64,000 bases of DNA from Parcubacteria group bacterium M10-OD1-1. Its GTDB lineage: Bacteria; Patescibacteriota; Minisyncoccia; Moranbacterales; UBA2206. A program made the translations under genes and the position numbers. Within the stretch, counting starts at the first letter, position 1. The number at the start of each line of letters is the position of its first letter. A model generated the notes under the pieces. It was not told the origin of the DNA. It saw only the letters and a list, made by a program, of their open reading frames with translations, and searched no databases. Positions 1 through 64,000 of this stretch are shown here, one piece after another. The stretch covers positions 73,351-137,350 of the forward strand of contig LSNL01000001.1 of NCBI GenBank assembly GCA_003056145.1. Direction: 5' to 3'.

Positions 1-365
1 ACCTAGGTTTAACTAGAAGTAAAAATTTTTGGCAAAGTCAAACTAAACAAGAAGTTGACTGGGTTTCTGGAGCGGCTTTATTGATTAGAAAAAATGATTT
101 TATTAAGGTGGGTGGATTTGATGAAAAATTTTTTATGTATTTTGAAGACTTGGATCTTTGTCGAAGAATAAAAAACCAAAAAAAACAAATTTTATTCTAT
201 CCCGATTTATTAATTAAACATGAGGGTGGAAAAAGTTATTCAAACCCGAAAAAACAAAAAAAAGATTTTTATCTTTCACAAGAATATTATTTTGAAAAAT
301 ACTCTAATAGCATTATTACTTCAATAATTAAAACAATTAGGCGAATGATAAACTTATTTAGTTAA
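1..365 (+). CDS. Glycosyltransferase family 2, C-terminal fragment (5' end outside window)
   Basis: Frame is open from nt 3 with no stop. Translation ...WVSGAALLIRKNDFIKVGGFDEKFFMYFEDLDLCRRIK matches the conserved C-terminal region of GT2 enzymes. Confidence 0.55.
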   Translation, partial: LGLTRSKNFWQSQTKQEVDWVSGAALLIRKNDFIKVGGFDEKFFMYFEDLDLCRRIKNQKKQILFYPDLLIKHEGGKSYSNPKKQKKDFYLSQEYYFEKYSNSIITSIIKTIRRMINLFS

Positions 366-380
366 AAAATAATTTTTAGT

Positions 381-1655
381 ATGTTGTTTAGATTTTTATT
401 ATTATTGGCGGTCTATTTGCCATTTCAAATTGCTCTAAACCCTATCAAAGGAATTGATATGGCTTCTTTAAGGGTCTTGATTTTGATTTTGTTTTTTTGC
501 TGGTTAGCTGAAGGATTGCGGAGAAAAAAAATTCAATTAAAAAAAGAAAAAATAACTTTTTTAATTATAATTTTTCTTTTCCTGAGCTTTTTTTCAATTT
601 TTTTTGCTAATAATTTTGATTGGTCAGGACGAAAAATTTTATATCTTTTTTCTATATTTCCTATTTATTTTGTTATGCAGGATGTTATTGTTAGTAAAAA
701 GCAAATGCAAAGAATTATTCAAAAGTTAGTCTTGGCGGGTAGTTTAATCTCTGTTTTAGGCATCTTTCAAGTGATTTGGCAATTCTTTATTCCAATTAAA
801 CAAGAATTTTATTTTTGGTCACATTATGTAACACCAATATTTTTAGGAAAAAACTTAGGATTAGCTGTTATGACTTATCCTAGTTGGCTAGTTAATATAG
901 CTGGAAAAACTTATTTTCGGGCGGTAGCTATTTTCCCTGATCCGCATATGTTTTCTTTCTTTTTAGGATTATTATTGCCGTTGGCTATAGCAGTTTGGCG
1001 AAAAGAAAAAAATAATAAGTGGTTATTAGCGTTTCTAAGTATTTTTTTGGCGGATATTTTAACTTTTTCACGAGGAGGTTATTTTGGTCTTTTAGCCGGT
1101 TTTTTGTTTTTTATAATTATTTTATTAAATAATAAAAAGAAAAAATATAAATTTTTAATAGTAGCTACTTTAATTTTAGCTTTTGGTTTAATAATTCCTA
1201 ATCCTATTACTACCCGTTTTTTATCTAGTTTTAATTTACAAGAAGGTTCCAACGCTGGACGAATAAAAATGTGGCAAGATGCTATTAAAATAATAAAAGA
1301 GAAGCCTTTCTATGGCGCAGGAATTGGTAATTTTCCTTTAACAGTAAATTCTTTAGCTACTTATCGGGAGCCTATTTATGCACACAATACTTATTTAGAT
1401 ATTTCGGTTGATTCAGGTATTTTAGCTGGTTTAGCTTGGTTATCAATTTTATTTTTAGCTTGGCTAAAATTTTTCCAAAAAAGAAAAGAAGATATTATTT
1501 ATTTAGGCTTAGCGGTTAGTATAGTTATTTTTTCAGTACATTCTTTTTTTGACACAGCTATTTATTCACCAGTTGTTCTAACTTTACTTTTAATGATTTT
1601 GAGTTTTAGCCTAATTAAGGTTAGAATTAAAAAAGAAGAAAATAGTTTAAAGTAA
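381..1655 (+). CDS. O-antigen ligase / Wzy_C family polytopic membrane protein
   Basis: 424 aa with >10 predicted TM helices. Contains SRGGYFGLLAGFLFF and AHNTYLDISVDSGILAGLAWL, the H..N / G..G signature of O-antigen ligase-like proteins. Confidence 0.55.
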   Translation: MLFRFLLLLAVYLPFQIALNPIKGIDMASLRVLILILFFCWLAEGLRRKKIQLKKEKITFLIIIFLFLSFFSIFFANNFDWSGRKILYLFSIFPIYFVMQDVIVSKKQMQRIIQKLVLAGSLISVLGIFQVIWQFFIPIKQEFYFWSHYVTPIFLGKNLGLAVMTYPSWLVNIAGKTYFRAVAIFPDPHMFSFFLGLLLPLAIAVWRKEKNNKWLLAFLSIFLADILTFSRGGYFGLLAGFLFFIIILLNNKKKKYKFLIVATLILAFGLIIPNPITTRFLSSFNLQEGSNAGRIKMWQDAIKIIKEKPFYGAGIGNFPLTVNSLATYREPIYAHNTYLDISVDSGILAGLAWLSILFLAWLKFFQKRKEDIIYLGLAVSIVIFSVHSFFDTAIYSPVVLTLLLMILSFSLIKVRIKKEENSLK

Positions 1656-1661
1656 TTTCTA

Positions 1662-2858
1662 ATGAAAAATAAATTTAAAAAAATATTTCTTTTAGAAAAT
1701 TTGGTTTATGGAGTAATTTTATTACTGCCTCTTTATCTAGTAAAAATAAAATTTTTATTTTGGCCATCTAATTGGTTAGAAATTTTAATCGGGCTTACTC
1801 TAATTGGGTGGTGGTTTAAAAAAAGAAAAAATTTTAATTTAAAGTTTTTTTTAAAAAACTATCAAAAATATATTATAGCTATTAGTTTAATAGCCGGAGG
1901 GTTTTTTCTTTCAGTTTGGGCGAGTAATGATGCAATAAAATCATTAGGAGCAATTAAAGGCTGGTTTTTAGCTCCTTTACTTTTTATTTTGATTGCTGGA
2001 GATATAATTGGTAAGAAAAAGATAAAAAATATTTTTCAGGCTTATTTTTTCTCAGCTTTTATCGTATCTATTATTGCTTTAGGTTATCTAATTTTACAAA
2101 AACTGACTTATGATAGACGCCTAGAAGCTTTTTTTAATTCTCCAAATTATTTAGCAATGTATTTAGCGCCAGCTCTAGCTGGAATAATAATTAAGCTAAT
2201 TTTAGAAACCAAAAGAAAGAATAAGTTAATGTCTATTTATTTAATTGTTCCTATTTTAGTAGCTTTTTATTGGACTTTTTCTTATTCGGCTTGGTTAGCT
2301 GTTGGACTAGCTATTTTAGCAGTTTTAACTTTAAAATTCAAACATAATAAAAAGAAAATTGTAGCTAGTATAATAATTATCTTAGCTGGTTTTTTATTGA
2401 TTTTTTCTAGTCAATTAAATAATAAAAAATTTATAGCTTTGGTTGATTTTAATAATCGATCATCAGTTGCTTCACGGGTTATTATTTGGCGAGTAACTTG
2501 GCGAGCTATTGAAGATCATTGGTTTTTAGGAATTGGAATGAATAATTTTCAAACAACTTATCTTAGCTATCAGAAAGAGTTTCCTCCTTATTTGGAATGG
2601 GCGGTTCCACACCCGCATAATCTTTACTTAGCTTTTTGGTTATCGGGAGGGATACTCAGTTTAATAGGTTTTTTTATGTTTTTATTTTTTTGGTTTCAAA
2701 ATATTTTTCAAAAATTAAAAAAGGATAACCAAATTTTATTTTGGATGACCCTTGGATTGATGCTGGTCATCTTATTTCATGGTTTTGTTGATACAACCTA
2801 TTTTAAAAATGATTTAGCTATTATTTTTTGGATGAACTTATTAGTTTGTATAAAATAA
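1662..2858 (+). CDS. O-antigen ligase / Wzy_C family membrane protein, paralog
   Basis: 398 aa polytopic protein. Motifs FSYSAWLAVGLAILA and PHPHNLYLAFWLSGGILSLIGF. Tandem paralog of the preceding gene. Confidence 0.55.
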   Translation: MKNKFKKIFLLENLVYGVILLLPLYLVKIKFLFWPSNWLEILIGLTLIGWWFKKRKNFNLKFFLKNYQKYIIAISLIAGGFFLSVWASNDAIKSLGAIKGWFLAPLLFILIAGDIIGKKKIKNIFQAYFFSAFIVSIIALGYLILQKLTYDRRLEAFFNSPNYLAMYLAPALAGIIIKLILETKRKNKLMSIYLIVPILVAFYWTFSYSAWLAVGLAILAVLTLKFKHNKKKIVASIIIILAGFLLIFSSQLNNKKFIALVDFNNRSSVASRVIIWRVTWRAIEDHWFLGIGMNNFQTTYLSYQKEFPPYLEWAVPHPHNLYLAFWLSGGILSLIGFFMFLFFWFQNIFQKLKKDNQILFWMTLGLMLVILFHGFVDTTYFKNDLAIIFWMNLLVCIK

Positions 2859-2921
2859 TAACCCACTAGCAGGTGGGTTATTACTCTTTTAAGACTGAGT
2901 AACTTAAATTTAATTTTTCGC

Positions 2922-3554
2922 TTAAAGTTGCTGAAAATACTTTTCCAAAATAAGCAAGGCTTTCTTAAAAGCTTTTCCTCTATGATTTATTCTAATCAAC
3001 TCACTTGCATCAAACTCAGCATTGGTTTTTTGATAATTGAGCTCTACTGGCAAAAATAGCGGAGCATAGCCGAAGCTCTTTGTTCCTCTTGGCTCTAAGG
3101 CAAGTCTCCCATGCCATTTCCCTTCTACTGTTTCGACAAACTTTGTTTTGGGATCAAAAATAGCTACTGAGCAATGATAATGACAACTTCTTTTTTCATC
3201 ATCAAGAAAATCCTTCATTTCCGCCAAAACTTTTTGATTGTTCGCTTCGTCTGTTTTTTCTTTAGAATATCTGGCTGAATATACTCCTGGTGCACCATTA
3301 AGCGCATCAATGCAAATTCCACTGTCATCAGCTAATGTTATCATATTTAAAGCTTCTCCGATTACAATCGCCTTAATTAACGCATTTCCTTCAAAGCTTT
3401 TTGCATTTTCTACGATTTCCAAATCTGGAATTTGATCGCGAAATTCAGATAGAAACCTAATATTAAAATCAGAGTCAGAAAAAATATCCGCAATTTCTCG
3501 CGCTTTACCTTTATTCTCAGTGGCAACTAAAATTTCTTTTTTTAACTTGGTCAT
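2922..3554 (-). CDS. rdgB: Non-canonical purine NTP pyrophosphatase (dITP/XTP), Ham1/RdgB family
   Basis: 210 aa. N-terminal ILVATENKGKAREI matches the Ham1 'ATxNxGKxxE' motif. Size and overall conservation fit RdgB. Confidence 0.7.
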   Translation of the reverse strand: MTKLKKEILVATENKGKAREIADIFSDSDFNIRFLSEFRDQIPDLEIVENAKSFEGNALIKAIVIGEALNMITLADDSGICIDALNGAPGVYSARYSKEKTDEANNQKVLAEMKDFLDDEKRSCHYHCSVAIFDPKTKFVETVEGKWHGRLALEPRGTKSFGYAPLFLPVELNYQKTNAEFDASELIRINHRGKAFKKALLILEKYFQQL

Positions 3555-3634
3555 AGCATTCTCAATATTTGTATATTTTAACTATAGTATAAAACAAAAA
3601 CAGCTCAGAAGGAAGCCGTTTTTAAAATTAACTG

Positions 3635-3706
3635 AGCGAGTAACGGGAATCGAACCCGTCTTTCTTCCTTGGCAAGGAGGTGTAATAGCCACTATACGAT
3701 ACTCGC
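3635..3706 (-). tRNA. tRNA-Gly (GCC)
   Basis: Reverse complement folds as a cloverleaf: acceptor GCGAGTA/TACTCGC, anticodon loop TTGCCAA (anticodon GCC), T-arm CGGGTTCGATTCCCG, discriminator U. Confidence 0.7.
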
Positions 3707-3757
3707 TGTTATTTAGTTTTTACAGACTAATCAAGAGAAAATTGAAAAAATAATAAT

Positions 3758-3832
<75 letters not shown>

Positions 3833-3856
3833 GTTTAAGTTGGGAGAGGAGAATGT

Positions 3857-3929
3857 GGATCCTATAGGACTCGAACCTATAACCTCCTCGGTGTAAACGA
3901 GATGCTCTAGCCAATTGAGCTAAGGATCC
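3857..3929 (-). tRNA. tRNA-Val (TAC)
   Basis: Reverse complement GGATCCTTAGCTCAATTGGCTAGAGC...TCTCGTTTACACCGAGG... has anticodon loop TTTACAC (TAC), T-arm GGTTCGAGTCC and acceptor GGATCCT/AGGATCC. Confidence 0.75.
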
Positions 3930-4013
3930 ATTGGTAGGCTTTTACAACTTATATTTTAACTAATAAATTAAAACCAATATTATGAAAACAAACGATACTC
4001 CTAGTTCTCTAAG

Positions 4014-4096
4014 TGCCTTCGGCGGGACTCGAACCCACATGGACAGAAGTCCCATGCACCTCAAGCATGTGTGTATACCAATTCCACCACGAAGGC
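4014..4096 (-). tRNA. tRNA-Leu (GAG), long variable arm
   Basis: 83 nt. Reverse complement GCCTTCGTGGTGGAATTGGTATACAC... has anticodon stem-loop CATGC-TTGAGGT-GCATG (GAG), variable arm GGACTTCTGTCC and T-arm GTGGGTTCGAGTCCCGC. Confidence 0.7.
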
Positions 4097-4142
4097 AAGC
4101 AAATAAAACTTATTAGATTCAATTTTTAATGGTTCTATTTTT

Positions 4143-4694
4143 TTACTTTGCTGTTTTAGCTTTATCTTCAACTATTTTTGTACTATTTTTCTTGATTTGA
4201 TTAACTTCTTCAGCTTTTTCATTTTGCTTTTCAGACATAGCCATTTCTTTATTTTCTTCAGTTTCTTCTTTTTGCGTCTCGCTAGGAATTATTTTCTCTG
4301 TTTCTTTAATTTCCGTTTCTTCTTTTGGGGTTATATCTTCAACAGTTGTAGTTTTATATTTCATCCGACTTTGTTTGGCAGTTAGACCTCGAACATAATA
4401 CAACTTAGATCTTCTAACCTTAGCTCGTTTAATAAATTCAATTTTTTCAACATTATGAGATAAAACAGGCACAATCATTTCAATTCCTACTCCATTAGAA
4501 ACCTTTCTAACCGTAATAGTATAGGAAGAGCTTTGTTTTCCTTTAATGGCAATAATTAAACCTTCAAAAATTTGAATTCTTTCTTTTTCTCCTTCTTTAA
4601 TCTTAAGATGTATTTTAACCACATCACCTGCTTGAAAATTTGGAAGAGTTTTTGATCGTAAACTAGCATTAAAATTAATTATTTTCTTATCCAT
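4143..4694 (-). CDS. rplS: 50S ribosomal protein L19 with Lys/Glu-rich C-terminal extension
   Basis: N-terminal 115 aa (…GDVVKIHLKIKEGEKERIQIFEGLIIAIKG…TVRKVSNGVGIEMIVPVLSHNVEKIEFIKRAKVRRSKLYYVR) matches bL19. An extra ~65 aa K/E/T-rich tail follows. Confidence 0.85.
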   Translation of the reverse strand: MDKKIINFNASLRSKTLPNFQAGDVVKIHLKIKEGEKERIQIFEGLIIAIKGKQSSSYTITVRKVSNGVGIEMIVPVLSHNVEKIEFIKRAKVRRSKLYYVRGLTAKQSRMKYKTTTVEDITPKEETEIKETEKIIPSETQKEETEENKEMAMSEKQNEKAEEVNQIKKNSTKIVEDKAKTAK

Positions 4695-4790
4695 AGTATT
4701 ATTATAACAATTATTATTCTAAATAAAAAATAATCTCAATAAATTGAGCGTCGGTACTTAGAAATTACTAATATTTTTAGCCTTTTTATA

Positions 4791-5741
4791 TTAGCCTTTT
4801 ATTTCTTTTTCGTCAAGACGATTTAAAAAATCCTTGAAATCTTTTGGCAATGGAGCATTAAATTGGTATTTTTTTCCTTGTAGTTCAAATTTTATTTCTT
4901 GAGCATGTAATAATTGCCTAGATACTTTATCAAATAAATTAGAACTGTTTCTTTTCAATTGATAGAGTTTATCTCCTACGATAGGATGCTTAATTGAAAA
5001 TAAATGGACTCTAATTTGGTGCATTCTCCCGGTTTTAGGCGTAACTTCTAAAAGAGAATAATTAGAAAAGTTTTGAAGTATTTGATATTGAGTGAGCGCT
5101 TTTCTGATTTTAGTTTTAGTTTTTTTTCCAGCAATAACTTGTTTTTTATAATTAGTAGAACGAGCAATTTCTTTATCAATAGAACCTTGTTTTTTTTCTG
5201 GAATACCAAAAACTACTGCCCAATATTTTTTTTCAATAGTTCTCTTTTTAAATTGCTCTTTGAGATTTAGAAAAGTTTTTTGTTTTTTGGCAATAATCAT
5301 AAGTCCACTAGTATCTTTATCTAGACGATGAACTATGCCTGGTCTATTTTGAGGATTATCCCCAACTAATTTTATTTCAGGAAATTTTATGATAAGACCG
5401 TTAACTAAAGTATCTTTTTCATTACGATTGCTAGGATGAACTTGTAGTCCAGCAGTCTTATTGATAATAGCAAAGTCTTCATTTTCAAAAATTACTTCAA
5501 TTTTGATTTTAAAATTAGGAAAGAGTTGGATGATTGGAGTTTGAATATTGAAACTGATAGTCTCCCCTGTTTTTAATGAATAACTAGGTTTAGTTTTTGA
5601 ATTATTAACTAAAATTGAGCCTTCTTTAATTTGTCTAATGATTTCTCCTCGTGTTACTTCTGTATTTAAAAAAAATTCCTTTTTTAGGAATTTATCAATT
5701 CTTTGCCCACTTTTTGGCTCGCTAATTACTACTTCCTCCAT
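4791..5741 (-). CDS. rluD: Pseudouridine synthase, RluA/RluD family, with N-terminal S4 domain
   Basis: Catalytic motif HRLDKDTSGLMIIAKK (HRLDxxTSG) and an S4-like N-terminus. 316 aa. Confidence 0.8.
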   Translation of the reverse strand: MEEVVISEPKSGQRIDKFLKKEFFLNTEVTRGEIIRQIKEGSILVNNSKTKPSYSLKTGETISFNIQTPIIQLFPNFKIKIEVIFENEDFAIINKTAGLQVHPSNRNEKDTLVNGLIIKFPEIKLVGDNPQNRPGIVHRLDKDTSGLMIIAKKQKTFLNLKEQFKKRTIEKKYWAVVFGIPEKKQGSIDKEIARSTNYKKQVIAGKKTKTKIRKALTQYQILQNFSNYSLLEVTPKTGRMHQIRVHLFSIKHPIVGDKLYQLKRNSSNLFDKVSRQLLHAQEIKFELQGKKYQFNAPLPKDFKDFLNRLDEKEIKG

Positions 5742-5758
5742 AAAGTTAAATTAAAAAG

Positions 5759-5841
5759 TGCCTTGGGCGAGACTCGAACTCGCACGGGACAAGCCCACTA
5801 GTTCCTAAGACTAGCGTGTATACCAATTCCACCACCAAGGC
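5759..5841 (-). tRNA. tRNA-Leu (TAG), long variable arm
   Basis: Reverse complement GCCTTGGTGGTGGAATTGGTATACACGCTAGTCTTAGGAACTAGTGGGCTTGTCCCGTGCGAGTTCGAGTCTCGCCCAAGGCA. Anticodon stem-loop CTAGT-CTTAGGA-ACTAG gives anticodon TAG. Confidence 0.7.
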
Positions 5842-5955
5842 GTAAAAAAATCAAAGCTGTTTATTTTTGTTTATTTTCAATACTACCAATCTTACCTTAG
5901 AATAAAAAAAATATCAACTACCAAACCATTTAAACAAAGAATTAAAGACAAAGCG

Positions 5956-6252
5956 TTAATCAGTCCAAATCATTTTTAAGCGTTTAACTTCATCAGCTAA
6001 AGGACCTTCATTTTGATATTCTCCTTGATGTCTAGTTTTATCTCCATAAGTCTCTTTGTTTACATCTAGATGAATAGAAATAATCATATCAGTGCCAGAG
6101 ATTTTTGCATAAATATGAAACCTTGGATAACCAGAAGCCGAAAAAGGTCGAATAAAACTCATCTCTTCACTATCGTTTCTTTGAAAGGTGTATCCAGCAT
6201 CACGCAACATATTAATTGGATTTTCACGAAGCCCTTTAATCTCAATTTTCAT
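5956..6252 (-). CDS. Hypothetical 98-aa protein
   Basis: Clean ORF between tRNA-Leu and folD with non-low-complexity composition (…GYPRFHIYAKISGTDMIISIHLDVNKETYGDKTRHQGEY…). No family recognised by eye. Confidence 0.3.
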   Translation of the reverse strand: MKIEIKGLRENPINMLRDAGYTFQRNDSEEMSFIRPFSASGYPRFHIYAKISGTDMIISIHLDVNKETYGDKTRHQGEYQNEGPLADEVKRLKMIWTD

Positions 6253-6256
6253 AAAA

Positions 6257-7105
6257 TTATTTTTTAGTTAGCAGTCTAGTTGCAATAAGTGTATTTTTCA
6301 TAAGCATTGCAATCGTCATAGGTCCAACTCCTCCAGGAACCGGAGTTATAGCTTTTGCAACTTTCGAAACTTTTTGGAAGTCAACATCTCCAACTAGTTT
6401 GCCATTTTCATCTCGGTTCATTCCAACATCAATAACTATCGCTCCTAATTTTACCATATCTCTAGTTATGAGTTTTGCTTTCCCAGTGGCGGAAATCAAG
6501 ATATCTGCTTTTAAACATTCTTCTTTTAGTTGTTTAGTTTTATTATTACAAAGTGTGACCGTTGCTTCTAAATTGGACAACATAATAGCTAGAGGTTTTC
6601 CAATAATATTACTACTTCCCACAATAACACAGGCTGAACCTGCAATTTTTACTCCGTATATTTTGAGTATTTCTAAAATTCCTAATGGAGTGCATGGATA
6701 AAAATCACTTTCTCCTATTATCACTTTGCCTATATTTCTTGGATGGAAACAATCAACATCTTTTTTTGGGTTAATTGATTCAATTATATTTTCCTCATTG
6801 ATGTGACTTGGTAGTGGTAATTGAATTAGTATTCCGTGAATTTTTTCATTATTATTTAATTTCTTAATTAAATTAAGAAGATCTGCTTCTGTTGTTTTCT
6901 CTGCTAAGCGATACATCGTAGAAATTATCCCTAATTCTTGACAGGATTGTTCTTTGTTTCGAACATAAATGTTAGAAGCTGGATCATTACCAACTAGAAT
7001 CACGGACAGGCTTGGTTGAATATTATCTTTTTTCATAGATAAAACTTCCCGAAGAAAATCCTTTTTGATATTTTGGGCTATTTTTTTTCCATCAATAATA
7101 TTCAT
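6257..7105 (-). CDS. folD: Bifunctional 5,10-methylene-THF dehydrogenase / methenyl-THF cyclohydrolase
   Basis: Conserved FolD blocks: VILVGNDPASNIYVRNKEQSC, HGILIQLPLP, GSACVIVGSSNIIGKPLAIML and PVPGGVGPMT. Confidence 0.9.
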   Translation of the reverse strand: MNIIDGKKIAQNIKKDFLREVLSMKKDNIQPSLSVILVGNDPASNIYVRNKEQSCQELGIISTMYRLAEKTTEADLLNLIKKLNNNEKIHGILIQLPLPSHINEENIIESINPKKDVDCFHPRNIGKVIIGESDFYPCTPLGILEILKIYGVKIAGSACVIVGSSNIIGKPLAIMLSNLEATVTLCNNKTKQLKEECLKADILISATGKAKLITRDMVKLGAIVIDVGMNRDENGKLVGDVDFQKVSKVAKAITPVPGGVGPMTIAMLMKNTLIATRLLTKK

Positions 7106-7353
7106 ATTTGAGAAAAGCTAAAAGGCTGGTTAATAGTTTTAAAGAGTCATTATATTACAGTATGTTATCTTTAAAAAATACATTTCATTCTTTAAAAAAA
7201 GTTACCTTATTTATTTACCTAAAACTTAATAGATATAATTTATGAGAGGTATAGTTATGGAAACTATACAATAATAGCATAAACCATTCTAGTAAATTTT
7301 TCCAATTAAAAAGAAAAATAGTGCTATTTTCTCTAAATAAAGTTAAACAGAAT

Positions 7354-8868
7354 TTATTTTACCCAATATTTTCCTTTTGTTTTTTTGTCATCTTCTTTCT
7401 TTTTTTCTTTTATTTTCTTTTTAGCAACTTCATCTAAGTCCTCTAAATTATTTTTATCTTGAAGTTCTTCAACACGTTTCAAGAGTTTTTCTTTACTATT
7501 TAACTTTGGTTCGTCGATTACTTCCGCAAGCAGTACATCTAAAATATTGCCAATTATTGGTCCAGGTTTTATAGCTAGTTCTTTTATTAGGTCGTTACCG
7601 TTTATTTTTAATTGTTTTACTGACAAAGGGTCTTTGGAAACTTTTTCTACCATATATTTAAAATGTCGGAGTTTATAGGGAATAGCTTTTGCCACTCCAC
7701 TCCCCAATCGATCCCCAATTCGGACATCAATCAAGTCATTGATATTATCCAATCCAACTTTAGTTATAACTTTTCTTACGCCTTTTTCTCCAACTTCTTC
7801 TACATTATAATAAAACATATGATTTTTAACCAAAAGAACTGTTTTGTCAGTTATTTTTTTCGGGAATTTCAGCCTTTCCATAATTGTTTTTGTTATTTTT
7901 GCACCGATATATTCATGACCATAAAATGTTGCAAACTCTCCTTTTCCTCTTTTAGCTTTTGGTTTTCCAATATCATGAAGAAATGCTGCTAAACGTACTT
8001 CTAGTTTTTCCGACGGACAAGTTTTAAGAGCTGCTAATAGATGTTTATAGACAGTATTGAAGGGACCATAATAATGATGTCGGTTTTGTGTCACGTCAAT
8101 AGTAGTGGAAATTTCTGGAATGATATTTTCCATAAGTCCAGTTTCAACTAAGAGCTTAATTCCCTCAGCTGGACGATTAGAAATAATGATTTTTTCTAGT
8201 TCATCTCGAATTCTTTCCGCAGATACATATTTTAATAAGTCCTTATGTTTTTTGATAGCGGTCAAAGTTTTTTCTTCAATTTTAAAATTAAGTTGAACAG
8301 AAAATCTAATAGCACGCAACATCCTTAAGGCATCTTCATTAAATCTTTCATCTGGATTTCCAACAGCTCTAATTAGTCGTTTAGCTAAATCTTTTTGACC
8401 ATCAAATAAATCGATTAGTGTGTAGTCATAAGACGCTTTTGCTTCAGCGGAAGGAATAATTTGCAAGGCTAAGGCATTAATTGTAAAATCTCGCCTAGAT
8501 AAATCTTCGGTTAAGGTTTGAGCAAATTTTATTTGGTCTGGGTGTCGTTTGTCGCTGTAGGTAGACTCAATTCTATAAGTCGTTACTTCAATAATATCGT
8601 ATTCTCGTTCAGCTAAACCTTTTTTTAAGAAAGGAATTACTTTTACTCCTACAGTCCCAAACTTATTTTCATAAAAACTGTTAGGAAATTTTTTTAAAAG
8701 TTCTTTTGGTTGAGCATTGGTTGTAATATCCCAATCATTTGGTTCACTTAAATTTGAATCTTTCATAACTAAAAATCGTACGCAACCACCTACTATATAG
8801 GCTTCAAATCCAGCTTTTTCGATTGTTTGGAGTACCTCAATTACTTGAGAAGGAATTTTTTGAATCAT
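7354..8868 (-). CDS. cca: CCA-adding enzyme / tRNA nucleotidyltransferase with HD domain and K/E/D-rich tail
   Basis: N-terminal GFEAYIVGGCVRFLVM (poly(A) polymerase/CCA head motif GGxVRD), then an HD motif LHDIGKP. Charged low-complexity C-terminus. Confidence 0.8.
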   Translation of the reverse strand: MIQKIPSQVIEVLQTIEKAGFEAYIVGGCVRFLVMKDSNLSEPNDWDITTNAQPKELLKKFPNSFYENKFGTVGVKVIPFLKKGLAEREYDIIEVTTYRIESTYSDKRHPDQIKFAQTLTEDLSRRDFTINALALQIIPSAEAKASYDYTLIDLFDGQKDLAKRLIRAVGNPDERFNEDALRMLRAIRFSVQLNFKIEEKTLTAIKKHKDLLKYVSAERIRDELEKIIISNRPAEGIKLLVETGLMENIIPEISTTIDVTQNRHHYYGPFNTVYKHLLAALKTCPSEKLEVRLAAFLHDIGKPKAKRGKGEFATFYGHEYIGAKITKTIMERLKFPKKITDKTVLLVKNHMFYYNVEEVGEKGVRKVITKVGLDNINDLIDVRIGDRLGSGVAKAIPYKLRHFKYMVEKVSKDPLSVKQLKINGNDLIKELAIKPGPIIGNILDVLLAEVIDEPKLNSKEKLLKRVEELQDKNNLEDLDEVAKKKIKEKKKEDDKKTKGKYWVK

Positions 8869-8879
8869 AATTAATGCGA

Positions 8880-8954
8880 TGGTGCTCTCGCCAAGAGTCG
8901 AACTTGGATCTAAGGCTTAGGAGTCCCTTGTTCTATCCGTTGAACTACGAGAGC
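8880..8954 (-). tRNA. tRNA-Arg (CCT), encoded CCA
   Basis: Reverse complement GCTCTCGTAGTTCAACGGATAGAAC-AGGGA-CTCCTAA-GCCTT...CCAAGTTCGACTCTTGG-CGAGAGC-ACCA. Anticodon CCT. Confidence 0.7.
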
Positions 8955-9494
8955 TTTATTATGGGTGATTGTTATGCAAGACTTAATAAATGTTAACATA
9001 AATAATCTAAAATTAAAAGAAAAATCATTAAAGTCCTGAAGATAAATTTATAATTATTATATAAATAAACCTACCGATATTGTTTATCTTTAAAGGAAAT
9101 TTTATTTTTTAATTCCTAATATTTTTTATAAAATAATTAATTTGTGAATAACTAAATCTATTTACTGTGAAAGTTAGTTTTCTTTTGAAAAAAGAAAACT
9201 AACTAATTTAATATAAAAAGGTCTCAGTTACATTATAAAAAATTAAAAGTAGCCTAATTTAAATAAATCTAGCTATAAAATTACATAATAAGTAAAGTTC
9301 AGTTTAAAAATAAGGTCTCTCCTTAAGTTGGACGTTTTGCTTAAATAATTTATTTTTAAATAAAAAATATATTTGATCAATAAAGCTTAGTATTAAGGTA
9401 AAATATTGGTTAAGTTTTTTTAAATATGTTGTAGATAGGCTTTTCATGAAAAGATTTTTGTGGTGAAATACTAACAATACTCGAACCTATTTTG

Positions 9495-9678
9495 AAAAAA
9501 ACAACTAACAAATCGGAACATGCCTCGGTGCACCTTCGCATTGTTTTGTCTGCGAACGAAGTTTGCCTTGGTAAGGATATTGTAATCCGAGCGCGAACTT
9601 ATTTCGAGAACAATAGCTAGGAAGCGGAACGCTTCGCGTACTTTTTCTCGCGCTCTGCGAGCGTGAAGTTTTAATTTG
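9495..9678 (-). ncRNA. Candidate structured ncRNA (unidentified), GC-rich island immediately 3' of tRNA-Ala
   Basis: ~185 nt at ~50% GC in a ~28% GC background. Nested perfect hairpins: cgctc-tgc-gagcg, gaagcg-gaa-cgcttc, ttcgca-N10-tgcgaa, and the self-complementary ggtgcacc. The minus-strand sense ends in a U-run. Family and strand unresolved. Confidence 0.35.
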
Positions 9679-9751
9679 TGGACCTGAGGAGATTCGAACT
9701 CCTGACCTCTTCCATGCCATGGAAGCGCTCTACCAACTAAGCTACAGGCCC
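9679..9751 (-). tRNA. tRNA-Ala (GGC)
   Basis: Reverse complement GGGCCTGTAGCTTAGTTGGTAGAGCG-CTTCC-ATGGCAT-GGAAG-AGGTC-AGGAGTTCGAATCTCCT-CAGGTCC-A. G3:U70 Ala identity pair present. Confidence 0.8.
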
Positions 9752-10035
9752 ATCTTCTTTAGCATAAAAAATATAATAACTTCAGTCAAGAGCCTAAAAG
9801 TATAAGAAAGTTAAGTAAATTATGATTTTTACTTTGAGCTAAAAAACTGTTTAAAAAGAAGCAATGTGATATAATGAAATTAGTTTAAAAAAGAATTTTT
9901 TTATTAAGTAGTAGCAGAAATTAAATAAATAATAGGTTATAAGTTACCGAATAGAGGAAGGTCCAGTCTATTGGAATAAGGACTAGTATTAGTAAAGAAT
10001 AGAAATAGACTAAAAAATTTAAACAGAAATATATA

Positions 10036-12066
10036 ATGAGTGTCTCTAATTTTTTAAATAAACTTAAAACTAAACCAGATATATGGTTCTTTTCGGTTTT
10101 TTTATTGACTTTTACTCTTAATATTAGAAAAGTATTATTTTACTTTCCTCAACAAGGAACATTTAATGAATATACTGGAATATATGTTTATATGTCAGAT
10201 ATATTCTTATTATTAACCATAGGTTTATGGTTAATATCATTATATTACAATAATATATTTAAATTGTCAAGGGATAAGCTGTGGATAACTTATTTTTTCT
10301 CTAAAAAATATCTAATAATCCCCTTAGCTCTAGTTATATGGTCATTTATATCTATTTTTTGGTCTAGCTATCAGTCCATAGCTTTTTTTAGATCAATAAA
10401 GCTATTGGAATTTTACTTACTTTACTTATATGTAATTTTTAGATTTAGTCCTTTTTTCTTTATTAAACAAGACTATGATAATAAAATAAAGGAAGGGGAA
10501 AAAATATTAGAAGTTAACCAATTGAATGTACTGAAAAATGTTCCACGTGGAACATTTTTTAATTTTAAATATAAAGAAATAATCCGATATTTCTTTCTGA
10601 CGATTGTTGGTATAAGTGTAATTCAATCAATTATTGCCATTAATCAGGTAATTATTCAAAAATCAGTGGGTTTAGGCGCTTTGAGAGAAAGTTTTATATC
10701 TCCTAGCTTACCAGGAGTAGCTAAAGTGATTTTAGGAGGAGATAAATATATTAGAGCTTATGGTTTAATGCCTCATCCTAATATTTTAGGTGGTTTTTTG
10801 TTGTTTTCAATAGTAATAAGTCTACTCTACTTAAAATTGTTCCACGTGGAACAATTCGCTTTTGTTGAAAAAGGCGGGATGGCTTCAAAAAAGGATGGAA
10901 GTAAAAGTAATAGACTTGTCGGATTGAAAATGTTCCACGTGGAACATTTTCAAAAGAAAAGTAGTTTTTTTAACTCAGTAATGTTCCACGTGGAACATTT
11001 TAAGAAAAAATATTTTTCACCGCCTTCGTCTCAAGAACAAATTGTTCCACGTGGAACAATTTTAAGTAAAATCTGGCATGTAGTTAGATGGCGAGGTATG
11101 ATGAAAGTATGTTTTTTAGATAGCTACATTTTTATTAAAAAGTTTGTTAAAAAAGATAAATGGCTTATTAAAGCCTTTATTTTAATTCAAGTCCTAGCTC
11201 TTTTTTTAAGTTTCTCCAAATCGGCAATTATAGGTTTAGTTATTTCTTTAATTTATATTGTATATAAATTAAATGTTCCACGTGGAACATTTATATTGCA
11301 ATGGAAAAAAATAAGATTAGTAACTAGCTTAAGATATTTTCGCATATCAATACTGATGATATTAGTGATATGTTCCTTTATAATAATATTTCTAAAGCCA
11401 GATTTTAATACTGTATTTTTTCAATCATTACGAGAACGTTTATTTTATCTAAATGTTTCACGTGGAACAATTTTAAGTAGTCCGATTTTGGGAATTGGAT
11501 CAGGACAATTTGTGATAAATATCCCTTATTTCTCCCAAAATGTTGTTTTGCCTTGGGAATATCAACCAGTGCATAATGTTTTTCTACTGGTTTGGAGCGA
11601 ATTAGGAATAATTGGAGTAGTTTTGTTTTCTTGGTTTATTTTAAAATTGTTCCACGTGGAACAATTTAATTTGCTTAAAAAAGATAACTTAACTTCAAAG
11701 AAAGATGAAAATAAAAATAAAAAGTTCCTCGGATTAAAAATGTTCCACGTGGAACATTTTGAGAAAAAAGAATCATTATTGCATGTAGTTAAAGAGACAA
11801 TTGTTCCACGTGGAACAAATGAACATTTTGAAAAAAATAGGAATAAAGAAATTAATAGTATAGCTAAAAGAAACAAGAAAGATAATATATTATACAATAA
11901 GAATAGATATTTGTCAATGAATTATCTTCTTATTTATTTTCAGGGAATATTATTGGGTTTCGTTTTTATTATGCTTTTTGACCATTATTTGTGGGATATT
12001 CAGCAAGGTAGCGTCTTGTTTTGGCTAGTTTGCGGATTTATTGTTGGAAATAAGAAAGTGTGTTAA
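10036..12066 (+). CDS. O-antigen-ligase-like membrane protein carrying ten in-frame palindromic insertions and an internal duplication
   Basis: 676-aa uninterrupted ORF. N-terminus is polytopic membrane. Ligase motifs appear twice (MPHPNILGGFLLFS…LYLKLFHVEQF and PVHNVFLLVWSELGIIGVV…FILKLFHVEQF). The C-terminus resembles the neighbouring ligase paralogs. Confidence 0.5.
   Translation: MSVSNFLNKLKTKPDIWFFSVFLLTFTLNIRKVLFYFPQQGTFNEYTGIYVYMSDIFLLLTIGLWLISLYYNNIFKLSRDKLWITYFFSKKYLIIPLALVIWSFISIFWSSYQSIAFFRSIKLLEFYLLYLYVIFRFSPFFFIKQDYDNKIKEGEKILEVNQLNVLKNVPRGTFFNFKYKEIIRYFFLTIVGISVIQSIIAINQVIIQKSVGLGALRESFISPSLPGVAKVILGGDKYIRAYGLMPHPNILGGFLLFSIVISLLYLKLFHVEQFAFVEKGGMASKKDGSKSNRLVGLKMFHVEHFQKKSSFFNSVMFHVEHFKKKYFSPPSSQEQIVPRGTILSKIWHVVRWRGMMKVCFLDSYIFIKKFVKKDKWLIKAFILIQVLALFLSFSKSAIIGLVISLIYIVYKLNVPRGTFILQWKKIRLVTSLRYFRISILMILVICSFIIIFLKPDFNTVFFQSLRERLFYLNVSRGTILSSPILGIGSGQFVINIPYFSQNVVLPWEYQPVHNVFLLVWSELGIIGVVLFSWFILKLFHVEQFNLLKKDNLTSKKDENKNKKFLGLKMFHVEHFEKKESLLHVVKETIVPRGTNEHFEKNRNKEINSIAKRNKKDNILYNKNRYLSMNYLLIYFQGILLGFVFIMLFDHYLWDIQQGSVLFWLVCGFIVGNKKVC
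10534..11818. repeat. Ten dispersed copies of a 16-bp perfect palindrome TGTTCCACGTGGAACA inside one gene, often extended to 18-26 bp by A/T runs
   Basis: Cores at 10539, 10838, 10931, 10982, 11043, 11274, 11454 (variant gtttcac), 11648, 11741 and 11802. Spacing is irregular (59-300 bp). The palindrome has no stop in any frame, giving the peptide motifs VPRGT / FHVE(H/Q)F / CSTWN. Confidence 0.9.
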
Positions 12067-12089
12067 TCTTAAATTAATCTTATTTTAAG

Positions 12090-12183
12090 TAAGACTAAGA
12101 CTAAGACTAAGACTAAGACTAAGACTAAGACTAAGACTAAGACTAAGACTAAGACTAAGACTAAGACTAAGACTAAGACTAGA
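12090..12183. repeat. Hexanucleotide microsatellite (TAAGAC)x15.5
   Basis: Perfect tandem repeat directly visible in the sequence, starting 24 bp after the stop of the palindrome-bearing gene and ~110 bp upstream of the next ORF. Confidence 0.95.
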
Positions 12184-12293
12184 TTTTAGATGTCTTAGTG
12201 AATAAAATTATTTGTTTTTAATTTTAAATATAATTATTTTTTAGAGAGCTATCATTTTTTTCAAGTTCTTTATAGAGATTACCATAATTCAGG

Positions 12294-13496
12294 ATGGATA
12301 GAGATTATTATCGAAATATTCCCCTTTTGTATATTTACAGTATATTTATTAAGCGGGTTTCGCAACCTATTATTATTTTATATTTTTTGCTTAATAGGTT
12401 GAGTTTTGCTCAAATAGGGATATTAGCTGCGACAACGCTTGTTGTTCAGATGACGACAGATATTTATGGAGGGATATTTGCAGATACTTATGGAAGAAAA
12501 GCTACACTTTTATTACATTCGGTTTTCGGGGCTATAACGATGTTATTTTATTTTATTGGAAATTCTTTTCCGTGGTTCTTTTTAGCAAGTATTATGTATG
12601 GAATTGCTGGGGCATTTATAACTGGGACAAGAAATTCCATTCTTTATGATACACTAATAAAACTTAATAGGGTGGTTGAATTTAAAAAATTCAATGGAAG
12701 AGTTTTGTTATATTCACATATAATCAATGCTTTAGTGCTTTTAATGATTCCTGTTATGTATACTTTTAACGTTAAATTGCCATTTCTTTTTGGTATTGGA
12801 TTTTTTCTGATTTCATTTATTCTGGCGCTTTTCTTTATTGAACCGCAGTTGGAAAAAAAATCAGAGAGGGCTTTACCAGTGTATGGTACTAAAATTATTG
12901 AAGCGTTAAGAGAAATTAAGCTAAATAAAAAATTGATAATTGCTATTCTTCTTTCTATGTTTACAGCTTCTTTTATTTTTATGGGAGTTGGATATATACA
13001 GCCTCTTTTGAAAATTTCTAAATTACAAGTTGTTTATTTTGGTGTTGTTTATGCATTAATGAGTGGATTAATGGGGATTGGTGGACTGATTACGCATAAA
13101 CTAGAAAAGTACTTTACTCAAGAAAGATTATTAATTTTGGGGCTCGGAGGTATTACTATAAGCTTTTTGGGATTTTCCTTTAGTGTAGGAGTAGGGATTA
13201 TCTTGGCTGTTTTAATATTGAAACTTTCTGAAGGTTTTAATCGGATTATATTAGAAGATGAGATTAATAAAAATATAGAGTCAAAGAATAGAACGACAAT
13301 TTTATCTGTGACTAGTTTATCCAAAACGCTGGCTACTAGTGGATTAATACTTATTTTTGGTTTTATTTCAGATTTAGTTGGTGTTCAGCATATGTTTAAC
13401 TATGCCTTAGGATTATTTTTTGTTATAATTATTGTAACTTGGATTCTTGTTAATAATATTAAACGAGCGAAAAGAAGAGAATATGGCGTAAATTGA
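12294..13496 (+). CDS. Major facilitator superfamily transporter
   Basis: ~11-12 TM segments. MFS motif A GGIFADTYGRKATLL lies between TM2 and TM3. The exact start is uncertain. Confidence 0.6.
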   Translation: MDRDYYRNIPLLYIYSIFIKRVSQPIIILYFLLNRLSFAQIGILAATTLVVQMTTDIYGGIFADTYGRKATLLLHSVFGAITMLFYFIGNSFPWFFLASIMYGIAGAFITGTRNSILYDTLIKLNRVVEFKKFNGRVLLYSHIINALVLLMIPVMYTFNVKLPFLFGIGFFLISFILALFFIEPQLEKKSERALPVYGTKIIEALREIKLNKKLIIAILLSMFTASFIFMGVGYIQPLLKISKLQVVYFGVVYALMSGLMGIGGLITHKLEKYFTQERLLILGLGGITISFLGFSFSVGVGIILAVLILKLSEGFNRIILEDEINKNIESKNRTTILSVTSLSKTLATSGLILIFGFISDLVGVQHMFNYALGLFFVIIIVTWILVNNIKRAKRREYGVN

Positions 13497-13510
13497 ATTA
13501 AAAATATTTT

Positions 13511-13900
13511 ATGAATATACCTATAAAAGCCGTAAAGGCGGTAATAATTAATAGCAAAAGGGAAATATTATTATTACGGAGAAATCTTAAAATACGTGAA
13601 CGATCCAGTTGGGATTTACCAGGAGGCTTGATTGAAAAAAATGAAGATGAAAAAAATGCGTTAAAGAGAGAGGTTATGGAAGAGTTAGGTGTGGAAATTA
13701 AAGTAATTAAAGTTGGAAAAACTTGGAATTTTTTTCGTTCGTTAGATGAAAAATGGGTAAGTGTTCAAAACTATAGTTGTAAAATTATTAACGGAACAAT
13801 ATTTTTGAGTGACGAACATATTGCTTATAAATGGGTTAATAAGAAGGAAGTTAGAAAATATCCAGTCAAAGACAAGAGTTTTTTTAATGCAATAGAATAA
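13511..13900 (+). CDS. NUDIX hydrolase
   Basis: Nudix box GGLIEKNEDEKNALKREVMEELGV (Gx5Ex7REUxEExGU). Confidence 0.7.
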   Translation: MNIPIKAVKAVIINSKREILLLRRNLKIRERSSWDLPGGLIEKNEDEKNALKREVMEELGVEIKVIKVGKTWNFFRSLDEKWVSVQNYSCKIINGTIFLSDEHIAYKWVNKKEVRKYPVKDKSFFNAIE

Positions 13901-13943
13901 ATGTTTTATAAAACTAAGCAAAGGCAGTAGGAATTTTATAAAT

Positions 13944-13976
13944 AAAAAACACTTCTGTGATTAAGAAGTGTTTTTT
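13944..13976. terminator. Bidirectional intrinsic terminator
   Basis: aaaaacacttc-tgtgatta-gaagtgttttt: perfect stem flanked by an A-run and a T-run, between the convergent NUDIX (+) and gyrA (-) genes. Confidence 0.65.
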
Positions 13977-14009
13977 GGTAATAAATTTAAAGTTGAACTA
14001 GTAAATAAA

Positions 14010-16466
14010 TTAAAGTGCTGTGCTGGCAGAAACCTTATCTCCTTTTTGTGGTTTCATAACGCGTACTCCTTGAGTTGCTCGACCGAGAACAGAGACACTT
14101 TTTAAGGGGATACGAATTATTTGCCCTTTTTCTGAGGTTAAAATTAAATCTTCTTCTAATTTGTCGATATTAATAATACTAGCACCAATTAATTTTCCAG
14201 TTCTGGCTGTTAAGGAGGCAGTTTTAATTCCGCTTCCTCCTCTTTTCTGAATTTTGTAAGCTTTTAAGTTAGTTCTTTTGCCATACCCATTCTCAGAAAT
14301 AACTAATAATTGATTGCCTTCTTGTTTTTTTAATACAACATCCATACTAATTACCTGATCATCTTTTTTTAATTTAATACTACGAACTCCAGCAGCTGAT
14401 CTCCCCATAGAGCGTACGTCACTTTCCTTAAAGCGAATAGCTTGACCATTTTTAGTAGAAATCATTACTTCATCAGTGCCAGTTGTTGTATTAACCCAAC
14501 GAAGAGCATCACCTTTTTCAATTTTAATGGCTATAAGTCCAGAACGACGAACATTATTAAATTCTTCAATGGTTGTTTTTTTAATAGTTCCCATTTCAGT
14601 GGTCATAATAAGATATTTACAAATATCCTTTTTATTAAAAGCAACAATGGCTGTTATATTTTCTTCTTGTGAGAGGGAAAGAAAATTAATAATAGATTGT
14701 CCTTTGGCGGTGCGAGATGATTCAGGTATTTCATAAGCCTTAGTCTGAAAAACTTTCCCTGTATTAGTAAAGAATAACATATTATCATGAGACATAACGC
14801 TTAAAACTTTTTGAATAACGTCACCCTCTCTAGTGGTGGCTCCAATAACACCTTTTCCTCCGCGTTTTTGAACTTTATAAACTGATGGATTCATTCTTTT
14901 AATGTAATCATCTTTAGAAATAGTAATGATAGCTTCTACATTAGGAATAAGATCTTCTTGTCTGAATTCTCCAATTCCAGATTTTATTACTTTAGTTTTT
15001 CTTTCATCTCCATACTTTTCTTTAATTCTTAAAAGTTCATCTTTAACAATTTTAAGAATTTTTGTTGGGCTTTTGAGAATTTCTTTTAATTGAGCGATTA
15101 GTTTTAGTTTTTCTTTTAATTCATCTTCTATTTTTTTTCTTTCTAATCCAGCTAATGTTTGCAAACGCATTTCTAAGATAGCTGAGGTTTGCGCTTCTGA
15201 TAATTTAAATTTTTTCATTAAATTAACATAAGCTACTTCTTTAGTAGGAGATTTTTTAATAGTTTCTATAACTTCATCAATATGATCTAAAGCTTTTTTT
15301 AATCCTTCTAAAATATGGGCTCTGTCTAAGGCTTTTTGTAAATCAAATTTAGTTCTTCTTGTGATGACAATTTTTCGATGAGCAATATATTCTTCTAAAA
15401 CTGATTTTAAATTCATTACTTGAGGTGCAATGCCATCGATTAAAGCTAACATATTAACTCCAAAATTCTTTTGCAAATCAGTTAAAGAATAAAGTTTATT
15501 AAGAACTTTTTGAGGATAAGCGTCTTTTTTAAGATCAATAACAACACGAACACCATCTTTATCAGACTCGTCTCGAAGATTTTTAATGCCAAAGATTTTT
15601 CCATTAATCACTAAATCAGCTAATTTCTCTAGTAGTGCAGCTTTATTAGTAGCGTAAGTCATTTCAGTAACTATTATTTGGAAGGTGCCAGTTTTAGTCT
15701 CAATGATATCGACTTTTCCTCGAGTAACAATTTTACCTCGTCCAGTTTTGTAGGCTTCTAAAATATCTTTTTTATTATAGATAATTCCTCCAGTTGGAAA
15801 ATCAGGTCCTTGAATAAATTTCATTAAGTCTTCAATAGTAGCTTGAGGATTATCAATAAGGTGATTAACTCCGTCAATAACTTCAGAAATATTATGAGGA
15901 GGAATATTAGTAGCCATTCCAACGGCAATACCCATAGAACCATTAAGCAGTAATTGAGGAAGTCCAGCCGGAAGAACGGTCGGTTCCTTATGTTGTCCGT
16001 CAAAGTTTGGAATAAAATCAACAGTATCTTTTTCAATATCTTGAAGCATCTCTTCGGCGATAGCAGAAAGCTTAGCTTCAGTATAACGGTAAGCAGCTGC
16101 ACTATCACCGTCCATAGACCCGAAGTTTCCTTGTCCTTTAACAAGCGGGTAACGAAGAGAAAAATATTGGGCCATTCTAACCATAGATTCATAAACAGCA
16201 CTATCTCCGTGAGGGTGGTATTTTCCAAGAACTTCACCAACTACGGTAGCAGATTTTCGAAATTTAGAATTAGCTCGTAGCCCAGAGCTCCACATAGAGT
16301 AAAGAATTCTTCGGTGGACTGGTTTTAACCCATCACGAACATCAGGAAGAGCTCGAGATACAATTACGCTCATAGCATAATCTAAATAAGATTGTTGTAT
16401 TTCAGCGGTAATTTCTTGACCTTGAATATGTTCTAACTCAAGCTTGTTTTCTGTTTTTCTAGTCAT
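14010..16466 (-). CDS. gyrA: DNA gyrase subunit A
   Basis: 818 aa. Active-site region [11 protein letters not shown] and GyrA-box QKRGGKG present. C-terminal beta-pinwheel repeats. Confidence 0.9.
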
Positions 16467-16506
16467 ATTTTTAATTTGAAATTTAAAGTTTTATTGTTTA
16501 ATTCTT

Positions 16507-16815
16507 TTATTGGGAATCTAAATTAGTGATTTTATCAGCATTAGATTGATTAGGTAAGGGCTTGCTTTTTAAACTTTGATTGATTTCTTGAGTAGTTTTT
16601 AAAATTGATTTTTTCTGTTGCTGGAATTCATTAATAATGGACTGTTGATTAGCAGAGGAAGGAATAACTTTTAATTGAGCTTTTTGATTAAGTAGAGAAA
16701 AAACCCAAATAAAAATAATAAAAAACATAGAAATTATAGTCGTTATCCAAACGTAACGCAAACGAATATTCTCCGGTTTTCTTCTGATTTCTTCAATTTT
16801 ATTATAAATGCCCAT
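16507..16815 (-). CDS. Hypothetical small single-pass membrane protein
   Basis: 102 aa with one TM segment (ITTIISMFFIIFIWVFSLL) and a Q/N-rich tail. Confidence 0.3.
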   Translation of the reverse strand: MGIYNKIEEIRRKPENIRLRYVWITTIISMFFIIFIWVFSLLNQKAQLKVIPSSANQQSIINEFQQQKKSILKTTQEINQSLKSKPLPNQSNADKITNLDSQ

Positions 16816-16891
16816 ATATAAAATATATTTCTTGGTGTAATATGCATTGCTAGAATAATTTTACAAAGAAATATAGTTTATAAAGTAGGAC

Positions 16892-17551
16892 TTATTCAAC
16901 GCTCATTAAAATAATTTCCATATTTTTATCAGCTAAATCTTTCTTTTTAAGATTAATTTTAGAAACTTTTTCGGTCGGACAATTACCAATTTCGTTACAA
17001 AAGGTTTTTTCGTCTTCGATATCTAAAGAAGTTTCTTTTAATTTGAAATGAATAGGGATAATAATCTTTGGTTCTATTTTTTTAATAATTTCAACTGCTT
17101 TTTTGCCATCAATAGTATATTTTCCTCCAATAGGGATCATCAAAATATCTACACCATTAATTTCTTCTAATTGTTTTTCGTTTAAATCATCACCCAAATC
17201 CCCTAGATGACAAATATGAATATCCTCTGATTCTAAAAGATAGATAGTATTTAACCCTCGTTCTTGTCCTTTTTTGTTGTCATGAAAAGAGCTAATTCCA
17301 ATAATATTGACATCCTTTATACTATATTCACCAGGAATATCAATAATACGAGGAGAACCTTTAATAGCGGAAATATTATTGTGATCAGAATGATCATGAG
17401 AAACTAAAACTAAATCTGCTTGTCCTTGAGGCGGTCTAAGCCCAATTGATTTACTAAAAGGATCCATAAAAATAACAATATCTTCTTTTCCACGCCCAGC
17501 GGGTTTAGTAGTTATTTTAAAACAGGAATGTCCGTAATATTGTATATTCAT
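16892..17551 (-). CDS. Metallo-beta-lactamase-fold metal-dependent hydrolase (UPF0173-like)
   Basis: N-terminal YYGHSCFKI and the HxHxDH motif LVSHDHSDH. Confidence 0.7.
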   Translation of the reverse strand: MNIQYYGHSCFKITTKPAGRGKEDIVIFMDPFSKSIGLRPPQGQADLVLVSHDHSDHNNISAIKGSPRIIDIPGEYSIKDVNIIGISSFHDNKKGQERGLNTIYLLESEDIHICHLGDLGDDLNEKQLEEINGVDILMIPIGGKYTIDGKKAVEIIKKIEPKIIIPIHFKLKETSLDIEDEKTFCNEIGNCPTEKVSKINLKKKDLADKNMEIILMSVE

Positions 17552-17679
17552 TTTTGTAAAAGCTAAATTAGTTAAGTTAATTGAAAATTTTTAGAAAGAT
17601 AAGATTATTGGAAATAAATTTCCAATAATCTTATCTTAGCACTAAGGAGAGAGGTTGTCGAGAAGAAGCGAGCTAAGAA

Positions 17680-18753
17680 TTAATTAGATTTCCCCATATA
17701 AACAACCTGAGTTGGGTAGGCAAATTTAATATCTTGTTCGCTAAAGGCTTCAAAGATCTTTAAATTTATTGCTTGTTGGATGTCCATATATTTATTATAG
17801 TCAGAGCTTAAAACAAAATAAACTATCTCAAAATTTAAGCTAAAATCGCCATAATCCTTAAAATGAGCTCGGTCAAATTTAGTATCAGAAAGTTCTTGAA
17901 TGATATTTTTTATAATTACAGGAATTTTTCTGAGCTTATCAGCACTGGTTTCATAAACTACTCCTAAAGAAAAGACTACTCTTCTTTGTTCCATTGAGCC
18001 ATAATTATTGATACGACTTTCGGTTAGTTCTCTATTAGAAACAACTAATTCTTGTCCTTGAAGAGTTTTTAAGCGAGTGCTTTTAATGCCAATTTTTTCT
18101 ACGGTTCCCATATCTGAGCCAACGATAATAAAGTCGCCACTTTTGAAAGGTTTATCAACGAAAATTGAGAAGGAAGCAAATATATCTCCTAAAATATTTT
18201 GAAGAGCTAAGGCAATAGCAACGCCTCCAACGCCTAAGCCAGCAATAAGGGAGGTAACATTAACCCCTAAGTTAGATAAAATAAGAATAAAACCTAAAGC
18301 CCAAAGAGAAATTTTTATTAATTGAGCGATTAATTTAATAGCGGCTTCTTTGTCGTTGTTATTTTCTTTAGGATTAAGAAGTTTCTTTTTAACAGCAAAA
18401 TCTATTATTTTCTGTAAAGATAAAATAACTTGAAGGGCTAGAGCAATAATCAAAAGTCCGAAAATAACCCTATGAATAAGAGGAGAAAGAGTTAAGATAC
18501 TAGAAGAAAGATAAATGGCAATAAAGAAAAAGAAAGAAGGCTTAACATTGCCTAAAATATGAACAATAAAATCATCTATATCAGTTTTTGTTTTCTTAGA
18601 TAGTTTTTCTAATTCTTTTAAGGTAGCCATTAGAACAAGCTTAAAGATAATCAGAAGAATAAAAAAGGTTAAAATAGCTATTAAATAGTCAGTTCCTTTA
18701 TTTCCCCAAATTTCAAAATGTTTAAGCAGTTGAAAGATTTTTAAAATAGACAT
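17680..18753 (-). CDS. Mechanosensitive ion channel, MscS family
   Basis: TM3/beta-domain region GVGGVAIALALQNILGDIFASFSIFVDKPFKSGDFIIV…GTVEKIGIKSTRLKT is typical of MscS. Confidence 0.8.
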   Translation of the reverse strand: MSILKIFQLLKHFEIWGNKGTDYLIAILTFFILLIIFKLVLMATLKELEKLSKKTKTDIDDFIVHILGNVKPSFFFFIAIYLSSSILTLSPLIHRVIFGLLIIALALQVILSLQKIIDFAVKKKLLNPKENNNDKEAAIKLIAQLIKISLWALGFILILSNLGVNVTSLIAGLGVGGVAIALALQNILGDIFASFSIFVDKPFKSGDFIIVGSDMGTVEKIGIKSTRLKTLQGQELVVSNRELTESRINNYGSMEQRRVVFSLGVVYETSADKLRKIPVIIKNIIQELSDTKFDRAHFKDYGDFSLNFEIVYFVLSSDYNKYMDIQQAINLKIFEAFSEQDIKFAYPTQVVYMGKSN

Positions 18754-18825
18754 TGATAAAAAGTTAATATTTAGTAAATTAAATCAGGATGAGCTATAAA
18801 AATATTTTAGCACAGAACAGAGGAC

Positions 18826-18854
18826 TTGCCAAAAAGATATGTTTGCTATATAAT
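18826..18854 (+). promoter_or_regulatory. Sigma70-like promoter upstream of rpsA with a ~190-nt leader
   Basis: TTGCCA, 17-bp spacer, TATAAT. A single DnaA-box-like TTATCCACA lies ~110 bp downstream in the leader. Confidence 0.5.
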
Positions 18855-19045
18855 GGTTATTGTAATGAGGCTAATTATTAAGAAAATTGAATAAAGGATG
18901 ATTTAATCCTATGTTGATAACTTCTTAATAATTCCCATACAGGGGATTTTTTAGGTTATAACCCTTTTATCCACAAGAAAAAGATACTAAAAGAAGCATT
19001 TTTAACTATTTAATACGATTTAATGCTGATCGTAAATAAAATTAT

Positions 19046-20296
19046 ATGACAAATATTTTAGACAAATTAGCAACAGAAGTTGATAAAATTACGGGAGAAA
19101 AAAAGACTAATTCTTTGGTAGTTAAGAAAAGTTCTTCTAGAAAAGAAGAGAATAATTCAGTAATGGAAGAATTAATGCAGGAAAAGGTTTTTCAGTTTCC
19201 TCAAATTGGAGATACAGTAGAAGGTGAAGTTATCGATGTTTCTTCTAATGAAATTTACTTAGATTTAACTCCTTTTGGAACAGGTGTTGTTTTGGGGAAA
19301 GAAATTAAAGATGGATTAGGTACTGGAAAATTAAAAATAGGTGATAAAGCTATTGCGACCATAACTGATTTAGAAAATGAGGATGGCTATATTGAACTTT
19401 CTATTAGAGAAGCTTCTTACGAAAAAGCTTGGGATAATATTGAAAGTAAAAAGGATACTCAAGATAAAGTAGAGATTAAAGTCCTTAGCGCTAATAAGGG
19501 AGGTCTATTAGTAGAAGTTAATGGTATTTCAGGATTTTTGCCTGTTTCTCAGCTTTCCAGTAAGAATTATCCAAGAGTAGAAGATGGAGATAAAAATAAA
19601 ATTCTCAATTTACTTAAAAAACTAGTTGGTCAAGAATTAGAAGTACGAATAATTGATGCTGATCGAGAAACAGAGAAATTGATCGTAAGTGAAAAAGCTG
19701 CTCAAAGCGAGAGAGATAAGGAAATCATTTCTTCTCTTAAAGTTGGCGATGTTATTGAGGGAGAAGCTAGTGGAGTGGTTGACTTTGGAGCTTTTGTAAA
19801 GTTCTCTTTAAATACAGAAGATGGAAAAGACGAAAGAAAACTAGAAGGATTGGTTCATATTTCAGAATTAGCTTGGCAGCTTATTGAAGATCCACGAAGC
19901 ATTATTAAGGTAGGTGATAAAGTTAAAGCTAAAATTATTGGTATTGATAATGATAAGATTTCTCTTTCTATTCGAGCACTTTTGACTGATCCATGGTCTA
20001 AGATTGATAAAAAATATAAAATAGGAGATATTGTTAAGGGAACAGTTAATAAAATCAATCATTTCGGAGCCTTCGTTTATTTAGATCAGGATATTCATGG
20101 CTTAGCTCATATCAGTGAAATGTCAGAGGCCTTTCCGGGGAAGAACTTAGAGGAAATTATAAAAATTGGAGAAATCTATAATTGGAGAATTCTTTCTATA
20201 GAAGCTAAGAACCATAGAATGGGATTAGTTTTAGCGACTAAGAAAGAAGAAACTCAAGCAGAAAATAAAGGAAAAACTACTCAAGAAGAAAAATAA
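19046..20296 (+). CDS. rpsA: 30S ribosomal protein S1 with multiple S1 domains
   Basis: Repeated S1 OB-fold motifs (GDTVEGEVIDV…, VGDVIEGEASGVVDFGAFVKF, IGDIVKGTVNKINHFGAFVYL). Confidence 0.8.
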   Translation: MTNILDKLATEVDKITGEKKTNSLVVKKSSSRKEENNSVMEELMQEKVFQFPQIGDTVEGEVIDVSSNEIYLDLTPFGTGVVLGKEIKDGLGTGKLKIGDKAIATITDLENEDGYIELSIREASYEKAWDNIESKKDTQDKVEIKVLSANKGGLLVEVNGISGFLPVSQLSSKNYPRVEDGDKNKILNLLKKLVGQELEVRIIDADRETEKLIVSEKAAQSERDKEIISSLKVGDVIEGEASGVVDFGAFVKFSLNTEDGKDERKLEGLVHISELAWQLIEDPRSIIKVGDKVKAKIIGIDNDKISLSIRALLTDPWSKIDKKYKIGDIVKGTVNKINHFGAFVYLDQDIHGLAHISEMSEAFPGKNLEEIIKIGEIYNWRILSIEAKNHRMGLVLATKKEETQAENKGKTTQEEK

Positions 20297-20371
20297 ATTG
20301 AGGAAAAAATAGAAAAAACAGACAAACTTAGCAATAAAGAAAAGGATGTTAGAATAAAATTTGGAAATTAA

Positions 20372-20398
20372 AAAGCTGAAAATGGAAAATTTTCAGCT
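20372..20398 (-). terminator. Hairpin terminator candidate for the minus-strand gene 20454-20786
   Basis: aagctgaaaat-ggaaa-attttcagctt. On the minus strand it is followed by T-rich sequence. Confidence 0.4.
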
Positions 20399-20453
20399 TA
20401 AGAAGTTTAAAAACAAATAAAATAAAAATAGGTTAAATTTTAAAAAGTTAAGT

Positions 20454-20786
20454 TTAATTAAAATTTTTAGCTTGTTTTTTAGAAATAACATTAGCAATAG
20501 ATTTGATAAGGAACTTGTCATAACCAGTTTTCTTGGAAAGATTAAGAATAGAGTTTTCGGAAATTCCTGTAAAACATTTTTCAATGTTCATAAGAGAGGT
20601 TATCTTTTGGGCTAATTCAGTATTGTCTTCAACTTCTTGCTTGGCTTTAGCTACAACTTTTTGTTGATTTTCAGTTAGGCTGGTAGCAAAAGTTTCTAGT
20701 TTCTTTTCTAATTGAGCTACTCGCTTTTCTGGTTCCGATAGTCCTCTAAGAGCATTGAGAGCTCCATTTTCAATTCCTTTTCCCAT
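20454..20786 (-). CDS. Hypothetical protein
   Basis: 110-aa ORF, coiled-coil-like N-terminus, no family recognised. Confidence 0.3.
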   Translation of the reverse strand: MGKGIENGALNALRGLSEPEKRVAQLEKKLETFATSLTENQQKVVAKAKQEVEDNTELAQKITSLMNIEKCFTGISENSILNLSKKTGYDKFLIKSIANVISKKQAKNFN

Positions 20787-20878
20787 AATTTTAAAATTAT
20801 TATTTTATACAGTATAACAGAAAAAATAAAAAAATAAAAGTTTGTAATTAAAACAGCAATAAATTAAAGGGAAATAAT

Positions 20879-21436
20879 ATGATTATTACAATTACTGGTG
20901 ATCCTGGTTCAGGAAAAAGTACAATCGGGAAAAAACTAGCTCAAAAATTAAATTATCAACATTATTATATTGGTCAAATCCGCCGAGATACAGCTAGGAA
21001 AATGGGAATGACCTTAGCTGAATATAATAAATATGGCGAAACTCATCCAGAAACAGACTCAAGAGTTGATGAATATCAAAAAAAATTAGGGCAAGAGAAG
21101 GATAATTTTGTTATTGAAGGAAGGACGAGTTGGTTTTTAATTCCCCAATCACTAAAATTATATATTGCAGTTAATTCTTTAGAGGGAGCCAAAAGGGTTT
21201 TTAAAGAATTACAACTAGATAATCAACGCAACGAAGATAATAATTTGAAAACAGTGGAAGCAGTTTTAATTAGTCATAAAAAGAGAGAAGAAAGCGATAA
21301 ACTACGTTATCAAAAATATTATCAAAAAGATTGCGCAGATAAAAATAATTTCGATTTAGTTATTGATACGACCGAGCTAACACCGGAAGAAGCTTTTGCA
21401 AAAGTTTGGGAATTTATAAAGAGACTAAAATTTTAG
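20879..21436 (+). CDS. Cytidylate-kinase-family P-loop kinase (archaeal-type CMP kinase-like)
   Basis: N-terminal MIITITGDPGSGKSTIGKKLAQKL P-loop. Size and layout fit COG1102-type (d)CMP kinases. Confidence 0.6.
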   Translation: MIITITGDPGSGKSTIGKKLAQKLNYQHYYIGQIRRDTARKMGMTLAEYNKYGETHPETDSRVDEYQKKLGQEKDNFVIEGRTSWFLIPQSLKLYIAVNSLEGAKRVFKELQLDNQRNEDNNLKTVEAVLISHKKREESDKLRYQKYYQKDCADKNNFDLVIDTTELTPEEAFAKVWEFIKRLKF

Positions 21437-21494
21437 GAGGAAACAAACTAAAGCTATTTTAGTTATAGAAATAATAGCTCAAAGCTGAATTCTT

Positions 21495-22478
21495 ATGAAT
21501 AAAATAATTAAAAAAGTTCAGAATTTTTCTTTTCAATATGACCTTTTTCGAGAAAAGGATAAAATTATTATAGCTGTTTCTGGTGGTCCTGATAGTGTTT
21601 GTCTTCTGGATATTTTTTTTCAACTTCAAAAAAAATATAAATTAGAATTGATAGTTGCTCATATCAATTATTCTTTGCGAGGAGAAGACAGTCAAAAGGA
21701 TGAGGCGTTAGTTGTTCAATTAGCTAAAAAATATCGGTTAAAAATTGAAATTTTACGCCCTTTGATTAAAAAAACGAGTCATTCAGAAAACTATTTACGA
21801 GAAATTCGTTATGATTTTTTTGAAAAAATAAGAAAAGAAAACAAGTTTAATAAAGTAGCAGTGGCTCATAATTTAGATGATCAAGCAGAAACTTTTTTGA
21901 TGCGGACTATTCGGGGAGCTGGGTTATTAGGTCTTTCAGCGATGCAATTTAAAAATAAATATTTAATCAGACCATTATTAGGTATAGAAAGAAAAGAAAT
22001 CGTAGAATATTTAAAAGAACATCATTTAAAATGGAGGATTGATAAAACAAACCTGGAGTCAGTTTTTTTGAGAAATAAAATTAGAAATAAATTGATACCT
22101 TTATTAGAAGAAAATTTTAATCCTCAGATTAAGAAAACAATTTTTCAAGCTACTAGATCTATTGCAGGAGATTATTCCTTCATAAACAAAAAAGCAGAAG
22201 AAGTTTTTCAAAAAAACCATTCTTTTGAAATTGAAAAATTAAGGAAATTGCCAGGGGCTTTGTTAAAAAGAATTATTTTAAAATTAATTGAAAAAGAAAA
22301 AGGTTCATTGCAAAATGTAGAATATGCCCAAATTGAAGAAATTATAAAAATTATTAAGAGTACTAAAAATAAATCTCAAGTTATGCTATTATTAGGTTTG
22401 AGAATCAGAAGAAAAAATGGTAAACTAACGATAGAAAAAATAAGAGCTAAAAAAGTTGATAAAAATAAGGAAAATTAA
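21495..22478 (+). CDS. tilS: tRNA(Ile)-lysidine synthetase
   Basis: PP-loop SGGPDS in IIIAVSGGPDSVCLL. Conserved tilS-ftsH neighbourhood. Confidence 0.8.
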   Translation: MNKIIKKVQNFSFQYDLFREKDKIIIAVSGGPDSVCLLDIFFQLQKKYKLELIVAHINYSLRGEDSQKDEALVVQLAKKYRLKIEILRPLIKKTSHSENYLREIRYDFFEKIRKENKFNKVAVAHNLDDQAETFLMRTIRGAGLLGLSAMQFKNKYLIRPLLGIERKEIVEYLKEHHLKWRIDKTNLESVFLRNKIRNKLIPLLEENFNPQIKKTIFQATRSIAGDYSFINKKAEEVFQKNHSFEIEKLRKLPGALLKRIILKLIEKEKGSLQNVEYAQIEEIIKIIKSTKNKSQVMLLLGLRIRRKNGKLTIEKIRAKKVDKNKEN

Positions 22479-22550
22479 CTTTAAAAAATCTAAATTTATA
22501 AATTAATTATTAGCTGTTTTGCGATTAAGTATAGAAGCTATGCTTAATTC

Positions 22551-24518
22551 GTGAATAGTATTCATTTCATGCAAAAATTATTCAAAAATATTACTGTTGT
22601 TATTGTAATCTTTCTTTTAATTTCAGGTTTATTTGTACTTTATGGAAAACCAGAAAAAGCTCCTAAAAAAGTTTCATTGTCTTTTTTAGTTCAGCAAGTT
22701 AATGACAATAAAGTTCAAGAGATTAAAGTAGATAATAATAACTTGAAAATTGTCTTAAAGAATGGAGTTAAAGAAAAATCAACTAAGGAAAAAAGTTCTG
22801 GAATAGTAGAAACTTTAAAAAATTATGGAGTAAATAGTCAAAAATTGCAAGCGGTTAATATTAATGTTCAAGGAGAATCAGGACTAAATTTTTGGTTAGG
22901 AACTATTTTACCATTTTTATTACCATTTCTATTAATAGGCGCTTTTATTTGGTTTATGATGAAACAGGCTCAACGAGGAAATAGCCAAGCTCTTTCTTTC
23001 GGGGCTTCACGAGCCAGAATGACTGATCCTAAAGATAAAAATAAAAAAGTTACTTTTAAAAATGTGGCAGGAGCTAAAGAAGCTAAAGAAGAATTAAACG
23101 AGATTGTAGAATTTTTAAAAAGTCCCAAGAAATTTTTAGATTTAGGAGCTAAAATTCCTAAAGGAGTTTTACTTTTAGGCTCTCCTGGGACTGGAAAAAC
23201 TTTAATTTCAAAAGCTGTAGCAGGAGAAGCTAATGTACCATTTTTTAATATTTCTGGTTCAGAATTTGTGGAAATGTTTGTTGGAGTGGGTGCTTCAAGA
23301 GTAAGAGATCTTTTCAAACAAGCTAAGAAAAACTCTCCAGCTATAATTTTTATTGATGAAATTGATGCTGTTGGAAGACATCGAGGTGCAGGTCTCGGAG
23401 GCGGACACGACGAGAGAGAGCAAACCCTTAATCAAATTCTTGTAGAAATGGACGGTTTTGATACTAAGACAAATGTAATCATTATCGCAGCAACTAATAG
23501 ACCAGATGTTTTAGATCCAGCTCTCCTTCGTCCAGGACGATTTGATAGAAGAGTAACAATGGACTTACCAGATATAGAAGAAAGAGAGGCGATTTTAAAA
23601 TTACACGCTCAGGGTAAACCTTTAACAGTGGAAGTTAAATTAAGAAAAATTGCTCAAAGAACTCCTGGATTTTCAGGAGCGGATTTAGCTAATTTGCTTA
23701 ATGAAGCGGCGATTTTATCAGCTAGGAGAAATAAAAAAGATATCTCCATGAATGAATTAACAGAATCTATTGAGAAAGTTATTCTAGGGCCAGAAAGAAA
23801 AAGTAGAATTATTGATAAGGAAGAACAAAATATTATTGCTTATCATGAAGCAGGACATGCTTTGTTGGCAGCTACTTTAAAAAATGCTGATCCAGTTCAA
23901 AAGGTTTCTATTATTTCTCGTGGTCATGCTGGAGGTTATACTTTCAGTGTTCCAACTAAAGATAAATCTTTACATTCAAGGGATTATTTTATTGATGAAC
24001 TGTCAGTTCTTTTGGGTGGATATGTTAGTGAACAATTAATTTTTGGAACGGTTACAACCGGAGCTTCAAATGATTTAGATAGAGCAACTACGATGGCCAG
24101 AAATTTAGTTACTCGTTATGGTATGAGTGAATTGGGTCCGAGAACTTTTGGACATAAAGCCGAAACTGTTTTTCTAGGAAAAGAAATTCAAGAAGAAAGG
24201 AATTACTCAGAAAAAACCGCTGAAGATATTGATAAACAAGTGACTAAGTTTATTCAAGGAGCTTATCAAACTACAGAAAATATTCTTAAAGAAAAAAAAG
24301 AAATTTTAGAAAAAATAACTCAAACTTTATTAGAAAAAGAAACCTTAGAACAAGAAGAATTTAATCAAATAGTAGGAATTATCAGTAAATCAGAAAAAGA
24401 AACTGTTTTAGAAAAAGCTACTAATGAAAAAACTTCTTCAACTGAAACAATTAAAGAAGCAGAAGAAACTAAAGAAACAGAAGAAAATACTGTTAGTGTC
24501 AAAACAAAAGCTGATTAA
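22551..24518 (+). CDS. ftsH: ATP-dependent zinc metalloprotease FtsH
   Basis: AAA Walker A GSPGTGKT, second region of homology, zinc motif HEAGHAL, N-terminal TM pair, acidic tail. Confidence 0.9.
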
Positions 24519-24543
24519 AAATGTTAATTAATATAATAAAAAT

Positions 24544-25521
24544 ATGAAAAAAAATCTTAAAGAAATCTCTTATTGGGAGATTTTCAAGAAAGCAGGAAAA
24601 CTAACTTGGGAAAACCATTATTTATGGTGGTTTGGTTTTCTTGTGGCTCTTTCAGCTGTTATCAATTTTAATTTTTATTCTCAGCATCAAGAAAAGATAG
24701 AATATTTATTAACTGGAGGGCATTCTCTTTTTTCCCGTCTTTCGGACGTAGGAGCGACTGGTCTAACTATTCTTTTAATAATTTTTTTGGTATTAGTTAT
24801 TCTGGGAATTATTGGTAGGGGAGCTTTAATTAGTTCGCTTAATAAACTTAATCAAGGAAAATTCTTTAATTTTAAATTAGGATTTAAAGAGGGTAAAAAG
24901 TATTTTTGGAAAATCTTTTGGATAGCATTTTTGGTTACTTTAAGTGTTTCGATAGTGATTATGATAATGATAATTCCAGTAGTATTATTATTTTTTAATC
25001 AGGCTTATTTAATGGGTAGTATAATGGCATTTTTAGCTTTTTCGGTTATTATTCTAGTATCAATTTTGGCTATTTTTATTAGAATTTATGGTTACTTATA
25101 TACTATTTTAGGGGAACTAAATTTTTGGGAAGCTATCAATAATGCTTATAATTTATTTAGAAAAAATCTAGCTGTTAGCTTAATAATGGGCTTATTATTT
25201 TTAGGAATTACTATTTTATGGATAATAGGTTTGATGTTATTTTTGGTTCCAATAGTTTTTATATTTTTTGGCTTTAGCTCGGTTCTATTCTTGATTATTG
25301 GGAAAATAGGAATGTGGATTTCTTTTCTAGTAGGAGGCGGTAGTTTAATAGCCATAATGTTATTTTTTAGGAGTCTTTATGCGGTTTTTGTTCAAACGGC
25401 TTGGATTTTATTGTTTCAGGAAATAGCTAAACCAGAAGAAGAGATAATGAATAATGAATTAGAAACGGAGTTCGGTTCTCTAGATAAATCTACAGCAGCA
25501 GTTACTTCAATGGAAAAATAA
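24544..25521 (+). CDS. Hypothetical polytopic membrane protein
   Basis: 325 aa with ~7 hydrophobic segments. No recognisable motif. Confidence 0.35.
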   Translation: MKKNLKEISYWEIFKKAGKLTWENHYLWWFGFLVALSAVINFNFYSQHQEKIEYLLTGGHSLFSRLSDVGATGLTILLIIFLVLVILGIIGRGALISSLNKLNQGKFFNFKLGFKEGKKYFWKIFWIAFLVTLSVSIVIMIMIIPVVLLFFNQAYLMGSIMAFLAFSVIILVSILAIFIRIYGYLYTILGELNFWEAINNAYNLFRKNLAVSLIMGLLFLGITILWIIGLMLFLVPIVFIFFGFSSVLFLIIGKIGMWISFLVGGGSLIAIMLFFRSLYAVFVQTAWILLFQEIAKPEEEIMNNELETEFGSLDKSTAAVTSMEK

Positions 25522-25716
25522 AGAATTATTAGTAGCTATTTATTCGCAAAAAACTGTTTCTGAAAAAGAAACAGTTTTTGTTTTAACAACTAAAATGTTC
25601 AAGTGAAAAGTGTTAAACCTTAAAAACAATTAATGAAATAAAATTATTTAAGCTTGTTCTAATTAATTTTAAGTAAAAACTTAAAATATAATCAGTAAGC
25701 TAGTTAGAGATATTAG

Positions 25717-25788
25717 TGGGACCAGCAGGATTCGAACCTGCGACCAAGCGATTATGAGTCGCCTGCTCTACCGCTGAGCTATGGTCCC
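25717..25788 (-). tRNA. tRNA with CAT anticodon (elongator Met or lysidine-modified Ile2)
   Basis: Reverse complement GGGACCATAGCTCAGCGGTAGAGCA-GGCGA-CTCATAA-TCGCT…GCAGGTTCGAATCCTGC-TGGTCCC-A. The G1-C72 pair and lack of GGG/CCC in the anticodon stem argue against an initiator. Confidence 0.7.
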
Positions 25789-25799
25789 TTATATTCTAG

Positions 25800-25873
25800 T
25801 GGGCGTATCCCGACTCGAACGGGAGACCTCTTCCATGTCAAGGAAACGCTCTAACCAACTGAGCTATACGCCC
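25800..25873 (-). tRNA. tRNA-Val (GAC)
   Basis: Reverse complement GGGCGTATAGCTCAGTTGGTTAGAGCG-TTTCC-TTGACAT-GGAAG…CCCGTTCGAGTCGGG-ATACGCCC-A. Confidence 0.75.
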
Positions 25874-25971
25874 GACAAAGGATAACTATCAAGGTAAACT
25901 AACCTATGGAATAAATATTCCAATATCTTTAATACTATTTGAAAAATAGGATTTGGTCAACACAAATTAAA

Positions 25972-26931
25972 TTAGGATAAGGACTGAGTTTTAGAATGAA
26001 AAGTTTTATGAATTTCTTTAAGGCGAAGATTAGTTAAATGAGTATAAATTTGAGTTGTAGTGATAGAGGAATGTCCTAGCATTTCTTGAACACTTCTAAT
26101 ATCAGCTCCATTAAGTAATAAATCAGTAGCAAAAGAATGACGCAAAGTGTGCGGATGAACATTTTTAATAACGCCAGCTTTAGCAGCATAGTATTTAACT
26201 ATTCGTTGAATTGAACGAGGAGATAGTCGTAAATTAGCTGAAGAATTATTTTTTGGAGAAAGTTTTTTTGAGGAGGCAAATTTTTTTAATCCTTTTGTAT
26301 CTCTAATGAAAAGGGCAGGGTCAAGATCATTTCTTTTTTGAAGATAATTTGTAACAGCTTGAGTGGCAGTTTGAGAAACAAAAACGACTCTAATTTTACT
26401 TCCCTTGCCACGAATACTCAACTCGCCATGGCATTTATCAATTTTATCTCTATTAATGCTAATTAATTCGGAAACCCGAAGCCCAGTAGAGAATAGTAAT
26501 TCTAAAATAGCTCTGTCTCGAAGACTTTTAAAACTAGATCCAGAAGCTGAATTTAATATTCTTTTAACTTCGGTGGTTTCTAAAAAATCAATAGCTCTTT
26601 CGGGGACTTTTCCAATTTCAACTTTTTCAGCGGGGAGAGTGGAAACATTTTGTTTAGCTAAATATTTTAAAAAACTACGAATAGCAATTATATAATAGGT
26701 TTGAGTACTCTTTTTTAAGTATTCCTTTCTTTGATTTTTCTGATGATTAAGATAAAGGCGAAAATTTCTTAATAAATTATCATTAATCTCTTTGGCTTGA
26801 GTAATTTTAGCCCAATTAAAAAATTTTTCTAAATAACGATTATAATTTTCAATAGTTTTTGGGGAATGACCTTTTTCAATTTCTAGATATTCTAAAAATT
26901 GTTTTTTAAATTGCTGAATGTTCATAGGCAA
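25972..26931 (-). CDS. Tyrosine site-specific recombinase, XerC/XerD family
   Basis: C-terminal catalytic box HTLRHSFATDLLLNGADIRSVQEMLGHSSITTTQIYTHL and Xer-like N-terminal core-binding domain. Carries a ~25-aa K/S-rich insertion. Confidence 0.8.
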   Translation of the reverse strand: MPMNIQQFKKQFLEYLEIEKGHSPKTIENYNRYLEKFFNWAKITQAKEINDNLLRNFRLYLNHQKNQRKEYLKKSTQTYYIIAIRSFLKYLAKQNVSTLPAEKVEIGKVPERAIDFLETTEVKRILNSASGSSFKSLRDRAILELLFSTGLRVSELISINRDKIDKCHGELSIRGKGSKIRVVFVSQTATQAVTNYLQKRNDLDPALFIRDTKGLKKFASSKKLSPKNNSSANLRLSPRSIQRIVKYYAAKAGVIKNVHPHTLRHSFATDLLLNGADIRSVQEMLGHSSITTTQIYTHLTNLRLKEIHKTFHSKTQSLS

Positions 26932-27028
26932 ATTATTTTTTATCCTAAACTAATTATTATTTTAGCATTTTTCTAAAAAACAAAAAAGTAGGTTATTTTT
27001 ATTTGTAATTAACAGGCTTCATTTCTTA

Positions 27029-27057
27029 TTGACAAAAAAACAGGTATCCTATATACT
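27029..27057 (+). promoter_or_regulatory. Sigma70-like promoter for the LysM-CHAP gene
   Basis: TTGACA, 17-bp spacer, TATACT, ~45 bp upstream of the start codon. Confidence 0.5.
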
Positions 27058-27103
27058 ACTTTTAGATAAAAATTAGAGTTTTGGACGATGAAATCATTGA
27101 GAT

Positions 27104-28321
27104 TTGATTTTTAAGAAAATGATTTTTTACGGCAAAACTAAAAGAAAGGCTAACACTATTAGTAAACTAGTAAACAAAGGTTTATTGAAGCGTGATAAGT
27201 TGATAAATCTTAAGCATAAGATTTATTACCAACAAAAAAGAATAGTAGAATTTATTAAAGAACATCGGACGATTAAAGTCTTGTTTGTTTTTAGGCATTA
27301 TTCGGCTTTAATTGTGGTTATTTCTAGTGCTCTTCTTGTTTCTGCTACTAACTTTACCGCCGGGCGACAGTCAAGTGGTTTTTTATTTGGCTATTTTGGA
27401 GCGACAGAAAATTACGAAAATCCTCTCAAAGATAGACTCTTTCTTCAGACAGTTAAAATTACTAATGTTGCTCTAGCTCCTTTAGCAGAGGCTAAAACTC
27501 TTCCTGATCCAGAAGATAATAATAAACAAGATAATCAACCAATGTTAATTCAGGGGCAAGCTTTAGTGGCAGGGACTAGCCCAATCAGAAGAGATCCCGA
27601 AGAAGATGGTGGTGTTATTATTCATAAAGTTAAAAAAGGAGAAACAATTAGTTCTATCGCAGCTAAATATCATATAACTATTAATACTATTCTTTGGGCT
27701 AATGAAATTGAGAATGTTGATTCTATTATGCCAGGAGATAAAATATTTATTTTACCAGTTTCTGGTTTGACTTATATTATAAAAAAGAATGATACAATTG
27801 ATAGTATTGCTAAAAAATATAAAGCTCAAAGGGATAAAATAATTACTTTTAATGATTTACCAGCTAATGGTAAAATAAAGGTAGGGGAAAAAATTGTTAT
27901 TCCTGATGGCAGGAAAGCTATTCCTCAACGTAATAAAGTTTCTTCCTTTGGAATTAGAACTAGAACGTATGAATCTTTCAATAGTCGAGGTAAGTTATTA
28001 AAAGGGAAAGCAGGAACTGGTCATCGTTTCCCGTATGGTTATTGTACTTGGTATGTAGCACAAAAAAAATATATTCCTTGGAGTGGTAATGCTGGAACTT
28101 GGTTATATCATGCTAGGTCTTATGGTTATGCGACTGGTAAAAAACCGAGAGTTGGTGCGATTATGGTTTCTTCTCAGTCTTGGTGGGGGCATGTAGCAGT
28201 AGTAGAAAGAGTTAGAGGTCATAAAGTAACTGTTTCGGAAATGAATTATCGTGGATGGGCCAAGAAAGATTATCGGACTTATGATGATAGATCTAGAATA
28301 GTTAAAGGTTATATTTATTAA
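27104..28321 (+). CDS. Peptidoglycan hydrolase: N-terminal TM, LysM repeats, C-terminal CHAP domain
   Basis: LysM-like repeats (IHKVKKGETISSIAAKY, YIIKKNDTIDSIAKKY). CHAP Cys/His region CTWYVAQKK…GAIMVSSQSWWGHVAVVERV. Confidence 0.7.
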   Translation: MIFKKMIFYGKTKRKANTISKLVNKGLLKRDKLINLKHKIYYQQKRIVEFIKEHRTIKVLFVFRHYSALIVVISSALLVSATNFTAGRQSSGFLFGYFGATENYENPLKDRLFLQTVKITNVALAPLAEAKTLPDPEDNNKQDNQPMLIQGQALVAGTSPIRRDPEEDGGVIIHKVKKGETISSIAAKYHITINTILWANEIENVDSIMPGDKIFILPVSGLTYIIKKNDTIDSIAKKYKAQRDKIITFNDLPANGKIKVGEKIVIPDGRKAIPQRNKVSSFGIRTRTYESFNSRGKLLKGKAGTGHRFPYGYCTWYVAQKKYIPWSGNAGTWLYHARSYGYATGKKPRVGAIMVSSQSWWGHVAVVERVRGHKVTVSEMNYRGWAKKDYRTYDDRSRIVKGYIY

Positions 28322-28342
28322 TATTTTTTAACCTGATCACTT

Positions 28343-28370
28343 AAAAACTCTGCTTAACAGCAGAGTTTTT
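28343..28370. terminator. Bidirectional intrinsic terminator
   Basis: aaaactctgct-taac-agcagagtttt with A-run and T-run flanks, between the convergent genes. Confidence 0.65.
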
Positions 28371-28400
28371 AAATTATTTAAGATAAGAATTAAAAAATGT

Positions 28401-30608
28401 TTATATTTTTTTTAGAGGAGCAATGGAAGCAGAGAGTTTTTTAAGACCGACTTGTGAAAAAGCAACAGTAATAATGTCTCCTTGCGAAGCTACAATCAAT
28501 CCATCTCCGAAATCTTGATGGTGGACTCGGTCACCATCTTTAAAATTAATTGTTTGAGTAGAATAAGAATTATTTTTATTGGAAGCTGGATAGAAAACTG
28601 GTTTTTTGGTTGGTGGGTTACAAAAAGAAAGAAGTTTTTTAGGAATATCTTCTAAGAACCTAGAAGAAGCATTGATTTGAGTAGAACCAAAAATGTTTCT
28701 TTCTTTTGCGAAGACTAAATAAACTTTTTCCTTAGCTCTAGTAATTCCAACATACATCAGTCTTCGTTCTTCTTCCATTTCAGTGGGACTAAGCATGCTA
28801 CGAGAATGAGGGAGAATTCCTTCTTCTAAACCAGCGATAAAAATATTTTTAAATTCCAATCCTTTAGCGCTGTGTAGAGTCATCATATGAACAGCTTCAC
28901 TAGCTTGGTCAACATTATCAACATCAGAAATAAGAGCTACTTCTTCTAAGAGTAAAGTTAATCCTTGAGGGCCAGTGTATTCATTATATTTTCTAGCTAC
29001 TGTTAGAAGCTCTCGGACATTTTCTAATCGCATTTCTCCTTCCTCGGCTCCGTCTAATAGATATTTTTCAAACCCAGACTTAGTAATTATAAATTCTATA
29101 AAATTAACTAAAGTAGCTTGAACAATTTTTTCTTGAGCGGAGTTAATAAACTCAGCAAATTTTTTAATAGTTGCAATTTTTTTAGTGTGTAATTGAGAAT
29201 CAGTATTTATTTTTAAACCACTTTGAATTAAATTTAGTTTTTTCTCTTGGGCGAAAATCAACCATTTTTGAAAACTAATTTTTCCAATCCCTCTTTTAGG
29301 GCAATTAATGGCTCGCTCTAAAGAAATTTCATCTTGAGGATTTTGGACTAATCTTAAATAAGCTAAGATATCTTTAATTTCTTTACGTTGATAAAATTTA
29401 ACTCCCCCAATAATTCTATAAGGCAGAGAATACTTTAGCATAGCCTCTTCAATTATTCTTGATTGAGCATTAGTACGATAAAGAATAACAAAATCAGCTA
29501 AAGAAACTTTCTTTTGTTTTTTTAAGCTAAGAATTTCTTTAACAATAAAATTAGCTTCCTCTTTTTCATCTCGAGCTTCAAAGACATCTATCAGTTCCCC
29601 TCCTTTATTATCAGTCCAAATTTTTTTATCTTTCCGATTAACATTTTTAGAAATAACTCCATAAGCGGCATCTAAAATATTTTGAGTAGAACGGTAATTT
29701 TGTTCTAATTTTATAATTTTTGCTTGAGGATAATCTTTTTCAAAATCCAAGATGTTTTGAATATTAGCTCCTCGCCAGGAATAAATTCCTTGCCAATCAT
29801 CACCGACTACGCAAATATTTTGATGTTGAGCTCCTAATAATTTAATTAGTAGATACTGGGCATAATTAGTATCCTGATATTCGTCAACCATAATATAATG
29901 AAAAAGATTTTGATATTTTTTAAGGACCTCAGGAAAAGTTTGAAATAATTTAACTGTTAACATTAAAAGGTCATCAAAGTCTAAAGCATTTTGCTTTTGT
30001 AAATTTTTTTGATAGAGAAGATAAATTTTAGCAATCATTTCTTCCCAGTAACCATTAGCTTGGCTAGTAAAAGTTTCTGTATTAGTTAGTTCATTCTTAG
30101 CCTTAGAAATTGCTCCTAACATAGTTTTAGGTTTGAATTGCTCGGGATTAATTTGTAATTCTTTAATAACTCTTTTAATTAAAACTAGTTGATCTTGATC
30201 ATCAAAAATGTTAAAAGATGATTGATAGCCTAGTTTTTTTACCTCTTGGCGTAAAATTTTAACACAAATAGAATGAAAAGTACCAATTAAGGGCAAAGTT
30301 TGAAAACTATTTTGAGTATTTTCTCCGTAATCAATACCAAATTCATCGAGCCTGACTTCACTAGCTGAAGTTGAATTATCTAAAAGACTAGCAATTCGCT
30401 CTTTCATTTCTTGGGCGGATTTATTAGTAAAAGTAACAGCTAGAATATTAGTTGGTTGGATATTTTTTTCTTTAATAAGATAAACGACTCGATAAGCAAG
30501 AGCTCTAGTTTTTCCAGAACCAGCACCAGCGATAATTAAGACTGGACCTTGAATGGTTGTAACTGCTTCTTTTTGAGAAGGATTAAGTTGGTTTAATAAT
30601 TCGCTCAT
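28401..30608 (-). CDS. pcrA: ATP-dependent DNA helicase, UvrD/PcrA family
   Basis: N-terminal LNPSQKEAVTTIQGPVLIIAGAGSGKTRAL (helicase motif I) and the full SF1 motif set. Confidence 0.85.
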   Translation of the reverse strand: MSELLNQLNPSQKEAVTTIQGPVLIIAGAGSGKTRALAYRVVYLIKEKNIQPTNILAVTFTNKSAQEMKERIASLLDNSTSASEVRLDEFGIDYGENTQNSFQTLPLIGTFHSICVKILRQEVKKLGYQSSFNIFDDQDQLVLIKRVIKELQINPEQFKPKTMLGAISKAKNELTNTETFTSQANGYWEEMIAKIYLLYQKNLQKQNALDFDDLLMLTVKLFQTFPEVLKKYQNLFHYIMVDEYQDTNYAQYLLIKLLGAQHQNICVVGDDWQGIYSWRGANIQNILDFEKDYPQAKIIKLEQNYRSTQNILDAAYGVISKNVNRKDKKIWTDNKGGELIDVFEARDEKEEANFIVKEILSLKKQKKVSLADFVILYRTNAQSRIIEEAMLKYSLPYRIIGGVKFYQRKEIKDILAYLRLVQNPQDEISLERAINCPKRGIGKISFQKWLIFAQEKKLNLIQSGLKINTDSQLHTKKIATIKKFAEFINSAQEKIVQATLVNFIEFIITKSGFEKYLLDGAEEGEMRLENVRELLTVARKYNEYTGPQGLTLLLEEVALISDVDNVDQASEAVHMMTLHSAKGLEFKNIFIAGLEEGILPHSRSMLSPTEMEEERRLMYVGITRAKEKVYLVFAKERNIFGSTQINASSRFLEDIPKKLLSFCNPPTKKPVFYPASNKNNSYSTQTINFKDGDRVHHQDFGDGLIVASQGDIITVAFSQVGLKKLSASIAPLKKI

Positions 30609-30699
30609 TATTTTAGTTTAGCACAACCATATTCTAGGAGCTAGCTAGCTAATGAAGAATTAACCATAATTTAAAATAAAAAACTTAAAGAATTCATAG

Positions 30700-32268
30700 C
30701 TAAAGTCTTACAATAAAATTAGCTGGTAAAGGAGCGTGGGGATCTATAATTGCTGGGTTGAGAGATTTTAATAAATTTAATCGAGAGGTTGTTTTAGCTA
30801 AAGAAATTAAAGTTTGATTAGGATGAGAAAGATTTATTCTTATTCTTTGTCCAGCTTTAATGGAAGAATTTTTTAAATGATTTTCGGCTATTATTTTTTT
30901 GTAGGGTAGTTTAAATTTTTTTCCAATTGCAAAAAGAGAGTCACCATTTTTAATTAAATAATTAACTATCTTTTTTCCTTGAGGAGGAATTTTTTTCTCT
31001 ACAAACTTAAGGCGATTAGTAGTTTTTAGATTATCTAAATCACCACTATTGATAATTTTAAAAACAGCATTAAATTTTCCAGGATAATTCAGGTTTTCTT
31101 TTATTCCAGTAGGATTAACTAATTTATCATAAAGATAAAGTTTAGTAGCATGATTGTTTAGTGGGATTTTTAATTTTTGACCAATCAATATAGAAGATGA
31201 AGATAATTCGTTAGCTTCTTTTAAAATAGCAGAATTAGAAATTTTAAATCTTTTAGCGATTTTTTCTAAAGTATCTTTCGGAACAACCGTATAAGGAAAA
31301 AAATCGGTGGTTTGTAATTGCTCTTTGGTTTCATTAGCTGAATTTTCTAAAAATTTTATGAAACCAGGGTAGGTTCTTTCTTTTTTGTTTCTTACTTTTG
31401 AAAAATACTTCCAAATAAAAGCTCCATTATAACCACTAAGAGCTAAATCCCAATCAAAACACTGGTTGTATAAATATTTTAAATTTTTAGCAGCGGCTTC
31501 AGCGCTTCTGATAGGGTCGTAGCGTTCATCAATGGTATTACTGACTAATAATTGGCAGATTTTATTAGTGGCGGTATTTTTCATAAATTGATAAGGACCT
31601 CTAGCTCCAGTAGGTGAGTGAGCATTAATAGTAAAGTGAGATTCAGGAATAGCCAAGTAAGCGAATTTTTCTGGAACACCTTCTCGGTGAAAACATTTTT
31701 TAATTTCTCCAATCCAGGGTTGCATATTATGAAAACCTCTTTCTAGATCAGGTCTTAATCTTCCTTCTTTTCCGTAATATTTTAGCCATTTATGTTCAAT
31801 TTTTTCTTTGATTTTTTCAGGACTTAAGGTTATAGGCTGAGGATTATCAAAAGAAAAAATTTCTTTAAGTGAAGGGGAATTAGCTTTATTTTCTTGATAT
31901 AGTTCTTCTCGTAATTCTTCAAGTGATTCAGCTACTAAGCTTTCGTTATCTTGATGGATTCTGGTTTGTTCTGAAGTAGGATTTTCTTGGTTAGAACTGT
32001 TTTCATTTTCTTGGGATGAAAAAAAATCTAAAGTTTTTTCTGTTATCTCTGGGATCATTGCTCCAGTTAAAGCTAAGGCTCCAAGCTTAAGAAATTTTCT
32101 TCGACTGAGGGCTTTATCATGAGTGTTTTTTTCTGGAAATGTTTTTTTAAATCTCCCTTTTTTAATAATTTTTTGATCATTTAGTAAAGCTGAGCTTTCT
32201 AATGAATCAGGAGGAGGAAATTTTTCAAAATTCATTTTTATTAAAAAAATTAAATAAGTTAGTTTCAA
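30700..32268 (-). CDS. Lytic transglycosylase (SLT domain) with LysM-like repeats
   Basis: SLT catalytic region …PESHFTINAHSPTGARGPYQFMKNTA… plus two LysM-like segments (YTVVPKDTLEKIAKRF, YLIKNGDSLFAIGKKF). Start codon uncertain. Confidence 0.55.
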   Translation of the reverse strand: MKLTYLIFLIKMNFEKFPPPDSLESSALLNDQKIIKKGRFKKTFPEKNTHDKALSRRKFLKLGALALTGAMIPEITEKTLDFFSSQENENSSNQENPTSEQTRIHQDNESLVAESLEELREELYQENKANSPSLKEIFSFDNPQPITLSPEKIKEKIEHKWLKYYGKEGRLRPDLERGFHNMQPWIGEIKKCFHREGVPEKFAYLAIPESHFTINAHSPTGARGPYQFMKNTATNKICQLLVSNTIDERYDPIRSAEAAAKNLKYLYNQCFDWDLALSGYNGAFIWKYFSKVRNKKERTYPGFIKFLENSANETKEQLQTTDFFPYTVVPKDTLEKIAKRFKISNSAILKEANELSSSSILIGQKLKIPLNNHATKLYLYDKLVNPTGIKENLNYPGKFNAVFKIINSGDLDNLKTTNRLKFVEKKIPPQGKKIVNYLIKNGDSLFAIGKKFKLPYKKIIAENHLKNSSIKAGQRIRINLSHPNQTLISLAKTTSRLNLLKSLNPAIIDPHAPLPANFIVRL

Positions 32269-32556
32269 TAAAGAAAATCAAAAATACGTTCTAAAAATTA
32301 GGAATAAATTTGAAAATCTTTCAATTTAATTTTATCGTAGCATTTTTTTAGAGAAATTATAAGAGGAAAAGTAAAAAAAACAGAAATATAAATTTTAATT
32401 TAAAAATTATTTAAAGCTGATATTAAAGGTGACTGGACAAAAACAAAATTTTATGTTAATTTTTAAAAGTAATTATTTAACTAGCAAATATTGGTTCAGG
32501 GGAATTTTTAAAATAACTAAGCATTTCCTTTGCGACGAGTATTTGGCCGAAAAAAT

Positions 32557-32826
32557 ATGGCTTTAACCAGCAAACAAAAAGAGAAAGTGACTAAAGAAGT
32601 AAAAAGGCATGAAAAAGATAATGGTTCTCCAGAATATCAGATTGCTCTTTTTTCAGAAAAAATTAAGAAATTAACTACTCATTTAAAAAAGAACAAAAAA
32701 GACTTTCATTCCAGAAGAGGATTACTAAAAATGGTCGCCAAAAGAAAGAAATTGATGAGTTATTTAAAGAAAACTAACGAAAAAGCTTATAAGGTTATTA
32801 TCAAAAAACTTAAATTAAAAGGATAA
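32557..32826 (+). CDS. rpsO: 30S ribosomal protein S15
   Basis: MALTSKQKEKV…GSPEYQIALFSEKIKKLTTHLKKNKKDFHSRRGLLKMVAKRKKLMSYL matches uS15. The ORF-track start at 32530 is probably too far upstream. Confidence 0.85.
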   Translation: MALTSKQKEKVTKEVKRHEKDNGSPEYQIALFSEKIKKLTTHLKKNKKDFHSRRGLLKMVAKRKKLMSYLKKTNEKAYKVIIKKLKLKG

Positions 32827-32841
32827 GCTAATAAAAAACAA

Positions 32842-32864
32842 AAACAGGTGAAAGCCTGTTTTTA
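32842..32864 (+). terminator. Intrinsic terminator after rpsO
   Basis: aaacagg-tgaaag-cctgttt followed by a T-run. Confidence 0.65.
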
Positions 32865-32873
32865 TCTAAAAAT

Positions 32874-33368
32874 ATGATATATAAAGAACAACGAGTAGGT
32901 GTTTTAGTAGATATACAAAATTTATATTATTCAGCTAAAGTACTTTATCAAAAAAAAGTTAATTTTGGGGCAGTTTTAAAAGCAGCTATTGAGGATAGAA
33001 AAATTATTAGATCCATTGCTTATGGGATAAAAACTCAAGAAGGACAAGAAGATAAATTTTTTGAAGCTTTAGAAAAACAAGGTTTTGAAGTTAAAACTAA
33101 AGATCTTCAAATTTTTCCTGGTGGAGCTAAAAAGGGTGATTGGGATGTTGGTATTGCGGTAGATGCTATCAAAATGTCTAAAAATTTAGATGTTATTGTT
33201 ATTGTTTCTGGCGATGGAGATTATATTCCATTAGTAAAATATATTCAAGGCACAACTGGCTGTCGAGTAGAAGGAGCGGCTTTTTTAGAATCAACAAGCG
33301 GTAAATTAGTAGAAGAGCTAGATAATTTTATTAATTTAAGTGCTAGTAAGAAAAAATTTCTTATCTAA
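32874..33368 (+). CDS. NYN-domain (LabA-like) protein
   Basis: VGVLVDIQNLYYSAK … DVIVIVSGDGDYIPLV are the hallmarks of PF01936 NYN/LabA. Confidence 0.65.
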   Translation: MIYKEQRVGVLVDIQNLYYSAKVLYQKKVNFGAVLKAAIEDRKIIRSIAYGIKTQEGQEDKFFEALEKQGFEVKTKDLQIFPGGAKKGDWDVGIAVDAIKMSKNLDVIVIVSGDGDYIPLVKYIQGTTGCRVEGAAFLESTSGKLVEELDNFINLSASKKKFLI

Positions 33369-33644
33369 ATTTTTTTAATTAACTTTACTTCAATAGTTTG
33401 AAAATGTTACAATAGTAAAGTTATTTAAAAATAAAAAATTTAATAGAACTTTAATGACAAATTAATTTTTTTAAAGAAGTTTTTATTTTTTTAGTGAAAA
33501 GAATATTTTTTAGAAAGAAACTAATGAAAGATTTGAAGGACGAAGTTTTAAATAATTAGTAGTAAAGGGAATTTAAGCTAATTTATTTTAAAAAGTTTTG
33601 TTAAGGCAGAGCATAAAAGCATGAAGACAACTAAAAATAAATTT

Positions 33645-33715
33645 GCGGGTGTCGTATAGTGGCAGTACAGGAGTCTCCAAAACTTCTAACGGGGGTTCGA
33701 TTCCCTCCACCCGTG
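33645..33715 (+). tRNA. tRNA-Trp (CCA)
   Basis: GCGGGTGTCGTATAGTGGCAGTAC-AGGAGT-CTCCAAA-ACTTC-TAACGGGGGTTCGATTCCCTCCACCCGTG. Anticodon CCA. Confidence 0.7.
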
Positions 33716-33862
33716 CATTAAAAAATAACCAAGAAAAGAGGCTCATTTAGGGCTATTCTTTGGTTCTAGTATTTTGATAGAAGATAGGACGTTAGAACTT
33801 TTTATAGTAATATAGAAATATAAAAAATGTTTTTTATATTATATTGAGAATGAATATTTAAA

Positions 33863-34792
33863 GTGATATTTATGTATTATATTTTACATCAACACTACGA
33901 GTCTGTTCTTAGGTTAGTAAAAATCGTCAACCCAAATAAACTAGATGAGTTTCATAGTATTTTTAACAGTAGTAGTTTTTTAAAATTAAATCCTCAATCA
34001 AAATTGAAATTTTTACAAAAATCATTACCAATTCCTGATAGTAAATATTTTACCCTAGAAAATTTTATTAAAGTTGTAGAACAAACCGTTGAAGAGATGG
34101 TACAACAAAATATATCTCATATTGATTTAAGAATTAGCTTGCACCTTGAAAGGTGGAAAGATATTTTTGATATTTGTCATGCTAGAAATATATACGATAA
34201 AGTACTTGCTAGACATATAGATAAAACTATTTTTTTTATAGCTGCCATAGATATGAAAAAATCAGAAGCAGAAATAGAGAAGAGCATAGGAGCGTTGTTT
34301 AAAAAAAAGACTCTTGAATCGATTGTTGGCATTGATATTACCATGTATAAAGAGGATGTTTATAAGTTTAATAAATACTATAAAACATTGCTTAGTTTGA
34401 GGAATGAACATAAAAAAAAGATTATTATGCATTTAGGGGAGTTTACTACAAATGATATTAATTTCGAAATCATACGTAAAATAAAGCCAGATAGAATAGC
34501 TCATGGAATAACATTATTGGATTCTCCAAAATTGTGTGAATTTATTAAACATAATAATATATGTTTAGATATGTGCCCAGTTAGTAATAAAGTACTAGGA
34601 GTCGTTGACTGGGAAAAGCATAATCCCATTAAAAAAGCTACTGATTTGGGTATATCTGTAACTATAAACACTGATGATCCAATAATGTTTGATACAAACA
34701 TCAATAAGGAAATTAAAACCGCCAATTTAAGTCAACAACAATTAAATTTATTAATAGAAAACAGTAAAAAATATTCAGCGGAAAATATTTGA
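33863..34792 (+). CDS. Adenosine/AMP-deaminase-family metal-dependent hydrolase
   Basis: Deaminase blocks HIDLRISLH, MHLGEF (like HAGE), DRIAHGITL (like RIGHG) and SVTINTDDPIMFDT (like SLNTDDP). Confidence 0.55.
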   Translation: MIFMYYILHQHYESVLRLVKIVNPNKLDEFHSIFNSSSFLKLNPQSKLKFLQKSLPIPDSKYFTLENFIKVVEQTVEEMVQQNISHIDLRISLHLERWKDIFDICHARNIYDKVLARHIDKTIFFIAAIDMKKSEAEIEKSIGALFKKKTLESIVGIDITMYKEDVYKFNKYYKTLLSLRNEHKKKIIMHLGEFTTNDINFEIIRKIKPDRIAHGITLLDSPKLCEFIKHNNICLDMCPVSNKVLGVVDWEKHNPIKKATDLGISVTINTDDPIMFDTNINKEIKTANLSQQQLNLLIENSKKYSAENI

Positions 34793-34893
34793 CAGTTAGT
34801 ATCTATTGTTATATTATTTATTGTTGCAAAGAGTTTTTTGCAACAATGTTAAATAGTACTTTAAAAACAATATTATATAAAGAGAGGTGCATT

Positions 34894-35304
34894 ATGAAAG
34901 AAAGAGTTAGGGCAATAATTAAAGAAGGTGAAAATATTCTCTTAATTCACAGAATAAAAAAAGGAAGAGGATATTGGGTTTTTCCTGGAGGGGGTACTAA
35001 AAAAACTGATATTGATCATAAGTCAGCATTGATTAGGGAATGCGATGAAGAACTTGGTGTTAGTGTTCGGGTTGGTGGTTTATTTATCACTTATGAATTT
35101 GGTGAAGCCGGTAAAGAACAGCACGAATATTTTTATTTTTGTGAAATTACTAGCGGTGAACTTGGAACTGGCTCTGGTCCAGAATTTCAAAAAGGAACAC
35201 ATTACGAAGGTGTGTATGCATTAGAATGGATACCACTGAAAGATTTTTTAACAAAAAACATTCAACCTGAAAAGGTAAAGAAAGAATTGCAAAAGGAGAC
35301 TTGA
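34894..35304 (+). CDS. NUDIX hydrolase (paralog A)
   Basis: MKERVRAIIKEGENILLIHR…GYWVFPGGGTKKTDIDHKSALIRECDEELGV Nudix box. The ORF track extends upstream to 34789, but the RBS-less leader suggests the ATG at 34894. Confidence 0.6.
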   Translation: MKERVRAIIKEGENILLIHRIKKGRGYWVFPGGGTKKTDIDHKSALIRECDEELGVSVRVGGLFITYEFGEAGKEQHEYFYFCEITSGELGTGSGPEFQKGTHYEGVYALEWIPLKDFLTKNIQPEKVKKELQKET

Positions 35305-35305
35305 A

Positions 35306-36463
35306 ATGCAAATTGCTATTAATGGTGTTGACGGGGTTGGTAAAAGCCAGCAAATAAAGCTTCTGCAACTCTATAATGCTGGAAGTTTTAATTTTACGGG
35401 TTCATTAACTAAATACTCTTCAATATGGCCCGAATTAAAAAGTCATGACATGTTCAACTGGTGGTTTAAGGAAGTAGAATTTGACGAGTTTCTGAATATT
35501 GTTTTCGAATCATTAAACACAAGACATTCAGAATTTGAAGATTCGGTTGTAATCCTGGATCGAGGAACGTTGATGTTTAAAGCGGTATGTGCAGCAACTA
35601 TGTCAGTAAGAATGGGACTTGAACTTCTTGATTCCATGAAAGAAATTGATTTGCGTTTTGCCAAAGGTCTCTTTTATGGTCTAGACGAAGAACATAATAT
35701 TCTTCTGGAACCAGATGTTAGATATCAAAGTTCTATAAAACCATATATTTCACTATTACAAAATGAATCAAATAATTTCACGGAGGAGGAAAATGAATTT
35801 TATCTCAGTTATCAGAATCTTCTTAAGGAAGCGATGGTAATTTACTTTAGAGATGAAGCAATTAACAGGATAACAGTAGATAGATCAATCTGTGAAATTC
35901 AAGACAAACTGAGATTATTGATCAATGAATTAGCGGATGTTTCATTGCCCGAAATATGCAGTGGTATAAAGCAAGTTATTGGCTTTGGAGGCTTGAGTGA
36001 ATGTGGAAAAAGTAGTTTTGCGCAACATTTTTACAAAAAGAAGGGATATTACAGGTTGAAACTTGGGTATTTCGTAGAGATTCTTAAACGGCGTTATGAG
36101 AAAGATACGCCAGAAAGTGTTGCGATGGAATTTCTGCATTTTTGTAAATCGCATTACTATATTGAAAATTTTACACTCGAGAGCCTGCATGAACCATATA
36201 CCCCAGCCTTTCTTAAATTGTTGTTTGGATCTAGGTTTAAAATTGCATATTTAGATGCTCCTTTCGATGTAAGATGTAAACGCGCTTCTATTGAGAAAGG
36301 AGTTTCATTGGTTGAAGCTGAAAAAGAAACAAGAAGGAAGGATCTTATAAAAGAAGGAAGGGGGGCGAAGATAGTCAGTGAAATAGCTGATATTAAGTTT
36401 AACAACTCCAATGGAAAACATTGTGAGAATATGCTAAAATTTGAAAAGGCAGTTATGCCTTGA
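35306..36463 (+). CDS. Two-domain P-loop nucleoside/nucleotide-kinase-like protein
   Basis: N-terminal INGVDGVGKS plus a DRG(T) motif (dTMP-kinase/dNK-like). Second P-loop GFGGLSECGKSS with YLDAPFDVRCKR (CMP/shikimate-kinase-like). Noticeably higher GC and different codon usage than the flanks. Confidence 0.4.
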   Translation: MQIAINGVDGVGKSQQIKLLQLYNAGSFNFTGSLTKYSSIWPELKSHDMFNWWFKEVEFDEFLNIVFESLNTRHSEFEDSVVILDRGTLMFKAVCAATMSVRMGLELLDSMKEIDLRFAKGLFYGLDEEHNILLEPDVRYQSSIKPYISLLQNESNNFTEEENEFYLSYQNLLKEAMVIYFRDEAINRITVDRSICEIQDKLRLLINELADVSLPEICSGIKQVIGFGGLSECGKSSFAQHFYKKKGYYRLKLGYFVEILKRRYEKDTPESVAMEFLHFCKSHYYIENFTLESLHEPYTPAFLKLLFGSRFKIAYLDAPFDVRCKRASIEKGVSLVEAEKETRRKDLIKEGRGAKIVSEIADIKFNNSNGKHCENMLKFEKAVMP

Positions 36464-36536
36464 GAAATTTTAGTACCAGGAGGAGATGCTGAAATGATCT
36501 CCTCCTATTTTTTTTAAAATTAAACTTATTAGAGTT

Positions 36537-36968
36537 ATGTTGCATAGAGTTCGTGCTATTATTTTAAAAAATAATCAGCTGCTAACAATTAAAAGAGTAA
36601 AAACAAATATTACATATTTTGTTTTTCCTGGAGGTGGTGTAGAATCGGGAGAAGGATTAGAGGAGGCCATTAAGAGAGAATGCGAAGAAGAGCTTGGTGT
36701 TAATATTGATATTGTTAAAAAATTTATTTCAAAGAGATTTGATATAGGTGAAATAGAACAGGTAGAACATTTTTATATATGTGAAATTGTTTCAGGTGAG
36801 CTTGGCACAGGAGATGGTCCAGAGTATAATAATAACTTGGGTTATGAAGGAACTCATAAAATAGAATGGCTCGACATTTTTGATTTGTTGAATTATGACT
36901 TAAGACCCAAAGAGATTGCTCTAAAATTAATAAATAATTTGAAGGATGATAAAAAATTTAAGAGTTAA
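36537..36968 (+). CDS. NUDIX hydrolase (paralog B)
   Basis: MLHRVRAIILKNNQLLTIKR…YFVFPGGGVESGEGLEEAIKRECEEELGV, co-linear with paralog A. Confidence 0.6.
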   Translation: MLHRVRAIILKNNQLLTIKRVKTNITYFVFPGGGVESGEGLEEAIKRECEEELGVNIDIVKKFISKRFDIGEIEQVEHFYICEIVSGELGTGDGPEYNNNLGYEGTHKIEWLDIFDLLNYDLRPKEIALKLINNLKDDKKFKS

Positions 36969-37989
36969 TAAAAATAGAAATAATACGAATGGAATATTTT
37001 CTATCAAAGATCAAAAATTTTTTTATAAAATTCTTTGTTTGGACGATTACGAGAAGGAATTGAAAGGGTATCAATTCATTAAAGAGGCGTATCCTGTGGC
37101 AAATTTAATATTTCATGGGTATATAAATAATAAAAAGAACGGACTTTTGATTTTTGAATACGAGAAAACTATTGAGAAAAATAGAGGATTATTAATTGAT
37201 ATTTTTTCAAGTAGAAAGAGTTATAGAGTAGATGTAGAAATTTTTGATAGCATATTAGATGTTTATAAAAAAGCATTTCAAAATAGTTTTAAACGAACTA
37301 GTTCAAAAACTTCCGACATATTTTTTAGAGACAGGATAAAAACAAGACTGAAAACTTATTATAAGAAATTTTTTTTCAAAGAAATATATAAATTAAAATT
37401 TAAGTTTAAAAAATGGGAAATTAGAAATATTGAATTTAAAAAAATAATTAGACTTTTAGAAAAGTTTTTAATTAACAAGAGAAACGAGTATTGTGTTTTA
37501 TCACAATGTGATCCAAATGATTTAAATATTGGAATAAAACCAATTATTCTCGACTATCTTGGCGGGGGATATAATCCCATAATGGCTGAATTCGCAATTC
37601 TTTTTTGGTATTGTATTGCTCAGGGAAATTATTTTTCAGTCGTTTATAATAAAAATGAATATACTAATCATTCAATTATTATTAAAAAGATTGATAAGGT
37701 AATTTTTGATAAAGGAAAATTAAATCATTTTCCCAATAAAAAAAGAATTATTTTTTTGATTAATTACATAGATAAAGTAATTGATCCATTGATAAAAAAA
37801 ATGCCAGACAATTATGATTGGTATGAAGATTTTAAAAATTATTTAGCTATGAGAATTATTTCTGTTTTTAATATTTCAAAAATGAAAGCTAAGGATAAAA
37901 ATTTATCCTTAGCTTATTTAGATATTTTTTATAATCAATTAAAAATAAATAAAACCTCTCAATTAATAGAGGTGATTAAAAATTTATGA
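36946..37989 (+). CDS. Hypothetical protein, possibly APH/choline-kinase-like phosphotransferase fold
   Basis: QCDPNDLNIG resembles the catalytic-loop HxDxxxxN, and ILDYLGGG resembles the DFG/'IDxE' metal-binding motif. Very AT-rich, K/N/I-rich. Weak call. Confidence 0.3.
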   Translation: MIKNLRVNKNRNNTNGIFSIKDQKFFYKILCLDDYEKELKGYQFIKEAYPVANLIFHGYINNKKNGLLIFEYEKTIEKNRGLLIDIFSSRKSYRVDVEIFDSILDVYKKAFQNSFKRTSSKTSDIFFRDRIKTRLKTYYKKFFFKEIYKLKFKFKKWEIRNIEFKKIIRLLEKFLINKRNEYCVLSQCDPNDLNIGIKPIILDYLGGGYNPIMAEFAILFWYCIAQGNYFSVVYNKNEYTNHSIIIKKIDKVIFDKGKLNHFPNKKRIIFLINYIDKVIDPLIKKMPDNYDWYEDFKNYLAMRIISVFNISKMKAKDKNLSLAYLDIFYNQLKINKTSQLIEVIKNL

Positions 37990-38693
37990 GCAGTCTAACA
38001 ATAGAAAAATACAGAGAAAAAGAAGGGGCTTTCTTTGATTATTTAAGCAAGAATTTAAAGGAAAATTTATTGTTTTATGCTGTAGCAGGAAGCGTGTCAC
38101 GAGGTGATATTATTCCTGGTTGGAGTGATATAGATGTACTAGTTGTTATTCAGGAATATAATAAAAAAAATACATCATTTATCAATAAGGCACTATTAAG
38201 GGATTCTTCAAATATTAAGATCGGCTTAACGTTATTTTCGTTTGACGACTTTACGAATATTAAATTATTCAAGGATCCTAAGACTTTATATTCAATTGAT
38301 TTAATTGATCAAGGAATTTGTAAACCCAAAATAATCGATAAAAAAACAATAAATAGCATAAATAAAATCAAGAAAATATCAGTTTGGTATAATAAGGATA
38401 GCTTAGCGAGTATTATTCATAGTTATAAGCATGCTTTGTTTCCAATTAATAAATATGATGAAAAAATAGTTTATAAAAAACTAGTGACTATATTAAAAAT
38501 TATTTTAAAACAAAAAGGTATAACAGCTCATAGTTATAGCGATGTTGTAAGCATATCCAAAAGTAAATTAAATGGTTTTGATATAAAATTAAAAACCCCA
38601 ATTTATATAATGAAAAATTTAAATACATCCTTAAGGCGTTATAATGATTATGTTAAGTTTCTTGCATGGCTAGAAGATTATCCAAAATTTTAA
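37986..38693 (+). CDS. Pol-beta-superfamily nucleotidyltransferase
   Basis: LFYAVAGSVSRGDIIPGWSDIDVLVV is the GS-x9-13-DxD motif of minimal / aminoglycoside-lincosamide-type nucleotidyltransferases. Confidence 0.5.
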   Translation: MSSLTIEKYREKEGAFFDYLSKNLKENLLFYAVAGSVSRGDIIPGWSDIDVLVVIQEYNKKNTSFINKALLRDSSNIKIGLTLFSFDDFTNIKLFKDPKTLYSIDLIDQGICKPKIIDKKTINSINKIKKISVWYNKDSLASIIHSYKHALFPINKYDEKIVYKKLVTILKIILKQKGITAHSYSDVVSISKSKLNGFDIKLKTPIYIMKNLNTSLRRYNDYVKFLAWLEDYPKF

Positions 38694-38706
38694 ATAGATA
38701 TATTGT

Positions 38707-39795
38707 ATGAATAAAAAAATAATTGTAAAGCTTCCCTACATAACACAGGAAATATTCATAGGTGAAAAAATGCTTGATTTTGTTGTTTCAAAAATTAAAA
38801 GTAGGAAATATGATAAGTATATTTTAATTGTTGATATAAATGCCAAAAAAGATAGGAGGAATTATTTTAACAGACTGATTAACGATTTAAATATAGTAGA
38901 CATTATAGTGCTACAGCCAACACCAAATTACAAGAGTTTTAAAGAGTGTGAAAAAGTTATAAAGAGACTGATAAAAGTTAAAGCCTCAAGAAAAAGTTGT
39001 TTAATATCAGTGGGCGGAGGTTATGTTTCTGATATAACCGGATATGTCGCTTCAAATTATATGCGGGGTATTGGTTTCGTCCAAATATCAACCACTTTAA
39101 TGAGTATGGTCGATGCAGTAATTGGTAAGGTGGCAATTAATTATGGAAATTATAAAAATTTACTTGGGTCATTTTACTCTCCAAAGTTTGTATTTAGTGA
39201 TTTAAATTTTTTATCGACATTAAGAAAAGAAGAAAAAGTTTTGGGGTTGTCGGAGGTTTGGAAACATGCGTTGATAAAGAGAGACGAGGATATTGTTAAA
39301 AAGATTGAAAGCTATTTGTTAAATTTTTCAGATAAACATTATTCGGAATTTATTCATTTTTCGATGAGGGTAAAAAAATCCTGCGTAGAGAACGATTATG
39401 ATGATAGAATTGGTAGTCATAAGGCTTTGAGTTTGGGACATACTTTTGCAAATTTTTTAGAAAGAAAATCCAAAATGAGGCATGGTGTTGCTGTGATGTA
39501 TGGAATTATTTTTGCTACAATATTATCAAAAAGATTGGGGAAATTATCTTTAGAAAACTATACTAGAATTATTAAAACTGCTAAGAGATTTGAAAAAAAT
39601 ATTGGCTTATTGAAAAGTATACAAAAGGATTTAAAAGTTAAAAAAGTTTTGGAAAGTTTTTTTTCTGATAAGATTAGTGAAAATAATTCTTTGAATTTTG
39701 TTTTACCTATTGATTCAGGATATTTAATATATAAAAACATACCAGAAAAAATAGCTACAGAAGCCTTAGAAATATTTAAGAAATTAGAACTCTAG
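38707..39795 (+). CDS. 3-dehydroquinate-synthase-like sugar-phosphate cyclase
   Basis: ISVGGGYVSDITGYVASNYMRGIGFVQISTTLMSMVDAVIGKVAINYGNYKNLLGSFYSPKFVF matches the DHQS NAD/substrate-binding core. LGHTF…RHGVAVMYG matches the metal-binding His motifs. Confidence 0.65.
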   Translation: MNKKIIVKLPYITQEIFIGEKMLDFVVSKIKSRKYDKYILIVDINAKKDRRNYFNRLINDLNIVDIIVLQPTPNYKSFKECEKVIKRLIKVKASRKSCLISVGGGYVSDITGYVASNYMRGIGFVQISTTLMSMVDAVIGKVAINYGNYKNLLGSFYSPKFVFSDLNFLSTLRKEEKVLGLSEVWKHALIKRDEDIVKKIESYLLNFSDKHYSEFIHFSMRVKKSCVENDYDDRIGSHKALSLGHTFANFLERKSKMRHGVAVMYGIIFATILSKRLGKLSLENYTRIIKTAKRFEKNIGLLKSIQKDLKVKKVLESFFSDKISENNSLNFVLPIDSGYLIYKNIPEKIATEALEIFKKLEL

Positions 39796-40088
39796 TATCT
39801 TTTGGTGCGGGAATATAAATATATTTAGTCTTCTTTTTAAATATAGTTCTAATATCCTTTGCTAGGGCGTGCATTAAAGAAACATTGGTTGATAAAGCTG
39901 GTATTTCTTATTTTACTAAGAAGCTTAAGATAATGGTTTTTGTAGCGAGGACAATCTTTTTGGCTGTTTCAATAAATAAAAAATAATTCTTTGAGTAAAA
40001 TTCTAAATGAGAGGAAAATAATTATTAATTTTTCATTGAACATAATTATTTGTCAATAAATTCAAAAAAAAGTTTGTATATAAATTTT

Positions 40089-40117
40089 TTGACAAAATAG
40101 AGAAAATAGGTTAAAAT
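40089..40117 (+). promoter_or_regulatory. Sigma70-like promoter for pnp with ~190-nt leader
   Basis: TTGACA, 17-bp spacer, TAAAAT. Confidence 0.5.
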
Positions 40118-40310
40118 TAGTAGTAAATAAAGTAAAAATAATAATTTAAATTAAAGTCTTTTTTAATAAAAAGAAAAATATCCTTAGTTCACCAAAAGAT
40201 AGGTGAAACCGCAATTAAACACTTAAAGAATTGAGTTTTTGATTGTAGTTTTTCCTTTAGAGTGAAGTAGGATTTCTTATTCTATTTTTGTAAAAAAGAT
40301 TAGCTATCTT

Positions 40311-42416
40311 ATGGAACAAAAAAAATGGTCCCTTCAAATCGGAGGGAGAATTTTAGAAATTGAAACTGGATTATTAGCTAACCAAGCTAGTGGATCAGTA
40401 ACTTGTCGTTACGGGGATACGGTTGTTTTAGCAACGGCGGTTATGAGTAAAAATGCCTCTCGGGTGAGTGGCTATTTTCCGTTAATGGTTGATTTTGAAG
40501 AACGTTACTATGCCGCTGGTAAAATCAAGGGTTCTAGATTTATTAAAAGAGAGGGTCGTCCTTCTGATACAGCTATTCTTTCTGGGCGAGCAGTTGATAG
40601 AACTATTAGACCACTTTTTAACTCTAGAATGAGAAATGATGTGCAAGTTATTTGCACGGTGCTTTCTTATGATGGAGAAAATGATCCAGATGTAATAGCA
40701 ATGATTGCGGCTTCTGTTGCATTATCTATTTCTAATATTCCTTGGGATGGTCCAATTGCAGCGGTAAGAGTAGGCAAAACAGGAGAAGAAATGATTTTAA
40801 ATCCAGTCAATGGTGAAGTAACAGATGGAGAGATAGATCTTTTAGTGGCTGGAACAAAAGATAAAATAAATATGATTGAGTGTGGAGCTAAAGAAGTGGC
40901 CGAAGGAGAAATATTTCAAGCTTTTGAATTTGCTCAAGAGGCGATTGCTAAAATTGCTATTTTTATTGAAGCTATACAAAAAGAAGTAGGCAAAGAAAAA
41001 ACTATTCCTATTTTAATTCAAGGAACACCAGAATTTGAAGAAAAAATTAAAGAAATTCTATTAGCGGAAGGATTAGCAGAGGCTTTGTATAATAAAGATA
41101 AGAATATTATTGAAGAAAAAACTAAACTTATCCAAGAAAAAGTTCAGCAATATATTGAAGAAAATTATTCAGAAGGAATAGAAAAATTAAAAGAAATTGC
41201 AGAATTAGTATCAGAAAAAGTAGCGGACAATATTGTACATAAAAACATTTTAGAAAAAGAGCAACGACCAGATGGAAGAAAATTAACTGAAATTAGAAAA
41301 ATTGATTGCCAAACTGGGATTCTTCCTAGAACTCACGGGACAGGCTTATTTACTAGAGGAGAAACACAAGCTTTAACAGTGGCTACTTTAGGTTCTCCGG
41401 GAGACGAACAAATTATTGATACTATGGAAGTGGATACTAAAAAAAGATATATTCATCATTATAATTTTCCTCCTTTTTCAGTTGGCGAAACTCGTCCAAT
41501 GAGAGGTCCAGGTAGACGGGAGATTGGACACGGAGCCTTAGCAGAAAAAGCTTTAATTCCAGTTTTACCATCTAAAGAAGAATTTCCTTATACGATGCTT
41601 TTAGTAAGTGAGGTACTTTCTTCTAATGGTTCTTCTTCAATGGCTTCTACTTGTGGTTCCACGCTTTCTTTAATGGACGCTGGTGTTCCAATTAAGCGTC
41701 CAGTGAGTGGTATTGCGATGGGAATAATTGTTAAAGATAAAAATAATTTTAAAATTTTAACTGATATTCAAGGGTTAGAAGATCATTATGGAGATATGGA
41801 CTTTAAAGCGGCTGGTACAGAAAAAGGGTTAACTGCTATTCAAATGGATGTTAAAGTAGAAGGTGTAACTTTACCTATGTTAGAAGCTGTCTTAAAACAA
41901 TCTCATGGTAATCGAATAGAAATTTTAGGTAAAATAGCAGAAGCGATTAGTGAGCCAAGAAAAGAAATGTCGCAATACGCACCAAGAATTATAACATTAC
42001 ATATCAATCCTGATAAAATTAGAAATGTTATCGGAGCGGGAGGAAAAATAATCAATGCTATTATTGACGAAACAGGAGTCCAAATTGATATTGAAGATGA
42101 TGGATCTATTTTCATTACTTCAGCCGATAAAACTTCTGCTCAAAAAGCGGTAGAATGGATTAATAATTTAACTCATGAAGTAAAAACTGGTGAAAATTTC
42201 AAAGCTAAAATTATAAAGATTATGAACTTTGGAGCTTTTGCTGAAATTTTACCAGGACAAGAAGGCCTAATTCATATTTCTGAGATTAGCGAAAAAAGAA
42301 TTGAGAAAGTAGAAGATGTTTTAAAGGTTGGAGATATAGTGCCAGTTAAAGTAAAAGAAATTGATCAACAAGGGAGAATAAGTTTATCTATGAAAGCAGT
42401 CAAAGAGGATAATTAG
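40311..42416 (+). CDS. pnp: Polynucleotide phosphorylase
   Basis: 701 aa with two RNase PH domains, KH (…IGAGGKIINAI…) and a C-terminal S1 domain (…FGAFAEILPGQEGLIHISEI…). Confidence 0.9.
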   Translation: MEQKKWSLQIGGRILEIETGLLANQASGSVTCRYGDTVVLATAVMSKNASRVSGYFPLMVDFEERYYAAGKIKGSRFIKREGRPSDTAILSGRAVDRTIRPLFNSRMRNDVQVICTVLSYDGENDPDVIAMIAASVALSISNIPWDGPIAAVRVGKTGEEMILNPVNGEVTDGEIDLLVAGTKDKINMIECGAKEVAEGEIFQAFEFAQEAIAKIAIFIEAIQKEVGKEKTIPILIQGTPEFEEKIKEILLAEGLAEALYNKDKNIIEEKTKLIQEKVQQYIEENYSEGIEKLKEIAELVSEKVADNIVHKNILEKEQRPDGRKLTEIRKIDCQTGILPRTHGTGLFTRGETQALTVATLGSPGDEQIIDTMEVDTKKRYIHHYNFPPFSVGETRPMRGPGRREIGHGALAEKALIPVLPSKEEFPYTMLLVSEVLSSNGSSSMASTCGSTLSLMDAGVPIKRPVSGIAMGIIVKDKNNFKILTDIQGLEDHYGDMDFKAAGTEKGLTAIQMDVKVEGVTLPMLEAVLKQSHGNRIEILGKIAEAISEPRKEMSQYAPRIITLHINPDKIRNVIGAGGKIINAIIDETGVQIDIEDDGSIFITSADKTSAQKAVEWINNLTHEVKTGENFKAKIIKIMNFGAFAEILPGQEGLIHISEISEKRIEKVEDVLKVGDIVPVKVKEIDQQGRISLSMKAVKEDN

Positions 42417-42468
42417 AAGACGGGTGGTCAAATTAGAATTTTTATTGTAAAATAGAAGTGCTTGATTA

Positions 42469-43542
42469 GTGCTTCTATTTTTAATTAAAATAAAAAATAA
42501 AAAAATGTTTTCAGATAATAAAACTACTTCTAATAATAATTTTAAATCCAAAAAAAAAATAAATTTAGTGCAAGATACTAAAATTCATACTATGGAAAAA
42601 GATTTATTTGAATCTAAAAATCCTACCAATACTTCTCAAACAGAATTAGAGGCAACCGTCAATAAACAAAAAAAAACAAACTTAGAATATGAAACTAATA
42701 ATTCGCAAGAAATCAGCCCTTTTCTAAAAGGAGAAGAGAAAATAATTGATAAAAATCAATTTTCAACAATTCCTGATCAACAAAATCAGCCAATGAAAAC
42801 CAAATCAGTTCTTAATAAAATTATAATTATTATAGTGATTAGTATTAGTATTATAGGTATTGGTGGAGGTAGTTTTTATTTTTGGAAAACTAGAATAAGT
42901 AATACTAAAAAGATTAAAAACGCTAATGATCAGCTTGGCAAATCTTTAGAAAATACACCAACTAATAATTTATCTGAGTTCTCAATAGATAAAGCTAATT
43001 ATTTAAGTTTGGATTTTAATAAAGATAATAAAGAGCAAATTTTAAGTATTCTTCAAAAATATGTAAAAAAGATTGCAACCTTAAAAACAATTGCTCCAGT
43101 AGAATTTATTCTAACTAACTCTCAGAATAATCCGATTTCTTTTCAAGATTTTGCTCAGAAAGTAAATTTAACATTGTCAAAAAATTTAATTGATCAATTA
43201 GGTACTAATTTTAGCTTGTTTATTTATAATGATAATGGGAATGTCAGACTTGGTTTAGCAATTGCTACTAATAATAGTCAAGAAGTGAAAAATCTTTTAT
43301 TAAAAGAAGAAGATAATCTTCCTCAAGAAATTCAATTTCTTTTCTTAGGCAAAGATACTAGCGGATTAAAAGAAGCTTCATTTAGTCTAGGAAAGTATCA
43401 AGGGTTAAATATTAGATATTATAATGTTGTTTCACCAGAAATTTTGTCAATAGATTATACTATTTATAAAAACCAATGGTTAGTTGGAACAACCAAGATG
43501 ACATTGAGGTCTATTGTTAACTATATTAGTAAGCAAGGATAG
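42469..43542 (+). CDS. Hypothetical membrane-anchored protein
   Basis: K/N-rich N-terminus, one TM (IIIIIVISISIIGIGGG), extracytoplasmic domain of unknown function. Confidence 0.35.
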   Translation: MLLFLIKIKNKKMFSDNKTTSNNNFKSKKKINLVQDTKIHTMEKDLFESKNPTNTSQTELEATVNKQKKTNLEYETNNSQEISPFLKGEEKIIDKNQFSTIPDQQNQPMKTKSVLNKIIIIIVISISIIGIGGGSFYFWKTRISNTKKIKNANDQLGKSLENTPTNNLSEFSIDKANYLSLDFNKDNKEQILSILQKYVKKIATLKTIAPVEFILTNSQNNPISFQDFAQKVNLTLSKNLIDQLGTNFSLFIYNDNGNVRLGLAIATNNSQEVKNLLLKEEDNLPQEIQFLFLGKDTSGLKEASFSLGKYQGLNIRYYNVVSPEILSIDYTIYKNQWLVGTTKMTLRSIVNYISKQG

Positions 43543-43744
43543 AGCGGATTGCAAGTAAGGAACTCAAAATATATATAATAACCTGTGGATAACTTATTAG
43601 TAGAGCTAAATTAGCCAGTCGATAAAGGATAAAAAAGTAAATTGTTTAAAACAATTGGAGAAAATTAAGGAAAAGTGACCAATTTTCTAAAAAAGTAATT
43701 AAATAGATATTACGCTTTATTTAAAGGATAATTTTAACAAGTGA

Positions 43745-43773
43745 TTGACTTTTGGTTATTTTCTTGCTATAAT
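43745..43773 (+). promoter_or_regulatory. Consensus sigma70 promoter driving a noncoding transcript
   Basis: TTGACT, 17-bp spacer, TATAAT. No ORF with an RBS for ~550 bp downstream. Confidence 0.6.
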
Positions 43774-43779
43774 AGAGTT

Positions 43780-44269
43780 AGTGAAAAGTAAAAGAACCTT
43801 AAAAATTATTGAAAATGTTACGGCAGAATAATTTTCAATCACAATTTCCCCCTATTTGTGGTTGAAAATTATTCTGCTGTCCAAGTGCTTTAGCCAACGC
43901 GCTAAAGTCGCTCCTATTCTAACTAGGAGACCCAAAATAAAAATAAAAAAACAATTCTTGCTTAAAAAGTGAGATTTGTAAAACTTTTTAAAACAAAAAT
44001 AAAAAATAAAAAGTCTGTTCTTTAAATTAAAGGTGAAAAATCACCAGAGGATGGTAGAAAATAAGACACGAAAGTTAGATAAGTGTCAAAGAGTCGTATA
44101 TAAAGTACGCGTGATTTACAACTATGTAAATGCCTTCACCCGGGCTATAATAGTTTTCGATTTACGTGTTAGTACGACAAACATCAGGGCGTTCCGCCAA
44201 TTTATTTCTATTGGGCGTCGAGCGCCCTGGTTTCAATATTATTTATAGACACCAGGCAGGTGTTTTTTT
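43780..44269 (+). ncRNA. Candidate structured ncRNA of unknown family (~480 nt, between promoter and terminator)
   Basis: Contains a 16-bp perfect inverted repeat hairpin (43823-43877), a gctttagc/gctaaag hairpin, and a GC-enriched 3' half with nested helices (cagggcg[cgccaa…ttgggcg]tcgagcgccctg). It ends at an intrinsic terminator at 44247-44269. Conserved RNase P and tmRNA motifs were not seen. Confidence 0.35.
44247..44269 (+). terminator. Intrinsic terminator
   Basis: agacacc-aggca-ggtgt followed by TTTTTTT. Confidence 0.5.
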
Positions 44270-44331
44270 GTTGCTTAATTTTTGAATAAGTTATATTTTA
44301 AATAAAAAAGAATAATTATTTATTAATCTTA

Positions 44332-44715
44332 ATGGTTACAAACAAAAGGAAGTTTGGTGATTTAGGGGAAAAAATTGCAATTAAATTCTTAAAAAATAAA
44401 AAATATAAGATCGTAGAAACTAATTTTAAAAATAAAACTGGTAGAATGTTGGGTGAAATAGATATTATTGCTCAAGATGTTCAAGCTAATGAGTTAGTTT
44501 TTGTGGAAGTTAAAACCAGAGAATATAATAAATTTAAAGATACTTTACCAGAGGAAAATATTACTTCTATGAAACTTAAAAAATTAGTCAGAGTTGCTAA
44601 TTTTTATTTACAAAATAAGAAATTAACTGCTGCTCAATATAGATTTGACGCTATTTCAGTTTGGTTAGATTTAAAGTCTAAAAAAGCTAAAGTCAAACAT
44701 ATTTGTAGCTTGTAA
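44332..44715 (+). CDS. YraN/UPF0102 family endonuclease-like protein
   Basis: FGDLGEKIAIKFLKNKKYKIVETNFK…GEIDIIAQD…LVFVEVKTR is the UPF0102 signature. Confidence 0.65.
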   Translation: MVTNKRKFGDLGEKIAIKFLKNKKYKIVETNFKNKTGRMLGEIDIIAQDVQANELVFVEVKTREYNKFKDTLPEENITSMKLKKLVRVANFYLQNKKLTAAQYRFDAISVWLDLKSKKAKVKHICSL

Positions 44716-44912
44716 GTTCTCTCAACCTAAGATCAAGAATAAAAACTAAATAGCGAAGATAGACAGGAGCCATTTTTTTTGATAAAATTGAAAGTAGGAG
44801 TAAAGAATAAAAAAGTAATAAACAAAGAGAGCGGACATAAAAAACCAAAAGCATAAATGATAAACGAAAACTAAAAATAAATAAGGATTAAATTTAATTA
44901 TTTTAAAAATAT

Positions 44913-45266
44913 ATGGCTATTGATAAACAAATTTTAGAAGAGCTAAAGAAGGCTTTATTAGAAGAAAAAGAGAAATTGGAAAAAAATATGAATAAAATTG
45001 CTAAACCAGTAGATGATAAAGAAGGCGATTATGAAACTTCTTTTGACGATATTGGAAACGATAAAGATGATAATGCTACGGAAGTTGACCAATACACTCA
45101 AAATTTATCAGTAGAGACAGCTTTAGAAAAAAGATTACAAAAAATAATAAAAGCTTTAGATAAAATAGATAAAGGGATTTATGGAGTCTGTATTAACTGC
45201 CAAAAAGAAATACCCATTGAGAGACTTAAGGCCAATCCGAGCTCACAAACTTGTAATAGATGCTAA
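44913..45266 (+). CDS. DksA/TraR-family C4 zinc-finger protein
   Basis: C-terminal CINCQKEIPIERLKANPSSQTCNRC (CxxC-x17-CxxC) after a coiled-coil N-terminus. Confidence 0.6.
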   Translation: MAIDKQILEELKKALLEEKEKLEKNMNKIAKPVDDKEGDYETSFDDIGNDKDDNATEVDQYTQNLSVETALEKRLQKIIKALDKIDKGIYGVCINCQKEIPIERLKANPSSQTCNRC

Positions 45267-45379
45267 TCTTGAATAATTAAAGAGTGAATATTTGAAGCTA
45301 CTTGATTTAAAATATAGGTAGTTATTTCTAAATAAAATAAAAACTTTAATTAAAGTTAATCTATCAGAATTGTTTCCAA

Positions 45380-45796
45380 ATGAATTATAAAAAAAACATT
45401 CTTATTTTTTTAATTTTAATTTTTTTAGATCAAATAAGTAAGCATCTTATCCGCTCTAACGGCGGATTTTATATTTGTAACTTTAATAGTGCTTTTGGAA
45501 TTTCTTTACCAACTTTTTTATTTTGGTTTCTTTGGATTGGAATGCTGATAATTTTTATTTGGGCAATTTATAAAAATTTTTTTTTAGTATCAACTTTTTA
45601 TTTAATTCTTATCTTAGCGGGGGCTATTTCTAACTTAATAGACCGTTTAGCTAGAGGTTGTGTAATTGATTTTATTGATTTAAAGTTTTGGCCAGTTTTT
45701 AATTTAGCAGATTTATTTATTTTTTTTGGTGCTATAATGATAATAGCAAGCTATCTTAAAAAAGAAAAAAAACCTTTTAATTTTTTCAAAAAATAA
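45380..45796 (+). CDS. lspA: Lipoprotein signal peptidase II
   Basis: NSAFGISLP (N-x-G-x-AFG) and NLIDRLARGCVIDFIDLKFWPVFNLADLFI conserved boxes. Four TM segments. Confidence 0.75.
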   Translation: MNYKKNILIFLILIFLDQISKHLIRSNGGFYICNFNSAFGISLPTFLFWFLWIGMLIIFIWAIYKNFFLVSTFYLILILAGAISNLIDRLARGCVIDFIDLKFWPVFNLADLFIFFGAIMIIASYLKKEKKPFNFFKK

Positions 45797-45799
45797 GTT

Positions 45800-47326
45800 A
45801 TGGCTTCAAAAGTTTTGTCAGCGGCTACAATTGGTTTGAAAAGCCAAATTGTAGAAGTAGAAGTAGATACTGTTTCTGCTGGATTACATCAATTTAATAT
45901 TGTTGGACTGCCAGATACAGCCGTTAAGGAGTCGCGGGATAGAATTGGTGCAGCTATTAGGAACACCGGTTTTAAACCTCCTCATCAGGCAGGAAGAGTA
46001 ACTATCAATTTAGCTCCAGCGGATCTTAAAAAAGAAGGTCCAATTTATGATTTACCAATGGCCTTAGGCTTTCTTTTAGCTACTCGTCAAACTAAATTTG
46101 ATTTTAAAGATAAATTTTTCCTTGGCGAATTATCTTTGGATGGAAAAGTTCGTCCAGTTAAGGGCGTTTTACCAGTGGCTATTTTAGCTAAAGAAAAGGG
46201 CATTAAGGAATTCTTTGTTCCTCAAGAGAATGCTCCAGAAGCTTCTGTTATTAGTGGGGTAAATATTTTTCCCGTAACATCTTTGAACGAAGTTCTAGAA
46301 CATCTTAAGGGAAATAAGACGATTACTCCTTTTCCAAAAACTAACACTGAAAGTCTTTTTTCTCACGAGCAATATGAAATGGATATGTCACATGTTAAAG
46401 GTCAAGAGCACGCTAAAAGAGCTTTAGAAATTGCTTCAGCTGGTGGGCATAATGTTATTTTAAATGGTCCTCCGGGATCAGGTAAAACTTTATTAGCTAA
46501 AACTATGCCTTCTATTCTTCCTCGATTAACTACGGAAGAAGCTTTAGAAATAACAAAAATTTTTTCTATTGCTGGTCAATTACCTAGAGGAGTACCTTTA
46601 ATTGCACAAAGACAATTTCGCTCACCACATCATAGTGCTAGCGCAGTCTCTTTAGTTGGCGGTGGAACTTTTCCTCGTCCAGGTGAAATTAGTTTAAGTC
46701 ATCGGGGGATTTTATTTTTAGATGAATTTCCAGAATTTTCTAGAACTGTTTTAGAAAATTTGCGTCAGCCATTAGAAGATGGAATAATAACTATTTCTCG
46801 TGCTCAAGGAACTTTAAAATTTCCAGCTCGTTTTACTCTAATTGCAGCGATGAATCCATGTCCCTGTGGCAATGCTACTGATCCAGAAAAAGTTTGTTCT
46901 TGCTCACCTTCAACAGTCATTAGATATCAAAAAAAAATTTCAGGACCTATTATGGACAGAATAGATTTACATATAGAAGTTCCAAGGATTAAGTTTGAAA
47001 AATTAGCCGAGTCAAGTTCTAGTGAAAGTTCTAAAATAATTAGGGAAAGAGTGGAAAAAGCTCGGGTTATCCAACGCCAAAGATTTGCTCAATTAAAAAT
47101 AATCACTAATAGTGAAATGAACGGCGAACAAATTAAAATTTTTTGCCAATTAGATTCTTTGGGTTTAGATTTAATGCGTAAAGCAGTAGCTAATCTCTAT
47201 TTGAGTGCTAGAGCTTATTATCGTATAATAAAAGTAGCAAGGACAGTGGCTGATTTAGCAGGATCGGAAAAAATAAAAATGGAACATATTGCCGAAGCTA
47301 TTCAGTACAGATTTAAAACAGATTAA
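45800..47326 (+). CDS. Mg-chelatase-like AAA+ ATPase, YifB/ComM family
   Basis: N-terminal Lon-like domain (SAATIGLKSQIVEVEVD), Walker A GPPGSGKT, Walker B LFLDEFPEF, Zn-ribbon CPCG…C and a C-terminal ChlI-like domain. Confidence 0.85.
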   Translation: MASKVLSAATIGLKSQIVEVEVDTVSAGLHQFNIVGLPDTAVKESRDRIGAAIRNTGFKPPHQAGRVTINLAPADLKKEGPIYDLPMALGFLLATRQTKFDFKDKFFLGELSLDGKVRPVKGVLPVAILAKEKGIKEFFVPQENAPEASVISGVNIFPVTSLNEVLEHLKGNKTITPFPKTNTESLFSHEQYEMDMSHVKGQEHAKRALEIASAGGHNVILNGPPGSGKTLLAKTMPSILPRLTTEEALEITKIFSIAGQLPRGVPLIAQRQFRSPHHSASAVSLVGGGTFPRPGEISLSHRGILFLDEFPEFSRTVLENLRQPLEDGIITISRAQGTLKFPARFTLIAAMNPCPCGNATDPEKVCSCSPSTVIRYQKKISGPIMDRIDLHIEVPRIKFEKLAESSSSESSKIIRERVEKARVIQRQRFAQLKIITNSEMNGEQIKIFCQLDSLGLDLMRKAVANLYLSARAYYRIIKVARTVADLAGSEKIKMEHIAEAIQYRFKTD

Positions 47327-47386
47327 GTTTGTAAAATATAGCTCAGATTAATAAATTTTCTTAATAGAATATTTCTAAAAGTTCTA

Positions 47387-48379
47387 ATGTCTTTTTTAAA
47401 GAAGAAAAATTTTTTTATTAGCGGTTTAGTGTTAATGGTTTTCTTTTTGATAACTTTTAAAGCATTCGCTTTTTTTTCTCAAAGTGAAACTATTTTGAGT
47501 TTTAATAATAGTTTGAAAAATATAACTATCAATGATAATGGACTTTTTTTTCAGGAAAAAACTAAGGCTAATTCAGTGGCAGAATTATTGCAAGAAAAAA
47601 ATATTATACTTACTCAATATGATAAAATTTTCCCCGCTCAAAATAGTCCACTTTATCCAGGAGAGTATATTGAAATAAAAAAGGCAGTTAGCATAAAAAT
47701 ATTAGTGGATAAAAAAGTAGATAGTTGTTATGTTACTGCTAAAACAGTTCGGCAAGCTTTAGAAGAACGAGGGATAGAATTAACACAATTAGATCAGGTG
47801 CAACCGAAACGAAGTTTTTTAATTCAGAATAAGATGAAGATAATTGTTACTCGGGTTAAAATTCAAGAAATAACGAAAAAAGAACCAGTTCAGTTTAAGA
47901 TAATTGTTAAAAAAAATTCTCAAATAGGTTGGCGAAAGAAAAAGATTAAAATTTTTGGAGAAAAAGGAAGTCAAAAAATCAAATACAGGATTACTTATAA
48001 AAATGGAAAAATAATTTCTCAGGTCGTACTAGAGAAAAAAATCATTAAAAAACCAATCTCACAGATTGAGCTTCAGGGAACTTATTTAAAATTAGGTAAA
48101 ATTAATAGCGGTCAAGGTTCTTGGTATAGACAAACAGCTAAATTGAAAAATAAATTTCCTTCAGTAGTGAATAATTTTGCGGCTAGCACAACTATTCCAA
48201 AAGGAGGCTATGCGAAAGTTACTAATATTAGCAATGGTAAATCAGTCATTGTTCAAATAAATGATTATGGACCCAAGGCTAGAGGACGCATAATAGATTT
48301 AGATAAAGTAGCTTTTCAAAAGATAGCTTCAGTCGGGAGGGGCGTGATAAATGTAAAAGTAAGAAGAATATTAAATTAA
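47387..48379 (+). CDS. Cell-wall-associated protein with C-terminal RlpA-like double-psi beta-barrel (3D) domain
   Basis: Signal/TM, DUF348/G5-like middle region, C-terminal GSWYRQTAK…TTIPKGGYAKVTNISNGKSVIVQINDYGP…RIIDL typical of RlpA/3D domains. Confidence 0.5.
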   Translation: MSFLKKKNFFISGLVLMVFFLITFKAFAFFSQSETILSFNNSLKNITINDNGLFFQEKTKANSVAELLQEKNIILTQYDKIFPAQNSPLYPGEYIEIKKAVSIKILVDKKVDSCYVTAKTVRQALEERGIELTQLDQVQPKRSFLIQNKMKIIVTRVKIQEITKKEPVQFKIIVKKNSQIGWRKKKIKIFGEKGSQKIKYRITYKNGKIISQVVLEKKIIKKPISQIELQGTYLKLGKINSGQGSWYRQTAKLKNKFPSVVNNFAASTTIPKGGYAKVTNISNGKSVIVQINDYGPKARGRIIDLDKVAFQKIASVGRGVINVKVRRILN

Positions 48380-48382
48380 AAA

Positions 48383-49183
48383 ATGAAATTAAAAAAATCT
48401 TTGGGGCAAAATTTTTTACAAGATCAGACTATTTTAAATAAAATAGTTAGTTCAGCTAGATTAGAAAAAAATGATTTAGTAATAGAAATCGGTCCTGGGG
48501 CAGGAGCTTTAACGGAAAAATTAGTTGCACAAGTTAAAAAAATATTAGCAATTGAAATTGATGAAAGACTGGTTGAATTATTAACTAAAAATTTTTTTAA
48601 TAATCCTAAAGTTAAAATTATTCAACAGGATATTTTACAAGGAAATTTAAATAAATTATTGCTTAATTTTACTAATTCTTCTATCCAAACAATTCAATAT
48701 AAAGTAGTAGCTAATATTCCTTATTATATTACCTCGCCAATTATTAGATTATTACTAGAAGCCGAAAATCCTCCTCAAGAAATAATTTTAATGGTTCAAA
48801 AAGAAGTTGCTCAAAGAATTTGTAGCCAAGCTGGTCAAATGAGTCTTTTATCGGTGGCGGTGCAATATTATGCTGAAGTGGAATTACTTTTTGAAGTAGC
48901 TAAAGAATCATTTCAGCCAATACCAAAGGTAGACAGTGCCGTAATTAGAATAATACCTAAGGAAAAAGAACTTTCTTCTGTTGAGCGTAAGGAATTTTTT
49001 AAAATTGTTAGAGCCGGATTTTGTGCTAAAAGAAAAACATTAATCAATAATCTAAGCAATAGTTTACATCTTGATAAAAATAAAATAGCTGAAAAATTTA
49101 AAAAGATTAATCTTAATTTTCAAGTTAGAGCGCAAGAGTTAAGCGTAGAAGATTGGGAAAAATTGAGAAAACTTTTTAATTAG
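48383..49183 (+). CDS. rsmA: 16S rRNA (adenine1518/1519-N6)-dimethyltransferase
   Basis: LGQNFLQD start motif, SAM-binding VIEIGPGAGALT and NIPYYITSPI. Confidence 0.85.
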   Translation: MKLKKSLGQNFLQDQTILNKIVSSARLEKNDLVIEIGPGAGALTEKLVAQVKKILAIEIDERLVELLTKNFFNNPKVKIIQQDILQGNLNKLLLNFTNSSIQTIQYKVVANIPYYITSPIIRLLLEAENPPQEIILMVQKEVAQRICSQAGQMSLLSVAVQYYAEVELLFEVAKESFQPIPKVDSAVIRIIPKEKELSSVERKEFFKIVRAGFCAKRKTLINNLSNSLHLDKNKIAEKFKKINLNFQVRAQELSVEDWEKLRKLFN

Positions 49184-50802
49184 AAGAAAGAAACTTTAAC
49201 TAAAATAAATCCGTAAAAAAATACTAAAGCTAATACCCAATAAAGAAGTTGGGACGATTTTACTTTTTGGTTGATGACAATTAAAAAGGTTATTATTCCA
49301 AAAAAGAGAGCAACTGAAAATAGTCGTAATTCGTTAAGAAAAAAAATAGAAGCCAAATAAGAAATAAAAATTCCAGAAGCGATTATTAAACGACTATTTT
49401 TTTCTCCGAAAATAACAGGAAGAGTCCAAATTTTATGTTTTCGATCGCCAGCGATATCTTTTAAATCTTTAATAGGCAGAGAAATTGTATAACTAAGAAT
49501 TAAAAGAGCAGGAATTCTCCAAGAGAGCGTCGCAATAGATTGATGAGAAGCCATCAAAATATAGCCTATAAATAAAATTATTACTGAAGCTAAAGAACTA
49601 ATAAAAGTGGCTAAAAATGGGAAGCGTTTTAATCTAAAGGGAGGGGCGGAATAAAACCAGGCTAAAATTTGATAAATTATAATCAGTACGGCAAAATGAA
49701 CGCTAATAGTAATAGCTCCTAATAAAGCTAATAAAAAATAGATTACTCCTAAATCTCGGTATTCTTCTACGGTAAAAATCTTTTGAGGTAATGGTCGTTG
49801 AGAATTAGATATTTGGTCAATTGGTAAATCATAAATGTCATTAATAATAACAGAAGCTTCCCAAGAGAACCAAATACTGAGCATCAAAATTAAAATACTT
49901 AAAAAAGAGAATAAATTAAGATTAAAGTTTTGTGGATAAGCTAAAATGCCTAAGCCTAAGCCTATAAAAAATAAGCCAAAATGATAAATCAATTGAGGTA
50001 AACGCAGATTTTTAATAAAAGCGAGAAATTTTATTGGACTAACTAACCAAAAAAACCAGGTCAACAAAATAACTAGAAAAGGAAAGTAAACAAAATCTAA
50101 TTGATAGGCGAAAGCATATCTAACGCTAGGAAAATTAACTCCAAAGACATTATTGGCAGCTCCAAAAAATTGAGCAATTTGAAAAGATTGAATTTGTAAG
50201 ATTTTAGTCGAATGAAAAATAAAGTCATAACCATAAACAAAAAAAGAAGGGAAAGCTCCCATAAAAAAAAGAATAGAATAAACAATTAAAGCTCCTAAGA
50301 TAGATTTAAAATAACTTTTTTCTTTTAGCCAAATTAGTCCAGCGGAAATTAAAACAGCTAAAATAAAAGTTATTTTAGTCCCAAAATAAACAATGCCTGA
50401 AGGCAAATGTCCAAAAATACTCCAATATTGTTGCCATAAAAGATGAGGATTACTTAGCAAATAGAAACTCCAGTAAACTTCCCCGTGGTTTTTTAGCATA
50501 TCAATTATTGGTGGAAAGAGTGTGAGAGCTAAAGCAAAAATAAGTAGCCCAGATAATTTTTGCGGACGAAGTTTAAAAAGAAAACTGAAAAATAACCAAA
50601 TAAGAAGAAAAGCTAAAGCGAAAAAATAAAAATTATGAATATACTCAATAATTGATTCAAACCAAAAAATTGGCTGGGAGACAGCTATAAACTGTTCAAT
50701 GAAACAGCGTAAAAAAATAATAGCTAAAAATCCTAATGTCCAAGCTAGTAAGCTGACTCTTTTTTTAACCAAAGTATCAATAATTTTTTCTAACTTAAGC
50801 AT
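49180..50802 (-). CDS. Membrane-domain fusion to UbiA-family prenyl/phosphoribosyl-transferase
   Basis: C-terminal ~250 aa carry both Asp-rich motifs (INDIYDLPID; KDLKDIAGDRKHKIWTLPVIFG) and YSAPPFRLKRFPF typical of UbiA/DPPR-like enzymes. Preceded by a ~290-aa polytopic N-terminal domain. Confidence 0.5.
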   Translation of the reverse strand: MLKLEKIIDTLVKKRVSLLAWTLGFLAIIFLRCFIEQFIAVSQPIFWFESIIEYIHNFYFFALAFLLIWLFFSFLFKLRPQKLSGLLIFALALTLFPPIIDMLKNHGEVYWSFYLLSNPHLLWQQYWSIFGHLPSGIVYFGTKITFILAVLISAGLIWLKEKSYFKSILGALIVYSILFFMGAFPSFFVYGYDFIFHSTKILQIQSFQIAQFFGAANNVFGVNFPSVRYAFAYQLDFVYFPFLVILLTWFFWLVSPIKFLAFIKNLRLPQLIYHFGLFFIGLGLGILAYPQNFNLNLFSFLSILILMLSIWFSWEASVIINDIYDLPIDQISNSQRPLPQKIFTVEEYRDLGVIYFLLALLGAITISVHFAVLIIIYQILAWFYSAPPFRLKRFPFLATFISSLASVIILFIGYILMASHQSIATLSWRIPALLILSYTISLPIKDLKDIAGDRKHKIWTLPVIFGEKNSRLIIASGIFISYLASIFFLNELRLFSVALFFGIITFLIVINQKVKSSQLLYWVLALVFFYGFILVKVSFF

Positions 50803-50920
50803 ATTTTAAATTTAGCAGTATTCAACTTTTTGAGCAAATAAAAAGCAAGATTAGTCGGGATATTAAAAAAGAAAAGTTATCAACAATCAATTCTTTTAAT
50901 GAGTAACATTTTTATTTTTT

Positions 50921-51970
50921 TTGTGGTATAATTTTATTGCAATGAAAACTAAAAAAGTAAACTTATCAATTTTAATTTTAAGTAGCTTGATTATTTTGAG
51001 TTTTGCTTTTTTCGTGGTGGCGAAAGAGAACAATCAAACTAATAATAATATTTTTTTAGATTCTGATCAAGATGGATTGACTAATCAAGAAGAAAAATTA
51101 TATGGAACTGATCCTTATAATCCAGACACTGATGGTGATGGATATTCTGATGGAGCCGAAGTTAAAGCGGGTTATAATCCTTTAAAACCAGCTCCTGGAG
51201 ATAAGCTTCTAAATAATCAGAAAAAATGGGCTGAAAAAAATTTAGTTAAAAATAAGTCTGGTCAAAATAATTTAACTAGTGAAGTAGCTCAAAAAATTGC
51301 TAATCTTTCTAATCAATCTAAGGCTGGTAACCAAGAAGTTACTTTAGCACAAATTCAGAAAATAGTGGATAGCTCTTTAGCTATTAATGATAAGAAATCT
51401 ATTGATCTTCCAACAATTCCACTTTCAGAAATTAAAATTAAGAAACAAGACTATAAAAATCTTAGTTCAAGTAAGGCACAGAAAAAAAGAAAAGAAGATT
51501 TTACTAATTATGTAGCAGCGGTATTTTATATTTTAACGAGTAATTCTCCTCAACCAATAACTTCTTTTACTGATATTTCTTCTGTTATTAATCAAAGTGT
51601 CCAACAAATTATAATGGCTTTAAGTTCTGGTGATCAGAACAGTCTTAATAATATTAGTAAAAGTGGTCAAAAAATTCTTAGTCAATTAAAGGAAGTTGAG
51701 GTGCCAAAAGAAATGGTAAATACTCATATTAAAGCTTTAGAATATGCTACTTACTCAGAACAATTAAAGGGTTTAATTAAAAATAATTCTCAAGATCCAA
51801 TAATGGGGATAGCTAACTATGCTAAAATCGGTTCTTTTGTGAATAATTTAATTAGTTTTTCTGATGATATCCAAAATAAGTTTAAAAAATATAATATGGA
51901 CTATAGTGATATTCAAAATAAGATGAAGAAATATGGCGTTGACATTAAATATAATAAGACAAATAAATAA
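50921..51970 (+). CDS. Secreted protein with thrombospondin-type-3-like Ca-binding Asp repeats
   Basis: Signal/TM anchor, then DSDQDGLTNQEE…DPYNPDTDGDGYSDGAEV (DxDxDG repeats). Rest is Q/N/S-rich. Confidence 0.4.
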   Translation: MWYNFIAMKTKKVNLSILILSSLIILSFAFFVVAKENNQTNNNIFLDSDQDGLTNQEEKLYGTDPYNPDTDGDGYSDGAEVKAGYNPLKPAPGDKLLNNQKKWAEKNLVKNKSGQNNLTSEVAQKIANLSNQSKAGNQEVTLAQIQKIVDSSLAINDKKSIDLPTIPLSEIKIKKQDYKNLSSSKAQKKRKEDFTNYVAAVFYILTSNSPQPITSFTDISSVINQSVQQIIMALSSGDQNSLNNISKSGQKILSQLKEVEVPKEMVNTHIKALEYATYSEQLKGLIKNNSQDPIMGIANYAKIGSFVNNLISFSDDIQNKFKKYNMDYSDIQNKMKKYGVDIKYNKTNK

Positions 51971-51996
51971 TTTTATTGAGGAATTAACTTTTTAGT

Positions 51997-53034
51997 ATGC
52001 TAAGAAACAAAAACAATTTTTTCAAGAAAGCTATTCTAGTAGTTATTTTATTTTCTTTCTCGCTTTCTTTCTATCCACAAAAAGCTCAAGCAGCTCTTTG
52101 GCCAGCTATGGACCCGGGTATAAAAGTCGGTTTAGATAAAGTAATTGATTTTATTAAGGGTGCAATGTTAGGAATGCTTAAAAAACAAGCGGCCAAAACC
52201 TTAAATCAACAAGTAGATTCTTTAATGAGTGGAGGTAATGATTCGGCGGGTTTTATTACTGATTGGAAACAGTACTTGATTAACGAACCAAAAAATAAAA
52301 GTAAAAAATATATGAATGACTATTTAAGTCAAATGACTCAAGGGAGAGGTTCATCATCTAGCTATGTATCGGAAGGTTTCTCGCATAATAGTAGTTATGC
52401 AGGAGAGCTAACTAATAATGCTAGAAGGGTTATTGATAATTCTTCTAATTCGGCTCCACCAAAAGTGACTTATGAAGGCAATCCATCGCAAATGTTTGAA
52501 GCTAATAATTTTAAGACTATGGGAACTTATCTTTCTGGGGTTAATAATCCCTGGTCGTTTGATAATGCTGTCCAAGAAGAATACCAAAGAAAATTAAGAG
52601 AAGAAAGAATGGTTCAGGAGAATAAAGCGGTAGCTTATCAGGGATTTTTAGGTAAAGGAGATAAAAGTGGAACTATCACTAATCCGGGTTCTTTAATAAA
52701 AACTAATGTAGCTAATGTTCAAAATATTGGTAACGAGATAATTGCTTCAGCTACTCATCCAGCTGAAATAATTGGTTCTTTCGTTTCTTCTTTAATAACT
52801 AAAGCATTTAAACAAGGAGTGAAGAAAGTAGAGAATAAATCTCAGAGAAAAATGAATTCTAATTTACAAATGAATAAAATAATGGATCAAGTTATCAATA
52901 AAAATGGTCCAGCAGCTAGATTTTCTAATAATAACAGCTGGAATAACCCAGATACAACAAGTAATACTAACGCTTGGAAAAATCCAGATACAACAAGTAA
53001 TACTAACGCTTGGAAAAATCCAGATGCTAAATAG
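51997..53034 (+). CDS. Secreted hypothetical protein with C-terminal 12-aa tandem repeats
   Basis: Signal peptide (…SFYPQKAQA). C-terminus NPDTTSNTNAWK x2.3 encoded by a 36-bp tandem repeat. Confidence 0.4.
   Translation: MLRNKNNFFKKAILVVILFSFSLSFYPQKAQAALWPAMDPGIKVGLDKVIDFIKGAMLGMLKKQAAKTLNQQVDSLMSGGNDSAGFITDWKQYLINEPKNKSKKYMNDYLSQMTQGRGSSSSYVSEGFSHNSSYAGELTNNARRVIDNSSNSAPPKVTYEGNPSQMFEANNFKTMGTYLSGVNNPWSFDNAVQEEYQRKLREERMVQENKAVAYQGFLGKGDKSGTITNPGSLIKTNVANVQNIGNEIIASATHPAEIIGSFVSSLITKAFKQGVKKVENKSQRKMNSNLQMNKIMDQVINKNGPAARFSNNNSWNNPDTTSNTNAWKNPDTTSNTNAWKNPDAK
52948..53030. repeat. 36-bp tandem repeat x2.3 inside a CDS, plus adjacent 12-mer (aaattaaagacc)x2.5 at 53042-53076
   Basis: ccagatacaacaagtaatactaacgcttggaaaaat repeated with period 36. 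Confidence 0.85.
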
Positions 53035-53080
53035 TTAGGAAAAATTAAAGACCAAATTAAAGACCAAAATAAAGAGTTAA

Positions 53081-54877
53081 ATGAATAAAATAATCTATCA
53101 TAAAAATGTACAACGATTTTTAGCGATTTTTTTCGTGTCTATCTTGATATTTTCTTCTTCTAACAAAATATTTTCTTTTAAAGCTGATTTTATTCCTGTC
53201 GCTCACGCAGCAGCAGTAAATCAATCAGCCTCTCAAAGAAAGGCTAGTTTAAATAATTCTTGTAGTGCTTTGAATTGGACTTCTGGCAATGCTTTAAATT
53301 GTGCTCTATTAAAAATCTTATATTTAGATGGAAAAATTATTCAAGCTTCTGCTACTCTTTTTGAATGGGTTATTGAACCAAAGACGATGATGACTATAAT
53401 TGATAACCCAATTATTTATTCTACATGGGCTTTAGTAAGAGACACCTTGAATATTTTATTTATTTTAGTCTTGCTTTTTTCGGCTTTTGCTACGGTGTTT
53501 CAAGTGGATAAATATAGTTATAAAAAAATACTTTTAACTCTAGTCATTATGGCTCTTTTGGTTAATTTTAGTTTTCCGATTTCTAGATTTATAATTGATG
53601 TTGCTAATTCTATGATGTATTATTTAATCAATAATTTAGGGGGTGGGGCTGGATCTTTTGCTCAAATTGCGAATTCTGGAGGATTGCTTAATATTATCCA
53701 TCCAGCAGATATGCCAGATTTAACTAATCTAATTAGTGCTATCATATTTGGCTTTATCTTTGCTATTACTTTAATGATTATCGCTGTTCTTTTTTTAATT
53801 AGAAGTATAGCTTTGGCAATTTTGATTATTTTTTCTTCAGTAGCTTTTATTGGAGCAATTGCTCCTTTTTCGGCTTCTTACGCTGATAAATGGTGGGATA
53901 AGCTTTTTGAATATGCTTTTTTCGGACCAATCATGATTTTTATGATTTATGTTTCTGTGGAGTTTATGAATAAAATAAGCACTTCTGCTAATGGGACAAT
54001 GAAGGCGATCGCTGCTAATCAAAGCTTAGATTCAAGCTTTGTATCTTCTATTGCATTTTTTATGATTCCGTTAGTAATACTCTGGATTGGAATTGGTATG
54101 GCTCAATCATTTAATATTGCTGGAGCTAAAAAGGTTACCGATAAAGCTCATAAATATGCTAGAGTAGCCTTAAATGCTCCGTGGCAAGCAACAGGAATTC
54201 CTGGAGGATTTAAAAAAGCCAAAGACCATTATATTCGTAAAGGAGCTCCTGGATTTTTGGGTAAAATTCCTGGATTACGTGGAGATGAAAAAACTAAATC
54301 AACTGAAGCTTGGATAGCAGGAAAATTAGGTGTTACCGGTTCTCAGGAGCAAGACATTAAGAAGCGAGCGTCTGAAATGGATAAAAGTAACGAGTCCGTA
54401 GAAAGTTTAAGAGAGCAAGCTAGGAGTGGTAATATAGCGGCAATCTATCGATTGTCCGAAATGGGAATAATTGAAAAAGAAGAGTTTACGATTGCTATGA
54501 ATAAAACTAGAGATCAAAAAGTTAGAGAAATGCTTGAAAATACAACTAGAAAGAAAAGAGCTGATGTGGTGGTTGATTCCAAAATTCAACAAGCTGAGCA
54601 AAGAGCAGGGCATAATTTAACAGAAGCAGAAAGAATCAATATCGCTCAAAATGAGATTGGTAAGCTTTCTACTGATCAGTGGAAGAATCAAAATATGGAG
54701 AAATTACTCGGTTACGATAGGGAAAGTCAATCTTATTCAATAGATGCAAATACTATTGCTAGACGACAAGCAACTGAAAATTATTATCAAAACAGTAATG
54801 CACAACGACGGCAAACAATGGTTAGAGATATGAATGGAAACAATTATGCTGCTTCGTCAGGAGTGGGGATTATTTAA
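53081..54877 (+). CDS. VirB6/TrbL-like polytopic membrane protein (type IV secretion-like)
   Basis: Signal peptide, ~6 TM helices in the middle, hydrophilic C-terminal third. Architecture and placement upstream of VirB3/VirB4-like genes fit VirB6/TrbL. No strong sequence motif. Confidence 0.4.
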   Translation: MNKIIYHKNVQRFLAIFFVSILIFSSSNKIFSFKADFIPVAHAAAVNQSASQRKASLNNSCSALNWTSGNALNCALLKILYLDGKIIQASATLFEWVIEPKTMMTIIDNPIIYSTWALVRDTLNILFILVLLFSAFATVFQVDKYSYKKILLTLVIMALLVNFSFPISRFIIDVANSMMYYLINNLGGGAGSFAQIANSGGLLNIIHPADMPDLTNLISAIIFGFIFAITLMIIAVLFLIRSIALAILIIFSSVAFIGAIAPFSASYADKWWDKLFEYAFFGPIMIFMIYVSVEFMNKISTSANGTMKAIAANQSLDSSFVSSIAFFMIPLVILWIGIGMAQSFNIAGAKKVTDKAHKYARVALNAPWQATGIPGGFKKAKDHYIRKGAPGFLGKIPGLRGDEKTKSTEAWIAGKLGVTGSQEQDIKKRASEMDKSNESVESLREQARSGNIAAIYRLSEMGIIEKEEFTIAMNKTRDQKVREMLENTTRKKRADVVVDSKIQQAEQRAGHNLTEAERINIAQNEIGKLSTDQWKNQNMEKLLGYDRESQSYSIDANTIARRQATENYYQNSNAQRRQTMVRDMNGNNYAASSGVGII

Positions 54878-54894
54878 TTTTTAATTTTGTTAAA

Positions 54895-56427
54895 ATGAAA
54901 AAGATTAGTTTCACAAAATTAGACCAAGAAATACAAATTAAAAGGTGTACTATACCTCAACATGTTTCAGTTACAAAAAATCCTGATGATGAAAATTATA
55001 GCCAAATTGTAGAAAGACAGAATAAATTTTTGACGTTGACTATTCCGATAAGAAATAAATTATCAGCTCCTGAAACAGGAGAAACAATCCAAAGAATTGG
55101 TAAAACTTTTTCTTTAGATCTTTTACAAATAGCGGTTATTGCTAGAATGGTAAGAAGTTTCTATTTTGGTGAGATAAAATTAGAAGATTTTCCAAATTTA
55201 TTAGCTAAAGAATTCAAGATGGATCTTATCCAAGCTAAGAAAATTTCTCAAATAGTAATAAATAAAATAATTAATGACCAAACGCAAGAGGAAGAATACC
55301 AGTCTAGCTTAGAAAAAATTACTCTTCAAGAAGCACTAAAAAAATATCCTAAATTGGCAGATCAATTAATTACTAAAAATCATATTGAATTAGATAATTA
55401 TCCAGCACCAGTTCGTCCGTCGTTGAAAAATTGGTTAGCTGATTATACTTTCACGATAGGACATAATTCGCCAACAGCTATGGATAGAGGAATATATTTA
55501 TTTCAGAATAAGAATACTAAATCTTTATTGGCCAAAGAAAGACAAAAATTAGCTTACCTTTTTAAATCTTATGACGAGAAAGCATTTATTACCGTAGATA
55601 CTAATAATAATCAAATTGTTTTTCCTCAAAAGAATATTTTATCGAGAGGAGATAAAAAAGAAAATAATGAGAAAGCAGAAAGAGAAACGGGAGGAAAAGA
55701 AACAAAATGGTCAGTTAATTCTCAAGAAAAAATAAAAAATTATATTGAGCCGAAAGATATTTTTCAAACTGAAAAAAATAAAAAAATTATAGAAGGAGAA
55801 AAGAAAATTATTCAAAAAACCCCAGAAGAAGAATTGGGAGTAAAAGAAAATCAGCTAGCCAATAGTCCACTAGTGGCTAAGTTATTAGCTTCTGATCATT
55901 CAGACTCTACCTTGCCTAAGCCTAATTTTGCAATCAGTAAAAATGCAAAGCTAACTACTCAATCTTCAGTTGGTTCGTCTTTGCCAGTTAAAAAATCAAT
56001 GGATTCTTTTAATAAATCTCTTAATCTAAGTAAAAAAACTTCAGCTAAAATAGTCTCTCCTGAAAATAATTTAGAAAAAACTATTAATTTTAGTCAAAAA
56101 CCAAATTTAAAAACAAATAAAAATAATTTATCAATTCCAAAAAAACCAATCAATGATTTGCCGGATCAGCAAATTTCTAAAATTGAATTTACCACTCATC
56201 AGAAAATGCCTTTTGAAGAGAAAGATGAAAATTCAGTTGTTAAAAATATTTCTCCAGAGCCAGTAGTTAAAAAAACTCCGCAACCAATGAGAATAGCTCC
56301 TAGAAATTTTAAAAATCAATTTACAGAAAAACCACAATCAATAGAAGCTAAAAATAATAAAATAATCAATAATAATTCTCCTGTTTCAGTTAACCCTAAA
56401 AATATCGTTAATCTTAAAGAAAAATAA
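54895..56427 (+). CDS. Hypothetical low-complexity K/N/S-rich protein
   Basis: 510-aa ORF, structured N-terminal ~200 aa and disordered C-terminal half. Confidence 0.35.
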   Translation: MKKISFTKLDQEIQIKRCTIPQHVSVTKNPDDENYSQIVERQNKFLTLTIPIRNKLSAPETGETIQRIGKTFSLDLLQIAVIARMVRSFYFGEIKLEDFPNLLAKEFKMDLIQAKKISQIVINKIINDQTQEEEYQSSLEKITLQEALKKYPKLADQLITKNHIELDNYPAPVRPSLKNWLADYTFTIGHNSPTAMDRGIYLFQNKNTKSLLAKERQKLAYLFKSYDEKAFITVDTNNNQIVFPQKNILSRGDKKENNEKAERETGGKETKWSVNSQEKIKNYIEPKDIFQTEKNKKIIEGEKKIIQKTPEEELGVKENQLANSPLVAKLLASDHSDSTLPKPNFAISKNAKLTTQSSVGSSLPVKKSMDSFNKSLNLSKKTSAKIVSPENNLEKTINFSQKPNLKTNKNNLSIPKKPINDLPDQQISKIEFTTHQKMPFEEKDENSVVKNISPEPVVKKTPQPMRIAPRNFKNQFTEKPQSIEAKNNKIINNNSPVSVNPKNIVNLKEK

Positions 56428-56446
56428 ATAATAAAATTAAATTAGT

Positions 56447-56851
56447 ATGCAATTTAATGTCCCACAATTTATTAGTATAGAAGATAAGATAGTTGGTCCT
56501 TTTACGGCTAAGCAATTAGGTTGGTTGGCTATTGGTGGAATCATCTTCTTAATACTATGGAGTATGTTGGATACTTCAAGTCTGATTATAACTGGCTTAA
56601 TTGATGCGGTTATTTTTGGAGCCTTAGCTTTTTATAAACCTTATAGTCAGCCGTTGAATAAATTTTTAATGTCATCAGTTCATTTTTTCTTTCGTCCTAA
56701 AATATATGTTTGGAAGAGAAACTATGATAATATAAGAGCGGTACCAAGAAATCATCTAACAAATAAAAAACCAAAGCCAATAAAAAAGAAAGTTTTAAAG
56801 AGTGACAAGATAAAAGAAATTTCTAAAAGATTAGACGGTATTAGAGAATAA
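56447..56851 (+). CDS. Small two-TM protein, VirB3/PrgI-like
   Basis: 134 aa with two TM helices immediately upstream of the VirB4-like ORFs, as for VirB3/PrgI in T4SS loci. Confidence 0.35.
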   Translation: MQFNVPQFISIEDKIVGPFTAKQLGWLAIGGIIFLILWSMLDTSSLIITGLIDAVIFGALAFYKPYSQPLNKFLMSSVHFFFRPKIYVWKRNYDNIRAVPRNHLTNKKPKPIKKKVLKSDKIKEISKRLDGIRE

Positions 56852-56973
56852 ACTAAAAAAAATAAATTAAATTTCAAATAGACTGAGAAACTTCAAAAAA
56901 GTTTTTGAATAGAGGTAACGTTGACTAAACAAAAATTGAAATTTAAGGAACTAAAAACTAAAAATAAATAGGT

Positions 56974-57663
56974 ATGGAAATATTACATTCAGATAAGCTA
57001 ACTAAAAAAACAGCGACTTCTCCGACACAAAAATATCTAGATGTAGCAGAGGTTAAGGAAGACATCGTAGTTTTAAAAAATGGTTCTTTGAGAGCTGTTT
57101 TAGCAGTTTCGGCTATTAATTTTGATCTTAAATCTACTGAAGAGCAAGAAGCTATTATTAACCAATATCAAAATTTTCTCAACTCTATTGATTTCCCAGT
57201 ACAAATTATCATTAGTTCTAGAAAATTAAATATGCAAAGTTATTTAGATTTTTTGAGTACTAAGGAAAGAAGACAAGATAATGAATTATTGAGATTACAA
57301 ATTACGGAATACAAAAGCTTTATTGATCAACTAGTAAAGGATTCTAATATAATGGAAAAAAATTTTTATATCGTTATTCCTTTTTCTCCAATGGAAAATA
57401 AGGAGAAAGGCTTTATTAGTAATTTATTTAATACTTTTAACTCAAGAAAAAATATTTTAGAAAAAAGAGAAAATTTTGAAACTTATAAAAGCCAATTATA
57501 CCAGAGAGTGGATCATATTATTTCGGCGTTAGCAGGTATCGGTTTGAGAATAATTCCGCTTAAAACGGAAGAATTAATTGAGCTTTTATTTAATTCTTAT
57601 AATCCAGAACTTTACAGAGCGACTACTCTTAAAGATGTAAGTAAATTAGAACTGATGAAATGA
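56974..57663 (+). CDS. VirB4-like N-terminal domain ORF (possibly the 5' part of a split virB4)
   Basis: 229 aa, ends with TGA 4 nt before the ATG of the VirB4 ATPase ORF in another frame. Combined length ~836 aa equals a typical VirB4. Confidence 0.4.
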   Translation: MEILHSDKLTKKTATSPTQKYLDVAEVKEDIVVLKNGSLRAVLAVSAINFDLKSTEEQEAIINQYQNFLNSIDFPVQIIISSRKLNMQSYLDFLSTKERRQDNELLRLQITEYKSFIDQLVKDSNIMEKNFYIVIPFSPMENKEKGFISNLFNTFNSRKNILEKRENFETYKSQLYQRVDHIISALAGIGLRIIPLKTEELIELLFNSYNPELYRATTLKDVSKLELMK

Positions 57664-57667
57664 AATT

Positions 57668-59491
57668 ATGTTAAATATATTTAAAAAAAATCAAAATCAA
57701 AAAAAATCTCAACCAGTTGACGAAGTTTTAGAGAGTGAAAGATACTATCAAGAAGGAGTGTCTAAGTTAAATGATTTAATTGCTCCAGCTGCGATAAAAA
57801 TCAATTCTCGCAATATTAGAGTAGGAGAAACGTTAGTACAAACAATTTTTGTAATTGCTTATCCTAGATTTCTACATAGTAATTGGTTCTCTCCAATTAT
57901 TAATATTGATATGCCTATTGATATTTCAATGTTTATCCATCCAGTAGATACTTATGACATTTTAAAGACTCTTAAGAAGAATGCTACTAGAGTGGAGTCA
58001 CAAATCCACATAGAACAACAAAAAGGAATGATTAATGATCCAGCTTTGGAAACAGCAGTACAAGATATTGATGAATTGAGAAGTAATCTTCAGCAAGGAA
58101 CCGAAAAGTTTTTCCGTTTTGGTTTATATATTACTGTTTATGGTGAAAATGAAAAAGATTTAAATGAAGCTACTCATTCTATAGAAGCTATTTTAGAAGC
58201 TCAATTAGTGTATGTTAAACCGGCTATTTTTAAATCCGAACAGGGTTTTAATTCTACTTTACCACTCGCTAACGATGAATTAGATATTGGGACTAGTATG
58301 AATAGTTCTCCTCTTTCTACTACTTTTCCTTTTGTTTCCTCTACTCTTTCTACTAATAAAGGTATTCTTTATGGTATTAACCGACATAATAATAGTTTAG
58401 TGATTTTCGATCGTTTTGAGATGGAGAATGCTAATATGGTAGTTTTTGCTAAATCAGGAGCTGGAAAAAGTTATACTGTTAAATTAGAAATTTTAAGGTC
58501 GCTAATGTTGGGAACTAATGTAGTAATTATTGATCCAGAAAATGAATACAAACATCTTTGTGAGACAGTTGGAGGAACTTTTATTAAAATATCGCTTAAC
58601 TCAAAAAATCATTTAAACCCTTTTGATTTACCAAAAATTAAAGATGATGAAGATCCAGAAGATGTTTTAAGAAATAATATCGCTAGTTTGCTGGGATTAT
58701 TACATAGTATGCTAGGAAATATTACTCCAGAAGAAGATTCTATTTTAGATAGAGCGGTGAGAGAAACTTACGCTATTCGGGATATAACCGCTCAAACTGA
58801 TTTTAACTCTATTTCTAGAGAAGCTTATCCGACGATGTCAGATTTATATCAGGTTTTGCAAAGTATGGAAGGAGGAGAGGATTTATCTATTCGGCTAGAA
58901 AAATATACGGAAGGGGTTTTTGCTGGTTTTTTAAATAACACAACTAATGTTAAAATTGATAATCAAATGGTAGTTTTTAATATTCGGGATATGGGAGAAG
59001 AGTTGCGTCCTATTGCAATGTACATTGTGATGCAATTTATTTGGAATGAGATGAGAACTAATTTAAAAAGAAGATTGGTGTTAGTAGATGAGGCGTGGGT
59101 GATGATGAAATATGATGACGCAGCTTCTTTTATGTTTGGAATTGCGAAACGATGTCGTAAATATTATACTGGATTAACGACAATTACTCAGGATGTAGGA
59201 GATTTTCTGTCTTCTCGTTACGGGAAAGCGATTGTAACGAACTCTTCTATTCAATTATTATTAAAACAATCCACCGCTGCGATTGATATGGTTAGTGAAA
59301 CATTTTATTTAACTGATCAAGAAAGATTTTTATTGTTAGAAAGTAATATCGGAGAAGGGATTTTTTTTGCCGGTACTAAACATGTGGCTATTAAAGTAGT
59401 TGCTTCCTATTCAGAAGACCAAATAATTACTACTGATCCAGCTCAGTTAATGAAAATTGATCAGGCTAAAAAAGAATTTAGTGAAGAATAA
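57668..59491 (+). CDS. virB4: Type IV secretion ATPase VirB4/TraC/TrsE family (ATPase domain)
   Basis: Walker A VVFAKSGAGKSYTVK, VIIDPENEY, Walker B RRLVLVDEAWVMM (DEAW) and the C-terminal VirB4 sensor region. Confidence 0.75.
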   Translation: MLNIFKKNQNQKKSQPVDEVLESERYYQEGVSKLNDLIAPAAIKINSRNIRVGETLVQTIFVIAYPRFLHSNWFSPIINIDMPIDISMFIHPVDTYDILKTLKKNATRVESQIHIEQQKGMINDPALETAVQDIDELRSNLQQGTEKFFRFGLYITVYGENEKDLNEATHSIEAILEAQLVYVKPAIFKSEQGFNSTLPLANDELDIGTSMNSSPLSTTFPFVSSTLSTNKGILYGINRHNNSLVIFDRFEMENANMVVFAKSGAGKSYTVKLEILRSLMLGTNVVIIDPENEYKHLCETVGGTFIKISLNSKNHLNPFDLPKIKDDEDPEDVLRNNIASLLGLLHSMLGNITPEEDSILDRAVRETYAIRDITAQTDFNSISREAYPTMSDLYQVLQSMEGGEDLSIRLEKYTEGVFAGFLNNTTNVKIDNQMVVFNIRDMGEELRPIAMYIVMQFIWNEMRTNLKRRLVLVDEAWVMMKYDDAASFMFGIAKRCRKYYTGLTTITQDVGDFLSSRYGKAIVTNSSIQLLLKQSTAAIDMVSETFYLTDQERFLLLESNIGEGIFFAGTKHVAIKVVASYSEDQIITTDPAQLMKIDQAKKEFSEE

Positions 59492-59500
59492 AATATAAAG

Positions 59501-60016
59501 ATGAATGAGCACCAACATAAAAAAAGATTAGAACAAGCTAGGCAAACAGGGAGAGCAAATAATTTAACAAAAAAAAATAGTTCTACTCAAAAAACTATTA
59601 AAGAATCTAAAGAGGTAATTAAAAATATTTCTAACCCAGTTAGTTTTTTCTCCCTATTTTTTCAAATGAGTATTTTTACTGACTGGATGTATGGAGTAGC
59701 TCTTTTAGCAGCGGTGTTAAAAGATATATTAGATTTATTAGAAGTAACGGGGATTTGGTATATAATAGTAATTGTTTTAACCTTTTGTGTTTCTATCTTT
59801 ATTGCATTGATGATGTTGCTAGGTAATTCGGTTAATGGAGTTGGTAAAGGACAACGAAAAATGATAAAAAGCTGGTTGGTATTATTGGCTGGAACAAGTG
59901 CAGAATTAATTTTTGGAATAGATCTACTGCCGATTGAAACTCTGACTGTGATAATTATTTATTTAATGCTCCTCTCGGCTAGAAAAACCCAACAGCAAAT
60001 TTTAAACGCTAAATAG
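59501..60016 (+). CDS. Hypothetical membrane protein (possible pilin/VirB2-like)
   Basis: 171 aa, charged N-terminus then 3 hydrophobic helices. Lies in the T4SS-like cluster. Weak. Confidence 0.3.
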   Translation: MNEHQHKKRLEQARQTGRANNLTKKNSSTQKTIKESKEVIKNISNPVSFFSLFFQMSIFTDWMYGVALLAAVLKDILDLLEVTGIWYIIVIVLTFCVSIFIALMMLLGNSVNGVGKGQRKMIKSWLVLLAGTSAELIFGIDLLPIETLTVIIIYLMLLSARKTQQQILNAK

Positions 60017-60085
60017 ATAAAGAACTGAAAATAAAATAAAATAAATTTAATGGTTAGAATTTTTTTAGAAAACTTAAGTTAAAAA

Positions 60086-60784
60086 ATGACTTATTATAGC
60101 TTTAAAAATAAAAAAATAAGAACGAAAAAAAGCCTTCTTTTAAACTATAAGGAATTTTTTCTAACATCTGCTATAATAATAGTGTGTTTAGTTCTTTCTA
60201 TTGTTTTTCCGACGACTGGTTTTTTTCAAGATTTAACGAGAGGATTTTTTTTCCTATTTTTAGCACCAATTTTGTATCTAAAATTTATTCTTAAGAAAAA
60301 AATTAAAACCTCAGGATTAAATTTGAAAAATAAAAAAGTGGGAATTATTTGGGGCTCAGCGATGCTAGTAATTTCATTGGTTAGTATTTTTACATTAATT
60401 AAATTAACTAATTTTTCTGCTAGTTATAGAATATCAGCTATTATAATAAATAATTTCTGGTTTTTTACTCTCTATATGTTTGTTTTAGCAAATTTTATTT
60501 TGTTTATTCAGGAATATTTTTTTCGCGGTTTTATTTTAAATACTTTTCGAGAGGAAACAGGAAAATGGTCAGTCGTTATTCAGGCGTTAATTTATTTAAT
60601 TGTGGTTATTATTCAGAAAGGATTTAATGCTAATCTTTGGCAGATGGTACCGATGTTGATTCTGGCTCTTACCGGCGGGATCACAGCTTATAAAAGTAAG
60701 TCTATGATTTATTCTTATATCAGTGGATTGTTATTCTTCATTATTTTAAACTCTTATTTAATTCATTTAATAAAAATAAAATAA
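60086..60784 (+). CDS. CPBP/Abi-family intramembrane protease-like protein
   Basis: Polytopic protein with QEYFFRGFILN (EExxxR-like motif 1 context) and a later HxxxN/H region. Moderate. Confidence 0.45.
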   Translation: MTYYSFKNKKIRTKKSLLLNYKEFFLTSAIIIVCLVLSIVFPTTGFFQDLTRGFFFLFLAPILYLKFILKKKIKTSGLNLKNKKVGIIWGSAMLVISLVSIFTLIKLTNFSASYRISAIIINNFWFFTLYMFVLANFILFIQEYFFRGFILNTFREETGKWSVVIQALIYLIVVIIQKGFNANLWQMVPMLILALTGGITAYKSKSMIYSYISGLLFFIILNSYLIHLIKIK

Positions 60785-60832
60785 ATTAAAACACTTTAAT
60801 AAAAAAATATTTTAATAAAAATAATTAAGAAT

Positions 60833-63442
60833 ATGAAAAAAAAGATAAAAAAAATTAATAGGACGGAGAGAATACTCATGGGAGTAATTAAAAGTTTTTT
60901 TATTTTCTTAATCTCTCTTTTTATGTTTAGTCCTTCAGTGCAAGCTTGGGATTTGACTAGCTTTGGTGGAGGAGATGTCAACGGAGTAATGGATTCAGCT
61001 ATGAATAACTTAGGAGTTAATAAGACAGAATTAAAATATGGTATTCAATCTTTCAATGTTTCTCGGAAAAAGAAAACACCACCTCAAGTAACACTGACTT
61101 TTAATCCTCGCAATCCATCTCCTGGACAAAAAATTACTGCGGTAGCTACAACGACTTACTTTCTTAATGAATCAAAAAATTTATACTTTACTTGGTTTTT
61201 AAAAACAAAAAATTGTCCTCGGACAAGTACTCCTGACTCTATAGAAAAAAAGCAATGTGATTTAAATAAAGATGGACGGGTAGATATTGCAGATTACAAA
61301 ATTAAAGCTACGAGAATTATTGTTAATAATGGTTTTGATTGGGAAGATGCTAATTATTCTAGAGATAATAGTAATGATAGCTATAAAGCTAATTTTGGAG
61401 GAGATGATCAAGGAGGAAAAACTTCTTATTGTTATATTCACGATACGAAAGGTGGCGATGAGTATCGGATTAAATGTGCTCACCTTTTTCCTCATGCGCC
61501 AGGAGAAGTAACAGGTGATGGTTCTTTTGGAATTAAAGAAGAAAAATTTTGGCATACTGATCCTAACAGTCCTGATACAGCTGGAACGGGAAATGTAGAC
61601 GAAGCTAATGTGGCTGGACTTGGAATAAAACAGTTTACTTGGAATTATGAAACTGGTGATGAAGTAGGGGTAGTAGTAGAAGGTGTTTCTATTGAATCTA
61701 CTCAAACAGCTGATGCTTCTTACCGAACTATGTGGGCAATGCCTAAAAGTATGTGCGATGTAAGTCCAATCATTAAAAATTTTCCTAAAAAAACTACTAA
61801 TACTATATCTCAATCAACTAATTCTCCTTCGGAAGGAGAAACAACTACAGTAACTCAGACGACTAATCAAACTATCCAGAGTAGAGCAGCTAATATTGCT
61901 AGTATAGAGACTGTGGTTACAACTACAACGACAGTAACCAATTCATTGACTGGTAATGTTATTTCTCAAAGTTCAACTTCAACCACACCTACTTATTCTG
62001 TTTCTAATATTTCAGATGATATATCAGTTAATAATATAAAAAGTGCTTCTGATTTAAATAACTGCTTATATGCTAATTTAGTCAGTCCAACAGCAGTAGG
62101 TAAAAATGGGAGAAAAATTAATGTTTCACTTTCTTATTCTCCAGAAACTCCAATGAATGATCCAAAAGTTAATTCTAACTCGGGAGATACGGTTATTGTG
62201 CAAGCTTCACTTGACGACATAAGCGATACCAGTTATCTAAATTATTTTTGGCAAGTTTATCAAAGCGATGAAGCTAATCCAGATAGTTGGGGAAAACCTT
62301 TGTTGAAATCTGCTTTGCCTGATTCTACTCAGACAACAGGTCTAGGTTTAGATTCTTTTGAGTTTAAACTAAATTTTCCTCATCCGAAAAAATATTTTCG
62401 GGTTAAGTTAACAGTAACTGAGCCAACATCAGGAGGAACTAGCAGAGAAGGACATACTGATATAATTATTCCTATTGCTTCAGTGAATAATAGAATGCAA
62501 GTTTTTTCGGCTAATGTTTCTAAATCATTGCAATTAAATATGCAAGGAACAGAACAATGTACTGCTGGTATAAACAAAGTTGTTTGTTCAGTTGCTAAGA
62601 ATGAAATCATTGGAATTAAAGTTGATGCTAATAATTTATCTAATTATGCTTGGTCAATTGATGGAAAACCTTTTACTTATCAAACTTGTTTTTTCCAGGG
62701 TTGTAATTTAAATCAAGAAACTAATGTAGCTTATTTCCCCGTTGTAAAAGAAGTAGGAGAAGAATTTAATATTTCTTTGGTAGCTACTAATCAAGTAAGT
62801 GGACAGAAAATAAATTTAATCCGAACATTTAAAGTGGCTGATCCCCAAATAAAAATTCTTTCTGCTGATACTAAAACTTGTAAACCAGTTTTACTTGGTC
62901 ACTACATTGATTTTAACGGTAAACAATGGCCAGATTATAGTCAAATAAATTTTTGGGCGTTATCCAGCAGTCCAATTAAATTAATGGCGTTAACCTCTGG
63001 AGCTTATATTCCACCAACTGATTATAACTGGGTTGTGGATGGTAATTCTATCAATCAAAATAATGTTGGAAAATATGGATTTAAATTAGATAAAAATGGT
63101 GTTTTAACTTTACCACCTAAACCAAGTAATCAAAGTTATAATGTAGGGGTAAGCGTTTTATATACGCAAAATAATTTAACGAAAAAAGCCTTAAATAAAT
63201 ATTGGGGAGTTTCTTATGATCAGTTTTATGAAAAGCCAATTGCAGATAATATTAATGTTATAATGCAAAAAATTAAACCAAAAGCAGTTGCTCAATCTTC
63301 CAGTAAAAAAATTATGGCGACTCTTTTTTCGGCAGTTCCAGCTTACATAGCTTTTATTCTAAGAATAATTTTGACCATATTTTTAATGTTAGTTACGGCC
63401 TCTTTAGTATTCTCATTATCTTCAAAAATAAAAAATGAATAA
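60833..63442 (+). CDS. Large (869 aa) surface protein with signal peptide and C-terminal TM anchor
   Basis: N-terminal signal (…SPSVQAWD), T/S/N-rich extracellular body, C-terminal hydrophobic anchor (VPAYIAFILRIILTIFLMLVTASLVF). Confidence 0.45.
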   Translation: MKKKIKKINRTERILMGVIKSFFIFLISLFMFSPSVQAWDLTSFGGGDVNGVMDSAMNNLGVNKTELKYGIQSFNVSRKKKTPPQVTLTFNPRNPSPGQKITAVATTTYFLNESKNLYFTWFLKTKNCPRTSTPDSIEKKQCDLNKDGRVDIADYKIKATRIIVNNGFDWEDANYSRDNSNDSYKANFGGDDQGGKTSYCYIHDTKGGDEYRIKCAHLFPHAPGEVTGDGSFGIKEEKFWHTDPNSPDTAGTGNVDEANVAGLGIKQFTWNYETGDEVGVVVEGVSIESTQTADASYRTMWAMPKSMCDVSPIIKNFPKKTTNTISQSTNSPSEGETTTVTQTTNQTIQSRAANIASIETVVTTTTTVTNSLTGNVISQSSTSTTPTYSVSNISDDISVNNIKSASDLNNCLYANLVSPTAVGKNGRKINVSLSYSPETPMNDPKVNSNSGDTVIVQASLDDISDTSYLNYFWQVYQSDEANPDSWGKPLLKSALPDSTQTTGLGLDSFEFKLNFPHPKKYFRVKLTVTEPTSGGTSREGHTDIIIPIASVNNRMQVFSANVSKSLQLNMQGTEQCTAGINKVVCSVAKNEIIGIKVDANNLSNYAWSIDGKPFTYQTCFFQGCNLNQETNVAYFPVVKEVGEEFNISLVATNQVSGQKINLIRTFKVADPQIKILSADTKTCKPVLLGHYIDFNGKQWPDYSQINFWALSSSPIKLMALTSGAYIPPTDYNWVVDGNSINQNNVGKYGFKLDKNGVLTLPPKPSNQSYNVGVSVLYTQNNLTKKALNKYWGVSYDQFYEKPIADNINVIMQKIKPKAVAQSSSKKIMATLFSAVPAYIAFILRIILTIFLMLVTASLVFSLSSKIKNE

Positions 63443-64000
63443 TTATAAAAAAATTTATTTGACTATTCTTTTGTTCTTAATCTCAGGAGTAGTTTTCAGT
63501 AAGGCTAATCCAGCTCAAGCTATTAGCTCAGTCGTGAATGATAATTGTTTCTGTGCTAGCCAGAATCCTTTGAAAATGTTTAGCGCTGTTGGAGATGCTA
63601 CCGCTGTTAATGACAGTAATGCTTGTAAAAAGACTTGTGTTCAATTAGGAGCAACTTATTATAGTTTTTCTAAGCTAACTAATATAAAATATCTTCCTGT
63701 TTCTAATAAAATAGAAAGTAAAAATTGTTATTGTGCTACTGGAAGCGTGATTCCTTTTAACTATCCTCAGACTGGTAAAACTACTAAGGCTAATAGTGAT
63801 AGTGAGTGTAATCAATCTTGCGCTAATCAAGGGGCAGACTATTATAGTTTTTCAAGTATTTATGATATTGGGTATACGGCGGTAACAAAATTTCCAACTA
63901 AGCAAAAAACCATTAATACTAATAGGTCTAATACAATTTTTCAATATCAACCAATGGAAACTATTCCTGGATTTGGTAAGCCGACTAATTTTCCAGCTTA
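63435..64000 (+). CDS. Secreted Cys-rich repeat protein (3' end outside window)
   Basis: ATG overlaps the previous stop (ATGAATAA). Signal peptide MNNYKKIYLTILLFLISGVVFSKANPAQA. Two ~55-aa repeats share the pattern C-x-C…C…C…GA-YYSFS. Frame is open to the window end. Confidence 0.45.
   Translation, partial: MNNYKKIYLTILLFLISGVVFSKANPAQAISSVVNDNCFCASQNPLKMFSAVGDATAVNDSNACKKTCVQLGATYYSFSKLTNIKYLPVSNKIESKNCYCATGSVIPFNYPQTGKTTKANSDSECNQSCANQGADYYSFSSIYDIGYTAVTKFPTKQKTINTNRSNTIFQYQPMETIPGFGKPTNFPA

Follow-up and report, generated by a model that had tools for sequence, protein, structure and literature searches.

The acarbose and validamycin C7N-cyclitol pathways employ a sugar-phosphate cyclase (AcbC/ValA), kinases (AcbM/AcbU/ValC), a HAD phosphatase (AcbJ), a nucleotidyltransferase (AcbR/VldB), and a pseudo-glycosyltransferase. 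In acarbose formation, the cyclase is followed by the kinase AcbU, the HAD phosphatase AcbJ, and the nucleotidyltransferase AcbR, yielding GDP-valienol for a (pseudo)glycosyltransferase (PMC9200736). Seven tightly packed plus-strand genes, g1 to g7, at positions 33863 to 39795 of a 64-kb window (the whole stretch of DNA that was analyzed) resemble these pathways in combining a sugar-phosphate cyclase, small-molecule kinases, and a nucleotidyltransferase, with a HAD phosphatase as an optional member. In our best reading, which we hold at about an even chance of being right, the seven genes constitute a single, horizontally mobile small-molecule operon for the synthesis of a carbocyclic pseudo-sugar (cyclitol) and its activation with a nucleotide. 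Such synthesis would be unexpected in organisms thought to be nearly devoid of biosynthesis.

The co-linear seven-gene set described in the initial annotation was confirmed, and all of its domain assignments were upheld, by Pfam or, for g3 and g5, by AF2 models and Foldseek. Intergenic spacing was operon-like, with gaps of 1 bp (g2 to g3) and 13 bp (g6 to g7) and overlaps of 23 bp (g4/g5) and 4 bp (g5/g6). At least 13 genomes or contigs, all independent, carried the same gene set at 30 to 80% protein identity (the window, L002, L004, L011, L012, L014, L016, L017, L019, L028, L095, L096, and L098), with different flanking genes at every locus. The co-linearity is therefore not due to chance; rather than having dispersed neighborhoods in relatives, the seven genes form a real, conserved functional cluster that is found in many ultra-small (CPR) bacteria. 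Two modules were permuted among the loci, g2-g3 and g4-g5-g6-cyclase, the latter with carbamoyltransferase and HAD phosphatase genes variably present before the cyclase gene and both absent from the window. The NUDIX gene g2 always adjoined g3 and was fused to it in L011 (532 aa), P0219, P0221, P0237, and P0262; its paralog g4 always adjoined g5, with fusions of about 475 aa in L004, L019, L028, and P0175-P0185. A third Rosetta-stone fusion, of g3 with a nucleotidyltransferase, was carried by P0264 and L094.

The cyclase g7 (38707..39795; 362 aa; Pfam PF01761 [DHQ_synthase] and PF24621 [DHQS_C]) belongs to a branch of the dehydroquinate-synthase (sugar-phosphate cyclase) family that had not been described before. 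By sequence, the nearest family was true DHQS/AroB (29 to 37% identity). However, g7 scored 253 bits against the aroB equivalog model TIGR01357, for which the cut-off is 305, and the DAHP ligands R264, N268, and H275 (Aspergillus nidulans DHQS [AnDHQS] numbering) were replaced by H, S, and N in all 20 aligned clade members (34 to 100% identity), so g7 is not an ordinary AroB, as had been proposed. The more specific proposal, that it is a cyclase of the EEVS/DOIS/DDGS type, was ruled out by its own monophyletic clade (50/50 bootstraps) and by a four-position fingerprint, K-H-S-N, that was invariant in 20/20 members, whereas DHQS has K-R-N-H, DOIS has K-G-E-H, and the sedoheptulose-7-P cyclases have M-K/S-D-P. 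The clade was restricted to Patescibacteria and DPANN archaea, and homolog scores fell sharply from at least 192 bits in Patescibacteria to at most 156 bits in Bacillus-type AroB. Since the NAD-binding GGG/D/TT motifs, the metal ligands E183/H245/H259, and the lysines K141/K186/K223 were all invariant, g7 looks catalytically competent, yet not of the DAHP type. K239, directly after the His that replaces R264, was also invariant; it could still bind a carboxylate, so the substrate of g7 might yet be DAHP-like or another ulosonate.

Three further architectures surrounded the same cyclase clade. In L099, an APH-like kinase gene and a GT4 glycosyltransferase gene were directly followed by a 599-aa fusion of the cyclase with a MobA/GlmU-type sugar-1-phosphate nucleotidyltransferase domain, which matched IPCT and sugar-1-P nucleotidyltransferase models; this fusion is known from one metagenome contig only. 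The second architecture comprised a methyltransferase, an NDK plus P-loop kinase, a NUDIX plus GT2 protein, a pol-beta nucleotidyltransferase, and the cyclase, and in the DPANN architecture the cyclase was accompanied by a P-loop kinase, a methyltransferase, a TIM barrel resembling xylose isomerase (inosose dehydratases and isomerases have this fold), and a NUDIX protein. The cyclase was the most constant member over the four architectures, and in >25 loci aro genes never adjoined it.

The two kinases were recognized by structure. The g3 product (35306..36463) had no Pfam match, and its AF2 model (pLDDT, 92.6) contained two tandem NMP-kinase folds, an N-terminal dTMP-kinase-like half (GxDGVGKS and DRG) and a C-terminal adenylate-kinase-like half (GGLSECGKSS), with dTMP kinase (4nzy/2plr), adenylate kinases, and the AK-related 3lw7 as Foldseek matches. 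Both P-loops were invariant across orthologs, and the 58 members of the family, all uncharacterized, occurred in Patescibacteria only. The g5 product (36946..37989; 347 aa) had no sequence match in Pfam, NCBIfam, or PDB; its AF2 model (pLDDT, 94.2) showed the APH/protein-kinase-like fold of small-molecule kinases, with APH(9)-Ia, APH(4)-Ia, APH(3'), and N-acetylhexosamine 1-kinase (NahK) as matches (probability, 1.0; TM, 0.5 to 0.6) and LicA also among its structural neighbors. Its invariant residues were K28, E38, the catalytic D189-x4-N194, and D203. Both families were confined to clusters of this kind.

The remaining genes encode an adenosine/AMP-deaminase-family amidohydrolase (g1; 33872..34792; 306 aa; PF00962 [A_deaminase], 6e-27), NUDIX hydrolase paralogs a (g2; 34894..35304; 136 aa; Pfam NUDIX, 2e-13) and b (g4; 36537..36968; 143 aa; Pfam NUDIX, 4e-15), and a pol-beta-superfamily nucleotidyltransferase (g6; 37986..38693; 235 aa). 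Although the g1 frame is open from 33863, its start was refined to 33872 (MYYILHQHYES), and that of g2 to 34894, on the basis of orthologs and public gene calls. The closest PDB matches of g1 were Plasmodium adenosine deaminases, and it scored 104 bits against TIGR01430, under the cut-off of 216. As a cluster member, the deaminase is present with its catalytic motifs intact (HxH, HLGE, AHG, and NTDDP, conserved among orthologs), but it is confined to one sub-lineage, that of the order-type-I clusters (L011, L012, L016, L095, and L096), and missing from most clusters. The RE-x2-EE-x-G core of g2 was conserved in 13 orthologs, the canonical Nudix box of g4 was also conserved, and g6 matched PF01909 (NTP_transf_2) in 12 of 13 orthologs, with the invariant motif G35-S ... 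W46-S-D-I-D50.

A tRNA-Trp (cca) gene (33645..33716, plus strand; Rfam tRNA, 57.6 bits; ARAGORN) lies 150 bp upstream of the cluster and is a possible integration site. The 11-mer CGTGCATTAAA occurs in the window only as a direct repeat at 33712..33722, covering the tRNA 3' end plus 6 nt, and at 39868..39878, 73 nt past the g7 stop codon (both plus strand); the probability of a chance match of ≥11 bp is about 4%. Elsewhere, the cluster adjoins restriction-modification genes (L002) or a transposase and an integrase (L004).

In the pathway that we infer, in its substrates, step order, and final product alike, g7 would form a carbocyclic ketone by NAD+- and metal-dependent cyclization of a non-DAHP sugar phosphate, and the APH-fold kinase g5 would then phosphorylate a ring hydroxyl. 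In relatives only, the HAD phosphatase would take off another phosphate and the NodU/TobZ-type carbamoyltransferase would O-carbamoylate the ring. The nucleotidyltransferase g6 would couple an NMP to the phospho-cyclitol or a hydroxyl, and the two NUDIX enzymes, each tied to one kinase, would hydrolyze the nucleotide-linked intermediate or NDP/NTP by-products. The released NMP would be rephosphorylated by g3, a task that may fall to the NDK plus NMP-kinase fusion in another cluster type, and, in the one sub-lineage with g1, this enzyme would deaminate a by-product or intermediate that contains adenine. Counting toward cyclitol synthesis are the non-DAHP fingerprint and distinct clade of g7, the aminocyclitol and sugar kinases (APH(9), APH(4), and NahK) nearest to g5 in structure, the conserved cluster and its fusions, the acarbose precedent, and the recurrence of the same theme in the other architectures; the L099 fusion beside an APH-like kinase and a GT4 enzyme reinforces this logic. 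Against it, pol-beta enzymes are not the usual NDP-sugar-forming family, and the cluster in the window lacks genes for a glycosyltransferase, an aminotransferase, a dehydrogenase, or a transporter and so shows neither an acceptor nor a means of export.

Three nucleotide-kinase-fold domains, two MutT-like NUDIX paralogs, and an adenosine deaminase (ADA) homolog would also suit a nucleotide-centered pathway, in which the nucleotide itself is the scaffold and the product is an antimetabolite or modified nucleotide. Following the logic of phage-type modified dNTPs, NUDIX enzymes would convert NTP to NMP, the NMP would be modified, and g3 (or NDK plus kinase) would rebuild the NTP; g1 would deaminate adenine, and the DHQS-like enzyme would act on the pentose-phosphate part, either oxidizing it with NAD+ and eliminating phosphate or forming a carbocycle. 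The three NMP-kinase or NDK-type domains associated with the cyclase clade, the kinase-fused NUDIX paralogs, the intact motifs of g1, and the nucleotidyltransferase-g3 fusion fit such a scheme. However, the cluster has no typical base- or sugar-modifying enzyme, most clusters lack the ADA gene, we know of no DHQS-family enzyme that acts on a nucleotide, and the glycosyltransferases and the sugar-1-phosphate nucleotidyltransferase-cyclase fusion of relatives favor a substrate that resembles a sugar over a nucleoside. We consider this alternative unlikely.

The salvage and defense alternatives left by the initial annotation were weakened. One is an island for anti-phage defense or conflict, in which the deaminase, NUDIX, and nucleotidyltransferase proteins would deplete or poison nucleotides. 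In its favor, the cluster is accessory and mobile, with variable flanks, restriction-modification, transposase, and integrase neighbors in relatives, and a repeat-flanked tRNA site in the window, and weak PADLOC matches linked the NUDIX proteins to candidate PDC-S07, g1 to the ADA domain of CARF-ADA, and g6 to the generic core of CD-NTases. We give it little credence: PADLOC returned no complete known system, there is no sensor/effector architecture, no relative of the cyclase or g5 was found on phage contigs, and known depletion systems have no role for a cyclase, a carbamoyltransferase, a HAD phosphatase, or glycosyltransferases. That the genes serve salvage or house-cleaning in a genome unable to make nucleotides, with the DHQS homolog and APH-like kinase as unrelated passengers on the island, has a similarly slight chance of being correct; salvage and sanitizing are the classical roles of ADA, NUDIX, and NMP-kinase enzymes and Patescibacteria rely on salvage, but the supposed passenger g7 is the most constant member and is nucleotidyltransferase-fused in L099, g3 and g5 occur only in this cluster, and a separate RdgB/HAM1 house-cleaning enzyme is already encoded at 2922-3554. 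Inactivation of an external antibiotic by g5 and g6, with the other genes accessory, is very improbable: the best structural matches of g5 are the resistance kinases APH(9), APH(4), and APH(3'), and g6 has the size and N-terminal core of ANT enzymes, but no curated APH or ANT model recognizes either, and both are syntenic, and partly fused, with NUDIX and cyclase genes over deep divergence, unlike resistance genes. That g7 is the 3-dehydroquinate synthase of the shikimate pathway is scarcely credible: its best curated model and PDB sequence matches are true DHQS, its relatives bear that label in public annotation, and K250 and a Lys beside position 264 are retained, but it misses the equivalog cut-off, its DAHP ligands are replaced throughout a clade never seen beside aro genes, the window ORFs scanned contained no aro genes, and Patescibacteria and DPANN archaea generally lack aromatic amino acid synthesis.

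The proposal of cyclitol synthesis was thus supported in part, with the non-AroB cyclase and conserved cluster upheld and the EEVS/DOIS/DDGS typing not. The combination of cyclase, kinase, and nucleotidyltransferase seen in cyclitol pathways such as those of acarbose and validamycin is the best fit to the cluster, and glycosyltransferases occur in sister architectures, but the enzyme families differ: the cyclase has K-H-S-N instead of M-x-D-P, the kinases have APH and NMP-kinase folds and are not ROK or glucokinase-like, and the nucleotidyltransferase is pol-beta and not of the GlgC/RmlA type. Furthermore, the cluster lacks an aminotransferase, epimerase, and reductase, has two NUDIX hydrolases as extra members, joined in this lineage by a deaminase, and resides in ultra-small Patescibacteria and DPANN archaea instead of actinomycetes. 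AroB (TIGR01357; PDB 3clh, 5hvn, 1xag, and 1dqs) has the same fold as g7, the same NAD+ and metal sites, and most of the same catalytic residues, whereas g7 differs in the three DAHP carboxylate/phosphate ligands, a one-residue deletion in the GGK loop, YSP in place of YQP, and genomic context. DOIS (2-deoxy-scyllo-inosose synthase, BtrC type; PDB 2d2x) is likewise DHQS-derived, with K250 kept and R264 lost, but has G264 and E268, the latter residue linked to catalysis, where the g7 clade has H and S. DOIS clusters have APH-type kinases, and tobramycin-type ones also a TobZ-like carbamoyltransferase, both also seen with the g7 clade; no DegT-type aminotransferase or dehydrogenase lies near g7. 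In the CDP-inositol route to di-myo-inositol phosphate (IPCT/DIPPS) and in Lic-type decoration (LicA kinase plus cytidylyltransferase), a nucleotide activates a (cyclic) polyol phosphate, and the L099 fused domain matches IPCT while g5 has LicA as a structural neighbor; the cyclase here is of the DHQS type, not myo-inositol-phosphate synthase, and the window has no DIPPS- or LicD-type transferase. Finally, GDP-mannose mannosyl hydrolase (NudD/WcaH) of the colanic-acid cluster is a small NUDIX enzyme acting on the NDP-sugar of its own glycoconjugate pathway; g2 and g4 match its model weakly, a family-level similarity only, and the NUDIX enzymes here come as two paralogs, each with a kinase or GT2 as its coupled or fused partner.

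Seven forward-strand ORFs lay between positions 33863 and 39795 of the window, which had a G+C content of about 30% and carried typical housekeeping genes of Patescibacteria. The sequence matched contig LSNQ01000012.1 of assembly GCA_003056095.1. The spacing of the seven ORFs was operon-like, the largest overlap being 23 bp and the widest gap 101 bp, and they encode, in order, an adenosine deaminase (ADA)-like enzyme (g1), a NUDIX hydrolase (g2, NUDIXa), a dual NMP kinase (g3), a second NUDIX hydrolase (g4, NUDIXb), an APH-fold kinase (g5), a pol-beta nucleotidyltransferase (g6), and a 3-dehydroquinate synthase (DHQS)-like cyclase (g7). This gene set had been described in the initial annotation and was confirmed in full, with only the start codons of g1 and g2 shifted (to 33872 and 34894). 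Its domain calls for g1, g2, g4, g6, and g7 were upheld by Pfam and NCBIfam, and its kinase calls for the two profile-less genes, g3 and g5, were upheld by structure prediction from homolog alignments.

The g1 product belonged to PF00962 at the family level (94.9 bits) and scored 104.3 bits against the adenosine deaminase equivalog TIGR01430, below the cut-off of 216.55; its deaminase catalytic motifs, HxH, HLGE (H-x-GE), AHG (HG), and NTDDP (N-x-DDP), were intact. Both g2 and g4 encoded members of the NUDIX hydrolases, with the RE-x2-EE-x-G core conserved in all. Judged against the Nudix box G-x5-E-x7-RE-U-x-EE-x-G-U, g4 was canonical; in g2 the first E was replaced by D, and most orthologs had an 8-residue spacer. 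The pol-beta motif hG[GS]...D-x-D was present in g6, with G35-S and D48-I-D50 invariant, and PF01909 was detected in 12 of the 13 g6 orthologs. The AF2 model of g5 (pLDDT, 94.2) showed a bilobal APH/protein-kinase-like fold whose nearest solved structures (Foldseek probability, 1.0) were APH(9), APH(4), APH(3'), and N-acetylhexosamine 1-kinase (NahK), and residues K28, E38, the catalytic D189-x4-N194, and D203 were invariant. The g5 product matched no Pfam (including PF01636) or NCBIfam model, curated APH models among them. The AF2 model of g3 (pLDDT, 92.6) comprised two tandem NMP-kinase folds by Foldseek, the first dTMP-kinase-like (GxDGVGKS, DRG) and the second adenylate-kinase-like (GGLSECGKSS), with invariant motifs. 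A PDB sequence search returned no match for g5 or g6 and marginal matches only for g3. For the g3 and g5 families, which lack a Pfam model, the analysis supplies a fold and catalytic motifs and places them in a pathway. In an Rfam scan, the cluster showed no riboswitch from which a ligand might be named, and a promoter/terminator scan gave the same result as shuffled sequence. Within the g5 coding region, a perfect 13-bp inverted repeat (AAGCTAAGGATAA/TTATCCTTAGCTT) occupied positions 37886 to 37915 on the reverse strand, followed by a T-run and with a terminator-like score.

The cyclase g7 scored 253.2 bits against the AroB equivalog TIGR01357, below the cut-off of 305. It fell within the DHQS-like superfamily, for which both domains, the NAD+ motifs, the metal ligands E194/H271/H287, and K152, N162, and K197 were taken as the criteria: PF01761 (122 bits) and PF24621 (81 bits) both exceeded their gathering scores, and the columns G103-105, D109, E183, K186, H245, H259, K141, and N151 of g7 were invariant. 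In an alignment that included Bacillus-type and E. coli AroB, the clade formed by the related cyclases of Patescibacteria and DPANN archaea retained the NAD+ motifs, the three metal ligands, R130, D146, K152, N162, K197, and K250 (A. nidulans numbering). The AroB signature R..LN.GHT.GHA.E read HKALSLGHTFANYLE in 20 of 20 clade members, which corresponds to the substitutions R264H, N268S, and H275N. In DHQS (structure 1DQS), R264, N268, and H275 are ligands of the DAHP carboxylate and phosphate; the invariant Lys after His-264 could still bind an acidic group. Given the missed cut-off and the replaced DAHP-ligand residues, the view that g7 is not an ordinary AroB was borne out.

Fingerprints at columns 250, 264, 268, and 275 were read from annotated reference genes in plasmid records. 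They were K, R, N, and H in DHQS; K, G, E, and H in the one annotated Streptomyces 2-deoxy-scyllo-inosose synthase (L006); M, K/S, D, and P in two annotated sedoheptulose-7-P cyclases (L007 and L008); H, S, D, and H in an ebo-type homolog; and K, H, S, and N in the g7 clade. A 2-deoxy-scyllo-inosose synthase was therefore rejected by comparison with that single reference (K/H/S/N versus K250/G264/E268/H275), as was a sedoheptulose-7-P cyclase (EEVS/DDGS/EVS) by comparison with the two references (K/S/N versus M250/D268/P275), and the earlier assignment of g7 to the EEVS/DOIS/DDGS type did not hold, since K-H-S-N matched none of the reference types. ValA and DDGS from the PDB were the weakest sequence matches to g7. 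In a collection of 5.8 billion proteins, about 50 Patescibacteria proteins matched g7 at 34 to 100% identity, followed by a sharp drop in score, beyond which lay ordinary AroB proteins of approximately 30 to 37% identity. All 47 signature-bearing sequences, including members from Woesearchaeota and Nanoarchaeota, formed one clade in a neighbor-joining tree (50 of 50 bootstraps), adjoining canonical AroB-like sequences. No aro gene adjoined the cyclase gene at any of the more than 25 loci compared, and none was seen in the scanned ORFs of the window. Judged by its sequence, g7 is neither AroB nor a known type of cyclitol cyclase. The K-H-S-N clade represents a fifth active-site fingerprint in the sugar-phosphate cyclase superfamily and predicts new substrate or product chemistry.

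When the window proteins were compared by BLAST with ORFs of public contigs carrying relatives, the full gene set recurred in at least 13 independent loci, with 30 to 54% protein identity in the more distant ones. One gene order, ADA, NUDIXa, g3, NUDIXb, g5, g6, an optional carbamoyltransferase, an optional HAD phosphatase, and the cyclase, was found in the window and in L011, L012, L016, L095, and L096. A second order, NUDIXb, g5, g6, carbamoyltransferase, HAD phosphatase, cyclase, NUDIXa, and g3, without the deaminase, was found in L002, L004, L014, L019, L028, and L017, and L098 had yet another permutation. The window cluster had neither a carbamoyltransferase nor a HAD phosphatase gene; because the same reduced form was conserved in L095 (59 to 74% identity), it is not a decayed copy. 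Several neighbors were fused: NUDIXa with g3 (L011, P0219, P0221, and others), NUDIXb with g5 (L004, L019, L028, and six database proteins), and g3 with the nucleotidyltransferase (P0264). The g3 and g5 families (58 and 86 homologs, respectively) were confined to the cluster. The flanks differed in every genome; those of L002 contained restriction-modification genes, and those of L004 a transposase and an integrase. The retention of the gene set across these loci despite permutation and differing flanks substantiates the proposal of a conserved functional cluster. P0023 (L013, 9740-10931), which joins half of NUDIXa to a cyclase without its first 43 residues, was rejected as a meaningful NUDIX-DHQS fusion; the cyclase part starts at about residue 44 and is split by a frameshift, and the join is probably a deletion, a pseudogene, or an assembly artefact. 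Among phage contigs, no relative of the cyclase or g5 was found, and there was one g3-nucleotidyltransferase fusion of uncertain viral status. This fusion, of a g3-like dual kinase with a nucleotidyltransferase core, was located at 9880-12963 of L094 (IMGVR_UViG_2863349733_000003), the sole "viral" contig with a relative, and a stretch weakly resembling g5 came after it.

The same cyclase clade also occurred in three other architectures. The second bacterial type (L001, L022 to L026, L033, L102, L105, and L160; for example, L023, 5844-12056) contained a SAM methyltransferase, an NDK-P-loop-kinase fusion, a NUDIX-GT2 fusion, a pol-beta nucleotidyltransferase, the cyclase, and an opposite-strand gene for a conserved 320- to 330-aa protein with no detectable family, which was rejected as a g5 relative (hhalign probability, 0.8%). 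In the DPANN type, from Woesearchaeota and Nanoarchaeota (L031, 9947-14355; L035, 5538-9800; L107, 5616-9872), the cyclase was accompanied by an HprK-like P-loop protein, a methyltransferase, an unknown 275-aa protein, a xylose-isomerase-like TIM barrel, and a NUDIX protein; the presence of one cyclase clade in both settings implies that it has passed between the CPR bacteria and the DPANN archaea. The most telling alternative was that of the groundwater metagenome contig L099 (7035-11101), in which genes for an APH-like kinase and a GT4 glycosyltransferase precede, with a 4-bp overlap, that for a 599-aa fusion protein. The first ~210 residues of this protein matched sugar-1-phosphate nucleotidylyltransferases (the first 114 matched inositol-1-phosphate cytidylyltransferase), and the remainder was a K-H-S-N cyclase. 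Upstream on L099 were genes for a ThiF-like enzyme, a nitroreductase-like protein, and a 7TM histidine kinase. A cyclase and a kinase were constant in all four architectures, a nucleotidyltransferase was present in every one except the DPANN type, NUDIX in every one except the L099 type, and a glycosyltransferase in two of the four.

In the window, the approximately 6-kb cluster, a tRNA gene, and an NYN gene were located between rpsO and pnp (32530-33368 and 40311-42416), which are usually adjacent in one operon in bacteria. The tRNA-Trp gene ended 150 bp before the cluster start, and an 11-bp direct repeat (CGTGCATTAAA) occurred at its 3' end (within 33645-33722) and at 39868-39878, 73 nt past the g7 stop codon. 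There was no third copy anywhere in the window; a match of this kind would arise by chance with a probability of about 4%. The two copies bracketed exactly the seven genes, with no integrase inside, and their resemblance to att scars suggests an island inserted at tRNA-Trp. Neither pnp nor an NYN gene flanked the cluster in any related locus, and the upstream NYN gene was accordingly rejected as a cluster member. A tyrosine recombinase gene (Phage_integrase family, XerC/D-like; 25972-26931, reverse strand) adjoined tRNA-Met and tRNA-Val 7 kb upstream and was not linked to the cluster.

In acarbose biosynthesis, experiments have shown that the kinase AcbU, the HAD phosphatase AcbJ, and AcbR lead to GDP-valienol, on which a pseudo-glycosyltransferase then acts (PMC9200736). 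The recurrence together of a cyclase, a kinase, and a nucleotidyltransferase, to which a phosphatase and glycosyltransferases are optional additions, follows this logic of pseudo-sugar activation, and a route through g7, g5, and g6 is therefore proposed. As a general model, the formation of a nucleotide-activated pseudo-sugar has, in our estimate, an even chance of being correct, with every step inferred. The g7 product would cyclize a sugar phosphate other than DAHP, g5 would phosphorylate the ring, and g6 would nucleotidylate it; where relatives have a carbamoyltransferase and a HAD phosphatase, these are putative tailoring enzymes. Either the nucleotide-linked intermediate or NDP/NTP by-products may be the substrates of the NUDIX enzymes, a role for which NudD/WcaH of the colanic-acid cluster is a precedent. 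The released NMP would be recycled by g3 (a job that the NDK-kinase fusion may do in the second architecture), and g1 might deaminate an adenine-containing by-product or intermediate.

A nucleotide-centered pathway yielding a modified NTP or a nucleoside analogue would account for the kinases, the NUDIX enzymes, and the deaminase, but it leaves the glycosyltransferases and the sugar-1-phosphate nucleotidylyltransferase fusion unexplained and is rather unlikely. A defense island, with which mobility and some weak PADLOC matches are compatible, is improbable: PADLOC-DB v2 yielded no complete set of system components, only isolated domain-level or candidate matches, no known system was matched, and phage contigs contained no relative of the cyclase or g5. 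Plain salvage is equally improbable and does not explain why synteny with the cyclase runs so deep. An RdgB/HAM1-type XTP/dITP pyrophosphatase was encoded outside the cluster (2922-3554, reverse strand), so the genome already has house-cleaning for deaminated purine nucleotides. Antibiotic modification, which fails on the same synteny, is less plausible still, and an ordinary aroB, contradicted by the TIGR01357 cut-off, the fingerprint, and the gene context in the loci and window ORFs scanned, is scarcely credible.

Within the pseudo-sugar model, a more specific version is speculative and is held only tentatively: the private Patescibacteria/DPANN cyclase branch would make a new carbocyclic pseudo-sugar whose ring undergoes phosphorylation and nucleotidylation, plus carbamoylation in relatives, giving a new nucleotide-linked cyclitol, possibly adenine-bearing, that would serve as a surface block for host attachment or as a host-directed antimetabolite and would have spread as a tRNA-associated island. 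Two tandem paralogous membrane proteins with O-antigen-ligase/IctB-like domains were encoded at 381-2858, 30 kb from the cluster; they are possible surface-glycan ligases and could be the acceptor-side machinery for an activated sugar. All components of the pathway are small soluble enzymes, and the hypothesis is therefore directly testable in vitro.

The prevailing view of CPR bacteria and DPANN archaea is one of minimal metabolism and dependence on hosts. A conserved, mobile, lineage-private biosynthetic operon of seven to nine genes would alter this picture; these organisms would then invest in a specialized metabolite or surface decoration, possibly one through which they interact with the host. 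If the more specific version of the pseudo-sugar model is true, the operon would define the first dedicated small-molecule biosynthetic pathway for these ultra-small symbionts. A search for the operon, including the cluster in CPR, found no paper describing it in the literature library used.

The cyclitol-pathway reading of the initial annotation stands in part: the operon works like a cyclitol activation pathway, but its cyclase fingerprint, kinases, and nucleotidyltransferase are of other families. Acarbose and validamycin clusters combine an EEVS-type cyclase, a ROK-type cyclitol kinase, a GlgC-type nucleotidyltransferase, and a pseudo-glycosyltransferase, a set that the window operon does not share; the window contained no glycosyltransferase. 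With its own cyclase fingerprint, other kinase and nucleotidyltransferase families, and integral NUDIX enzymes, the operon lies outside the acarbose/validamycin, aminoglycoside, and mycosporine cluster families. Relative to acarbose and validamycin, the roles are analogous and the protein families are different, so that the likeness is one of logic rather than of membership.

Follow-up and report, generated by a model that had tools for sequence, protein, structure and literature searches.

The DNA analysed here, a stretch of 64,000 nucleotides referred to below as the window, stems from a Candidatus Moranbacteria MAG (Patescibacteria/CPR). In it, the pnp gene (polynucleotide phosphorylase, 40311-42416), whose product shows at most 81% identity to proteins from Candidatus Moranbacteria / Moraniibacteriota MAGs, is followed by the gene for a single-pass membrane protein without a Pfam family, a non-coding RNA (ncRNA), yraN, the gene for a dksA/traR-type zinc-finger protein, lspA and the gene for a comM/Mg-chelatase-like ATPase. 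The ncRNA element occupies positions 43745-44271 of the + strand. It lies within an intergenic stretch of 789 bp (43543-44331) that separates the lineage-specific membrane-protein gene, a 345-aa ORF (42505-43542), from yraN/UPF0102 (44332-44715).

The neighbouring membrane protein has only 23 close relatives, every one of them labelled hypothetical, and a Pfam search assigned it to no family. An identical protein is found in GCA_003056095.1 (contig LSNQ01000012.1), a record that has no called gene in the intergenic region of the ncRNA. The protein begins with a short, disordered, cytoplasmic N-terminus with the conserved motifs PIHTMxKDLE and SPFL, followed by one transmembrane helix and an extracytoplasmic C-terminal domain, which was modelled with a pLDDT above 90. 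This domain gave no significant match in the PDB, the top match being DcrB with E = 0.04. No RNA-binding fold was found in the protein, nor anything else that would indicate RNA binding, such that the case for a partnership between the RNA and this protein rests on synteny alone.

Promoter and terminator of the unit

The original prediction had described a unit that runs from a TTGACT-17-TATAAT promoter to a terminal hairpin plus U7 and that carries a GC-enriched 3′ domain, and this description was borne out in each of its parts. The sigma-70 promoter (43745-43773, + strand) consists of TTGACT, a 17-nt spacer and the extended −10 box TGcTATAAT (11/12, TG present), and it was the top-scoring site in a 3-kb scan of positions 42400-45400. 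Transcription would start near 43780, and this start, like the end of the transcript, is inferred from the consensus signals only, as there are no expression data. In the alignment of homologues (see below), the TTGAC of the −35 box and most −10 positions are invariant, and the combination of TTGAC, a spacer of exactly 17 nt and TGnTAYAMT is found without exception in the 102 distinct 5′ ends of homologues.

At the other end, a single-stranded tail leads into an intrinsic terminator (together 44230-44271, + strand), with a hairpin at 44247-44265 (44249-53 paired with 44259-63) and a subsequent run of seven T. A hairpin with a T-run that satisfies a strict criterion (a fold of −6 kcal/mol or lower plus T5) is found in 42 of 59 homologues, and most of the others have a T-run with a weaker upstream stem. 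The terminator form CACC..GGTGTTTTT occurs a single time in the 64-kb window. The GC content is 0.37-0.42 across 44050-44250, as compared to 0.19-0.29 in the flanks, and homology between related sequences begins at the promoter and stops at the terminator.

Conservation and distribution

An nhmmer search with the intergenic region identified, in each of the 11 genome loci closest to the window (L001-L011), a syntenic homologue that extends from promoter to terminator. A scan of metagenomes with a pattern drawn from the 5′ domain added at least 120 contigs (L081-L200), essentially all of which carry true homologues, with nhmmer E-values over both sets ranging from 1e-130 down to 1e-15. One of the metagenome contigs, L119, comes from the same organism as the window. 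After sequences that were more than 93% identical had been dropped, 59 full-length representatives remained, which span 30-49% GC and lengths of 425-600 nt. The unit is kept from promoter to terminator in more than 120 loci while the identity of the flanking membrane protein falls to 20-35%, and sequence change is much slower in the ncRNA than in the neighbouring proteins.

With a covariance model built on the 5′ domain, one copy of the ncRNA was found in the window, which makes it single-copy there, and none in the pnp loci of other CPR classes or of other phyla. In L012, which comes next among the Moranbacteria loci in order of distance, the equivalent place is occupied by coding sequence. 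As far as these resources show, the distribution of homologous sequences suggests that the ncRNA is restricted to a Moranbacteria clade. An association with phages was rejected, since the 5′-domain pattern had no match in 2.9 million viral contigs.

Secondary structure and covariation

The + strand between 43780 and 44272 is predicted to fold with a minimum free energy of −146.7 kcal/mol, as compared to −92.4 ± 6.0 kcal/mol for shuffled sequences (z = −9.0). A minus-strand RNA was considered and rejected, because its fold is worse (z = −4.8) and many G-U pairs work on the + strand only. Such pairs are frequent on the + strand (for instance GU:52 at columns 159/216 of the full-length alignment) and turn into C-A mismatches on the − strand, and their abundance thus identifies + as the transcribed strand.

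The helices were evaluated in three alignments, and the covariation analysis that had been proposed as a check of the original prediction came out in its favour in all of them. For the 5′ domain (A4, 54 sequences), paired cells amounted to 94.7%, as compared to 76.8% upon shuffling and 35-47% in slid registers, and double-sided changes were present in 22 of 28 pairs. The 3′ domain (A5, 45 sequences) gave 93.8% as opposed to 81.9% for shuffled and 22-42% for slid registers, with double-sided changes in 20 of 23 pairs. The full-length alignment (A6, 59 sequences) was evaluated with a model of 101 pairs in 23 helix segments (~15 designed helices). Here, paired cells reached 82.0% (shuffled, 72.0%; slid, 37-45%), and 79 of the 101 pairs had double-sided changes, although MAFFT misaligns hairpins of variable length. 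The covariation score was not reached by any of 500 shuffles in A4, A5 or A6. As judged from these sequence comparisons, about a dozen helices have the support of covariation. The homologues differ by indels of any length along the whole RNA, and substitutions within helices are compensatory.

The predicted RNA (all positions on the + strand) begins with a variable 5′ leader (43780-43819), which in A4 and A6 displays a conserved single-stranded UURAMAAY motif (~43799-43806). It is followed by H1 (43820-43880), a hairpin of 25 bp (43820-44 with 43856-80) with a near-invariant apical stem and the 11-nt loop UUUCCCCCUAU (43845-55), which is 91.9% paired on A6 and has double-sided changes in 16 of 25 pairs. 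The perfect inverted repeat of 16 bp that had been noticed at 43823-43877 corresponds to part of this hairpin. Its arms (43823-43838 and 43862-43877) are indeed perfect complements over 16 bp, but the length of the hairpin had been underestimated, as there are 25 consecutive pairs when G-U is included.

Downstream of H1 lie the hairpins H2 (43887-43908; 43887-94 with 43901-08), which in A4 is 92.5% paired with 8/8 pairs compensatory and is also seen as mutual-information pairs, and H3 (43911-43929; 43911-15 with 43925-29), with 4/4 compensatory pairs in A4 and the loop UCUAAC (43918-23). The first of two A-rich linkers (AAAAYAAAAAYAAA, 43934-43950) is invariant in sequence (A6 columns A156-A169) and predicted to be single-stranded. 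The region 43951-44013 comprises an insert of variable length, which in homologues ranges from 0 nt to a hairpin of ~130 nt, and then the second A-rich linker (~43996-44013). Helix Py (44017-44052) pairs GUUCUUU (44017-23) with AGAGGAU (44046-52) around the small hairpin Ps (44032-36 with 44041-45). On A6, Py is 96.4% paired, but it shows one-sided changes only; a Ps pair that alternates between CG and UA has 15 double changes in the same alignment.

The hairpin Hx (44065-44087; 44065-69 with 44083-87) carries the loop GUUAGA (44074-79). The stems of H3 and Hx score low on A6 (52% and 42%, respectively), but H3 reaches 86% in the domain alignment A4, so that the low scores look like misalignment in the full-length MAFFT alignment. 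In the 3′ core (44093-44178), P_AD (44093-99 with 44172-78) and P_BC (44107-13 with 44163-69) are stacked long-range stems, between which lies a conserved YAAAA internal loop. Within these stems are found Pz (44122-25 with 44150-53) and a further short hairpin (44132-34 with 44143-45), whose loop UUCACCC (44135-41) is conserved. Helices 2 and 3 of the 3′ core are 92-96% paired on A5, with 13/14 pairs compensatory, and they were recovered as mutual-information pairs too. A nested hairpin (44185-44229) follows, with an outer stem (44185-91 with 44223-29), an inner stem (44196-201 with 44210-16) and, at the top, a variable loop that is AU-rich; its pairs are 6/6 compensatory on A5, and it corresponds to helices 19-21 of A6.

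The elements that are conserved in sequence are the two A-rich linkers and the loops UUUCCCCCUAU and UCACCC. Across the family, the consensus of the latter loop is YUCACCC, and that of the Py strands is GUUCUUU/AGAGRAY. Two further pairings were discarded. One, between GGUGA (after CCAGAG) and UCACC, was dropped because the partner does not covary. The other, a helix between leader and tail that closes the minimum free energy structure of the window sequence, is absent from the homologues and was therefore treated as a chance product of AT-richness.

A kissing loop and a long-range helix that excludes others

The loop of H3 (UCUAAC, 43918-23) is the exact complement of the loop of Hx (GUUAGA, 44074-79), which lies ~155 nt away, and comparison across homologues shows the two domains, 5′ and 3′, to be connected through a kissing loop of 6 bp. 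Variants of the H3/Hx pair are UCUAAC/GUUAGA, UCUGAC/GUCAGA, CCUAAC/GUUAGG, UCUGAG/CUCAGA, UCUUAG/CUAAGA and UCUGGU/ACCAGA. When each of the two motifs was searched for on its own within the predicted loops, perfect complementarity was seen in 30 of 33 cases, over 5 variant pairs, and 2 more were G-U compatible. Perfect complementarity between matched loop partners had a mean of 6.67 nt, as compared to 5.27 nt with permuted partners (maximum 5.81 in 200 permutations). On A6 the contact is 97.7% paired, with double changes in 5 of 5 counted pairs, and it was also recovered by mutual information.

Mutual information further tied position 43881, just outside H1, to position 44050, and this led to a long-range helix that we termed ALT. 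Segment a2 (GGAUGGUAGAA, 44049-44059, + strand) is a near-copy of the lower 5′ strand of H1 and pairs with 43872-43882, that is, with the lower 3′ strand of H1 plus two bases, ~170 nt upstream of it. ALT is 93.8% paired on A6 and has double changes in 6 of 11 pairs; the pair 43881-44050 is UA in 44 sequences, CG in 14, UG in 1 and unpaired in none. Neither the kissing loop nor this helix could have been seen by the first reading of the sequence.

ALT is incompatible with lower H1 and also with Py, whose 3′ strand it overlaps. Lower H1 covaries as well as ALT does on A6, and the covariation of both implies that the ncRNA is under selection for two incompatible pairings. Covariation cannot separate intramolecular from intermolecular pairing, nor can it separate a functional switch from a folding intermediate.

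One possibility is that the RNA is a precursor, which would be cut by RNase III within the 25-bp H1 to yield two functional products, a small RNA made of the conserved apical hairpin and a mature 3′ body with ALT, instead of a switch that can be reversed. H1 is an uninterrupted duplex of ~25 bp, which is the classical length of an RNase III substrate. Moreover, ALT requires that the 3′ strand of H1 be freed, H1 and ALT both covary, and in the apical third of H1 the sequence itself is kept, in addition to the pairing. However, there are no processing data, many homologues have a bulge or mismatches in mid-H1 (A6 columns 166-172), which are possible antideterminants, and a conserved motif is also present in the leader upstream of H1. 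We thus regard such processing as unlikely, while not discounting it.

The diverged subtype and the question of a cis-acting leader

Among the matches listed, nine loci (L011, L088, L107, L117, L148, L150, L154, L166 and L184) represent a diverged subtype. It retains the promoter, a near-identical apex and loop of H1, the A-rich linkers, the UCACCC hairpin loop and the nested 3′ hairpin. Its kissing pair is UCUGG/CCAGA, and an ALT helix of 10-14 bp can be formed in 9 of 9 sequences. The GUUCUUU strand is located in the 5′ leader, such that the Py-type helix of the subtype would surround the entire 5′ domain. The RNA is followed by a convergent ileS gene instead of yraN, and pnp can be missing. 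The gene immediately upstream, in contrast, always encodes a homologue of the same membrane protein, though a distant one (20-25% identity), and the order of membrane protein and then RNA is therefore the only constant adjacency.

These loci bear on the proposal that the RNA is a cis-acting leader (riboswitch or attenuator) that controls read-through into the operon of yraN, the dksA-like gene, lspA and comM, with H1/ALT as the sensing switch. In ~100 loci among the matches listed, the ncRNA indeed lies directly 5′ of yraN on the same strand, and mutually exclusive helices do exist. Furthermore, the terminator of an AT-rich subgroup shares CACC/GGUG with the UCACCC loop, which could allow an antiterminator pairing. 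Yet the diverged subtype keeps its architecture with convergent ileS behind it and no gene to regulate, which rules out a simple leader function. Beyond that, yraN has a −10 box of its own (TGnTATAAT) 3′ of the ncRNA terminator in most core loci (37 of 59 representatives), the alternative helices do not involve the terminator, and ~490 nt with a dozen helices far exceeds the size of known leaders. The RNA thus fails to meet the definition of a cis-regulatory leader or riboswitch, namely a consistent position upstream of a regulated gene, and we consider such a role improbable.

Known RNA families and coding potential

It had been suggested to search the sequence with Infernal against Rfam, and this search left the element without a family. 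At the gathering score, the 4227 models of Rfam 15 matched only tRNAs elsewhere in the window. At E ≤ 10, the region 43500-44400 gave only models of miRNA precursors on the long hairpin, which we judged to be meaningless. The gathering-score search of 15 diverged homologous loci yielded no match, and at E ≤ 0.05 nothing was found over the element in L008, L010 and L150, which include GC-rich and diverged members. We also found no description of this ncRNA in the literature on structured RNAs of CPR, Moranbacteria or Patescibacteria.

A rival reading is that of a highly diverged housekeeping RNA (RNase P RNA, tmRNA, SRP RNA or 6S RNA) that standard models fail to recognize. A strong constitutive promoter, a single copy, high conservation and a suitable size would all be in line with this, and according to Rfam the window holds none of the RNase P, tmRNA, SRP and 6S RNAs. 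CPR genomes, moreover, are known for unusual RNAs. Against this stand the results for the individual candidates. The covariance models of RNase P RNA (RF00010/RF00011) gave no match at the gathering score, at E ≤ 10 or, in the three homologues, at E ≤ 0.05, and while an ACCCGG segment was seen by eye, there is no CCGGG partner upstream of it for a P4-type pseudoknot. For tmRNA (RF00023 and permuted forms), there was no Rfam match, and ARAGORN, which reported 10 tRNAs and 0 tmRNA in the window, found neither a tRNA-like domain nor a tag ORF; the 3′ end is an intrinsic terminator. The absence of the RNase P P4 and tmRNA motifs that the original prediction had reported therefore stands. 6S RNA and bacterial SRP RNA were not matched at E ≤ 10, and H1 is a continuous hairpin of 25 bp without a central bubble. 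The 5′ and 3′ ends do not pair as an acceptor or P1 stem, and the long A-rich linkers and the 25-bp hairpin have no counterpart in any of these families. Taken together, a hidden housekeeping RNA seems to us very improbable. A cmscan against all 4227 Rfam 15 families likewise returned nothing for OLE, ROOL, GOLLD, raiA, HEARO and other large ncRNA families, be it on the window element, on the 15 diverged loci at the gathering score or on the three further loci at E ≤ 0.05.

With respect to coding potential, the unit had been described as having no credible ORF and a single ORF at 44033-44248. The former view is upheld by the homologues, whereas the latter is correct only for ORFs of at least 60 aa: the 71-aa GTG ORF (44033-44248) is the only one of this size, and there are two shorter ORFs of 38 and 39 aa. 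That the RNA is the mRNA of a small protein, for instance of this 71-aa ORF, with a long structured leader can practically be dismissed, because there is no conserved ORF among the 59 non-redundant homologues (their longest ORFs measure 25-157 aa, with a median of 55 aa and no conserved position, and some homologues have an ATG ORF of just 3 aa), substitutions in helices are compensatory and indels are of any length, the window ORF lacks a Shine-Dalgarno-like sequence on inspection, and NCBI, JGI and Logan are all without a called gene.

A new family of large structured RNAs and its possible function

In our judgement, the element at 43745-44271 (+ strand) is likely to be an independent gene for an ncRNA of ~490 nt, which represents an undescribed family of large structured RNAs of Candidatus Moranbacteria. 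That the family is a new and genuine structured-RNA family is a claim we make with high confidence. We regard it as settled that the RNA is stand-alone, conserved, non-coding and highly structured and that Rfam 15 lacks its family, while its mode of action is inferred. The original designation as an unidentified structured ncRNA is thus supported by the conserved unit, the covarying helices, and the lack of both a conserved ORF and a known family. The RNA also meets the criteria of a large ornate bacterial ncRNA, namely a length above ~400 nt, many covarying helices, conserved tertiary contacts and a non-coding nature, though this is a descriptive class only.

The cellular function of the ncRNA is unknown, and our best guess is that it is a two-state or oligomerising scaffold. 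We infer, as the most economical reading, that it would act in trans as a compactly folded scaffold. In one state, it would carry the full H1 and the local Py helix, and in the other, the upper part of H1 and the long-range ALT helix. For the exchange between H1 and ALT, three routes are conceivable: within a single molecule, following RNase III-type cleavage of H1, or among several molecules that form a domain-swapped oligomer. The C-rich loop and the A-rich linkers, which are single-stranded and invariant, could be the places where a partner binds or where RNA packs against RNA. Whether H1 and ALT reflect a functional switch or exchange at all is uncertain, and we would sooner expect that they do not.

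More specifically, the RNA may represent a new ornate RNA class of an ultra-small-genome CPR lineage and work as a machine that has two states or assembles itself, which is a tentative proposal with a real, though less than even, chance of being correct. The H3-Hx kissing loop and ALT would then be exchangeable contacts, perhaps between molecules, from which a domain-swapped dimer or a higher oligomer is built; alternatively, the same contacts might switch the RNA between a closed and an open form. The A-rich linkers would engage in A-minor or A-A packing, and the C-rich loop of H1 would be a docking site. Sequences complementary to this loop are not enriched in the window (7 found, 8.7 expected). 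If this reading is true, no RNA of the kind would have been known from Patescibacteria before.

The genomes of CPR/Patescibacteria measure ~1 Mb or less and keep little non-essential sequence, and an RNA gene of ~500 nt stands out in such a genome. The small genome, the perfectly conserved promoter and the slow evolution together argue that the ncRNA is likely important for its uncultured and probably episymbiotic hosts. Large bacterial RNAs with a complex tertiary structure are few, including those of the ribosome, RNase P, tmRNA, group I/II introns, OLE, ROOL, GOLLD, raiA and HEARO, and each of them has brought new biochemistry or a new RNA architecture. Two mutually exclusive helices that both covary are a rare case. 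Given at least 59 diverse sequences (30-49% GC), a kissing loop and exclusive covarying helices, the family can be used at once for cryo-EM, chemical probing and benchmarks of structure prediction. The gene is also suited as a marker of the Moranbacteria clade in metagenomes.

Comparison with known systems

Among known RNAs, OLE RNA (RF01071) from Firmicutes resembles the Moranbacteria ncRNA in being large (~500-600 nt), intricate, lineage-restricted, encoded by a single chromosomal copy and unclear in function, and both have conserved A-rich elements. OLE is encoded next to the gene for the membrane protein OapA (PMC12286853). The Moranbacteria RNA likewise adjoins a membrane-protein gene, that of the memb357 family, and a partnership like that of OLE and OapA is only a possibility, which is raised by synteny and by nothing else. 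The differences are that the two RNAs do not match in sequence or structure, that they come from different phyla and that the Moranbacteria ncRNA has its own promoter and terminator. Furthermore, its neighbour, which crosses the membrane once and has an extracytoplasmic domain, shows no similarity to OapA.

ROOL and GOLLD, which are commonly phage- or prophage-associated, are also large ornate RNAs with kissing loops detected by covariation and with conserved A-rich contacts. In contrast to them, the Moranbacteria ncRNA has a fixed chromosomal position and 0 matches in 2.9 million viral contigs, and their models do not match it. The kissing loops of ROOL and GOLLD were first read as tertiary contacts, but in fact they bridge separate molecules within homo-oligomeric cages, and the A-rich elements in their structures form A-minor and A-A contacts (PMC12286853); homo-oligomeric assembly has been shown for OLE, ROOL and GOLLD alike. 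The H3-Hx pair and ALT may likewise be intermolecular, a question that sequence analysis cannot decide.

The raiA motif RNA is a stand-alone structured ncRNA of unknown function, with a multi-helix fold and tertiary contacts (PMC10861870, PMC12968392). Like the Moranbacteria ncRNA, it has its own promoter and terminator, looks abundant and displays a conserved multi-helix fold. However, at ~200-250 nt and with a distribution in Firmicutes and Actinobacteria, it differs from the Moranbacteria RNA, which is not matched by its model, is twice the size and consists of two domains that are connected by A-rich linkers.

Finally, there is a resemblance to riboswitches and attenuators in the exclusive helices that share one strand (lower H1 versus ALT, and Py versus ALT) and are each kept by compensatory change. 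Unlike in those systems, the exchange in the Moranbacteria RNA does not include a terminator or ribosome-binding site, and the RNA does not consistently precede a gene. Within the reach of these resources, the ncRNA, which is absent from Rfam 15, constitutes a new class of large, ornate and stand-alone bacterial RNA.

Flanking genes of the RNA

The gene directly 5′ of the RNA encodes a membrane protein (window positions 42505-43542) of a lineage-specific, single-pass family, and among the matches listed it occupies this position in every case, even where identity has fallen to 20-25%. Its start was placed at a GTG at 42469 in the mechanical list of open reading frames, whereas the homologues indicate the ATG at 42505. 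According to alignment A7, the cytoplasmic N-terminus carries the conserved motifs PIHTMxKDLE and SPFL. An extracytoplasmic alpha/beta domain is predicted with confidence, and a PDB search with this domain returned no significant match.

On the other side, most homologues have a further -10 box of the TGnTATAAT type immediately past the RNA terminator and ahead of yraN (columns about 1130-1200 of A6, the full-length alignment of 59 non-redundant homologues). It was counted in 37 of the 59 representatives, among the matches listed, and this count covers only the 45 nt that were retained past the terminator. In the window itself (44272-44331), the match is poor (TTATATT). The presence of such a box ahead of yraN suggests, at the level of sequence, that the RNA and yraN are independent transcription units arranged back to back.

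Several of the homologous loci come from metagenome-assembled genomes with unexpected labels: those labelled "uncultured Bdellovibrionales bacterium" include L003, L005, L009 and L011, and L008 is labelled "Candidatus Fimivivens sp.". In these genomes, pnp and the flanking genes are clearly Moranbacteria-like; the deposited records have probably been given the wrong taxonomic label.

Other RNAs

The window contains ten tRNA genes, all but one on the minus strand, at 3634-4096 (a cluster of four, for Gly, Phe, Val and Leu), 5758-5841, 8880-8954, 9678-9751, 25716-25873 and 33645-33716. These 64 kb contain no rRNA, RNase P RNA, tmRNA, SRP RNA or 6S RNA. A sub-threshold match to the T-box leader (E = 9e-7; 44.1 bits, where the gathering score is 93) lies at 450-583 (+) of L150, a diverged Moranbacteria-like contig, and has no relation to the RNA.

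Structure and evolution of the RNA

One isolated covarying pair, 43885/43932, falls outside all modelled helices. Of the sequences, 68 have G-C here and 11 have A-A. The pair connects the junction between hairpins H1 and H2 to the GACCC segment past H3; it may represent an additional tertiary or non-canonical contact.

In the diverged subtype (L150, L154 and others), the leader contains the strand GUUCUUUCAAAA. The core-group leader has the motif G-N-N-C-A-UURAMAAY at about 43795-43806, which looks like a decayed copy of this strand, and in this core group an intact GUUCUUUCAA lies where the 3′ domain begins. Together, these sequence features suggest that a helix strand moved to a new position during evolution.

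The terminator (44250-44267) has the form CACC-N-GGTGTTTTT, which occurs only once across the 64-kb window and is seen again in many AT-rich homologues; GC-rich and diverged family members have other terminator sequences. The 3′ strand of the CACC form reads GG(G)UG, the complement of the conserved hairpin loop UCACCC (44135-44141), so that an alternative pairing of the two, resembling an antiterminator, is conceivable.

Follow-up and report, generated by a model that had tools for sequence, protein, structure and literature searches.

Type IV secretion systems (T4SS) of the Patescibacteria clade have been described from many genomes (Quinonero-Coronel et al. 2025, PMC12102498) and from the epibiont Southlakia epibionticum (SEML1_0006-0019; Wang et al. 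2023, PMC10633639). Their most abundant component in Patescibacteria is a set of TrsD homologues that are remotely similar to the N-terminus of VirB4; 1,664 of 2,272 of these adjoin virB4, and the TrsD homologue of S. epibionticum is essential (PMC12102498). KsgA is often encoded close to virB4, and relaxases are missing in most cases (PMC12102498; PMC10633639). In the R388 structure, VirB4 is linked to VirB3 and to the inner-membrane complex through its membrane-proximal N-terminal domain.

The 64-kb window analysed here, i.e. the whole stretch of DNA presented above, is housekeeping chromosome encoding L19, GyrA, FtsH, PNPase and KsgA. An initial annotation of the sequence had proposed a T4SS-like module of six plus-strand ORFs between 53081 and 60016, in which VirB4 is encoded by two adjacent ORFs. 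All six ORFs lie where they had been placed and belong to the module; its boundaries, though, were drawn too narrowly, as the conserved unit comprises ten genes (50921-63442) that are syntenic in about 35 relatives. The features of the locus, with the evidence for each, are as follows:

48383-49183, KsgA, near the module
50921..51970, plus strand, TSP3 Ca-binding-repeat secreted protein, the module's first gene (Pfam TSP3_bac, E 1.9e-15)
51997..53034, plus strand, conserved 345-aa protein with an N-terminal signal or anchor sequence (synteny)
53081..54877, plus strand, VirB6/TrbL-like polytopic membrane protein, 598 aa (TrbL profile, fold)
54895..56427, plus strand, conserved 510-aa protein between the VirB6-like and VirB3-like genes (synteny)
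56447..56851, plus strand, PrgI/VirB3-like small membrane protein, 134 aa (Pfam PrgI)
56974..57663, plus strand, TrsD-like or 'TraC-like' (PF26593) protein, 229 aa (NCBIfam, alignment, fold, homologues)
57661..57670, plus strand, gene junction: TGA stop, 4-nt spacer AATT, ATG
57668..59491, plus strand, VirB4-family ATPase, 607 aa (NCBIfam, Pfam, PDB, alignment)
59501..60016, plus strand, 171-aa membrane protein with about four transmembrane helices, conserved module member (synteny)
60086..60784, plus strand, CPBP/CAAX (Rce1-like) intramembrane protease (Pfam Rce1-like, E 6.8e-7)
60833..63442, plus strand, 869-aa secreted protein with signal peptide and C-terminal transmembrane anchor, the module's last conserved gene (translation features)

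The small protein encoded at 56974-57663 is the N-terminal ~200 residues of VirB4, made as a separate polypeptide. Whether it resembles the VirB4 N-terminus at all had been set beforehand as the decisive check, and the similarity was found: the protein matches four NCBIfam VirB4 models, in each case solely over the first ~100-270 profile positions, including VirB4_plasma (positions 93-267 of 894, E 1.4e-11), the CD1110 VirB4 model (10-121 of 752) and TIGR00929 (18-167 of 792). It also matches the NCBIfam TrsD/TraD model NF041427 (E 2.3e-8, positions 24-150 of 201), at a score of 34.1 bits that falls far under the curated cutoff of 200; by its sequence it is thus a distant relative that lies outside the narrow staphylococcal TrsD subfamily of the pGO1/pSK41 type. 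A scan against a local copy of Pfam returned no match, and the 'TraC-like' family PF26593 is precomputed on the identical protein and on its 99% identical homologue. An AF2 model (pLDDT 86) used in a PDB fold search retrieved TrwK/VirB4 for all of its top 14 matches (probability 1.0, query TM-score 0.52), and the next match has an E-value of 0.14. The protein is therefore a stand-alone homologue of the VirB4/TraC N-terminus in the ~200-250 aa range. Among 1247 homologues, the best 120 are all 220-244 aa long and lack an ATPase; the best 150 of 2365 matches, taken as 50%-identity cluster representatives, span 132-443 aa, again with an ATPase in none, and their extra length is a disordered tail. 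Close homologues all come from Moranbacteria, Parcubacteria or Patescibacteria metagenome-assembled genomes (MAGs).

The downstream 607-aa protein supplies what the small protein lacks. On profile evidence it is a member of the VirB4/TraC/CagE family of T4SS ATPases, and the initial assignment is solid: NCBIfam conju_CD1110 matches at E 1e-113 and 381 bits (cutoff 325) over positions 185-734 of 752, VirB4_plasma over 274-893 of 894, TIGR00929 over 249-723, and Pfam P-loop_TraG at E 5e-31 and 108 bits (cutoff 25.8). Further Pfam matches are AAA_10, DUF87 and the C-terminal ends of TraC_F_IV and CagE_TrbE_VirB. In a PDB search, the VirB4 C-terminal domain (4ag5) aligns to residues 226-588 with an E-value of 3e-52, and TrwK residues 291-735 align to residues 117-555. 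A Walker A motif (GAGKS) lies at about residues 264-268 and a Walker B motif (LVLVDE) at about residues 470-475. This protein is without the first ~200 residues: of the N-terminal domain it retains the second half, followed by the P-loop C-terminal domain; it begins at about position 185-274 of the VirB4 models, and the missing part is the 229-aa protein. A complete N-terminal domain in one polypeptide of ~800 aa is therefore not what this gene encodes.

Compared with each other, the two proteins show no mutual similarity, and they align in a complementary, non-overlapping and colinear manner to a fused VirB4 of 881 aa from Clostridium baratii pNPD11_1: residues 30-210 of the small protein match residues 42-198 (E 1e-10), and residues 100-566 of the ATPase match residues 357-858 (E 1e-39). 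The alignment to a full-length VirB4 that the initial annotation had called for thus identifies the pair as contiguous parts of one protein. Their summed length (229 + 607 = 836 aa) agrees with the ~836 aa claimed.

The same split was sought in related genomes and found in 40 species-level loci, where the gene for the N-terminal domain is followed by a VirB4 gene of 596-664 aa; the small protein is 50-74% identical and the ATPase 57-85%, and the loci with this ATPase are nearly all Patescibacteria MAGs. Both ORFs are full-length, with their own stop and start codons, in all 40. Overall, the two VirB4 pieces are very probably a genuine and conserved two-gene arrangement, that is, a two-polypeptide VirB4 within a chromosomal Patescibacteria (CPR) T4SS module related to the monoderm (MPF-FATA) conjugation machinery; the bacterium itself is of the Moranbacteria/Paceibacteria type. 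The initial annotation had listed this reading alongside a programmed frameshift, a recent pseudogenisation and a sequencing error, and it is the one that the comparative data uphold; the other three fall away.

The junction itself conforms to the earlier description, a TGA followed by four nucleotides and a +1 frame change (57661-57670); read directly, it is GAA CTG ATG AAA TGA (57661-57663) AATT ATG (57668), and the ORF at 57668-59491 lies in the +1 frame relative to that at 56974-57663. As the initial annotation held, TGA is a real stop in this window: it terminates six of the 48 long ORFs, well-identified genes among them, and the sole tRNA-Trp has the anticodon CCA. Upstream of its ATG, the stops TGA TGA (57653-57658), TAG and TAA close the reading frame of the second ORF, and the two frames can consequently be joined solely within 57659-57661.

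A programmed +1 ribosomal frameshift at AAA-UGA (57658-57663), similar to that of prfB and yielding one full-length VirB4, would account for the 4-nt distance and the +1 offset, and the setting is the classic one for such an event: an A-rich, slippery-looking stretch with a stop codon in the A site. However, only the 3-nt window just mentioned could join the frames here, the fold z-score at the junction is -0.23, i.e. there is no stimulatory RNA structure, and in the sister strain GCA_003056095.1 (99% identical, same layout) the stop is TAA instead of TGA. The relatives also speak against it. Their inter-gene spacers measure -1, 1, 4, 10, 16, 20, 22, 25, 36 and up to 245 nt, all three relative frames are found, and the stops are TAA, TAG or TGA; in-frame stops and long hairpin inserts occur in many of the spacers. 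In every case the downstream ORF begins with an ATG of its own, placed at the homologous position (MLN/MFN/MFD...). With spacer length, frame and stop codon all variable and the downstream ATG conserved, a prfB-type frameshift gene is ruled out as a model, and a programmed frameshift of any such kind at this junction is very improbable.

An indel introduced by sequencing or assembly at 57655-57670 is conceivable in an AT-rich region with A-runs downstream and in a genome assembled from a metagenome. Against this, an independent Logan assembly of a different run (SRR32234002) has an identical 101-nt junction, and GCA_003056095.1 retains the layout despite its TGA-to-TAA change. Furthermore, the four stops just upstream of the second ATG mean that a single indel outside 57659-57661 cannot fuse the ORFs. 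The chance of such an error is negligible, and equally so that of a recent pseudogenisation, in which a frameshift mutation would have broken an intact virB4. Pseudogenisation would fit the summed length, which is that of an intact VirB4, and the existence of fused versions in Clostridia; however, the split is common to the 40 species-level genomes with both ORFs full-length everywhere, the best 150 cluster representatives of the N-terminal family all stand alone, and the published homologue in S. epibionticum is essential (PMC12102498).

A remaining alternative takes the genes at face value and differs in what it makes of the small protein, which would be an independent accessory or adaptor subunit descended from the VirB4 N-terminal domain, with a stoichiometry, partners or regulation of its own, and VirB4 would be naturally short. 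The N-terminal gene adjoins the VirB4 gene in 40 of 46 related loci. In three distant lineages (L043-L045, 37-41% identity), the 1-6 kb fetched downstream of the N-terminal gene contain no VirB4 gene, and in L044 and L045 the orphan gene sits beside a TSP3-repeat protein. A separation of TrsD from virB4 is also reported in Gracilibacteria (PMC12102498), long disordered tails occur in some family members, and the hairpin inserts between the genes of many relatives could uncouple their expression. Nevertheless, the strictly complementary profile coordinates, the colinearity of both proteins with fused VirB4, the adjacency of the genes in most loci and a fold that matches the VirB4 chain itself all weigh against an independent subunit, which we regard as unlikely.

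Under the two-polypeptide reading, the second gene is most likely translated by coupling to termination on the first: no Shine-Dalgarno-like motif was found at the junction (57661..57670), and a 4-nt gap without a ribosome-binding motif points to a restart of translation on the ATPase gene once that of the small gene has ended.

The neighbouring genes are in keeping with a T4SS. The 134-aa protein, called VirB3-like in the initial annotation, belongs firmly to the PrgI family (Pfam, E 1.4e-10, 42 bits, cutoff 27), with TcpE as a further Pfam match (E 3e-3); it is 45-69% identical in relatives and its gene ends 122 nt upstream of the N-terminal gene. The VirB6-like assignment is probably right as well, with weak support from sequence and further support from fold. 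The 598-aa protein spans the membrane with ~6-7 helices between residues 90 and 345 and ends in a C-terminal domain of ~250 aa that is helical and extended, and its match to Pfam TrbL is marginal (E 0.062, 13.5 bits, cutoff 25.9, positions 26-213 of 215). TrbL is the sole family matched by its orthologues (three of 36, best E 1.1e-4); for orthologue P0273 the E-values are 1.5e-5 (TrbL) and 1.4e-4 (TrbL_4), and the best orthologue score is 25.3 bits against the cutoff of 25.9. PF04610 or PF19590 is precomputed on about half of 120 homologues. A Foldseek search of the PDB with the AF2 model (pLDDT 85) places R388 TrwI/VirB6 at ranks 1-5 (probability 0.96-1.0, E 0.12-0.38, target TM-score 0.42-0.51).

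The other module members are conserved in position. Pfam and NCBIfam searches assign no family to the 345-aa protein (25-46% identity in syntenic relatives), the 510-aa protein (same position in about 35 relatives, 31-57%) or the 171-aa membrane protein (28-51%), and no significant family to the 869-aa protein (34-58%). The TSP3-repeat gene is syntenic in about 30 relatives (35-52% identity), and its real start is probably the ATG at 50942 (MKTKKVNL...). The protease gene, also syntenic, matches NCBIfam CPBP families at E 2e-5 and 4e-4. The initial annotation suggested looking for VirD4, relaxase and pilin genes; a Pfam scan (E <= 1e-4, or E <= 0.1 for module ORFs) covering the 48 ORFs of the 64-kb window that are 120 aa or longer recovered no relaxase, VirD4/coupling protein or pilin. 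The pairing of a relaxase with VirD4/TcpA that marks a conjugative T4SS locus is thus absent from the window.

How could a divided VirB4 work? The 229-aa protein is the counterpart of the opening ~200 residues of a canonical VirB4; the ATPase contributes the P-loop motor and what is left of the N-terminal domain. Non-covalent docking would join the small protein to the ATPase as well as to the PrgI/VirB3-like and VirB6-like membrane proteins, and may in this way reconstitute the membrane-proximal N-terminal domain of VirB4. By analogy with the published systems, with which the lack of a relaxase or coupling protein in the 64-kb window accords, the machine probably serves host interaction or the transfer of protein or other cargo in an epibiotic lifestyle, not conjugation.

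It is important to point out that a two-gene VirB4 is the norm across Patescibacteria and has already been published (PMC12102498); since the arrangement was described before, the split reported here is real but ordinary. A more speculative idea, which we consider rather doubtful, is that the split is functionally exploited rather than neutral, with the N-terminal subunit dosed differently, exchanged or used as an assembly checkpoint. If a checkpoint exists, the small protein would recruit the ATPase to the PrgI/VirB6 membrane platform. The uncoupling from virB4 in L043-L045 and the pairing with TSP3-repeat surface proteins hint at a second role, and in relatives the expression ratio of the two genes could be set by the recurrent hairpin-forming inserts between them.

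Among known systems, the locus resembles the Patescibacteria-clade T4SS in its gene content (VirB4, TrsD-like, VirB3/PrgI-like and VirB6-like proteins, no adjacent relaxase or coupling protein (T4CP)), its chromosomal location, the TrsD homologue immediately upstream of virB4, the PrgI/VirB3-like and VirB6-like genes alongside and the proximity of KsgA. It differs in that no VirB2-like pilin array or VirB1-like hydrolase is recognised inside the module, which instead encodes a TSP3-repeat protein, a CPBP protease and a large anchored surface protein. The TrsD-TrsE (TraD-TraE) pair of the staphylococcal plasmids pGO1/pSK41 is likewise part of a monoderm T4SS and has a ~200-aa homologue of the VirB4 N-terminus encoded directly before a shortened VirB4 ATPase; that system, unlike the present one, is carried on plasmids and is conjugative, having both a relaxase and a coupling protein, and the relationship is distant.

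The same split occurs on the megaplasmid of Pontibacillus sp. ALD_SL1 (NZ_CP062975.1), where a 274-aa protein, the best plasmid match to the 229-aa protein (31% identity, E 5e-23), precedes a 621-aa 'CD1110 family' ATPase. The gene order is also the same, namely large protein, small VirB3-like protein, N-terminal domain protein and ATPase, and its small VirB3-like protein matches the 134-aa protein of the window in BLASTP (E 4e-9). The large protein in the VirB6-like position has no detectable similarity to its counterpart in the window, nor does the 171-aa protein resemble the Mbov_0395 pilin-like protein of the Pontibacillus locus. In Pontibacillus, a member of the Bacillota, the two genes overlap by 11 nt, Mbov_0395-type pilin-like genes are present and a peptidoglycan endopeptidase is encoded downstream. 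Finally, the fused VirB4 of C. baratii and R388 TrwK/VirB4 (PDB 7o41, 8rtb) can each be aligned with both window proteins in colinear, non-overlapping fashion, and a PrgI-family gene precedes the fused VirB4 gene as it does the split pair; the C. baratii and R388 proteins are single polypeptides, whereas in the window a gene of its own encodes the first ~200 residues.

The sixth and seventh of ten genes in a tightly packed, same-strand cluster (50921-63442; gaps of 4-122 nt) encode a 229-aa and a 607-aa protein that resemble complementary parts of VirB4. According to tblastn searches of the window proteins against related loci, the cluster is syntenic in about 35 species. The initial annotation had read six of the ORFs as a type IV secretion system (T4SS)-like module with VirB4 in two adjacent ORFs (53081-60016); all six were found at exactly the coordinates that it gave, on the + strand, and this reading is upheld and resolved to a two-gene arrangement. 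The genes of the cluster are, in order:

Gene 1: TSP3-repeat secreted protein
Gene 2: 345-aa protein, no assigned function
Gene 3: VirB6-like membrane protein
Gene 4: 510-aa protein, no assigned function
Gene 5: PrgI/VirB3-like protein (Pfam, 42 bits against a cutoff of 27)
Gene 6: 56974-57663, +, VirB4 N-terminal module (N-module)
Gene 7: 57668-59491, +, VirB4 ATPase
Gene 8: 171-aa membrane protein
Gene 9: 60086-60784, CPBP/CAAX protease
Gene 10: 60833-63442, 869-aa anchored surface protein

Within the cluster, conservation is highest for the ATPase (57-85% identity), with the N-module in second place (50-74%). The junction between the two genes has the form first described for it: the 229-aa ORF ends in ELMK and a TGA stop, followed by AATT and the ATG of the 607-aa ORF, one frame over. 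Since the ATPase frame is closed upstream of its ATG by TGA TGA, TAG and TAA, a single event could join both frames only within 57659-57661. In this window (approximately 30% G+C, 84% coding) TGA is a true stop that ends six of the 48 long ORFs, and the single tRNA-Trp has the anticodon CCA; the genetic code is the standard bacterial one.

Four explanations had been offered for the split, namely a genuine two-gene arrangement, a programmed frameshift, a recent pseudogenisation or a sequencing error. The junction carries no RNA structure (fold z -0.23) and no frameshift signal, and a scan of the module for promoters and terminators performed no better than shuffled sequence. A sequencing or assembly error is countered by an independent Logan assembly of run SRR32234002, in which the junction is identical, and by a 99% identical strain (GCA_003056095.1) with the same layout, where the stop is TAA (L050:3688-3690) in place of the TGA at 57661-57663. 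This difference is a stop-to-stop substitution that leaves termination at the same codon.

The same split recurs in related genomes. An N-module gene with its own stop (TAA, TAG or TGA) is found in 46 species-representative genomes, and in 40 of these it is followed by a gene for a 596-664-aa VirB4 with its own ATG. The spacers between the two genes in relatives measure -1 (a TAATG overlap), 1, 4, 10, 16, 20, 22, 25, 36 and 80-140 nt, with a maximum of 245 nt, and the second gene is found in each of the three frames relative to the first. No conserved shift site, recent lesion or faulty assembly can give rise to spacers and frames as varied as these. A search of 5.8 billion proteins returned 1247 homologues of the N-module, the best 120 of which (70-100% identity) are all 220-244 aa long and stem from MAGs of Moranbacteria, Parcubacteria or Patescibacteria. 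HMMER, run exhaustively over 1.84 billion cluster representatives, gave 2365 matches, including 320 below 1e-30; lengths among the best 150 range from 132 to 443 aa, and the longer ones carry disordered P/A/T/Q-rich tails and no ATPase. These comparative data settle the matter in favour of a genuine two-gene arrangement and against the other three explanations.

In many relatives the spacer between the N-module and virB4 genes holds an insert of 80-245 nt (for example L004:6691-6782; present in the related loci L003-L007, L010, L013, L014, L016, L017, L024-L027, L031, L034, L038 and L046). Of the ten inserts that were folded, most give a long hairpin that is close to perfect (z -4 to -11.6); one insert family consists of ACGAA/TTCGT repeats, and related palindromes recur in other intergenic gaps of the cluster. 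In form the inserts resemble either small palindromic elements of REP/MITE-like type or hairpins for processing or termination, and they could determine how strongly the two genes are expressed relative to each other. Since the junction tolerates such palindromic inserts, translation of the ATPase gene must proceed independently. No spacer inserts of this kind are present in the module of the window, where the two genes lie 4 nt apart with no ribosome-binding motif between them, which suggests that translation of the ATPase gene is coupled by termination-reinitiation.

The identity of the larger protein is readily established. It matches the NCBIfam model of CD1110-type VirB4 (E 1e-113; 381 bits against a cutoff of 325), Pfam P-loop_TraG, AAA_10 and DUF87, and the VirB4 C-terminal domain in PDB 4ag5 (E 3e-52), and its match starts only at about residues 185-274 of full-length VirB4 models. 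The 229-aa protein matches VirB4 models at their N-terminal ends only (VirB4_plasma 93-267 of 894, CD1110 10-121 of 752, TIGR00929 18-167 of 792), as well as the NCBIfam TrsD/TraD family (E 2.3e-8). In Pfam, the stand-alone protein has a family of its own, PF26593 ('TraC-like'). The precomputed matches to PF26593 (N-module) and PF19590 were not reproduced with the local Pfam copy. A tblastn search of plasmids turned up a fused VirB4 of 881 aa in Clostridium baratii pNPD11_1, to which both ORFs are colinear, the N-module at residues 42-198 (E 1e-10) and the ATPase at residues 357-858 (E 1e-39). Because of this colinearity, and because the two proteins have no similarity to each other, they are complementary pieces and not paralogues.

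The fold points the same way. An AlphaFold2 model of the N-module (98-sequence alignment, pLDDT 86, pTM 0.76) was compared with the PDB, and the top 14 matches are all TrwK/VirB4 of the R388 T4SS (probability 1.0, query TM-score at most 0.52), with the next match at E 0.14. Searches of PDB sequences with the N-module, alone or as the 98-sequence profile, found nothing, and the link to TrwK came from the fold comparison only. The initial annotation had allowed that the 229-aa ORF might be an unrelated gene; profiles, alignment to the fused protein and fold all match, and it really is the N-terminal module of VirB4. The best reading of TrsD-like proteins is accordingly that of a detached VirB4 N-terminal module, since the adjacent VirB4 lacks exactly that region, the pair is colinear with a fused VirB4 and the fold is that of the TrwK N-terminus.

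The only family matched by the 598-aa VirB6-like protein is TrbL, and weakly so (E 0.06 in the window, 1e-4 to 1e-5 for the best orthologues); its profile gave only noise against PDB sequences, and on sequence the VirB6 assignment is weak. The top five PDB matches of its AlphaFold2 model (pLDDT 85; database homologues) are TrwI/VirB6, at a probability of 0.96-1.0, a target TM-score of 0.42-0.51 and E 0.12-0.38. Overall, the analysis shows two complementary polypeptides, both long conserved, in an operon-like cluster with VirB3-like and VirB6-like partners. By analogy with R388 structures and general knowledge of T4SSs, the N-module would bind the ATPase and the VirB3-like and VirB6-like membrane proteins; this binding may rebuild the membrane-proximal N-terminal domain and so anchor the VirB4 hexamer to the inner-membrane platform.

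The search for VirD4, relaxase and pilin genes that had been proposed was run on the window; by Pfam, no relaxase, VirD4/TcpA or pilin occurs among its 48 ORFs of at least 120 aa, and inspection of the small ORFs by eye produced no convincing VirB2-like candidate. As neither a relaxase nor a coupling protein is seen, and in line with the literature, the putative role is most likely host interaction rather than conjugation.

At the downstream end of the cluster, the CPBP/CAAX-type intramembrane protease gene (60086-60784) lies directly upstream of the gene for the secreted, C-terminally TM-anchored 869-aa protein (60833-63442). The protease has weak matches to MrtS-type sorting proteases (E 4e-4) and the pair is kept in relatives; the two might serve to sort or process, at its C-terminus, a surface protein attached to the T4SS module. 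Three genes of cell-wall hydrolase type were also seen (27104-28321, LysM+CHAP; 30700-32268, SLT+LysM; 47387-48379, G5+DPBB, lytic-transglycosylase-like), the last of which, 2.5 kb upstream of the module, could serve in a putative VirB1-like role.

The other 50 kb of the window are ordinary chromosome (L19, GyrA, S1, FtsH, UvrD/PcrA, PNPase, KsgA, tRNAs and a Xer-type recombinase). They include three paralogous genes for Wzy_C (O-antigen-ligase-like) membrane proteins (381-1655, 1662-2858 and 10036-12066), an unusual number for a small CPR genome. Within 1.3 kb (10540-11816), the 14-bp palindrome GTTCCACGTGGAAC occurs in ten copies, nine exact and one with a single mismatch, against a chance expectation of none; the rest of the 64 kb has no copy. 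All ten lie inside the third Wzy_C paralogue, an intact ORF (10036-12066, +; 676 aa), some of them in a hydrophilic insert of about 70 aa that is duplicated, and the palindrome is read in two frames, as VPRGT and FHVEH/Q. Most copies hold the full 16-bp form TGTTCCACGTGGAACA, and because this 16-mer is a published ParB-binding parS centromere sequence (PMC3597684, PMC5450999, PMC7022226), the repeats resemble, from their sequence, a chromosomal parS array of unusual density that sits within a gene. The 18-mer ATGTTCCACGTGGAACAT is common across metagenomes, where it usually occurs singly, and the 51 related loci searched lack it. A replication origin near 9-10 kb was considered because of a gene-strand switch and the parS cluster, and is not claimed: DnaA boxes are unclustered and GC skew just tracks gene strand. 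Of two large gaps, one (8869-10035) holds two tRNAs only; the other (43543-44331; 789 nt, no ORF of at least 120 aa) contains a near-perfect hairpin with a 25-bp stem at 43820-43880 (z -7.8) and matched no Rfam family, giving only chance matches to miRNA precursors.

It is important to point out that the split VirB4 is a real feature but the published norm for the phylum, and thus already known. The new part is small, namely explicit evidence, from complementary profile coordinates, colinearity and the TrwK fold, that TrsD-like proteins are the detached N-module of VirB4. Its chief use lies in annotation: a flag for a frameshifted or disrupted virB4 would be wrong at this junction, and pipelines that expect a VirB4 of about 800 aa should count a TraC-like/TrsD-like protein plus an ATPase of about 600 aa as a single functional unit. 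In the sole genetically tractable species, the Patescibacteria T4SS is indispensable for growth as an epibiont, and the right subunit assignment therefore helps structural and genetic work.

Outside the phylum, a Pontibacillus megaplasmid has the same split (274 aa plus a 621-aa CD1110-family ATPase), with its two VirB4 genes overlapping by 11 nt; the VirB6-like and 171-aa proteins of the window showed no BLASTP similarity to the proteins of that locus. In C. baratii pNPD11_1, in contrast, VirB4 is a single 881-aa chain where the window has two polypeptides. For Patescibacteria, the T4SS survey of Quinonero-Coronel et al. 2025 (PMC12102498) reports 2,272 TrsD homologues, of which 1,664 are associated with virB4; Gracilibacteria depart from this pattern. 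The homology of TrsD with VirB4 is cited from this survey only, since TrsD goes unmentioned in the main text of Guglielmini et al. 2014 (PMC4027160).

The Gracilibacteria exception is fitted by orphan N-module genes (37-41% identity) at L043:2526-3215, L044:5645-6373 and L045:2121-2807 (also in L041 and L042); no VirB4 ATPase gene lies within 1-6 kb of those in L043-L045. One contig with an orphan gene is labelled Peregrinibacteria. In L044 and L045 the N-module gene adjoins a divergently transcribed gene for a TSP3-repeat protein, the same kind of protein as that encoded by the first gene of the window's module. In Southlakia epibionticum the TrsD homologue is essential (PMC12102498), as is the T4SS, which is without recognisable coupling or relaxase proteins (Wang et al. 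2023, PMC10633639). In Patescibacteria more widely, PrgI/VirB3 and VirB6 homologues accompany the TrsD homologue, relaxases are almost absent and KsgA is common nearby (PMC12102498); each point reported for the Patescibacteria T4SS has its match in the window, where KsgA lies at 48383-49183.
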